Shown piece after piece: positions 1 through 32,000 of a stretch of 32,000 nt of DNA (positions are counted from its first letter, which is position 1; the number at the start of each line of letters is the position of its first letter). Source of the DNA: Thermofilum adornatum. GTDB taxonomy: Archaea; Thermoproteota; Thermoprotei; Thermofilales; Thermofilaceae. The notes beneath the pieces are model-generated. The model had not been told where the DNA came from, did no database searches, and saw nothing but the letters and a program-made list of their open reading frames with translations. Location: contig NC_022093.1 in the NCBI RefSeq assembly GCF_000446015.1, positions 1,530,001 through 1,562,000 of the forward strand. Direction: 5' to 3'. The translations under genes were made by a program, and so were the position numbers.

Positions 1-195
1 TATCTTGCCCCTCGTGGGCCTGTCTAGGCCCCCAATCAAGTGCAACATAGTTGTCTTCCCGCTACCGCTTGGACCAACTATTGCGAAGAACTCGCCCTTC
101 CTGACTGTCAGCGAGACTCCTCCCAGCGCTATTGTCTCGCTAGGTGGTTTACCGTAGATCTTCCAGACTTCCTCGAGCCTGATAATTTCACTCAT
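1..195 (-). CDS. ABC transporter ATP-binding subunit, 5' part only (continues past left edge)
   Basis: Not in the ORF track because there is no stop in the window. The reverse complement of 1-195 reads [65 protein letters not shown], with Walker A GPSGSGKT. Its ATG (195-193) overlaps the stop of the upstream permease gene (ATGAGTGA). Confidence 0.85.
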
Positions 196-1369
196 ACCTC
201 AACGCCTCTACAGGGTTCAGCGAAGCGCCCCTCCTTGCAGGTATGAATGCCGCCAAAACATTTGAAGCAAGTGGTAGAAGGGCGGCCAGCAGAATGGTGT
301 TCAGAGACAAGACGGGGGAAATTACTATTCCGAATGCAGAGACCTTCATGAAGTTGGAAGCCATATAGGCAAGGGAAAGGCCGATGAACACGCCTATCGA
401 GGAGACGATTGCAGTCTCTAGAAGGAAAATTATCAAGATGTCTCTGCTTGTATATCCAAGCGCCTTGAGGATGCCTATTTCCTTTGTCCTCTGGGTCACG
501 CTTATCGTCGTGCTGTCAAAGATCCAGAGCGCCGTCACGCCCATCCCAACCGCAGATATAATTGCAACAAATGCTTGTAGCGCGCCTACAAGCATGGTAA
601 ACTGTTTCACCATGGCCGCGGCAGAGATGATTCTTGCACCTGGCGGAGCCAGAGCCCTAATGTTCTCGGTGATCGCGTCTAGCCTGTTGAGGTCATCTAC
701 TAGGACTATGGCTACTGGATAGTTCCTCGTTTTACCTATAAACGTGAAGTAAGCGTCGGGGTCCATGTAGATTGTTGCTGTCTGGAACTCGTGCCCCATA
801 GACATGGAGGAGCTTGTCTGTTCAAGGAGGCCTGTGACAAACAGCTGGATCGTTTTTCCGCTAACCCTCACTGTAAGAGTCGACCCGACATCAAGTAGCT
901 TCCTGCCGGTTCCCGGGTCCATCCAAAGGTTATATGAGGCTAAGACCCCCAGCCCTTTTGGAAAGGATTCGCCCTCAGCTACAGCTTTCCTCATGTCTGA
1001 CACGCCGAGGTATCTCGGCAAGAAGTCTGGATCTACAGCTACTATGCTTACTTGTTGCTCCCCTTTCTCGGTATAAACAGTTCCAGAAGCCATGAGGATG
1101 CCATGTGCGTTCCTAACGCCAGGTATGCTTTTGAAGTAGGCTATGTCTGCATCTGTTAACCCGGTTGGTCCACCTATAACAAATACACTATCTGCCGCTA
1201 TGGTTGACTGTAGCTGCTCGACAAATGCTTTCTGGAAGCTTTCCCCAACCCCTAGAGCGAGGCTTAGGGCAAGAACGGCTATAAGTACTCCGAGAACGGC
1301 TCCTACGGCTCTTCCCTTCTTTTCCTTGATGCTTGTATAGGAAATATAGAAATAGTCAGACAGGTTCAT
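188..1369 (-). CDS. MacB/FtsX-type ABC transporter permease
   Basis: 393 aa. It has an N-terminal TM helix ([21 protein letters not shown]), a large extracytoplasmic domain, and a C-terminal FtsX-like TM block ([33 protein letters not shown]). It is translationally coupled to the ATPase gene. Confidence 0.85.
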
Positions 1370-1379
1370 TAGCTAACCC

Positions 1380-2948
1380 CTACTTTTTAGCCCTTCTCCT
1401 ATATGCGGCAAATGCAACCGCTACAATGATTATTAGTGTAAGGGCTATGAGTAAAGAATTGTCTCTGAAATTGGAGGCTTGCTGAGTAGAGCTACTTGTT
1501 GTAGCCGGGGAGACATTTATTAAGACTGTTCTTTCGGTGTTCATGACTCTGCCATAGGCATCCCTGTATGTTACAATGAATTTTACCTCCTGGACTCCTT
1601 CCAGTGTAGCCTTGAAGCTGAATGGTAGAGACGTTAAGACCTGTGGATTGAGCTGTCCCAGATACGTGTAGGTTGACCTTAGAGGTGCTAGTCCCTGAGA
1701 TGCCGTTGCAGAAACGTTTACTCCGTATACTGGGAAAGAGCCGTCGTTTATGAGTCCCACTGCGACAATGACGTTTCCCCCTACCTGCGGGCTCTGTGGC
1801 ACAATGTCTGTCGAAGTTATTGTTACCCTAGAGGTTTGTGCAATATAGAAGGAGAATGTTCCAGCCGTATTTACGACTCCGCCGCCTTCAACAGTGTATA
1901 GGGCCTGGTACGAGACAGTCTCGCTGCTTGAGGCCGTCGTTGGGACAGACACGGAAATCGGTATTGTTTTTACTTCTCCTGGCCGGAGATCACCGATGCT
2001 GAGCATTGCCGGAGAAATGCTTAGCGGGCTTTTTTGGAGGCTCAGTATAATGTTAAGGTTCTTTATTGGAACGTTTCCAGCATTTATCACCTTTAGGTTG
2101 ACGTTGGAGGCCTGGCCCGAAGCGAGGACAGACGGCTCGGGGACTACGAGTATGCTTTGGCCTGTTGTTGCATAGAATGGGATTTGGAGGGAAGATGTCT
2201 TCTTGTTTCCCATACAGTCAGTGTAGCTGAGTGTTACTGCTAGAGATGGAAAGTTGCTTTGAGGAATAATTTGTAGGGGCAGGCTCTTTTTCATGCCGGG
2301 ATCTAGCCGGCCAACCTCTAGTACCGTGGGTATCGACGTGTTAAGCAGTAGGGAGCCTTGGGGAATAATCGTAATCACTAAATTGTCAACGCTACTTTGT
2401 CCACTGTTCACGACCGTTAGGAAGACAGGGTTAACAGAGGACAAATACGTGGGCTGTGGATTCAGGGAGACCTGTAGCTGTTCTCCCCAGCAAGCCGTGA
2501 GAGTCGTGTCTAGAGATGTTGTCCCACCGTATCCTGTATTCATTTTTAGGGAATCGTCCCACGAGTCGCTCCAGGAAATAACTATTTCGCTCTGGCAATT
2601 GGAACTTAGCTTGGTTGTGTCCACTGTGAAGGTAGCAATTTTCTGTGTTGATGGACGCCAGGAACCCAAGCTAACGGGGTCCGTTGTATATGTAGAGTTG
2701 CCGCAGGTAATCTTTAGTTGCATGGATGAGCCTAGCAAGGTATATGTTCCAAAATACGAGACTGTTACCTGTACAACGCTGGCGGGATAGCTACTGTCCA
2801 GTACATTGATGCCTTCCAAGGTAAAGACAACGACCTTGCTCCCGAGGGTACCCTTGGTCACCGGTTGAGAAAAAGTTGAGACGGAGATAACGAGAAGCAC
2901 GGCAGTGGCTATGGCAGCAAATCTGTTTTTGTTTTTAAGCGTCCACAT
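1380..2948 (-). CDS. Secreted surface protein with repeated CARDB/S-layer-type Ig-like domains and a C-terminal membrane anchor
   Basis: 522 aa with a signal-like N-terminus (FAAIATAVLLVISVSTFS). It has recurrent CARDB-like strands (LTVVNSGQSSVDNLVITI, LKVINAGNVPIKNLNIIL, VGLINDGSFPVYGVNVSA) and a C-terminal TM helix followed by the basic tail RRRAKK. It sits in an operon with the MacB-type ABC genes. Confidence 0.6.
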   Translation of the reverse strand: MWTLKNKNRFAAIATAVLLVISVSTFSQPVTKGTLGSKVVVFTLEGINVLDSSYPASVVQVTVSYFGTYTLLGSSMQLKITCGNSTYTTDPVSLGSWRPSTQKIATFTVDTTKLSSNCQSEIVISWSDSWDDSLKMNTGYGGTTSLDTTLTACWGEQLQVSLNPQPTYLSSVNPVFLTVVNSGQSSVDNLVITIIPQGSLLLNTSIPTVLEVGRLDPGMKKSLPLQIIPQSNFPSLAVTLSYTDCMGNKKTSSLQIPFYATTGQSILVVPEPSVLASGQASNVNLKVINAGNVPIKNLNIILSLQKSPLSISPAMLSIGDLRPGEVKTIPISVSVPTTASSSETVSYQALYTVEGGGVVNTAGTFSFYIAQTSRVTITSTDIVPQSPQVGGNVIVAVGLINDGSFPVYGVNVSATASQGLAPLRSTYTYLGQLNPQVLTSLPFSFKATLEGVQEVKFIVTYRDAYGRVMNTERTVLINVSPATTSSSTQQASNFRDNSLLIALTLIIIVAVAFAAYRRRAKK

Positions 2949-2991
2949 GTTAATCGGACCTTATCGTTTACCGATATTAATATATTTATCG

Positions 2992-3420
2992 TTACTGCGC
3001 AGAAGACGAAAGCTTAGCAAGTTCTTCAACTATTTTCTTTAGTTTTTCTCTCGACTCGGCCGATACCTTCAGTGCCAAACCTGACTCCTTGAGGTATTCA
3101 ACGTAGCCCTCTATTATACTCAAGACATCCTCCAATGTCTCAGGTTGCCCAGGCATGCACATCTTCTCGAGCTCTAGTCTTCCCTTGTCTGTCAAATAGT
3201 AGACCTTTTGCCATCCCTTCTCCTCGTGCCTCACAAGCCCATTCTTTTCTAGGAGCTTTAGTGTTGGATATACGGCTCCAGGAGAAGGTTTCCAGAAGCC
3301 AAGCGTCATTGCTTCTATTTCTTCGATTATCTCGATTCCTGTCATGGGACGTCTCCGTAATAGGGATAGGATTGTTAACGTGAGAGGATTTTTCGCAAAT
3401 CTACCCATGAATATGTGCAT
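2992..3420 (-). CDS. PadR-family winged-helix transcriptional regulator
   Basis: LTILSLLRRRPMTGIEIIEEIEAMTLGFWKPSPGAVYPTLKLLEKNGLVRHEE is a typical PadR wHTH. A TATA-like TTTATATAGG lies about 27 nt upstream of the ATG at 3420. Confidence 0.85.
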   Translation of the reverse strand: MHIFMGRFAKNPLTLTILSLLRRRPMTGIEIIEEIEAMTLGFWKPSPGAVYPTLKLLEKNGLVRHEEKGWQKVYYLTDKGRLELEKMCMPGQPETLEDVLSIIEGYVEYLKESGLALKVSAESREKLKKIVEELAKLSSSAQ

Positions 3421-3473
3421 ATCAGTAACCGATATGTTTTACCTATATAAAGTTTTTCCATCTAGATGAGACC

Positions 3474-5369
3474 TCACAAATCCTTTCTCGCAACTATTTC
3501 AGCGATGCTTGGGAATCTTTCCAGTTCCCGATGAGGCAGTTGTAACGCATAAGCGAATTCTTTGTTGAAGAGGGGATCCAGGGAGAGCTCGAAGTATCTT
3601 GCTCGCTTGGCAATTATTTCTGCTTCTTCGCGTGCCTTTCTCGAAAGTAGTGCTAGATCAGCGCCAGCTATCGCCGTGTTACCAACGAATTTTATCTTTT
3701 CCAGCTCTACGTCTGGGATCATCCCGACAACCTTCGCGTGGAATGGGTCTATGTGGTAGCCGAAGGAGCCGGCAATGAGAACCTCGCTAAGGTTTTCTGG
3801 ATCCAGTTTTCTTCTCTTTAATGCTATCGATATTCCCGCATATATCGCGGCCTTTGCAAGCAGGAACTCGCTAATGTCCTTTTCCCACAACACTATGTTT
3901 TTCCCAATGCTTGTCTCGTTGCTCCAAGCAATTACATATCCGCGGCCCTTTTCGTCTCTGATAAGTCTCTCAGTTGCCGATCCCCCGACAAATTTTCCAC
4001 GCTTATCTATTATGCCCCGCAGGAATAGTTGGGCAACAGCGTCTATAATTCCAGAGCCGCATATGCCGCTCGGAGGGGCATTGTTTATGGTTCTGTATTC
4101 TACGTCTCCACCCTCATCAATTGTTACCCTTTCTATCGCCCCCTCAACAGCCTTCATCCCGAAAGTTATGTGTCCCCCTTCTAGGGCTGGTCCAGATGGC
4201 GTGGAGCAAGTTACATAGTCCTCAGCGTTTCCTGCAAATATATCAGTGTTTGTACCTATGTCCACCAGGAGAATGTCTTCGCTTTTTTCGACGAGACCTA
4301 TTGCGAGGGCGTCTGCAACTGCGTCTGCACCAACATAGCCTGCTATCACTGGCAGTACAGTTACCTTTCCACGCCTGTTTATCTTCAGGCCGACTTCTCG
4401 AGCTTCAAGACTATAGCTCCTAGTGATTACGGGTGTAAACGGAGAGGAGGACAGGTAGCGGGTGGGCAGGCCCAGGAAAAAGTGGTGCATAGCCGTGTTG
4501 CCAACGATTACTGCCTCGTATATGTCCTCGCTGGAAACACCTGCCTCTGAGACAACTTTCTCGATTAGGCTATTTATTGCGTCTATCAAAAGCCAGTGTA
4601 GCCGTTGCAAATTCTCGGGGCCGATGTTTGCATAGGACATCCTCGACATTATGTCTTCTCCATAGCTAAGCTGGGGGTTCTCTGCGAAGGCTACTCTCTC
4701 AATCTTGCCATTTTCAAGGTTTACGAGGTGAACAACAATCTTCGAGGTGCCTATGTCTACGGCCAGCCCGTAAACGGGTCGCTGGCTTGTTGTCTCTTCT
4801 ATCGAAACTATCTCGTTGCCCCAAAGCACGAGGGATAGGCTCCAGTTGCTGTTTCTTGCTTTGTTGGGTAAATCTCTTAAGACGTCCAGGGAAGCCTTCA
4901 CGTCGTTTGTCTCTAGCACTTTTCTTAGTGTGTCTGCTAGTCTCTCGTAGTCGCTTCTAGGGTCCTCTAGGCTGGGAGCTCTGAGAACAACCTTTATCCT
5001 TTTGACTAATGGGTCTAACGTAACGTTTCTCATGTATCCTTCACTGACAATCTTTCTCTGTGTAGGTTTGGCCCTGCTTTCCGGGGGGACAAAAACGACG
5101 ATGTCCCCGTCTTCGATAATCCTTGCCTGGCAGGCCAGCCTGTATCCCTTCCTGGCTTCGTCTAAGGTTAGAAACTTTTCCTCGCTCCTCGTGAGAGGAT
5201 TCAGAGATTCTTGTCCCCTTACTATCAATACCTTGTCTTTGCCGCATGCCCCGAAGCCTCCGCAGAGGGATTCGAGAATGACGCCGGTGTCTCTGAGGAC
5301 TTGGAGTAGTGTCTGGCCCCTATGGGCTGGAATTCTTTTTCCCTCGGGCTCTAGGATGATCTTTGCCAT
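3474..5369 (-). CDS. RACo-like protein: N-terminal [2Fe-2S]-ferredoxin-like domain plus C-terminal ASKHA (actin-fold) ATPase domain (COG3894/DUF4445 type)
   Basis: 631 aa. The N-terminus has CGGFGACGKDKV...LACQARI. ASKHA phosphate and adenosine motifs are present: LAVDIGTSKIVV, LLVDIGTNTDIF, GICGSGIIDAVAQ. Confidence 0.7.
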   Translation of the reverse strand: MAKIILEPEGKRIPAHRGQTLLQVLRDTGVILESLCGGFGACGKDKVLIVRGQESLNPLTRSEEKFLTLDEARKGYRLACQARIIEDGDIVVFVPPESRAKPTQRKIVSEGYMRNVTLDPLVKRIKVVLRAPSLEDPRSDYERLADTLRKVLETNDVKASLDVLRDLPNKARNSNWSLSLVLWGNEIVSIEETTSQRPVYGLAVDIGTSKIVVHLVNLENGKIERVAFAENPQLSYGEDIMSRMSYANIGPENLQRLHWLLIDAINSLIEKVVSEAGVSSEDIYEAVIVGNTAMHHFFLGLPTRYLSSSPFTPVITRSYSLEAREVGLKINRRGKVTVLPVIAGYVGADAVADALAIGLVEKSEDILLVDIGTNTDIFAGNAEDYVTCSTPSGPALEGGHITFGMKAVEGAIERVTIDEGGDVEYRTINNAPPSGICGSGIIDAVAQLFLRGIIDKRGKFVGGSATERLIRDEKGRGYVIAWSNETSIGKNIVLWEKDISEFLLAKAAIYAGISIALKRRKLDPENLSEVLIAGSFGYHIDPFHAKVVGMIPDVELEKIKFVGNTAIAGADLALLSRKAREEAEIIAKRARYFELSLDPLFNKEFAYALQLPHRELERFPSIAEIVARKDL

Positions 5370-5512
5370 CGATATCTTGGGGAGAGACTTCTTGCTGGAA
5401 ACTCTTAAAGGTTACCCCTTTGAGTTTCCTTTTTTTGAGCATTATTTCGCTTAGGGTCCAATGTATAAAGTAAAATTTATATATCGCCACACTCGAGATT
5501 TTTAGAGTCTGT

Positions 5513-6520
5513 ATGGGTAGCTATGCTGTAGAGGCCCGCAACCTTAGGAAAATCTTCAGGACACGTGAAGGTGGGATACTTTTCCGCGGAAAACAGAGGG
5601 AGATAGTTGCAGTAAACGATGTAAGTTTCTACATCAATTTCGGAGAGATCTTTGGGCTTCTAGGCCCAAATGGGGCGGGAAAAACTACAACAATAAAGAT
5701 ACTGAGCACGCTACTTTTACCTGACTCTGGCGAAGCCTGGGTCAACGGGTTTAACGTTGTCACCGAGGCAAAGATGGTTAGGGAGAGCATAGGAGTCAGC
5801 TTGTACAGTGACAGGGGGTTTTACTGGAAGCTTACGGGGAGAGAGAACCTCATGTACTTTGCGAGGCTCTACCACCTCCAGCGTGACTATGCAGAGAGAA
5901 GAATCAACGAGCTATTTAACATGCTGGATCTTGCAGGCGATGCCGACAGGCTTGTTGAGGAATATAGTACAGGGATGAAGTCAAAGCTTAACATTGCACG
6001 TGCCCTTCTCCACGACCCTCCCATCCTGTTCTTGGACGAGCCTACCATTGGGCTCGACCCGAATTCTGCCAGGAAGGTAAGAGAGGTTGTTCTCGAGCTA
6101 AAGAAACAGGGAAAAACTATTCTGTTGACCACGCATAACATGTTTGAGGCTGAATACCTCTCAGACAGGGTCGCAATAATAAACAAGGGGAGGATCATCG
6201 CTATTGGGACTCCGAGAGAGCTAAAAGAAAAGGTCTCAGGCAAACGGGTAGTGGAGCTAGAGGTCTCCGGAAACTACAGAAAGCTCGAGGCGGGGCTGAA
6301 AGGTATTGGTGGGGTCGAAGCAGTGTCCTTGCAGGAAAATAATGGTTCAGGCTACACTTCGCTTATACGGATTATTTACAGCGGTGATGAGGTTCTAGAC
6401 AGGATCATAGCCATGCTAGCAAATAGCGACGTAAAGATCAGGAGCCTTAGAAACCTTGAACCAACGCTCGAGGATGTGTTTGTGTACTATACGGGTGAGA
6501 GACTTGCAGAAAAAAGCTAG
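5513..6520 (+). CDS. ABC-2/DrrA-type ABC transporter ATP-binding protein
   Basis: Walker A GPNGAGKTT, signature YSTGMKSKL, Walker B ILFLDEPTIGLD, H-loop LLTTHNM. TATA AAATTTATATAT lies about 30 nt upstream. Confidence 0.9.
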   Translation: MGSYAVEARNLRKIFRTREGGILFRGKQREIVAVNDVSFYINFGEIFGLLGPNGAGKTTTIKILSTLLLPDSGEAWVNGFNVVTEAKMVRESIGVSLYSDRGFYWKLTGRENLMYFARLYHLQRDYAERRINELFNMLDLAGDADRLVEEYSTGMKSKLNIARALLHDPPILFLDEPTIGLDPNSARKVREVVLELKKQGKTILLTTHNMFEAEYLSDRVAIINKGRIIAIGTPRELKEKVSGKRVVELEVSGNYRKLEAGLKGIGGVEAVSLQENNGSGYTSLIRIIYSGDEVLDRIIAMLANSDVKIRSLRNLEPTLEDVFVYYTGERLAEKS

Positions 6521-7343
6521 GTTCCCTATCTTCTCCCTCGCGCTGGGAATACTCGCCAAGGAGCTAAAAATAATGTCTAGATACATTGGGAGCTTGCTAC
6601 TAGTGCTCTTCATGCCTTTCGGTATGAGTGGCCTATACCTTGGTGTCGGCTACGCGTTGGCAGGAGAAAAATCATTTTCGAACTTCCAGGCAAACACGGG
6701 TGTAGCCACGCCACTAGCATATTTTGTCGTGGGGGGAGTCCTAATGATTGCAAGCATGGTGATGATTGAAAACGCCTCTTCTATTATAAGGGAGGAACAG
6801 CTCATCGGAACATTTGAACTGCACTACTTGACTCCGAACAGCCCTGTCTTGACATGGATGCTTCATGCCTTCGCCTGGAGCATCTTGATGGTCATAGTCT
6901 TCGCAGTCGACATATCTATAGTACTTGCAACAGCCATCGTGGGCTACGACTATTTGACCGTTGTCTTGATTTTCGTTGTAGTCTTTATAGGGCTGATCCC
7001 CCTAGCCGGCCTCGGGCTGGTAATAGCGGCACTAACTATAAGGTTTAAAGAGGTATACGCCGTGTCAAGCACCATTAACGCCTTCATATCGATGCTCTCG
7101 GGCTTCTACTACCCATTAGAGATTTTTCCCAGGATTGTCCAGGCAGTAGCACAACTATTGCCAACCACCCACGTATCAATAATCACCAAGACACTAATAG
7201 GCGCAAGTTCAGGCCAACTCTCAGTAGGCGATAGGATACTCGTAATGGTTCTGCTGGCCTTCCTCTACCTAACCTTCGGCAAGACTATTTACCAGAGGTG
7301 GGAGAATGAGGCAAGGAAAAGAGGGGAGCTCTCAAAATATTAA
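6456..7343 (+). CDS. ABC-2 type transporter permease (first of two); true start probably 6474-6507
   Basis: It has six predicted TM helices and an N-terminal LAKELKIMSRYIGSLLL typical of ABC-2 permeases. The ORF-track start overlaps the ATPase gene by 65 nt. The in-frame ATG at 6474, or the TTG at 6507 preceded by GGTGA, are more plausible starts. Confidence 0.75.
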   Translation: MNQRSRMCLCTIRVRDLQKKARFPIFSLALGILAKELKIMSRYIGSLLLVLFMPFGMSGLYLGVGYALAGEKSFSNFQANTGVATPLAYFVVGGVLMIASMVMIENASSIIREEQLIGTFELHYLTPNSPVLTWMLHAFAWSILMVIVFAVDISIVLATAIVGYDYLTVVLIFVVVFIGLIPLAGLGLVIAALTIRFKEVYAVSSTINAFISMLSGFYYPLEIFPRIVQAVAQLLPTTHVSIITKTLIGASSGQLSVGDRILVMVLLAFLYLTFGKTIYQRWENEARKRGELSKY

Positions 7344-8157
7344 GGCCAGATCCATACAAGCGCTACTACTCGAAATAGAAGCAGCGGCAACCATTGGGTT
7401 TAAGACCTACTTTAGATACATTGCATGGCTAATCTCAGACATAATTACGACCCCTGCATGGCTAATCATGATAATTGTCCCCATGCTTCTATTCCTGCCA
7501 CAGGAACAGTGGCGCGACCCCTTAATACTGAACTCTTTCCTTTGGGCGATGGTACTCTGGGACATCGTATCGTCGGGCCTCTGGACCTTCGGCATGGCTA
7601 TTAGGAGGGAGCAACAGACAGGCACCCTAGAGTTCCTCCTCCTAACAAATGCCAATAGGGCAATCCTCTTCTCGAGAAACATATTTACGAGGCTCTTCTC
7701 GCTCACCCTATCAGTCATATATTCGTTTGTATTCTTTGTTTTTCTCTTCGGCATAAACATAATCCTCCTAAATCCAATCTTAACCCTCGTCACACTACTG
7801 TCTGGACTCGTTGCATCCCTCGGCTTCGGCCTCCTATACGGGGCAGCCGTATTCAAATACAAAAACGTGGGACCCCTCACAAACATACTTCAATTCCTGA
7901 TTCTCGGGATATGCGGAATATTTTTCCCAGTAACCACGCTTCCAGAACCACTAAGGCTAATAGCTTACCCACTGCCGTTTACCTACACAGCAGACCTACT
8001 AAGACACTATGCCCTAGGCACTCCAACAATTTTCCCTCCAGGTATAGAGTGGGCCCTATACGTTCTAGAAATCTCCGTATACTTGTCGCTGGGACTACTT
8101 GCACTGTACCTAGTAGAGAAAAATCTTAAAGCAACTGGACAACTGGGGGCATACTAA
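7306..8157 (+). CDS. ABC-2 type transporter permease (second)
   Basis: 283 aa and polytopic (e.g. ITTPAWLIMIIVPMLLFL, VIYSFVFFVFLFGINIILL). It overlaps the previous permease gene, and the operon order is ATPase-permease-permease. Confidence 0.75.
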   Translation: MRQGKEGSSQNIKARSIQALLLEIEAAATIGFKTYFRYIAWLISDIITTPAWLIMIIVPMLLFLPQEQWRDPLILNSFLWAMVLWDIVSSGLWTFGMAIRREQQTGTLEFLLLTNANRAILFSRNIFTRLFSLTLSVIYSFVFFVFLFGINIILLNPILTLVTLLSGLVASLGFGLLYGAAVFKYKNVGPLTNILQFLILGICGIFFPVTTLPEPLRLIAYPLPFTYTADLLRHYALGTPTIFPPGIEWALYVLEISVYLSLGLLALYLVEKNLKATGQLGAY

Positions 8158-8174
8158 AACAAAGAAAATACCTC

Positions 8175-9074
8175 CTATAGTTTCTCTATTACCTCTGGAT
8201 ACCGCATAATAGAGTCAGCAGCCAAAGTCACTACTCTAAGCCCACGCATCGCATACCTAGTAGCAACATAGAAGTTTGCACCGCTCGAGGGCCCGGCCAG
8301 AATACCCCTAGACATTAGTTCCCTAACGCCGCTAATCGCCTCTTCAAGCGAGACACCCACCAACTCGTCGACAACCGAGCCATACCTCGAAAAAATCCCC
8401 GAGACAAGTGTGGAGGCAAGACCCTCAATATTGTCGCCCAAGCTGCCGCCAAGCAGAGGAGACCCGCTCGGCGCCACGCCTATTATCCTCACGCCTGGCA
8501 AATTTTCGCAGAGATATTTACCGACCCCAACAATAGTACCGCCAGTTCCTACGCCCATAATAAATGCGTCGAAGCTCTCGACCTGCCTACGTATTTCAGG
8601 GCCAGTAGTCTCGTAGTGTGCACGCCAGTTTGCGTCGTTGTCGTACTGGTTTAGGAAGACAAGGCCATTTTCCTCGGCAAACCTTCTAGCCACATTAACG
8701 TAGTGCCCAGGATCCCCGTAGGGCCTACGGGGAACCAAGTGGATCTCTGCACCGAGCCCCCGCAGTAGGGCAAGCTTGCCCCTGGAAACAGTGTCTTCAG
8801 TAAATATCACGGGCTTTAGGCCGAGAAGGTTGCAGACCCAGCTAACACTTATAGCCGTGTTGCCGCTCGAAGCCTCCACAACCTTGTCGTTGTCCTTTAG
8901 TAGGTCTCGGGAAACAGCTTCACGCAACATGTAATACGCGATCCTGTCCTTGTGGCTACCCGTGGGATTCATGTATTCAAGCTTAACATAGACTTTTCCA
9001 GGGCCCACATCTAACCCAACGACAGGCGTATTGCCAATAAGCCTCGAAACAGCTTCAAGCTTCTCCAAAAGCAT
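8175..9074 (-). CDS. PLP-dependent fold-type II enzyme (cysteine synthase / cystathionine beta-synthase family)
   Basis: GNTPVV...KLEYMNPTGSHKDRIAYYM carries the PLP lysine, and GVGTGGTIVGVGKY is a glycine-rich phosphate loop. I moved the start to the internal ATG at 9074 (MLLEKLEAV...). TTATATATTTTTA lies 16-28 nt upstream of it, and the longer track ORF (to 9146) would overlap a better-supported small gene. Confidence 0.85.
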   Translation of the reverse strand: MLLEKLEAVSRLIGNTPVVGLDVGPGKVYVKLEYMNPTGSHKDRIAYYMLREAVSRDLLKDNDKVVEASSGNTAISVSWVCNLLGLKPVIFTEDTVSRGKLALLRGLGAEIHLVPRRPYGDPGHYVNVARRFAEENGLVFLNQYDNDANWRAHYETTGPEIRRQVESFDAFIMGVGTGGTIVGVGKYLCENLPGVRIIGVAPSGSPLLGGSLGDNIEGLASTLVSGIFSRYGSVVDELVGVSLEEAISGVRELMSRGILAGPSSGANFYVATRYAMRGLRVVTLAADSIMRYPEVIEKL

Positions 9075-9089
9075 ACCACAAGAAACCCA

Positions 9090-9102
9090 TAAAAATATAT
9101 AA
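9090..9102 (-). promoter_or_regulatory. TATA box for the PLP-enzyme gene (leaderless start at 9074)
   Basis: The minus strand reads TTATATATTTTTA, ending about 16 nt before the ATG. Confidence 0.5.
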
Positions 9103-9108
9103 GTATAG

Positions 9109-9279
9109 CTAGCCGCCACAACAGCTAGAAGACTCCCCAGCCCCACTCACGAGCTTGTTCTTCTCGTACAGCTTCTCCCAGCAGTCTCTACAAACCCACA
9201 CGCCACCTAGCTCCTTGTGCTCGGCAAAAAGCAGTGTCTCAACTTCTTTCCCGCAGATCGCACACTTATACTTCTTCAC
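9109..9279 (-). CDS. Small zinc-ribbon protein (56 aa), missed by the ORF track
   Basis: GTG start preceded by GAGGTGATACGGC (SD GAGGTGAT) and an upstream TTTTTATATCTC TATA box. The product is MKKYKCAICGKEVETLLFAEHKELGGVWVCRDCWEKLYEKNKLVSGAGESSSCCGG, with two CxxC knuckles. Confidence 0.45.
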   Translation of the reverse strand: MKKYKCAICGKEVETLLFAEHKELGGVWVCRDCWEKLYEKNKLVSGAGESSSCCGG

Positions 9280-10116
9280 GCCGTATCACCTCGAAAAGAT
9301 ATAATCAAATTTAGAGATATAAAAATAAATCTTGCCTTCAGGCGAAAGTGCGCGCTAAATGTATCTGACTAAAAATGGCATCAACACATCGTTTTCACAA
9401 AAACACCTTTGCCTCAGGTCGAGCAGGAAATCCTCTCGAGGAAGCTCTGATCATACTCGTCTTCTCAATCTGCCTCTATAATTTCTGCAAACTCCCTTTC
9501 TCTATAGAAAAGATCCTCCCTTCTCTCCTTCGGAATAATATCGGACTGCATTTTACTACCTCCCCCGGTTAGTAACTAACTCCCCCCGCTAGTCACAAAA
9601 ACGTTACCCCTCAAATTGCCAAGAGTCTAAAACAAAAATCGAGATAATAATAAAGAATATTTTTGCACAGCCGGCAGACAAGCTTACTACCCCCGTCCTA
9701 GCACAATAATAGTTGCTAAATGTTTATTACTACCTTAAATTTGGTTTTGCTTAAAAGACTGGTAGTGTTCAATTCATGTGAACAGAAAGGCGCTGGACTG
9801 GATTTCTTTGCCGTAGGAGGATCTTGAAGACTCTAAGGCTGACTACAATGAAGGACTTATGCCAGCTCAGTGTTCCACGCCGAGCCGTGTGCCAAGAAGT
9901 CTTTAAAGGGATTAATCGTAGCACAAGGATTTGAGCCTGAAAAACTTACAGACCAAGCCTAGTTTTAAAATACCTCATAGCTTCGGGACAAGCTAAGTTA
10001 AATCAATACTATGAGTTGTCTTATCACACGATTTTTAGGCGCTTACCTTAAGAGGTACTTTGAGACATCACAGCAAGTGGAGACAAGGCTTTTGAATTTT
10101 CGATCTGAGGAACTTT

Positions 10117-11343
10117 TTACTTCTGGGTATCAGTCGAGATGACACTTTCAACGTCCCATACCTCGACTCTTTCTGGCTCCCGGGGCAGATCCTCCCTGTC
10201 TGGTACGAAGACAATTCTTTTGCATGGAAATCTTGATAGCTTCTCCTCTATGTTTCTCAACTCGCTTCTTGGGATGTTCTCTTTCCACTTCACCTCGACT
10301 ACGGCTACTAGTTTCTGGAAATCCGTAAGCGCTATATCTACTTCATAGTCCTTTTCGACAATCTTCTCGGGCCAAAGCCCCATCTTTCTCGACAACAATC
10401 TTGCGACGAACTGTTCAGCATAGAGAGGTATCCTCTCGGCCAGCACCTTTAAGGCCTGGGCCTCCTGGATATCTCTCTCACTTACACCATACTTCGCATC
10501 GAGATAATAATAGTAGTCTATCACCGGGGAAGCATGCCTATAATAATACTTGTTTTTCCCATAAATCTTAACTTTCTCAAGCAACCCTATATCCGCGAGG
10601 ATCTTTAGGTAAGGATGCACCAAGCTCGGGTCCTGTGCCGGGATCAACCTGTGCGAGTATAGCTGTGAAGCTATCTCGGTCGACACCTGCCTTCCATCGG
10701 CTACAGCTTTTAGTATGCCGTCGTATACACGGGTATACATCCTCTCTTCCTCCGTAAAAATCTCCCCAATAAGCGAGGGAACAGTAAGCCTCACCGTTCC
10801 TGGAAGGGCTCTAAAAAAATCTCCAGCGCTCTCCCAAACGGGGACAAGCCACGGCTCTCTCAAAAAGATAGAATACTCTACCAACTTTTTCTTGTCGCCT
10901 ATCTTGTCCCTCAAGTTCAACAAAATGTCTACCTCATCTATTAAGCCCATTCTAAAGTCCGAGAAAAGGCCAAGAACAGGCGAGTGCTTCCCAATTAGCT
11001 CCCTAGCCAACCACAGTGTCGAAGAGACAGCGACAAGCCTCCCCCTCACCCCCAGCCTGTGAAGCAAGTCAAAAAATTCGCCCGGCAATCGCTGGACTTC
11101 ATCAACAACCACAGCCTCGTCTCTCTCTAAGCTCTGAGCAACCTCCCGCTTGAAGGTCTCATAGCTCAAAACAGAGTCTTCCTCGTATATGAGCCCGCCC
11201 CTGCCAACAAAATAGTACCTATCATACTCTACGGAGCTCCTAACAAAAAAGCTCTTCCCCACCTTCCTCCTGCCATAAACAAGAACCCACCTACCTGTGT
11301 TTCTAAACCTTTCTACATCACTAAAACGGATTATACTAACCAT
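10117..11343 (-). CDS. Archaeal AAA+ ATPase with wHTH and C-terminal PD-(D/E)XK-like domain (COG1672 / Arch_ATPase + DUF234 type), paralog 1
   Basis: Walker A YGRRKVGKS, Walker B VVVDEVQRL, C-terminal YEVDIAL...VVEVKW (D...ExK). The start is set at the internal ATG 11343 (MVSIIRFSD...) by alignment with the paralogs. Confidence 0.8.
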   Translation of the reverse strand: MVSIIRFSDVERFRNTGRWVLVYGRRKVGKSFFVRSSVEYDRYYFVGRGGLIYEEDSVLSYETFKREVAQSLERDEAVVVDEVQRLPGEFFDLLHRLGVRGRLVAVSSTLWLARELIGKHSPVLGLFSDFRMGLIDEVDILLNLRDKIGDKKKLVEYSIFLREPWLVPVWESAGDFFRALPGTVRLTVPSLIGEIFTEEERMYTRVYDGILKAVADGRQVSTEIASQLYSHRLIPAQDPSLVHPYLKILADIGLLEKVKIYGKNKYYYRHASPVIDYYYYLDAKYGVSERDIQEAQALKVLAERIPLYAEQFVARLLSRKMGLWPEKIVEKDYEVDIALTDFQKLVAVVEVKWKENIPRSELRNIEEKLSRFPCKRIVFVPDREDLPREPERVEVWDVESVISTDTQK

Positions 11344-11561
11344 AAATAGTCTAACTATAATTATGGTAATAAAGTTAACCACGTACCACCTAACCTCCGA
11401 AGCTCAACCTGCTTCAAATACACGTTCCAAGCCTAAAGTGTAGTAAACCCCCAGCCACCCTGAGACAACCTACCTTTTGTATGATTCAGTCTGTGGAGAT
11501 TTTTTCCCAAGCGTTCGTGTCATCAGAAAACTATATGAACACGTTCATAATGATCATAAAC

Positions 11562-12938
11562 ATGATGAATATATTCATAAATAGGGAAAGAGAACTACAA
11601 TTCCTAGAAGAGAGGTACCTCTCTAACCGGGCTGAACTAATAATAATCTACGGACGTAGAAGAGTTGGCAAAACCTTCCTATTGAGGAAATTCCTCGAAG
11701 GCAAAAAAGGAGTATACTTCGTGGTTTCAAGGCTCGGAAACATCCTCCAAGATTTCTCAGGAGCCATAGCAGACCAGCTAGGCGTGTATCCTCCCATGTT
11801 CCTCAGTTACAAAGACTTGTTCAGGTACATGGCTCAGGAAAGTAGCAGGGAAAGAACAATTTTCATTGTTGACGAGTTCCAGAGACTCGCCGAGAGCGAC
11901 TCATCCTTCTTGATGGAGCTACAGTCTGCCTGGGACAACTTTCTCAGAAACTCCAACATTTTTCTTGTCTTGAGCGGCTCCTCTATAGGGGTAATCGAGA
12001 AAATAGCGCTATCATCATCTTCTCCCATTTTTGGTCGCCGAACGGGACAACTCAAATTAAAACCATTCATTTTCAAGTGTGCAAAAGAGTTTATGAAGAG
12101 CTGGCCCTGCGAGGACAAGATCCGGGCTTACGCCGTCTATGGTGGCACACCTGCCTATCTATCACATATAGACACATCAAAGACACTAATCGACAACATA
12201 AAACGCAACATACTGGAGCCAAGCGGCCCACTCCACGAGGAACCATACTTCCTACTCTCCACTGAGACACGAGAGCCGCTACGATACATGGCCATACTCG
12301 AGGCGATTGCGTCGGGTGCCACGACCCTCGGCGAAATAGCCTCTAAGAGCGGTATCTCTACAAACGAGTTGCCAAGATACATCAGGACCCTCGAGGCACT
12401 ACTAGACCTTGTTGAGAAGAGATATCCACTCCTAGAGGAGGGGAGACGTGGAAGAGCAATATACATCATGAAGGACAATTTTATACGCTTCTGGTTCAAG
12501 TTTGTAAGGCCCAACCTCTACATACTCGAACTAGGAGAAGTAGAAAGGGTAGCCCAGAGGGTAAAAGAAAACCTAGACCAATACGTATCCCAAGTATTCG
12601 AGGAAATCGCCCTTGAACACTTCTCCCACGCTGTCCCAGCAATAAGGATTGGAAAATGGTGGAAAGGCGAAACAGAAATAGACGGCGTAGCAATAGACGA
12701 GAAAACCAAGACAGCATACTTCATGGAGGCAAAATGGACAAACAAGCCAGTAGACAAACAAGTCCTAAGACAGCTAGAAGCCAAAGCCCAAGAATTCGAC
12801 TGGAAGAAAAACGAGAGAAAAGAAGTCTACTACATATATTCAAGAAGCGGGTTCACGTTCACACCAGAAGAAGACGTGAAACTAGTAAACCTGCAGGAAA
12901 TCTGCAACAAACCATGCAACCAAGAGAGCATAACTTAA
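11562..12938 (+). CDS. Archaeal AAA+ ATPase with wHTH and C-terminal PD-(D/E)XK-like domain, paralog 2
   Basis: Walker A YGRRRVGKT, Walker B FIVDEFQRL, wHTH ILEAIASGATTLGEIASKSGIS, C-terminal TEIDGVAI...FMEAKW. The start is set at ATG 11562/11565 (MMNIFINRERELQFL) because it aligns with MIVRFVDRREELEQL of paralog 3. Confidence 0.8.
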   Translation: MMNIFINRERELQFLEERYLSNRAELIIIYGRRRVGKTFLLRKFLEGKKGVYFVVSRLGNILQDFSGAIADQLGVYPPMFLSYKDLFRYMAQESSRERTIFIVDEFQRLAESDSSFLMELQSAWDNFLRNSNIFLVLSGSSIGVIEKIALSSSSPIFGRRTGQLKLKPFIFKCAKEFMKSWPCEDKIRAYAVYGGTPAYLSHIDTSKTLIDNIKRNILEPSGPLHEEPYFLLSTETREPLRYMAILEAIASGATTLGEIASKSGISTNELPRYIRTLEALLDLVEKRYPLLEEGRRGRAIYIMKDNFIRFWFKFVRPNLYILELGEVERVAQRVKENLDQYVSQVFEEIALEHFSHAVPAIRIGKWWKGETEIDGVAIDEKTKTAYFMEAKWTNKPVDKQVLRQLEAKAQEFDWKKNERKEVYYIYSRSGFTFTPEEDVKLVNLQEICNKPCNQESIT

Positions 12939-13020
12939 AACAAGACAAACAACCCCACATATCGCTATATATATTGTCTCTTCCATAGGTCCCCCTATTT
13001 ATACCGAGCCGCTTCTCCGT

Positions 13021-13329
13021 CTAGAATTTGGAATCATTAAAGCGAATTAGTAACAGCAAAGGTAAAATTATCCAAGCCCAGCGCTTACCTTCCCAGAGAC
13101 CCCAGCCTATAAGCAATAAAAATATTCCCAAGACTAGGTAGAATATGCCATCGCCAATGTAATCAGAAATAAGAAAAAGACCGGTATAAGGAAAACGAAT
13201 ATGAAAAAGACTAAGAAAAAGGCCATTTAATGTAAATGTCGCACCTCCAATAACTGCTAGACCTGCAATTATAGTTATGCCATCTGGTCTTGTAGGACGG
13301 GAGGATGAAGCACTAGTTTGCGATTTCAT
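13021..13329 (-). CDS. Small membrane protein, unknown function
   Basis: 102 aa with three hydrophobic helices (ITIIAGLAVIGGATFTLNGLFLSLF, GIFYLVLGIFLLLIGWGLW, WAWIILPLLLLI). AAAAATATATATTT TATA lies about 26 nt upstream. Confidence 0.5.
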   Translation of the reverse strand: MKSQTSASSSRPTRPDGITIIAGLAVIGGATFTLNGLFLSLFHIRFPYTGLFLISDYIGDGIFYLVLGIFLLLIGWGLWEGKRWAWIILPLLLLIRFNDSKF

Positions 13330-13475
13330 AATTTAAATAGGAACCATAGGTAAATATATATTTTTCTCTGTGTCGCACGTTGAGTCGAACTAGCAGTGGT
13401 GGTTAGGTGGGACGTTTGGCTCAAACTAAGTAGCTCGTAAATTTTTAATAGCGCCTGCGAGACTTTTATAGATAG

Positions 13476-14240
13476 ATGTCTCTGTCTGCTAGTGAGAAGA
13501 AGAGGTTCCTGAGGGCCCTCGAGGAGGACAGGGAGTTTAGGTACGCGGTGGCAGGGTACTTGGGGCTCTCTGAGACGCTTAAGAGGCTTGACAGTCTAGA
13601 GGAAAGTATGAAGAAGCTTTGGGAGGAGGTTAAAGCGCTCAGAGGAGATGTAAACACATTAAAAGACGGCGTGGGCACGTTGAAGAGCGATGTGAACATG
13701 CTTAAAAGCGATGTAAACATTCTAAAGAGCGACGTAAACATACTTAAAAGCAATGTAGGCACGCTGAAGGACGATGTCGGTTCGCTGAAAGCAGACTTCA
13801 GCATACTAAAGAGCGATACTGGGACTCTGAGGGAAGACGTAAGGCATATCCGCACAACCCTGGAAAGGTTAACTCTGACAGCCGAGGAAGAGGCTAGAAG
13901 CGTGGTGAAGCACAAGCTGAAGGAGAAGCTAAACATCGACATAGAGCTAGACAGGGTCTTCATAGACGCAACGGAGGTGGACATGTACGGCGCCATGGGA
14001 GACATCTGCGTGGTCGGCGAGGCTACGGTGAGGCTTGGACCCAGCCTGGTAAACGAGCTACTAGGCAAAGTAAAGATGATAAGGGACAAGAGACCTGACC
14101 TCCTCAGAAGAAAGCTAATCAAGGTCATATACACGGACTATGCGACCCCAGAAGCGATAGAAGCCGCCGCGAAGAGCAAAGTCTGGATACTAAGATGGGA
14201 AAAAGAACTCACACCGCTATCTATCGAGGAGATTGGTTAA
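13476..14240 (+). CDS. Coiled-coil protein with conserved N-terminal EFRYAVAG module and C-terminal PD-(D/E)XK-like domain (paralog P1)
   Basis: The N-terminus is FLRALEEDREFRYAVAGYLGLSETLKRLD. This is followed by 10 heptads of type SDVNxLK. The C-terminus is EVDMYGAMGDICVVGEATVRLG (acidic D ... GE motif). It possibly corresponds to the DUF3782 + DUF1626/PDDEXK_10 families (from memory, unverified). Confidence 0.7.
   Translation: MSLSASEKKRFLRALEEDREFRYAVAGYLGLSETLKRLDSLEESMKKLWEEVKALRGDVNTLKDGVGTLKSDVNMLKSDVNILKSDVNILKSNVGTLKDDVGSLKADFSILKSDTGTLREDVRHIRTTLERLTLTAEEEARSVVKHKLKEKLNIDIELDRVFIDATEVDMYGAMGDICVVGEATVRLGPSLVNELLGKVKMIRDKRPDLLRRKLIKVIYTDYATPEAIEAAAKSKVWILRWEKELTPLSIEEIG
13644..13853 (+). 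repeat. 10 tandem imperfect 21-bp (heptad-encoding) repeats inside P1
   Basis: The units start at 13644, 13665, 13686 ... 13833. They encode GDVNTLK DGVGTLK SDVNMLK SDVNILK SDVNILK SNVGTLK DDVGSLK ADFSILK SDTGTLR EDVRHIR. Confidence 0.85.
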
Positions 14241-14644
14241 GCAGAGTTTCCAGACCCCAGTAGAACCAGGCCAGCCATGTACTATCATTCGTAGTGTGCA
14301 CAATTGTTTTACCACGTTTAGCGCGTATATGAGGAAACACCGAGGATACTTGCATCCGAGATGGTTTTTCGTCAATTGTCTATGGGATTTTTTTGGTAGA
14401 ATGCTGGTGATGTGCACTCCGAGGCCAAACGCTAATGTCCTCGCGCTTTTGAGGAGAACGAGGGAAATACCCCTGGTTGCCTGCGATAAGGAGAGCGAGG
14501 AGGCCTTCAGGAGGGCTGGGATAACAACCTCTGGGATGCTCGTTGAGATTGGCTCACTAAGGTTCCTATTTGTTGTTTGAAAGGATTTATTGTGCCTGGA
14601 AGTATAATTAATAGAGGTCTTCGTGTGTAGGATTAGTGGAGTCC

Positions 14645-15307
14645 TCAGCTTGTCTCCTCTATGGCTATGGGTGTAAGGTTTCTCTGCCAGTCGAGCACCC
14701 AGACTTTGTTGTTTATGGCGACTTCCAAGGCCTGCGGGACAGCTACATAGGTGTAGATGGCTTTGATAATTTTCTTTCTGAGGAGCTCCAGTCTCCCCTG
14801 TTTGATAAGCTCTATTCTCCTTATGAGTCTTTGGACGCGTTTTGGTCCAAGCCTCGTTGTTGCCTCGCCGATTATGCAGATGTCCCCTGTTGCGCCATAG
14901 ATGTCTATTTCCTCGGAGTCAACGAAGACGCGGTCCAGCTCCACGTCTATTCCTAGCTCTTGTTTAAGCCTGTGGGCTATGAAGCTCCGAGCCTCTTCCT
15001 CTAGGCTCAGGGCTAGCCTGTCTGTTGTGACATGGATGTGCTTTACCTCTCTCCATAGTTTTTCTTGTCCTTTACGTAGAGCTCTGACTTCTTCCCATAT
15101 CTTTTCTTGGCTTTCTCTCAACCCTTTTACTTCTTCCCATAGCTTTTTCACTTCATCAAGTATTTGAGCCATTTTTTCCTCGTGGGAGTCAAGCCTTTTC
15201 ATTATTTCGGAGATTCCTAGATAGCCAGCTACCGCGTATCTGAATTCCTTATCCCTTTCCAGGAGTTCGAGCATTTCCTCTTTTAGCCTGGTGGATCTCT
15301 TTGCCAT
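14645..15307 (-). CDS. Coiled-coil protein with EFRYAVAG module and PD-(D/E)XK-like domain (paralog P2)
   Basis: MLELLERDKEFRYAVAGYLGISEIMKRLD is followed by 14-aa repeats. The C-terminal EIDIYGATGDICIIGEATTRLG is collinear with P1. TTTTATAAAAA TATA lies about 25-30 nt upstream of the ATG at 15307. Confidence 0.7.
   Translation of the reverse strand: MAKRSTRLKEEMLELLERDKEFRYAVAGYLGISEIMKRLDSHEEKMAQILDEVKKLWEEVKGLRESQEKIWEEVRALRKGQEKLWREVKHIHVTTDRLALSLEEEARSFIAHRLKQELGIDVELDRVFVDSEEIDIYGATGDICIIGEATTRLGPKRVQRLIRRIELIKQGRLELLRKKIIKAIYTYVAVPQALEVAINNKVWVLDWQRNLTPIAIEETS
15035..15145 (-). repeat. About 2.6 tandem 42-bp repeats (14-aa units KLWEEVKGLRESQE / KIWEEVRALRKGQE / KLWREVKHI) inside P2
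   Basis: The plus strand shows ACTTCTTCCCATAxCTTTT recurring with 42-bp spacing. Confidence 0.6.
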
Positions 15308-15633
15308 CCATATATAAAATGGAGAGAATTTTTATAAAAAGGTAGCGATGTGGCCGAGCTTGTACGAGACTGAGTCGAGACCTAAAAAGGCCTAGGCGGA
15401 CACGCAGGGAATGGTATGCGGGAAAAATATATCTCGTCAACTTTCTCATTGCTTTAGACATATGTTGTTAAAAATTTGTGTGCTAGGCGTGCCTTTTAGA
15501 GGCTAGAAATCTCACTAAATTCATAAAACTAAAGAAACATAGCGCGCACTATATTTCCATTCGATCAATCATCCCTACACAAAAGAAAAGGATTTCTAAG
15601 AGACTTTAGACCTTGCTCAAAGCTATTTCAGAT

Positions 15634-15685
15634 GTGGGACAAAAAATTTAATAAAGTGGGGCAAAATTAAAACTGTAAGTGGGAC
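15634..15685 (+). promoter_or_regulatory. Three direct GTGGGRC repeats bracketing the vapBC promoter (candidate operator)
   Basis: GTGGGAC at 15634-15640, GTGGGGC at 15656-15662 and GTGGGAC at 15679-15685, spaced 22 and 23 bp apart. They are interleaved with the A/T-rich boxes AAAATTTAATAAA and AAAATTAAAA, and the ATG is at 15687. Confidence 0.45.
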
Positions 15686-15686
15686 T

Positions 15687-15959
15687 ATGGAAGAGATAAG
15701 CGTTAGAAAGGTTGACGCAAAGGGCAGGGTTTACCTCTCGAGGAAGCTGAGGAGGTCAGAGCTCTACATGGCCGAGGCCGATGACGTGATTCTGCTCTCA
15801 GCCTCGAGAGAACGCATCCTGTCAGCCCTCGAGCAATTGTCTCCAGGTACCGCCATAAAGGAGTACCTCGCCCTTCTAGAGGAACTAGGAGAACCAACAC
15901 CGAAAGAGATCGAGGAACTAGCGAGGCGAAGAGCTTGGAGGAGCGTAGAGGGGCAATAA
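15687..15959 (+). CDS. vapB: AbrB/SpoVT-fold antitoxin (VapB-type)
   Basis: The swapped-hairpin motif is VRKVDAKGRVYLSRKLRR. It overlaps the downstream PIN gene. Confidence 0.8.
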   Translation: MEEISVRKVDAKGRVYLSRKLRRSELYMAEADDVILLSASRERILSALEQLSPGTAIKEYLALLEELGEPTPKEIEELARRRAWRSVEGQ

Positions 15960-16357
15960 TAGACACGTGCGTCCTGGTCTCCAGGAAACTGGAGGCCCTA
16001 AAGACCCTCAACACGAAGCTGTACGTGACCCCAATTGTCCTGCTTGAATACCTCAACTGGGCGCTCGAGTCGAGAAATATTTGGCGGGCTAAAGGAGATA
16101 ACAAGAGGGCCAGGGGCTACGAGCGATTGATCGAGCTGCTCCCCTCATTACTCCTAGAGCTCGGAATAGAGGTTCTAGAGCAGAAGTTTACGGTTACTGA
16201 GCTTAGGGAGGCTACAGGCTTGGTTATACAGAGAGGGGTAGATCCTGGAGATGCACTCAACGCTATAACAGCCAAAAAAAGAAAGCTAGGCATAATAACT
16301 CTTGACAGAGACTGGGAACGCTTGCCAGACTATGCAACCCCCATTATTACCCTTTAA
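15935..16357 (+). CDS. vapC: PIN-domain ribonuclease toxin (VapC-type)
   Basis: The N-terminal IIDTCVLV carries the first acidic residue. LLEYLNW, DPGDALNAITA and the C-terminal IITLDRDW follow. The TTG start at 15935 overlaps vapB by 25 nt. Confidence 0.8.
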   Translation: MEERRGAIIDTCVLVSRKLEALKTLNTKLYVTPIVLLEYLNWALESRNIWRAKGDNKRARGYERLIELLPSLLLELGIEVLEQKFTVTELREATGLVIQRGVDPGDALNAITAKKRKLGIITLDRDWERLPDYATPIITL

Positions 16358-16507
16358 ACCACACAGTCAGCTTTTCTACACACTCTTACGAGAAAGCTAA
16401 ATCTAGTAACAAAGAGCCGAGGATAGATAGGCTGGGACGAAAATTCAAGGGCTTAAACCGGCACGATGTTCCATAAAAAATATATTGTGTATTCACATTT
16501 TGATTTT

Positions 16508-17026
16508 ATGCCCTTTACGCCTCTTCATTTGGGACCTTCCCTTGTTTTCGGTTTGCCCCTGCGGAAAAAACTACATTTACCAACTCTTCTTGTTGCCAGT
16601 GTAGCTGTAGACATCGAGCCTTTCCTTGTCTTGGTGCTTGGGCTGAACTATCCCCTGCACGGCTATCTTCATACCTTTCTATTGGCTTTGCCCTTCGGAG
16701 TCCTGATTGGATACACCATGTTTCTGCTGGAGAAATATTTAGGCGAGCTATGGCGCACGCCTCATTTAGAGGAAGATCTTTTAGCTAGAGCCTCCTTTAT
16801 TGGTGGCGGAGTCTTGGGGACGTTTTCTCATGTATTGCTGGATTCTCCCTTATACTCAGATATTAGGCCGTTTTTCCCGCTGGAGGCTAACCCTCTGTAT
16901 GCTCCTTGGCTTAGTGGACCGATTTATGAATTATGTGTGGCTTCTTTTATTGTTGGAGTAGTTCTTTACTTAGTGATTGCAATACGAAGTAAGCAGTATT
17001 CTGGGTTGAGAGGAGACAGCTTATAG
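16508..17026 (+). CDS. Polytopic membrane protein with His motifs (membrane-bound metal-dependent hydrolase-like, DUF4184/DUF457-like)
   Basis: The start is moved to ATG 16508 (MPFTPLHLGPSLVFGL), with AAAAAATATATT TATA about 20-25 nt upstream. HGYLHT and SHVLLDS motifs lie between TM helices. Confidence 0.55.
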   Translation: MPFTPLHLGPSLVFGLPLRKKLHLPTLLVASVAVDIEPFLVLVLGLNYPLHGYLHTFLLALPFGVLIGYTMFLLEKYLGELWRTPHLEEDLLARASFIGGGVLGTFSHVLLDSPLYSDIRPFFPLEANPLYAPWLSGPIYELCVASFIVGVVLYLVIAIRSKQYSGLRGDSL

Positions 17027-17178
17027 TCCCAGGGTACATACGATTTTAGCAGTATTCCTATTATTCCTATGAGTATTGAGGCATTGAAAACGAGGAATAT
17101 CTTGACTAGGAGGGATAGTTGCCCCTCTATTCTAGACATTCTCATCTCAAGCATAGAGACTCTATTTTCAAGAGACAC
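16966..17178 (-). CDS. Coiled-coil plus TM tail segment, 3' part of the same possibly frameshifted gene
   Basis: SLENRVSMLEMRMSRIEGQLSLL is followed by the TM helix VKIFLVFNASILIGIIGILL. It overlaps the upstream ORF by 37 nt in another frame. Confidence 0.35.
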   Translation of the reverse strand: MSLENRVSMLEMRMSRIEGQLSLLVKIFLVFNASILIGIIGILLKSYVPWDYKLSPLNPEYCLLRIAITK

Positions 17179-17405
17179 AACCTACTGTTTATTTCTTTTC
17201 GCAGATTATCTATTTCCTCTTTAACGCTCCCTATATCGTCTTTCGTTGCCATCTCTCTGGAGAGAGCAACCAGCATTGTTCTTCTTAGTTCTCTGTATCT
17301 AAGTGCCTCCGGAATGAGTTCTTCAGCGAGCATCCTCCTCAGTTCCTCATCGCGGCGGAGCTCTTCAAGTAATTGTCTCCCGACGGACACCTTCCTTATT
17401 AACAA
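17142..17405 (-). CDS. Small coiled-coil protein, 5' part of a possibly frameshifted gene (derived copy P4 of the coiled-coil family)
   Basis: LLEELRRDEELRRMLAEELIPE weakly resembles the LLERDKEFRYAVAGYLG module. It is followed by the coiled coil KDDIGSVKEEIDNLRKEIN. It has its own TATA (CTTTTTATATATTTC, about 17420-17432), and the start is uncertain (TTG 17405 or GTG 17390). Confidence 0.4.
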   Translation of the reverse strand: MLIRKVSVGRQLLEELRRDEELRRMLAEELIPEALRYRELRRTMLVALSREMATKDDIGSVKEEIDNLRKEINSRLCLLKIESLCLR

Positions 17406-17460
17406 AAGTGATGAAATATATAAAAAGATTAAGGAGGCAGATCTCGCGGTCGCTTGAAAC

Positions 17461-19140
17461 TTATTGCTTGCCCAGGAAGTCTTCTATTGTTGTGGTTTTT
17501 TGCTGTTCCTCTTGTTCCTCGGTGCTAAGGAGGTAGTCTGCTAGGTCGAGTTTTTCTGGGGGTGTTGTCCATGCCTTGTTCCAGTCTATGTCTTTTCCTC
17601 CAAGCGTGTATCCGAATCGCTCTGTAAAGTTGTCTACCTTGACTATTCCTGGTATGGTGGCGGCTGAGCCAGAGATAAGTGCTTCTCCCGTCATTAGCCC
17701 AGAAAGCCCTTGAACCATTTCCTGCATGACGTCCTCCATGCTTCCGAGGATGTATTCTTGGTCCTTGGGGTTCGCGGTTCTAAGTGCTATCAGCGTGCCG
17801 CACTGGGCGAGAACTGTCTGTGAGAGCTCTCTAGGCCTCTGGCTTACTATCCCAAGGCCTATCCCGAACTTTCTGCCCTCTTTGGCTATCTTCTCGATAA
17901 TTTCCTTCGCGGGGCTCCACCTGCCCTGCGGGACATAGTTGTGTGCCTCCTCGATTATTATCAGTGTTGGCTGCGGCTTCCCGGCGAGGACGCTCGCAGT
18001 TGTTATGCGCCAGAAAGACTTCAGCACGGTAGCCACTGTGGATGTCTGTATGTCGCTGGAGAGCCCGCCCAGCGATAGCAGTGTTATTCCAGGCGACAGT
18101 AGGGAGCTGTATATCCCCATGTATGTTTCTAGGCTTTTCCTGGGCTCTTCCATGCTCAGGGAGCTGTAGAGCTTGTCGCTTGTCCTTGGACGCGTAATGT
18201 AGAAGAGCTCCGTGTTCTCTAGGAGCATCTCTAGCTTGAGTATCAGGTCGTCGAGGGACCGGTCATACTTGTTCCTCACAGATGTTTTCTCTAGGATCTC
18301 GAGTAGCTCCTCGGGCGTATAGTATATTGGGTCGTCTGTCGACGCGTGGCTGTATCTCTGCCTCCTAGCCTCCTGTACAGCGTTCCGGAGATACATTATC
18401 TGTTTTGTTGCGCGGGACGGGTCTAGTTTTAGTATGCCTGCAACCTCTTCTAGGCCGAGGCTCCAGAGGGGGACCTCTAGAGGCTGGGGCTTTATCCCGT
18501 ACCTTGCCTCTAACAGCTTCGCAATTCTGCCTGCGGGGCTTATGACCCTGATGTTGCTCGAGGCTTCAGCCATTGGTATGTATTCGTTGTGTGTGTCTAT
18601 TACGAGAACCCTTGCGTAGGGGAACTTTTCAGATATCTCGCCAAGAATAACTGCCACGGTATTTGATTTTCCCGCGCCAGTCATCGCGAGGACAGCGAAG
18701 TGCCTAGAGCATAGCATGTTGAGTGATAAAGTGTATGGCACTTCGGGGTTCTGCGAGAGCTTGCCAATTTTTATCTCTCCATTTGAGGTCAAGCTGGATA
18801 ATTCTTCTGCTGTTGCAAGGTAAACCTTTTGCCCAGGCTTCGGTAGCTCAGGCACGCCCCTTATAAAGCTCTTCCCGTCATGGAAGCCTACAAGCATGGC
18901 TACAAGCTCGTTACGTGTCGGGCGTATCTCCGGGTATCCTTCAAGCTCCTCTATAATCCTACTTTTCCTGTACAGCTCGTCTAGAAGATTAAAGCTCACG
19001 ACCATTGCGTAGGCCCATCCACGCGTTATCTCCATCTTTACGTATACCCCTGGCTTAGCAATATGTTCCAGTTTTTCTTCCTGGACACCAAACCTGACGA
19101 GGCTCTGACCATAGACATTTGTAACCCTACCTATCTCCAC
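17461..19140 (-). CDS. herA: HerA-type hexameric DNA translocase/helicase ATPase (FtsK-HerA superfamily), copy 1
   Basis: HAS-barrel-like N-terminus MEIGRVTNVYG. Walker A LAMTGAGKSNT, Walker B TLIIIEEAHNYVP, and GIGLGIVSQRPRELS. GTG start at 19140. Confidence 0.9.
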   Translation of the reverse strand: MEIGRVTNVYGQSLVRFGVQEEKLEHIAKPGVYVKMEITRGWAYAMVVSFNLLDELYRKSRIIEELEGYPEIRPTRNELVAMLVGFHDGKSFIRGVPELPKPGQKVYLATAEELSSLTSNGEIKIGKLSQNPEVPYTLSLNMLCSRHFAVLAMTGAGKSNTVAVILGEISEKFPYARVLVIDTHNEYIPMAEASSNIRVISPAGRIAKLLEARYGIKPQPLEVPLWSLGLEEVAGILKLDPSRATKQIMYLRNAVQEARRQRYSHASTDDPIYYTPEELLEILEKTSVRNKYDRSLDDLILKLEMLLENTELFYITRPRTSDKLYSSLSMEEPRKSLETYMGIYSSLLSPGITLLSLGGLSSDIQTSTVATVLKSFWRITTASVLAGKPQPTLIIIEEAHNYVPQGRWSPAKEIIEKIAKEGRKFGIGLGIVSQRPRELSQTVLAQCGTLIALRTANPKDQEYILGSMEDVMQEMVQGLSGLMTGEALISGSAATIPGIVKVDNFTERFGYTLGGKDIDWNKAWTTPPEKLDLADYLLSTEEQEEQQKTTTIEDFLGKQ

Positions 19141-19146
19141 AACTCT

Positions 19147-19153
19147 TCACCTC
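19147..19153 (-). promoter_or_regulatory. Shine-Dalgarno GAGGTGA for herA copy 1, embedded in the nurA stop codon
   Basis: The minus strand reads CTGAGGTGAAGAGTTGTG. The TGA stop of nurA lies inside GAGGTGA, and 6 nt follow before the GTG start. Confidence 0.55.
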
Positions 19154-20331
19154 AGACCAGCCTTCACCCTTCCACTTGGAGCGTAAGCGGCCCTAACAAT
19201 AGAGTCTGCCTTACGCTTATAAATCTCGTCAGCGACAAGGCGCGCAATCTCTGGGTTCAGCACGGCCATGTGGTGGACATAGCTGAGAGGCTTCGGGTAG
19301 CCCCTACTGTCCGAGAGCTCCTTCAGGGTCGCAAGGGCACTTAGAGCCTCATCTTCGTCCACATAGCTTGGATAGGTCATCTGTAGAACTGGTCCAAGTT
19401 TTCTCAGCTTAAAATACAAGACAGAGTAGTCGCCCCAGGTTCCCAAGATCTCCGAGACAAGTTTCCTGTCGGCCGCGCATGGCTTTAGTCGTCCAAACTC
19501 TTTCCCCCTAAGAGTTGTGTATGCGTCTTCGAGGTTTCTCCATGCATAGTCAAGCAGGGTTACATCGTTGAGCCAGCCCTCGAGCCCAACTTTTTCGACA
19601 AGCAGGTTTGTCTCTGAGTCTTTTGCTACCCAGAAGAGCGGCACCTGTAGCTCCCGGCTAGCTGTCAACAAGTCTCTCAGGGCTTTAAGGTATACTGTTG
19701 TCTCGACGTAGACGCATACAAAGTCAAGAAAGCTCTTCTTCGAAGAGGTTTTCTCAAACATTGTGTTTCTTTCCTTGTATATTTGCCAGGCCTTGTCAGA
19801 AATCTCCTTAAACAGCCCCATTACAGAATTTGGGGATATGTCTCTATCCTCTAGCTCTATTCCAAGATGCTCCGCGTCCGGCAAATTATCGAGAATCTTT
19901 TTATAGTCTTCGCCCAGAGCCTCTGCGGCGTCCTTTGGGTGGCTGAAAACTGTCATCATTTCGGATATGAAGCTCCCGTCTAGTAAGATAGCCTCAAGGC
20001 TACTAGTCAAAGCTTTTCGTGCAGCTAGGAGCTCGATGATGGACATCAAGAGGTTTGCCCTCTGCTCGCCATAGCTCTTGGGCACAATAACAGAGACGAT
20101 TGGCTCCTCTGCCCCCCTAGCTAGAGCAGAATATTTTCCATTTTTTAGGAGAATGGATGCAACAGAGAATACTGCAACGTGTATACTCCTCCTCGGCTCA
20201 ACGACGTTGCTTCCATCAACGTATCCCGTACTCGTAAAAGGTTTTCCACTAATAGGCTCTGCCTCTTCTGCAAGCTCTTTCTCTACTCCCCTTAGAAGCT
20301 CCTCTGATACATGTAGCAATGCATGCTCCAT
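19147..20331 (-). CDS. nurA: NurA-family 5'-3' nuclease, copy 1
   Basis: Motifs YVDGSNV, IELLAA, ILLDGSF and C-terminal GYPKPLSYVHHMA give the D/E/D/H pattern of NurA. It lies immediately upstream of herA. Confidence 0.8.
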   Translation of the reverse strand: MEHALLHVSEELLRGVEKELAEEAEPISGKPFTSTGYVDGSNVVEPRRSIHVAVFSVASILLKNGKYSALARGAEEPIVSVIVPKSYGEQRANLLMSIIELLAARKALTSSLEAILLDGSFISEMMTVFSHPKDAAEALGEDYKKILDNLPDAEHLGIELEDRDISPNSVMGLFKEISDKAWQIYKERNTMFEKTSSKKSFLDFVCVYVETTVYLKALRDLLTASRELQVPLFWVAKDSETNLLVEKVGLEGWLNDVTLLDYAWRNLEDAYTTLRGKEFGRLKPCAADRKLVSEILGTWGDYSVLYFKLRKLGPVLQMTYPSYVDEDEALSALATLKELSDSRGYPKPLSYVHHMAVLNPEIARLVADEIYKRKADSIVRAAYAPSGRVKAGLR

Positions 20332-20463
20332 ATATGGCCTAGGATAATAAACGCGTCTACAACTAATAAATTATTGTAGAAAGTAAACCGAAAGTGAAAA
20401 CAACTAAACCTGGAGCATCCTTTTCCTGGCACTCAAAACTAGAAAGATTTATATCTGTTTCCC

Positions 20464-21150
20464 GTGTTTGCCGAGAAGGGTTCATTGTTCGACTACAAGG
20501 TCATAGAAAAGAAATATGCACAGGCAATTCTAACACAGATCCGTAGCAAAAACACAAGCCAAGTAGAGTTTAGAAAGGGGCTTGTACGCCTCGGACGGGT
20601 ACTCGGACTAGAAATAGTCGAGGACTTTGAAACCGAGGAAAACCCCGTAGAGACCCCACTGGGGGTCACCTATAGAGGCATAAAGATCAAGGGCTTCGAA
20701 AACGTTTGCATAGTCACTGTTCTCAGAGCCGCGTGGCCCCTAACCGAGGGACTCGTAAAGATATTTTACTCTGCAAGGCAAGGCGTCGTCGCGGCGCGGA
20801 GAGTAGAAGAGAAGGGAATGCACGGCACGGAATTTGACATCGAGATAAACTATGTAAAGATCCCCAAGTTTGGCGGCGACGACATTGTAATAATTAGCGA
20901 CGTGATGGTTGCTACCGGCTCAACTCTGATCGCTGTGCTGAGAGAGCTTTTGAAGAGGGGACGCGCAAAGAAATACTATATCGCATCTGTGATATCCACT
21001 CCGATAGCCATCGAGAAGCTCAGAAAGTTCGCCCAAGACGCGGGGATAGACCTGAAGCTCTACACGGTTGCGGTCGACCCAGAGCTAAACAGCAAGGGAT
21101 ACATCGTTCCCGGCCTCGGAGACGCGGGAGACAGGGCATTCGGGACCTAG
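20464..21150 (+). CDS. upp: Uracil phosphoribosyltransferase
   Basis: PRPP loop IISDVMVATGSTL and the C-terminal uracil-binding YIVPGLGDAGDRAFGT. The start is uncertain (GTG 20464, or a TTG about 24 nt downstream) because TATA ATTTATATC lies only about 10 nt before the GTG. Confidence 0.88.
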   Translation: MFAEKGSLFDYKVIEKKYAQAILTQIRSKNTSQVEFRKGLVRLGRVLGLEIVEDFETEENPVETPLGVTYRGIKIKGFENVCIVTVLRAAWPLTEGLVKIFYSARQGVVAARRVEEKGMHGTEFDIEINYVKIPKFGGDDIVIISDVMVATGSTLIAVLRELLKRGRAKKYYIASVISTPIAIEKLRKFAQDAGIDLKLYTVAVDPELNSKGYIVPGLGDAGDRAFGT

Positions 21151-21151
21151 G

Positions 21152-22591
21152 CTAAGTTACAGGCGTAACCGAGCCCAGTAAAATGCTGAGTAGTATTGGG
21201 AGCCAGACCACATTCGCCTGTTCAATTTTCCTAGAGGCAATGACTGAAGCTAGTAGGTCTAGAGGTATCAATAGGACGAGGCTAATGAAGACAACTATTA
21301 GGAAATAGCCTGCAAACCCGCCTCCAATGGCGATCTTGAGGACAAGCCAAGCAACAGCAAAGCAAGCCGCTTTTGATGCAAGCCTCACGAGAAAGACTTT
21401 CGACGTGCCGCCGCGGGGGCTAAAAGCCTCGAGAACAAAAACTGGGGGTAGAAACAGCACGTAGAGAACTAGTAGGATTACGAGCCTGTAGATGCTTGGC
21501 TCAACATTAAGGAAAGGTTGGAGGGCGGAATGCATCATTAGGTATGAATAGGCTGCTAGCGTTATCCCCGAAAGTAACGCAGCGGGGCTAAATTTCCCTA
21601 TAAATGGTTTGATCTGGGACAGCTGTCTCCTGTAAAGAAAGAGGATACCTAGTGCTTGGCTATAGAATACTCCTAGGATAAAGCTTCCAATGGGAGCCCT
21701 CGTAATGCCTGTAAACGCGTTGAAGAAAAGGAATGCTAGGGGGGCTACAAGTGCCGACACGGCTATATTTTCCCATGAGAGTCTCGGGGCCGTCTTTGCC
21801 TCTCGGTAGCTAGCCGCATCGGTGTCGATAAAGGGTAGTGGGACAATGATCATGAGTAGTACCGCTAACACGCTTAATAAGAGCGTCACTATAAGCCTAG
21901 ACCAGGCATATGTGTATGTGGCTTTTCCAACTGTCCAGGACACAATTTTGTCTACTACGGCTGGGTTGTAGAGGATTGTGAGGTGGTCGTCGGTTGGAGA
22001 GACATAGATTTCCCATCCATTGAGCCTGTTTATAGGTATGTTGCTAAAGGTGAAGATTTCGTCCTGCATGGCTAAGACAAGTAGCTTTTTCTCGACACTA
22101 GTAGTATTGAGGGGCGAGGAGGCTATCACTATTACCCTTGAAGCATTTATCCTCGAGCCGACTTCTTGAACAGCCCTTCCACCCATGCTGTGGCCTGCGA
22201 GGACAACTTCTCCCGTGACGCGATCTACTGCACCTACTACACTGTAATAATCACGCAACAAAGTGGAAACGTTGTAGCTAACCGTTGAAGAGCTTTTCCC
22301 GTGGCCCCTTGAGTCAAAAGCCACAGCAACATAGCCTTGTCGTGCAAGCTCTACACCTATCCAGCTCATCATCTCAGAGCTCCCGCCGTAGCCGTGGAAA
22401 AGCACAGCTGTACCCTTTACAGGCGTATCTTCTGGGATCCATGCAAGATACCTAAGGGTGGCCCCTTGTGACGAGACATATCCCTCTTCTACTTTGATCC
22501 CATGCATTAGGACGCCGGAATTGTAAAGGGATAGGGACAAGAACAGCAAGATCAAGATAATCGAAATGATAGTTAACTTCTTGTTAGTCAT
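21152..22591 (-). CDS. Alpha/beta-hydrolase domain fused to a C-terminal polytopic membrane domain
   Basis: There is an N-terminal TM/signal anchor. The hydrolase part has HGYGGSS, the nucleophile elbow GHSMGG, and later QDE and DDH. About 7 hydrophobic helices follow from residue ~230 to the end. Confidence 0.75.
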   Translation of the reverse strand: MTNKKLTIISIILILLFLSLSLYNSGVLMHGIKVEEGYVSSQGATLRYLAWIPEDTPVKGTAVLFHGYGGSSEMMSWIGVELARQGYVAVAFDSRGHGKSSSTVSYNVSTLLRDYYSVVGAVDRVTGEVVLAGHSMGGRAVQEVGSRINASRVIVIASSPLNTTSVEKKLLVLAMQDEIFTFSNIPINRLNGWEIYVSPTDDHLTILYNPAVVDKIVSWTVGKATYTYAWSRLIVTLLLSVLAVLLMIIVPLPFIDTDAASYREAKTAPRLSWENIAVSALVAPLAFLFFNAFTGITRAPIGSFILGVFYSQALGILFLYRRQLSQIKPFIGKFSPAALLSGITLAAYSYLMMHSALQPFLNVEPSIYRLVILLVLYVLFLPPVFVLEAFSPRGGTSKVFLVRLASKAACFAVAWLVLKIAIGGGFAGYFLIVVFISLVLLIPLDLLASVIASRKIEQANVVWLPILLSILLGSVTPVT

Positions 22592-22707
22592 CTGGACACC
22601 TGGACAATTTCATAGAAAACGCATTTATCTTTTTACACAACGATTCCCGGCAAAAATAGAGGAAAAGGTTAGCAACATAAAGAAGAAGTAGAGACCATCA
22701 TATAGTT

Positions 22708-23859
22708 TCAGCTTTCTTTCGAGGATCTGTAGCTTAGAAGCAGGAAAACATATGCAAGTATATAGCCCAGCCCGGCCAGCAAATAGGAGACGCTTGGCCC
22801 AGCATACTGCCACAGCATTCCGCCAAAAATCTCGCCCAACGAGAAGCCCATAAACCTCGCGGCATCAAGAAAACCCACTGATAGCCCCTGCCCAGTGGTT
22901 GGTGAAAGTTTCACGGCTAAGACCTCGATGTAGTTAGACATGATGCTTCCAATAGAAAACACCAAGTAGAGAATGTACAAGAATACGGTCTCGCTGGGAA
23001 TTGGGAAAAGAAGCCATGCACAACCCATTATCACAGCTCCCCCTAATACAATCTTCCAGTAACCAGCCTTGTCGCCAAGAACTCCAGAAGGCCAACTGCT
23101 AACAAGCTGGGACAAGTTAAATATGGATGGGAAAACTGCAAGAGCTAGGGGACTAGCAGAAAGACGGGGATCATAGGAAAGAAAAGAGGAAGCATAGCTA
23201 AAAAATGCTCCTATAAATGCGGCAACATACAACATTACGAGTGGCATCCTCCTGAAAACAGACATCCAGCCCCTAAGATTCTCTCCCTGCGTTAATGAAG
23301 CTAGCTTTCCTCCGGTCGGTATAAACATTGCCAAGACAAAAAAGGCAAGCAGGTAGAGCCCGGCCTTTCCCATGAAGACTGCATTCCATCCGTAGTGCTG
23401 TGCCAGCCACCCTGCAAGCAGTGGGCCAGCCACGGCAACCCCAGAATATGCCGTGTAGAGAAATCCCAGGGCCGCGCCCATCGAGTCCGGAAAAGCCTCG
23501 GCTATGATTCTGAGAGCAGAGGGCCGAAGCGACATCTGTGAAAACTGAATCATGAAGAAACCCACGGCTGCAACAATCCAGGTAGGAGAAAATGCCTCCA
23601 CAACTAGGCCAACTATACTTAGGGCTATGCTTCCAAGGAAAACTATACGCGCCCCCACTATGTCCACCAGCCGCCCACCAAGAATTGAGCCTAAAACACC
23701 CACAGCGTATCCTGCCCCAAGAACAAAGCCCAAAGTATCAGGTGTGGCCCCGAGCGAAGACATAAAGGCTCCAAAGAGAATACTCTCAACCTCGATAAGG
23801 CCGGCGCATACCTGGAAAAAGGCTAGAGCAAGCAATGTTCTGTTACGGTAAAGAGCCAC
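22708..23859 (-). CDS. MFS transporter
   Basis: 383 aa with about 12 TM helices. MFS motif A-like GGRLVDIVGARIV lies between TM2 and TM3. Confidence 0.85.
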   Translation of the reverse strand: MALYRNRTLLALAFFQVCAGLIEVESILFGAFMSSLGATPDTLGFVLGAGYAVGVLGSILGGRLVDIVGARIVFLGSIALSIVGLVVEAFSPTWIVAAVGFFMIQFSQMSLRPSALRIIAEAFPDSMGAALGFLYTAYSGVAVAGPLLAGWLAQHYGWNAVFMGKAGLYLLAFFVLAMFIPTGGKLASLTQGENLRGWMSVFRRMPLVMLYVAAFIGAFFSYASSFLSYDPRLSASPLALAVFPSIFNLSQLVSSWPSGVLGDKAGYWKIVLGGAVIMGCAWLLFPIPSETVFLYILYLVFSIGSIMSNYIEVLAVKLSPTTGQGLSVGFLDAARFMGFSLGEIFGGMLWQYAGPSVSYLLAGLGYILAYVFLLLSYRSSKES

Positions 23860-24077
23860 GAGTCACCCTCTCCATTCGTGGAAATTTTTCTAGTGCTTTA
23901 ATCTTCTCAAGTTTGCTCTTTTAAATATATTTGCAGAGAAAAGTTCAACAATGTTATAAATCATATGAATCTTTTATAAGCAGACAAGTTAGTGTAGGGT
24001 TTTTACTCCAGGTTTATTATCAAAAGAGTTTCACATGAATCATTTGCCCATATGATAATTCAACTTAGGACAACTTG

Positions 24078-25448
24078 TTACTGGCTTTTAAGAAGGCCAT
24101 AGATGTCGCTAAGGTCATAAGCCAGATAGCCCTTTTTTCTAAGTTCACTTTTGTCTTCTATGTTTCTGGCTATGATTCCATATATCTTCTCCCCTACCTC
24201 CAGCTCTACGGCTTTCCGTTCAAGACTCGCAACGAGACTTTCTGCTTCCCGCATGTCCAAATCACTCCACTTAACCTCAAAGAGCAGTGCAGCACCTTCA
24301 CTTTTAGACACAGCCACGATATCTATTTCCTTGTCTCTGCTCCACCAGCCCCCAACAGCTTCGGGCCTCACAGGTAGCTCGCCTCGCCTCGTTGCCTGTA
24401 CAACGAATTCGCGTGCTATGCGTTCAAATACCCATCCTAGATAAGTGTTGAAGTTTTCCTGCTCCCTTTCCCAGACTTCATGTTCAAGCCCAGCCTCGAG
24501 AGAACGCATGTTCGGCCATACAAACTTGAACCAGAACGAGAAGAAGGGGTCCCGTATCGTGTACCGAGAACGGCCTTTCCCCACCAGAGGCTTTTCCCTC
24601 TCGATTAGGCCCAGGAGCTCCAGGTAGGATAGGTACGTTGTAGCGTTTTCCCTCTTTAGCCCTGTGGCGCTGGCTATCTCGCTGAGAGTTGTCCTCCCCT
24701 GGGCAATTGCGCCTAGAATATCCATGTACCTTGCTGGAGCCCTAAGCTCCTCCATCAGGAGGTATACAGGCTCTTCGTGTAGGGCACCACGCTTGCTGAG
24801 GACTAGCTTAACAGCATTCTCCTCTGGGCTCTCATTCTCGTCGACAAGCTCGAGGTATGCCGGGGTCCCGCCAAAAACGCCGTATATCTTCACGGCATCT
24901 ACCGGGCTCAGCCTGTCAAACCACTCTAGAACCCCTCCGAATCCCAGGGGCTCAAGCTTGATGACAGCCGTCCTCCTGCCATAGAGCGGGGCATCCCCAC
25001 GCAGAGCAACGCGGACAATTGTGCCTATAGCCGAGCCCGAAAGTACAAGGACTGAACCTGTCCGAGACAGCTTCTCGTCCCAGTACCTCTGCAGAAGGGA
25101 AAGCGCCCCCTCAACCTCTCCAAGCCTCTGAAACTCATCAATAACGACAAGGTAGCCCTGCTCCATCTTGGTAGCGAGATATTCGAGGAAAGAGTGAAAG
25201 CTTGGAAACCTAAACCCCTTAAAGAACTCGCCCTCTACACTGCGGGAAAACTCTTCAAGTATAGTCTCAGAGCCTCCCCTGGGGACATAGAAGTACAGCC
25301 CCCTCCTCTTGCGAAGGAGTTCCAGTAGTAGCCTAGTCTTGCCCACTCTTCGCCTCCCATAAACAATGACAAGCTGGGACTTTCCACTTGAGCACAGCTC
25401 CCCTAGTTGCTCTAACTCCTCTCTCCTATCAACAAATCTTACAATCAT
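24078..25448 (-). CDS. Archaeal AAA+ ATPase with wHTH and C-terminal PD-(D/E)XK-like domain, paralog 3
   Basis: Walker A YGRRRVGKT, Walker B VVIDEFQRL, wHTH ILGAIAQGRTTLSEIASATGL, C-terminal KEIDIVAV...LFEVKW. Confidence 0.85.
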   Translation of the reverse strand: MIVRFVDRREELEQLGELCSSGKSQLVIVYGRRRVGKTRLLLELLRKRRGLYFYVPRGGSETILEEFSRSVEGEFFKGFRFPSFHSFLEYLATKMEQGYLVVIDEFQRLGEVEGALSLLQRYWDEKLSRTGSVLVLSGSAIGTIVRVALRGDAPLYGRRTAVIKLEPLGFGGVLEWFDRLSPVDAVKIYGVFGGTPAYLELVDENESPEENAVKLVLSKRGALHEEPVYLLMEELRAPARYMDILGAIAQGRTTLSEIASATGLKRENATTYLSYLELLGLIEREKPLVGKGRSRYTIRDPFFSFWFKFVWPNMRSLEAGLEHEVWEREQENFNTYLGWVFERIAREFVVQATRRGELPVRPEAVGGWWSRDKEIDIVAVSKSEGAALLFEVKWSDLDMREAESLVASLERKAVELEVGEKIYGIIARNIEDKSELRKKGYLAYDLSDIYGLLKSQ

Positions 25449-25476
25449 AATTGTTACAATCTAGATTGTAACAATT
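25449..25476. promoter_or_regulatory. Perfect 28-bp palindrome AATTGTTACAATCT|AGATTGTAACAATT abutting the ATG of ATPase paralog 3 (candidate operator)
   Basis: I read this directly: 14-bp arms, no spacer, no mismatch. It starts 1 nt upstream of the start codon and abuts the TATA-like ATTTAAAT immediately upstream, with a 2-bp overlap. The half-site TTACAATC recurs at 25439-25446 inside the first codons. Confidence 0.8.
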
Positions 25477-25582
25477 TAAATGTTACTACAACCAAGCGAA
25501 CAGCGTTACTCGCACGGTTTAACTCTGCGGAAGAGCCAAAAGCTCATAACTATACGAGGTAGAGATTCATTCTTGAGAGAGC

Positions 25583-25750
25583 TTGAACAAACGACGCCTA
25601 AAGGAGCCCTACCAAAGCCTGCTTGACGAACTAGTTAAGGCCCTACATGAGAAGCCTGGAGACGACCTAGTATCTGTCGTTATCTATGGGTCTGCGGCGA
25701 GGGGGGAGGCTACGCTTATACCTTTGAACCAAAGATGTCTGTTGCAGTAA
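25583..25750 (+). pseudogene. Truncated minimal nucleotidyltransferase (MNT-type) fragment
   Basis: Not in the ORF track. It reads LNKRRLKEPYQSLLDELVKALHEKPGDDLVSVVIYGSAARGEATLIPLNQRCLLQ*. The YGSAARGE part of the NTase G[SG] motif is present, but the catalytic DxD segment is missing. The ORF ends exactly where the convergent vapC ends. Confidence 0.35.
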
Positions 25751-26167
25751 TTACGAATAAGCCTCAAGGAGCTGGCTGGCCTTCTTGCTCCTCTTTACCT
25801 CTCTCAGCAACACCTTATCATACGTGACAAGAACAGCGTCAAGCTTCTCGGCCAAAGCAACATAAATCGAGTCATAGACAGTTAACCCTTTTTCAAAAGC
25901 TATACTGACAGTTTCACCAAGAACTTCCACAAAGTCGTGAACAACAAGTCCAATACTCATCGTTGCCGCAACACCATCCGCGACATCTCCAGGCGTTAAG
26001 CCCCGCGAATACCTAAGCAGGTTTGCAAGCTCAACAAATACAAGACTAGGAACATGGGCCTCAATCTCGCTTCCAATAATTTTGTCGCGAAGGAGCTTCA
26101 TTTCCCTTGATTCCTCCTCTACAAGAAACCACTTCGCCAATGCACTCGCATCAAGCACGACCCTCAT
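25751..26167 (-). CDS. vapC: PIN-domain ribonuclease toxin (VapC-type)
   Basis: MRVVLDASALAKWF carries the first Asp. VFVELANLL, VYDSIYVALA and the C-terminal LVTYDKVLL follow. The ATG overlaps the upstream antitoxin stop (TAATG). Confidence 0.85.
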   Translation of the reverse strand: MRVVLDASALAKWFLVEEESREMKLLRDKIIGSEIEAHVPSLVFVELANLLRYSRGLTPGDVADGVAATMSIGLVVHDFVEVLGETVSIAFEKGLTVYDSIYVALAEKLDAVLVTYDKVLLREVKRSKKASQLLEAYS

Positions 26168-26400
26168 TAAGCCACCCTTCTCCGAGACTCCCTAAACTCT
26201 CTTATCACTTCATCAGAGGGCTTCTCCAATTTAGCCCTACGAGAAATATCATCCATGACACTGACAGCCCATTCCAGCTCTCTGCGCCTAACCTCTTCCT
26301 CGAGAGCCCTCCGCAAAACCTGACTAACGTTCACATTGTATCTCCTAGCCTTCTCCAACAATTCCCTTTTCACCTTAGTAGACACAGTAACGTAGCCCAC
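26167..26400 (-). CDS. vapB: Ribbon-helix-helix type antitoxin (VapB-like)
   Basis: I place the start at GTG 26400 (VGYVTVSTKVKRELLEKARRYNVNVSQVLRRALEEEV gives a beta-alpha-alpha RHH pattern). TTTTTATA lies about 24 nt upstream. The N-terminal 46 codons of the track ORF look like translated promoter sequence. Confidence 0.6.
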   Translation of the reverse strand: MGYVTVSTKVKRELLEKARRYNVNVSQVLRRALEEEVRRRELEWAVSVMDDISRRAKLEKPSDEVIREFRESRRRVA

Positions 26401-26636
26401 ATTCTTATTACCTAAAAAGGTAGTATAAAAATACGACTCCAATTCCAATTCAAACGATTGTCGATACATTCCTGCTAAAAGCCAAGTATCTTGTCTTTTA
26501 TAGCCCAGAATATATAGGCACAGCTGAAAATTTTTCACCTACATGGAGAAAACAATGCTCAAATAATAAGACCTAAAAGCTTGTGACCAAGAAGATACTA
26601 ACCGGCGAACCAGAACCCATACTCCACAAAAGTGAG

Positions 26637-27521
26637 CTAGATCTCGTTAACTGGTGCCAACTCCTTCATTTGCAGTGCAGGAGGCCTCTGCTCCTGAACA
26701 CCATTTAGATTGATGTACGCCTCGGCAATAGCCTCCCCAAGCCTTGTCAACTTTACTACCCTCGACTTTCCGTTCAGCTCCCTCACCAGCAGACCCTTCT
26801 CCTCCATTTCCTTTATCAAGCGGCTATACGTAGCCTTAACAACCTGATCCCTCCAGTTCTCGCCCATCCACTGAATAAGCTGGGTAAGGCTACTCGCAGA
26901 CCCATTCTTGAGATAGAGCACCTGCAGAATCCTCACCTCCTTTTCAAGCTTTTCATCCTCCTCGGAACCCCCCTCCTTCCTTTGCCCCCTCTTTTTAATC
27001 CTCTTGTTCTCGTCAAGCAACAAGTCTACGCCAGGCTTCTCTATCTGCTGGACAGCTCCAGGGCCACTAGAAGCCCTAAGACTATCCTTCTTAGCTATAA
27101 ACCTCGCAAACTCCGGCGTATCAGGATCAGGTATAAATTCGCCCACCTGTTCAGGCTGAACCGCGTAGAGCCTGCTCCCGGGAAACATCATAGAAACATT
27201 AGTAACACACGCAACCATCAATGGAGGCATATCCGTGATATCTATCAGGGTCTCCTTTTCCCTCTCAACCCATAATACCTGGTAAAACTTGCTATACACA
27301 CTCTGCTGGTTCAGCGGATTAACCTTGACAGTCACCGGCTGGAAAAACGAGAGCTTCTCGGCAAGCCTCTTAACGTTGTACCGCGACACCGCCCCGTACC
27401 GGTCAGGCTTCTCATCGTAAAAAAGGTAGACACGTTCAACTGGATACTTTAGCCTGACCTGCTCGAAGCCCTGAAGTATCAGGTTTGGGTGGAAGCCTAC
27501 GTAGTGCAGTGTTACTACCAT
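26637..27521 (-). CDS. Csa3-like regulator: N-terminal CARF-type Rossmann domain plus C-terminal winged helix
   Basis: VVTLHYVGFHPNLILQGF...VERVYLFYDE...TLIDITDMPPLMVACVTNV...RLYAVQPE follows the strand/helix pattern I recall for Csa3 (xFVTMGFNETF...LVIVVP...IISDLTMGMRMI...YVRDE). A K/E-rich linker is followed by the wHTH VRILQVLYLKNGSASSLTQLIQWM...GLLVRELNGKSRVVKLTRLG. Confidence 0.65.
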   Translation of the reverse strand: MVVTLHYVGFHPNLILQGFEQVRLKYPVERVYLFYDEKPDRYGAVSRYNVKRLAEKLSFFQPVTVKVNPLNQQSVYSKFYQVLWVEREKETLIDITDMPPLMVACVTNVSMMFPGSRLYAVQPEQVGEFIPDPDTPEFARFIAKKDSLRASSGPGAVQQIEKPGVDLLLDENKRIKKRGQRKEGGSEEDEKLEKEVRILQVLYLKNGSASSLTQLIQWMGENWRDQVVKATYSRLIKEMEEKGLLVRELNGKSRVVKLTRLGEAIAEAYINLNGVQEQRPPALQMKELAPVNEI

Positions 27522-27555
27522 TGGTACGCCACTTCTGCCTCTATAACGAATTCGC

Positions 27556-27655
27556 GTTACCAGTATATATACCTAGTGTTATTGTTGTCGGGAAGTGTTT
27601 ATGGTAACATTTTATTGCAACTATTTTCCCAGATCTTCCCATCTATCCTGGTAAC
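27556..27655. promoter_or_regulatory. Three copies of a (C)TGGTAAC / GTTACCA(G) motif in the divergent intergenic region (candidate operators)
   Basis: GTTACCAG at 27556-27563, TGGTAAC at 27602-27608 and CTGGTAAC at 27648-27655. The first and third are exact inverted copies of each other, and spacing is about 46 bp. Confidence 0.4.
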
Positions 27656-27668
27656 TAAAAAATGCTAC

Positions 27669-27689
27669 TATAATACGGATATAATACGG
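27669..27689 (+). repeat. Tandem 11-bp duplication TATAATACGGA-TATAATACGG
   Basis: Copies lie at 27669-27678 and 27680-27689, one helical turn apart and about 50 bp upstream of the nurA-like TATA box. Confidence 0.6.
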
Positions 27690-27735
27690 GGATACTAATT
27701 GTTTTCTGTAGAATTGTCCATGTTATTCTCGCGCC

Positions 27736-27743
27736 TTTTATAA
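27736..27743 (+). promoter_or_regulatory. TATA box (TTTTATAA) of the NurA-like/HerA-like operon
   Basis: It lies 32 nt upstream of ATG 27775, consistent with a leaderless or near-leaderless transcript. Confidence 0.5.
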
Positions 27744-27774
27744 GAGACGTGGCACGGGTAGAATATGATCATGT

Positions 27775-28776
27775 ATGGCGTCCTTGACTAGGGCTGGCTA
27801 CCTAGATGTCGATGTGAAAATGCTTGTCGAGAAGGTCAACCAGATATATAGGCAGAAGGGGGGCTTCGTCCAGCTGACGCTGACGGGCGAACCTGTGAAG
27901 CCCTACCCCTACTTCAGGTTTGACGGGAAGATTATCAAGGGCCCACCCATCTCGGAGACAAGGTTTAGGGCTGTCGAGGAGGTTCCACACAAGGAGACCG
28001 TGGTCTCTGTGGACGCGGCGGCCCGAATACTCTTCGACGCGGGGAGCTTCAAGATAGTGTCTGCAAAGGTCGCAGGGGGAGTATGGAGGGGGGTAGAGCG
28101 TGTAAAACTCATGGATACAATCAAAAGAGTGAAGGTGGTCGAGAGCCTAGACGAGGCTGCTGACTGGCTGGCAGAAGTAGAACTCGAGGCAGTGGCTGGC
28201 CTCGTCAAGAGCTATCCTGGTGCGCTCGTCCTACTTGACAGGCCCCTTGTGTTTAGGAGTGGCACAATGTCCGCTAAGGCCTACAGGCGTCTGGTAGAGA
28301 GGGACTGGAGGGTGGTCGGGATGCCTAAGAGTAGCAGTATAAGGCTTTCCAGCGGGGAGAGCGCCTTGGGCTATGTGTCGAGGCTTGGTAGCAGGATGTT
28401 TAGGGACATGGCGTGGAGCTATTATCCCCTCGTAGAGGACGAGAAGCTGGGCATAGGAATAGGTGCCGTGAAGCTTTCGCCGAGCGGGCCGGTCTTTAGG
28501 CTCGATGTTGCTTGGGAGCTCTCGCTGAGGGCCGACTTCGAGTACCTGTCAGGGATGCTTGCTTACCTCCAGGACTTCACGTCGCCGGGCTACCCGTTGC
28601 CGCTCAAGATTGTCCACAACCTTTCCAGGATAAGCGACGATGAGCTGTCTATGGACAGGGAGCTACTACTTGAGGAGCTAGGCATATCCAGCAAGGCGTC
28701 TATTGCCTCGAAGCTGCTTGAGGACAGCGGTGGCTCAGAGTTCAAGGCCAAGTATCTCTGGGGTGGTATACCTTGA
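27775..28776 (+). CDS. Divergent NurA-like nuclease, copy 2
   Basis: VVSVDAAARIL (Asp), EVELEAVAG (Glu), ALVLLDRPLVF (Asp) and GYPLPLKIVHNLS match the D/E/D/GYPxPLxxVH layout of copy 1. It lacks the DGS and LDGS signatures of copy 1. Confidence 0.65.
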   Translation: MASLTRAGYLDVDVKMLVEKVNQIYRQKGGFVQLTLTGEPVKPYPYFRFDGKIIKGPPISETRFRAVEEVPHKETVVSVDAAARILFDAGSFKIVSAKVAGGVWRGVERVKLMDTIKRVKVVESLDEAADWLAEVELEAVAGLVKSYPGALVLLDRPLVFRSGTMSAKAYRRLVERDWRVVGMPKSSSIRLSSGESALGYVSRLGSRMFRDMAWSYYPLVEDEKLGIGIGAVKLSPSGPVFRLDVAWELSLRADFEYLSGMLAYLQDFTSPGYPLPLKIVHNLSRISDDELSMDRELLLEELGISSKASIASKLLEDSGGSEFKAKYLWGGIP

Positions 28777-30380
28777 AGCTCGGAATAGTAGTGTGGACCG
28801 AGGGGGTGACGGTAAAGTTTAGGATAGCGCAGGAAGCCGTTGTCGAGAGGGGCATGCTGGTAAAAGTCGAAGACAAGGGGAGAACATACATACTCAAGGT
28901 TGTAGACTTCAAGCCAGAAAGCCTGCTTACTCCGGCAGAAATAGCGATCATAAGTAGCAAGGCAGACAAGGGCGAAGCCGTACAGCTCCGCGAGAGGGAC
29001 CTTAGGCTATACGACACAGCCATCTCAACAATCGTTGCACAGATAGACATGGACGGGGAAGTCCACGGGCCAAGCAGTGTCCCCTCGCTGTTTGCCGTCG
29101 TAGAAGAGCTGGAGGAAGAAGACCTAAAGGCTCTGAGGCTACACACGGGGGACATACCCATAGGCAAGATACGCTTCGGCCACAACGTTATAGACGTAGA
29201 CGTCACCCTCGACGGCTCAAAGACGATACCCCACCACGTACTAGTAGTGGGAGGAACGGGGGCAGGCAAAAGCAACTTTGGAAGAGTACTAGCGGGCTCG
29301 ATTCTCCACACTGCTGGCAAATACAGCCTCGTCATATTTGACTGTGAAAGCGAGTACCTACTAGGTTCAAAGCCCGGCGAAATGGGGCTCGCGCACCTCC
29401 CCTTCTCAGAGGAGTACCTCTTCCTCGTCTCAGACAGGGTTCAGAGGCCAGGCAGAATCAGGATAGAGCTTCCTGAGCTGGGAGAAGAGAGGAGCATACC
29501 GGCCTACCCACTCAAGATGGACATAACGCGTCTAAGGCCAAGCGACTTCACCCTCACGGGAGAGTTCTCTGGGCCGCAGGAAGAGCTCCTCTGGATGGCA
29601 TACAAACAGTTCGGGGAAGAGTGGGTCCACTACCTCTTGTCTGGAGAGGGAAGGGCGCTCTACTCAAGGCTTGGGAGAATGTCTGGAGTAAACACTATAA
29701 ACGTGGCAAAGAGAAAGGTAAAGTACCTCACCGGTGAGGGAGACATATTCTGCAGGGACTGCGGCTACGACCTTGCGGGCACCGTGCTGTCGATGATTGC
29801 AAAGGGACGCGTGGTCCTCATAGAGACCCCCTTCGCCACGGAGGGCGAAGAAAAGCTCCTGGCAACCGTGGTTGCGGAGAGGATATTCCGGGCATACGAG
29901 AAAATGAGGAAAGAGCTCCCAGACAAGTGGAGCCAGCTCCCCCCAGTCTTGATAATGGTAGAGGAGGCCCACAGGTACCTAGGCTCCCACGTCCTGGGCG
30001 GGAAGGGCGAGATAAGGGAAAACATCTTCTCGATAATAGCCAAGCGTGGAAGAAAGTACAAGGTTGGAGGCCTCTACATCACACAGATGCCAAGCGAGCT
30101 CATGGAGACGGTCGTGAGACAGTCCCTAACAAAGATAATCCTCTCCCTCCCAACGAGGCCCGACTACTCTACCATAATAAACCACAGCCCATACCTAGAC
30201 GACGCAGAGGCAGAAATAAAGACACTAGACAGGGGAGAAGCAGTAGTAATCAGCCAGCCAAGCGGGTTCAGGCTAGCAGTATCCACCAGGATCTACCAGT
30301 TCGAAGAATACGCCCAAAGGCTGATACGCGAAGAAAAACTAGCACTACAACAGCGGACGGCCGAAGTCTCTAACGTTTGA
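28773..30380 (+). CDS. HerA-like ATPase (FtsK-HerA superfamily), copy 2
   Basis: The TTG start overlaps the NurA-like stop (TTGA). HAS-barrel-like N-terminus KLGIVVWTEGVTVKF...YILKVVDF. Walker A VVGGTGAGKSNF, Walker B VLIMVEEAHRYL, and GGLYITQMPSEL. Confidence 0.85.
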   Translation: MKLGIVVWTEGVTVKFRIAQEAVVERGMLVKVEDKGRTYILKVVDFKPESLLTPAEIAIISSKADKGEAVQLRERDLRLYDTAISTIVAQIDMDGEVHGPSSVPSLFAVVEELEEEDLKALRLHTGDIPIGKIRFGHNVIDVDVTLDGSKTIPHHVLVVGGTGAGKSNFGRVLAGSILHTAGKYSLVIFDCESEYLLGSKPGEMGLAHLPFSEEYLFLVSDRVQRPGRIRIELPELGEERSIPAYPLKMDITRLRPSDFTLTGEFSGPQEELLWMAYKQFGEEWVHYLLSGEGRALYSRLGRMSGVNTINVAKRKVKYLTGEGDIFCRDCGYDLAGTVLSMIAKGRVVLIETPFATEGEEKLLATVVAERIFRAYEKMRKELPDKWSQLPPVLIMVEEAHRYLGSHVLGGKGEIRENIFSIIAKRGRKYKVGGLYITQMPSELMETVVRQSLTKIILSLPTRPDYSTIINHSPYLDDAEAEIKTLDRGEAVVISQPSGFRLAVSTRIYQFEEYAQRLIREEKLALQQRTAEVSNV

Positions 30381-30521
30381 AAACGGCGCACAACTCCATC
30401 TTTTATTTCATTTCGACGCAACATTATTCACAGAGAGATCAAGCTTAAGTAGCCTTCCACCATTACCTGTTTGACCCTCCCCCGTCCTAGCTCTCAAAAA
30501 TACTTAACCAGGGCAGAAGAA

Positions 30522-30924
30522 TCAATGGCTCTCACGGTCCTCTCTCACACTTTCAACAGCAAAGCCCTCACGGCTTGGTGTTACATCAGCGAGAAGCCCA
30601 TTCCACTTTTCAACCATTCTACGAATCCTTATTTTCCAAGCAAGCTCCATCAAGAAGACTCTGATCCATCTACGAAAAGAGACACCGTTTTTCGGAACCT
30701 CCTTAACGTCCGTAGGGATCCCCCACTCATAATGGCCTCATTCTGTCTCGTAAACAATTAAGTAAACAAGATGATATGTTTTACTGGAACTAGGACCATT
30801 GCTATAAAAATTGTCAACGATTGACACCCTAAAAACGTCATGTGAATGTAGACCCGGGTCAAAGATAAACAAATACGGAACCACCAGTGCTGTCAAGGTC
30901 TTCCAAACTGGTGTGTGTCAGCAT
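30522..30924 (-). pseudogene. Decayed ORF of unknown function (frameshift at a CA tract plus an in-frame TGA)
   Basis: The minus strand has ATG at 30924 (MLTHT) followed by ACACACACC. From 30917, in another frame, it reads HTPVWKTLTALVVPYLFIFDPGLHSHDVFRVSIVDNFYSNGPSSSKTYHLVYLIVYETE. A TGA follows at 30740-30738. The same frame then continues GHYEWGIPTDVKEVPKNGVSFRRWIRVFLMELAWKIRIRRMVEKWNGLLADVTPSREGFAVESVREDRESH to the stop at 30524-30522. Confidence 0.35.
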
Positions 30925-31060
30925 TAAGCTATCAATTTACATGTTAGCAGTGACGGGGAATTAAGGAACCCCAAAAATATAGTCATATGTAAAGATAGAA
31001 AGCATTAACAATCTTTTTTAGGGGCAATAACTATTCAAATTATGAAGGCGAAGGCGATCC

Positions 31061-31633
31061 ATGAGCTCCCAGCTCAAGCAGAGATTCCTAAGGCTCCTAA
31101 AGGAGGACGAAGAGTTCAGATACGCCGTAGCCGGCCTCCTCGGCCTAGAAGAAATACTAAAAAGGCTGGACAAACATGAGGAACAACTTGTCAAGCTAAG
31201 AGAAGATTTCAATAAACTAAGAGAAGACATGAATAGGGGATTTGAACTCATCGAAAGAAGGATATCTGCTCTTGGGGCAAGATGGGGAATTCAGACAGGG
31301 GAAGCATTCAGAGAGGCACTAAAGGGAATACTAGAGAAAGAATTCGGCGTAAAGTTAGAGAGATGGATCACAGAGGACAACGAAGGTATAGTCTACGATT
31401 ACCCAAGCGAGGTAGAAATAGACATAGCCATAAAGGACGGCAAAACCATCCTAATAGAGATATCTTCCCACATAAAGCCATCCGACATACCAACCTTCAA
31501 GAGAAAAGCCCAACTCTACGAGAAAACAACTGGCAAAAAGCCAGACAGACTAATAATCGTCACCCCCTACGCCGACGAAAAAGCCCTAGAAATAGCTAAA
31601 AAATTAGGAATAGAGATATACACAAAGACATAG
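31061..31633 (+). CDS. Coiled-coil protein with EFRYAVAG module and PD-(D/E)XK nuclease-like domain (paralog P3)
   Basis: FLRLLKEDEEFRYAVAGLLGLEEILKRLDKHEE is followed by a short coiled coil. The C-terminal EVEIDIAIKDGKTILIEISSHIK gives the D...E.S..K pattern of restriction-endonuclease-like folds. Confidence 0.7.
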   Translation: MSSQLKQRFLRLLKEDEEFRYAVAGLLGLEEILKRLDKHEEQLVKLREDFNKLREDMNRGFELIERRISALGARWGIQTGEAFREALKGILEKEFGVKLERWITEDNEGIVYDYPSEVEIDIAIKDGKTILIEISSHIKPSDIPTFKRKAQLYEKTTGKKPDRLIIVTPYADEKALEIAKKLGIEIYTKT

Positions 31634-31735
31634 AATGTGAAGATGGATGGTGCTGTAAGAGAGATCCTTCTCTACCATCAAGTTGTAGCTTAAGTGATAG
31701 TTTTGTGGCTAAGGGTAAATTAATGTGTATAACCA

Positions 31736-31999
31736 ATGGTTAAACTTAGGCTGAAGGTGGGTCCAAAGGGTCAGGTAGTTATCCCAAAGGTCTTGCGGGA
31801 GAAGTACGGCATTAGGGAAAACGGCTACGTCCTAGTGGAGGCTAGGGAGAACGAGCTCGCTATAGTGAGGGCACCGGGCATCGAGGAGACCCTTGAATGG
31901 ATCAGGCAGAGGAGAGAAAAGCTTAGGGCGAAACAAGCCAAGCTAGGAGAGCTCGCGGAACTAGACCTCGAGGAAGAGTTCAATGAAGATCTTTGCTGA
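31736..31999 (+). CDS. vapB: AbrB/SpoVT-fold antitoxin (VapB-type)
   Basis: LRLKVGPKGQVVIPKVLREKYGIRENGYVLVE is a classic swapped-hairpin AbrB motif. The stop TGA is at 31997-31999. Confidence 0.8.
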   Translation: MVKLRLKVGPKGQVVIPKVLREKYGIRENGYVLVEARENELAIVRAPGIEETLEWIRQRREKLRAKQAKLGELAELDLEEEFNEDLC

Positions 32000-32000
32000 C
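31983..32000 (+). CDS. Probable start of a PIN-domain toxin gene (only 6 codons in window)
   Basis: ATG AAG ATC TTT GCT GAC gives MKIFAD. It overlaps the antitoxin 3' end by 17 nt, and the Asp position is typical for a PIN N-terminus. There is too little sequence to be sure. Confidence 0.3.

Follow-up and report, generated by a model that had tools for sequence, protein, structure and literature searches.

A CARF-like regulator coupled head-to-head to a NurA-HerA operon in Thermofilum adornatum and related archaea

The regulator and the NurA-HerA operon

The window, which here means the whole 32,000-nucleotide stretch of the Thermofilum adornatum genome that was analysed, contained a regulator gene located head-to-head with a pair of genes for a NurA-like and a HerA-like protein. 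The genes and protein domains at this locus were the following:

26637-27521, minus strand: regulator ORF from the ORF list, 294 amino acids
26706-26963, minus strand: winged helix-turn-helix (wHTH) DNA-binding domain of the regulator, residues 187-272 approximately, placed by profile matches, Pfam and the helices and wing of the AF2 model
27042-27521, minus strand: CARF-like sensor domain of the regulator, residues 1-160 approximately, for which the AF2 model shows the beta/alpha order and, over residues 1-120, a pLDDT above 90
27522-27774, unstranded: divergent control region common to the regulator and NurA genes, 253 bp between the start codons
27775-28776, plus strand: NurA-like nuclease ORF, 333 amino acids, Pfam NurA above cut-off, D80, E136, D155 and H281 intact
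28773-30380, plus strand: HerA-like hexameric translocase ATPase ORF, 535 amino acids, TTG start, Pfam DUF87 above cut-off

The stop codon of the NurA gene and the start codon of the HerA gene overlapped in TTGA (ccTTGAag, 28773-28776), and HerA is translationally coupled to NurA via this overlap. The 3 ORFs, the 253-bp gap, the overlap and the catalytic motifs of both enzymes, all of which had been described in an earlier note on this sequence, were each recovered.

The NurA protein matched Pfam PF09376 with 38.5 bits (cut-off 21) and its family profile matched the S. solfataricus NurA structure 2ygk. Residues D80, E136 and D155 were invariant among the orthologues, H281 was nearly so, and the PGYPLPLKIVH motif was conserved, in agreement with the D/E/D residues and GYPxPLxxVH motif noted earlier. 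The HerA protein matched PF01935 with 54.7 bits (cut-off 23.2), and the Walker A (GGTGAGKS, residues 160-167) and Walker B (LIMVEEAH, residues 393-400 approximately) motifs were both intact, as had also been claimed. The best PDB match of the HerA family profile was S. solfataricus HerA 4d2i (2.7e-38). The nearest relatives of the coupled pair, with about 30% HerA identity, were encoded in NurA-HerA-Mre11-Rad50 operons that lacked a regulator of this kind. The pair itself is paralogous to the archaeal end-resection machine for double-strand breaks. We also noted a second NurA-HerA pair in the window (17461-20331, minus strand), overlooked in the earlier note and unrelated to the regulator-coupled pair, as well as at least one further HerA in T. 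pendens (Tpen_1571).

The AF2 model of the regulator had a pLDDT of 83 overall. A Foldseek search of the PDB with this model placed Csa3 first (2wte, E=1.3e-8; also the cA4-bound 6wxq and 6w11), and the remaining top matches were exclusively CARF proteins, namely Csm6, the ring nuclease Sis0811, Can2, Card1, Cad1 and Cam1. The N-terminal domain thereby fell within the CARF/Csa3 fold, an assignment on which the earlier note had staked its reading beforehand. The C-terminal winged helix that it had proposed was likewise found: the family profile matched the Csa3 wHTH (2wte residues 144-240, E=7e-4) and MarR-family structures, and the Pfam DUF6293_C and MarR matches spanned residues 226-268. By sequence, the regulator nevertheless is a member of the HFX_2341/DUF6293 branch rather than a Csa3 proper, although it is built like Csa3. 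It matched HFX_2341_N and DUF6293_C below threshold, as it did all CARF-type models in Pfam, the PADLOC CARF models matched it with E-values down to 1.6e-9, and the orthologues are named as HFX_2341 family or DUF6293 family proteins at NCBI.

Conservation and genomic context of the three genes

To follow the gene arrangement beyond the window, about 100 loci were retrieved from Thermofilaceae and Methanomethylicota-like archaea with either the regulator or HerA as the starting point, and the regulator, NurA and HerA genes were found together at every locus with enough flanking sequence. With the regulator as the query, the trio was intact in 3 genomes and 61 metagenome loci, and the NurA-HerA pair was missing only from loci broken by a contig end. 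With HerA as the query, the regulator was present at all loci with a HerA identity of at least 45% and usable flanks. The arrangement is not due to chance, since it recurred at every related locus with enough flank, so that co-location, the second point on which the earlier note had rested its case, holds from both directions. Furthermore, the pairwise identities of the 3 proteins were correlated among 42 distinct trios (Spearman 0.66-0.85), and the linkage held down to a pairwise identity of 28% between the regulators. The genes flanking the trio varied by lineage and were mostly housekeeping genes, dominated by transport and metabolism.

Several anti-phage systems combine effectors with a HerA protein, and CARF domains are the usual sensors of cyclic oligoadenylates (cOA). 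The trio could accordingly be an antiviral module: on infection, a signal molecule would bind to the CARF domain, and NurA-HerA would be turned on to degrade either the invading DNA or that of the host. A cyclic oligoadenylate, made by a type III CRISPR system encoded at another genomic site, or a different nucleotide messenger would act as the signal, and the module would resemble Sir2-HerA, DUF4297-HerA or the crenarchaeal HerA/NurA pairs reported to co-evolve with type III systems (PMC6546367). The presence of cA4-bound Csa3, Csm6, Can2 and Card1 among the top structural matches of the regulator, and of solved anti-phage HerA structures among the PDB sequence matches of HerA, is consistent with such a role, as are the toxin-antitoxin genes and the PD-(D/E)XK gene that flank the trio in the window. 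HerA also matched the anti-phage HerA models of PADLOC and NCBIfam, although weakly and far under the cut-offs. However, the PADLOC model of type III-coevolved HerA gave only 62 bits.

The genomic context also argues against an antiviral role. As the earlier note had stated, the window contained no CRISPR-like array and no cas family among the 23 main ORFs scanned, which comprise all but a few ORFs at approximately 13-16 kb. Nor was a cas family present in the precomputed Pfam matches of the called genes in the 10 kb past each window end, and there were no cas genes adjacent to the trio at any locus, no CRISPR arrays in 87 trio loci (872 kb), no recurrent defence genes among 141 flanking proteins from 18 lineages, and no viral contigs found to carry a relative of the regulator or HerA. 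The trio co-diverges as a unit and, far from being patchy, was found in all the related lineages that were sampled, and transcriptional induction would be slow for an abortive-infection response. We consider the antiviral explanation to be unlikely. DNA-end processing is favoured over defence because the closest outgroups are located in NurA-HerA-Mre11-Rad50 repair operons, and we think that the module most likely serves to process DNA ends in an inducible manner in DNA damage or replication stress.

The ligand pocket of the CARF-like domain

The strand and loop positions taken as diagnostic of Csa3/CARF domains in the earlier note were both located, with strand 1 (residues 2-8) running into G9-F10 (VVTLHYVGFHPNLILQGF) and strand 4 (residues 90-94) running into the loop I95-T96-D97-M98-P99 (LIDITDMPPLMV). 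The pocket is formed by 4 loops, G9-F10-H11, D36/K38/Y42, D94-I-T96-D97-M98-P99 and G127-E-F-I130-P131-D-P133, and in an alignment of 28 regulator orthologues with identities to the window protein down to 38%, residues G9, F10, H11, D36, K38, Y42, D94, T96, D97, M98, P99, G127, I130, P131 and P133 were invariant. These residues map to the b1a1, b2a2 and b4a4 loops and the loop after b6, and the 4 loops were the best-conserved parts of the regulator, above the core and the DNA-binding helix. In Csa3a, counterparts of these loops make up the lining of the cA4 pocket, and the residues corresponding to G9-F10, at identical residue numbers, stack on adenine (PMC8699464).

In contrast, the regulator lacked Csa3 motif 2 (L-x2-G-h-R), the element responsible for binding the phosphates of cA4, and has D-I-T-D-M-P-P in place of Gly-x-Arg; the caution expressed about this loop in the earlier note was well placed. 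The Methanomethylicota-like regulators have retained a D-x-T-S-T-T-K loop that is compatible with phosphate binding, a feature that accords with an antiviral signal, whereas the lack of the Gly/Arg motif in the lineage of the window speaks against one. Binding of cA4 by the regulator is doubtful. With D-M-P-P in the place of the phosphate-binding loop, which would have Gly/Arg (or S-T-T-K), canonical cA4 is probably not the ligand in this lineage.

Given the loss of motif 2, binding of any ligand is hypothetical. The CARF-like domain could be a ligand-free dimerisation scaffold, and the protein a common type of repressor or activator, under autoregulation, that keeps NurA-HerA at a constitutive level, as might be suggested by the loss of motif 2, the acidic, proline-rich loop and the sub-threshold Pfam scores. 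It is also in line with this explanation that the in vitro binding of Csa3a to DNA did not depend on cA4 and, at its proposed palindrome, was non-specific (PMC8699464). However, the strongest conservation is in the pocket loops, the adenine-stacking G9-F10 is retained, and frozen surface loops are not expected of a mere scaffold, all of which makes a domain without a ligand distinctly unlikely.

The shared control region and a proposed mechanism

The control region was about 250 bp long in most of 54 distinct orthologous regions, with conserved blocks visible in the alignment, and yielded neither an Rfam match nor an unusual RNA fold. A new finding of the present analysis is that it contains conserved 24-bp dyads, AYR-GTAAC-N8-GTTAC-YRT, the typical layout being 2 dyads about 46 bp apart between 2 conserved TATA-like boxes. 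The elements in the window were:

27543-27560, unstranded: dyad site C, ATAACGAATTCGCGTTAC, 9 of 10 core positions, between the regulator TATA-like box and start codon
27564-27571, minus strand: putative regulator TATA box, TATATATA in the conserved block CCAGTATATATAC, 43-50 bp upstream of the ATG
27601-27624, unstranded: candidate operator A, atg-GTAACATTTTATTGCAAC-tat, belonging to the -190 to -170 cluster, with the NurA start about 171 bp downstream
27648-27671, unstranded: candidate operator B, ctg-GTAACTAAAAAATGCTAC-tat, 47 bp from operator A and belonging to the -140 to -120 cluster, with the NurA start about 124 bp downstream
27722-27743, plus strand: putative NurA-HerA BRE/TATA, a GTTAT half-site (27722-27726) followed by TTTTATAA (27736-27743), about 35 bp upstream of the ATG

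GTAACA was present in 45 of 52 intergenic regions compared to 7.5 in shuffles, and GTAAC-N8-GTTAC was matched at a minimum of 8 of its 10 positions in 43 of the 52 (5.4 in shuffles). The sites clustered at the 2 fixed positions, -190 to -170 and -140 to -120, with a modal spacing of 45-48 bp, and the flanks outside the search pattern were also palindromic (A-Y-R ... Y-R-T). Site C is a candidate autoregulatory site, and other lineages contained a dyad at the equivalent promoter-proximal position. The block CCAGTATATATAC was the best conserved in the intergenic alignment, with ATATATAC/GTATATAT in 25 of 52 regions (1.5 expected), and we infer that TATATATA serves as the promoter element of the regulator gene. 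The columns GTTAT...aCyT-TTaTAa, conserved in an alignment of 18 diverse regions, similarly point to a promoter of the NurA-HerA operon at 27722-27743, and the position of its putative TATA box implies a near-leaderless mRNA.

The regulator could instead be a global or CRISPR-directed factor with its main targets elsewhere, its position reflecting shared promoter space or co-inheritance. HFX_2341 of Haloferax, the only studied member of its closest family, behaves as a broad regulator with effects on many genes, including repression of distant cas genes (PMC11434293), and the dyad pattern was also matched elsewhere in the window, at a rate expected by chance. However, 3 of the 12 matches in the window were located within the 253-bp region, which represents 0.8% of the sequence, several dyads are found at conserved positions in the shared region, and the linkage was kept at all informative loci while every flanking gene changed and the 3 proteins co-diverged. 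We regard this explanation as very improbable.

The explanation that we favour on balance, while leaving considerable room for doubt, is that the trio is a self-contained three-gene module built from known parts, a regulator plus operon for ligand-controlled DNA-end processing, that has been mostly vertically inherited in Thermofilaceae and neighbouring Thermoproteota including Methanomethylicota-like lineages. A dimeric CARF and wHTH factor would bind the dyad array and thereby control the NurA-HerA operon, and would control its own gene via the promoter-proximal site. The 2 wHTH domains would be moved by a small molecule lodged in the CARF pocket, at the interface of the dimer, as they are by cA4 in Csa3a, and expression would change as a result. 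The output would be a NurA nuclease and a HerA hexameric DNA translocase, of which the catalytic motifs are all intact. We lean towards ligand-dependent activation of nurA-herA with autorepression, because operators A and B are located upstream of both core promoters. In short, a sensor-type transcription factor away from CRISPR genes probably switches a DNA-end-processing machine on or off in response to a small molecule.

Against this explanation, the distance of 65-130 bp between the main dyads and the presumed NurA TATA box is long for an archaeal activator of the classical kind, and the A/T-rich spacers might be promoter elements in their own right. By analogy, the broad regulation by HFX_2341 and the non-specific, cA4-independent binding of Csa3a may also count against it, and the second pair in the window and Tpen_1571 make the specific role of the coupled pair less certain.

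The earlier note knew of no description of such a module. The idea is not as new as it had assumed, since Csa3 control of herA and nurA in trans has already been published for Sulfolobus islandicus, in which Csa3a activates herA, nurA and dpo2 (PMC7515695) and overexpression of Csa3b increases nurA-rad50-mre11-herA expression (PMC7480081). The 8-bp spacer of the dyads is equal in length to that of the Csa3a CAPPa site TCCC-N8-GGGA (PMC8699464).

Gene layout and protein families

The trio consists of a regulator gene and a divergent NurA-HerA operon (pair 1) arranged around a shared intergenic gap. ORF calls and the sequence reproduced exactly the three ORFs, the 253-bp gap and the TTGA overlap described in the earlier note.

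Features of the trio (window positions)
26637-27521, minus strand: regulator gene, ORF of 294 amino acids
27522-27774, no strand: shared intergenic gap, 253 bp
27775-28776, plus strand: NurA-like gene (NurA1), ORF of 333 amino acids
28773-30380, plus strand: HerA-like gene (HerA1), ORF of 535 amino acids with a TTG start

The TTG start codon of the HerA1 gene overlaps the TGA stop codon of the NurA1 gene (read as ccTTGAag in the sequence), which makes the two genes translationally coupled. The reading of their products as a NurA-like nuclease and a HerA-like ATPase held up, with Pfam matches above cut-off and with the catalytic residues and both Walker motifs intact. NurA1 matched Pfam NurA (PF09376) with 38.5 bits (cut-off 21), and in the orthologue alignment D80, E136 and D155 were invariant and H281, within PGYPLPLKIVH, nearly so; the family profile aligned to the catalytic region of S. 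solfataricus NurA (2ygk), around GYPxPL..H. HerA1 matched Pfam DUF87 (PF01935) with 54.7 bits (cut-off 23.2), carried Walker A as GGTGAGKS at residues 160 to 167 and an invariant Walker B (VEEAH), and had S. solfataricus HerA (4d2i) as its best PDB match (2.7e-38). Pair 1 therefore resembles S. solfataricus NurA-HerA (2ygk/4d2i) in Pfam domains, in the catalytic D/E/D/H, in Walker A/B and in having coupled genes. The scores against the NCBIfam equivalogs were far below cut-off, with 11.7 bits for NurA1 against NurA_Sulf (cut-off 400), and 70.9 and 75.2 bits for HerA1 against HerA_Thermprot (cut-off 800) and helicase_HerA (cut-off 970), which for HerA1 is about 10% of the canonical cut-offs (71 to 75 versus 800 to 970 bits). 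HerA1 scored 70.8 bits (cut-off 800) and 56 bits (cut-off 850) against the NCBIfam anti-phage HerA models.

An AlphaFold model of the regulator, built with 28 homologues, had a pLDDT of 83 overall and above 90 for residues 1 to 120 and the C-terminal domain. The best 50 of 64 Foldseek matches in the PDB (E <= 0.001) were all CARF proteins, headed by Csa3 (2wte, E=1.3e-8) and followed by Csa3 with cA4 (6wxq, 6w11), Csm6, the CARF-wHTH ring nuclease Sis0811, Can2, Card1, Cad1 and Cam1. The model displays the hallmark of the CARF superfamily, an N-terminal Rossmann-like beta-alpha core in which ligand loops follow b1 and b4, and PADLOC CARF models matched the regulator with E-values down to 1.6e-9. 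The wHTH occupies the C-terminal third, where the family profile aligned to residues 144 to 240 of Csa3 2wte (E=7e-4) and to MarR structures, and where residues 226 to 268 were covered by sub-threshold Pfam matches to DUF6293_C and MarR. The structural matches and the wHTH alignment support the reading of the regulator as a CARF plus wHTH protein, and place its N-terminal domain within the CARF fold, as had been proposed.

On sequence alone, the evidence for this identification was thin, with 20.2 bits for both Pfam HFX_2341_N (cut-off 30) and DUF6293_C (cut-off 27). The 34 detectable homologues were confined to Thermofilum, Infirmifilum and uncultured archaea related to them. Most orthologues (39% to 61% identity) carried PF19810 and/or PF22665 in precomputed Pfam annotations, and some were named "HFX_2341 family" or "DUF6293 family" by NCBI. 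When 1.8 billion representative proteins were searched exhaustively with a profile, no more than 173 relatives were retrieved, of which 12 were close; HFX_2341_N (PF19810) was matched by 23 of the 30 wider relatives sampled and Csa3_N, weakly, by 2 of the 30, matches to Csa3_N or the Card1 CARF domain being sporadic. The window regulator itself had no match to Pfam Csa3_N (PF22662) at E<=1. Judged from these relatives, the regulator appears to belong to the HFX_2341/DUF6293 branch of CARF regulators and not to Csa3 proper. The earlier description of it as Csa3-like was retained for the CARF-wHTH architecture and was refined for the sequence branch.

It was also noted that the regulator of this species contains a K/R/E-rich insertion of about 20 amino acids (DENKRIKKRGQRKEGGSEEDEKLEK; window 26940-27020, residues ~168-195) in the linker between the CARF domain and the wHTH, which has low pLDDT in the model and is missing from all orthologues of less than 90% identity.

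The putative ligand pocket of the regulator

In Csa3a, the Gly9-Phe10 of motif 1 (T-h-G-F-[ND]-E-x4-R, b1a1 loop) touch the ribose and adenine of cA4, the Gly96 and Arg98 of motif 2 (L-x2-G-h-R, b4a4 loop) bind its phosphates, and the pocket is completed by the b2a2 and b5b6 loops (PMC8699464). The regulator has an invariant G9-F10, in the same numbering as in Sso1445, followed by H11-P12 instead of [ND]-E and with no Arg at +6. Motif 2 is absent; the loop reads L92-I-D94-I-T96-D97-M98-P99-P100, with no Gly-h-Arg, which bears out the caveat in the earlier note that the loop is non-canonical. This D-I-T-D-M-P-P loop is acidic and proline-rich, lacks the phosphate-binding Gly/Arg and is invariant in the Thermofilaceae-type orthologues, and the family-typical b4a4 loop, D-x-T-S-[ST]-T-[KR], is missing from the window lineage. 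When the orthologue alignment was mapped onto the model, almost all invariant residues of the regulator were located in four loops.

Invariant residues by loop
Loop 1: G9, F10, H11
Loop 2: D36, K38, Y42
Loop 3: D94, T96, D97, M98, P99
Loop 4: G127, I130, P131, P133, F138

This pattern of residues suggests a pocket that is functional but chemically unlike the cA4 site, and the loss of motif 2 argues against cA4 binding by the regulator.

The NurA-HerA-linked regulators fell into two loop variants, D-x-T-D-M-P-P in the Thermofilaceae versus D-x-T-S-T-T-K in Methanomethylicota-like regulators, such as those in the fetched loci L008, L010, L012, L022, L023 and L025. The variants also differ after strand 1, with V-G-F-H-P in the former versus V-G-[HY]-D-Y-Q in the latter. 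Since the wider family, too, has D-x-T-S-T-T-K, the window lineage has remodelled the loop and then frozen it. Going by these motifs, the trios combine one output module with two pocket chemistries.

Linkage of the three genes and their shared control region

The regulator, NurA and HerA genes were found together in Infirmifilum sp., in T. pendens Hrk5 (where the NurA is Tpen_1441) and in a lineage at 44% identity, in each case within unrelated flanks. A metagenome scan that started from the regulator yielded 61 loci with 38% to 97% identity, and NurA plus HerA were divergently located in every locus with at least about 1 kb upstream of the regulator, the exceptions being cut by contig ends. 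The cultured Thermofilum and Infirmifilum genomes, absent from the matches listed in the GTDB scan, were covered by exact-protein look-ups. Searching from the other side, HerA1 homologues extended to Methanomethylicota and Nezhaarchaeota, and all fetched loci with a HerA of at least 45% identity and a usable flank, among the matches listed, carried the regulator. The regulator was present in none of about 67 outgroup loci (HerA identity 28% to 33%) from DPANN, Thermoplasmata, Methanosarcinales, Actinomycetota and Jordarchaeum, many of which were NurA-HerA-Mre11-Rad50 operons. The linkage in every informative locus, in both search directions, ruled out an accidental adjacency of the regulator and NurA-HerA, the outcome that would have spoken against the coupling proposed in the earlier note. 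Furthermore, the pairwise identities of the three proteins were correlated across 42 distinct trios (Spearman 0.66 to 0.85), with HerA the most conserved of the three (mean identity 0.60; regulator 0.46, NurA 0.43).

Compact NurA-HerA-Mre11-Rad50 operons from DPANN and other uncultured archaea contained the nearest outgroup HerAs (28% to 33%), which places the nearest outgroups of pair 1 in operons with the gene content of the canonical herA-mre11-rad50-nurA operon.

Outgroup loci (handles of fetched loci)
L011, 5106-10779; also L028, L030-L034, L036-L038, L041, L044, L050 and L074: NurA-HerA-Mre11-Rad50 loci
L042, L064, L066, L078 and L086, for example: operons from Actinomycetota metagenome-assembled genomes, with more distant Mre11/Rad50-type partners

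The intergenic region between the regulator and NurA genes is about 250 bp long in most lineages. The motif GTAACA was present in 45 of 52 distinct intergenic regions versus 7.5 in shuffles, and 43 of the 52 contained the dyad GTAAC-N8-GTTAC (variants GTATC and GATAC) with at least 8 of its 10 positions matched, versus 5.4 in shuffles. A consensus derived from 70 unique sites read A-Y-R-GTAAC-N8(A/T-rich)-GTTAC-Y-R-T, in which the three flanking positions on each side are mutually palindromic even though they lie outside the search pattern. Two clusters of sites stand out, at -190 to -170 and -140 to -120 relative to the NurA start, and the most frequent distance between sites is 45 to 48 bp. 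The 253-bp region holds 3 of the 12 dyad matches in the whole 32-kb window, and an alignment of 18 diverse intergenic regions revealed two further conserved blocks.

Candidate elements of the intergenic region (window positions)
27543-27560: candidate dyad site C, dyad pattern match
27560-27572: conserved block CCAGTATATATAC, read as the putative TATA box of the regulator gene
27601-27624: candidate dyad site A, dyad pattern match
27648-27671: candidate dyad site B, dyad pattern match
27722-27743: conserved block GTTAT-N9-TTTTATAA, read as the putative promoter of NurA-HerA, with the ATG about 35 bp away

The location of site C, between the putative TATA box and the start codon of the regulator gene, points to autorepression. 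Sites A and B are upstream of both putative promoters. The 8-bp spacer of the dyads is shared with the CAPPa site of Csa3a (TCCC-N8-GGGA), whereas the half-site is GTAAC here versus TCCC there. The alternative that the intergenic region encodes an RNA element was rejected, given the lack of an Rfam match in the region and its unremarkable fold (z-score -0.42).

A 31-bp palindrome, GAAACTCTTAAAGGTTACCCCTTTGAGTTTC, at 5398-5428 also matched the dyad pattern loosely, without the A-Y-R/Y-R-T flanks. It sits in the divergent gap between a RACo-like gene (3474-5369, minus strand) and an ABC transporter operon (from 5513, plus strand), and probably serves a different regulator as its operator, the product of the nearby PadR gene (2992-3420) being one candidate.

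Genomic surroundings, related systems and possible role

That the window lacks a CRISPR array, as had been stated, was corroborated by Tandem Repeats Finder, which revealed no CRISPR-like repeats, and no arrays were detected in the 87 trio loci (872 kb in total). No cas families were identified among the 23 main ORFs scanned in the window (a few ORFs at about 13 to 16 kb lay outside the scan), and no cas, Mre11 or Rad50 families were listed for the genes called within 10 kb beyond each window end. Hence, a hidden CRISPR association was rejected. Mre11 and Rad50 had no match among the window ORFs scanned or in any trio locus. The 141 flanking proteins from 18 lineages were mainly transporters and metabolic enzymes; they included no recurrent defence family, their 25 most frequent PADLOC or Pfam families included no cas family, and the PADLOC matches in the flanks were mainly to ATPase-type and DndA/SspA-type models. 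Neither a Sir2 nor a DUF4297 effector was found in the trio flanks; the partner of HerA1 is NurA, unlike in the Sir2-HerA and DUF4297-HerA systems, where Sir2 or DUF4297 takes that place. An origin from a mobile element or virus was likewise rejected, as no viral contig encoded a relative of the regulator or of the HerA1 clade.

The best-supported model is that a ligand-responsive CARF-wHTH dimer would bind the intergenic dyads and control both the gene that encodes it and a NurA-HerA operon of its own. For this model we infer the DNA binding, the ligand, the sign of the regulation and the physiological role alike. The interpretation offered in the earlier note is supported by these analyses and has been sharpened. 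The parts of the trio are known ones, namely a regulator of HFX_2341/Csa3-like type and a NurA-HerA pair, and work on Csa3a/Csa3b and HFX_2341 supplies part of a precedent. In S. islandicus, herA, nurA and dpo2 are activated by Csa3a (PMC7515695), and overexpression of Csa3b raises nurA-rad50-mre11-herA expression (PMC7480081). The Csa3a/Csa3b proteins of Saccharolobus and Sulfolobus (2wte, 6w11, 6wxq) have the same CARF plus wHTH architecture, are the best structural match to the regulator, share the G-F of motif 1 at residues 9 and 10, and align with it by sequence in the wHTH. Unlike Csa3, the trio regulator has neither a Pfam Csa3_N match nor motif 2, adjoins no cas genes or CRISPR arrays, and has a putative target operon that is fixed in cis and encodes a NurA-HerA paralogue without Mre11-Rad50.

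The closest family of the regulator in sequence is HFX_2341/DUF6293 (PF19810 plus PF22665), represented by HFX_2341 of Haloferax mediterranei, a CRISPR-independent, vertically inherited regulator (PMC11434293). Both are mostly vertically inherited and found outside CRISPR loci, but HFX_2341 is described as acting on genes globally and repressing cas genes, and no NurA-HerA partner has been reported for it. The window regulator also differs from this family in scoring below the Pfam cut-offs and in having D-I-T-D-M-P-P versus D-x-T-S-T-T-[KR]. What is new here is that the regulator is obligately coupled in cis to a NurA-HerA paralogue without Mre11-Rad50, along with the candidate operator and the remodelled pocket; our literature searches, incomplete in coverage, found no prior description of the trio.

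As the role of the trio we favour DNA-end processing under stress over defence, because the nearest relatives of pair 1 sit in repair operons, and because the module co-diverges as a unit and was found in every related lineage sampled, outside defence and cas neighbourhoods. Canonical NurA-HerA operons lack the dedicated divergent CARF-type regulator that pair 1 has. That the trio instead serves defence is the less favoured reading: HerA is a frequent defence ATPase, and type III-coevolved HerA-NurA pairs exist in crenarchaea (PMC6546367; Shah et al. 2018, clusters 57/58), which like the trio combine HerA with a nuclease or effector and have a conceptual link to CARF/cOA signalling. Pair 1, however, is not located beside type III cas genes, its match to the PADLOC model of type III-coevolved HerA (PDLC01055) is weak (62 bits) and not the best HerA model of HerA1, and the trio is conserved and co-diverging rather than patchy and lies outside defence islands. 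More speculatively, and in our view improbably, a CARF sensor could have left the CRISPR loci, remodelled its pocket and come to sense a non-cOA metabolite or a damage or infection signal, by which it would directly command a private DNA-degrading NurA-HerA motor; if true, this would be a previously undescribed archaeal pathway from signal to nuclease, and the two pocket variants among the trios (TDMPP and TSTTK) would answer to two different ligands with the same output.

Many archaea without type III CRISPR systems have CARF/HFX_2341-type regulators, and the question of what these sense and control has been raised (PMC11434293). As a test case for it the trio is unusually clean: a single regulator is obligately linked to a single target operon, the candidate operator is defined, and the pocket is frozen but non-canonical, with a natural second variant in sister lineages. 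The signals sensed by CARF regulators outside CRISPR loci thus become accessible to experiment. A regulated NurA-HerA paralogue without Mre11-Rad50 also bears on how archaea deploy multiple end-resection machines and on the recruitment of HerA-nuclease pairs between repair and defence.

A second NurA-HerA operon (pair 2; 17461-20331, minus strand) is located about 8 kb from the trio, so that the genome has at least two NurA-HerA pairs; T. pendens likewise encodes a further HerA, Tpen_1571. Pair 2 resembles pair 1 at the level of motifs only, also scores far below the canonical equivalog cut-offs, and is flanked by neither a regulator nor Mre11 or Rad50.

Other genes in the window
10117-11382, minus strand: third, AAA_14-like ORF
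11481-12938, plus strand, and 24078-25448, minus strand: paralogous "archaeal ATPase" genes, Pfam ATPase_2 plus DUF234, with an internal wHTH
17461-19140, minus strand: HerA2, 559 amino acids, DUF87 (7e-40) plus HerA_C, 275 bits over its full length to PADLOC HerA PDLC04105
19147-20331, minus strand: NurA2, 394 amino acids, Pfam NurA (6e-17)
25751-26167, minus strand: VapC-like PIN toxin gene
26167-26538, minus strand: CcdA/RHH-type antitoxin gene
31061-31633, plus strand: DUF3782 plus PD-(D/E)XK (PDDEXK_10) gene, just downstream of HerA1
from 31736 (in the region 31061-31999), plus strand: MazE/AbrB-like antitoxin gene, after the PD-(D/E)XK gene

The toxin-antitoxin genes directly downstream of the regulator gene (25751-26538) are not conserved in other trio loci. 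Together with the PD-(D/E)XK and MazE genes, these VapBC genes give the trio mildly island-like surroundings in this species, unlike in other lineages. A gene with a HEPN domain and a fragment of an AbiEii-like nucleotidyltransferase were also noted at 1241-1600 and 14561-14920 of L158, a contig piece a few kb beyond the left window edge; these are further genes of toxin-antitoxin type, with no cas genes in that piece. Finally, a long minus-strand ORF (13466-14134) and a long plus-strand ORF (13476-14240) overlap each other, and they span a 21-bp tandem repeat of 3.4 copies (13686-13757).
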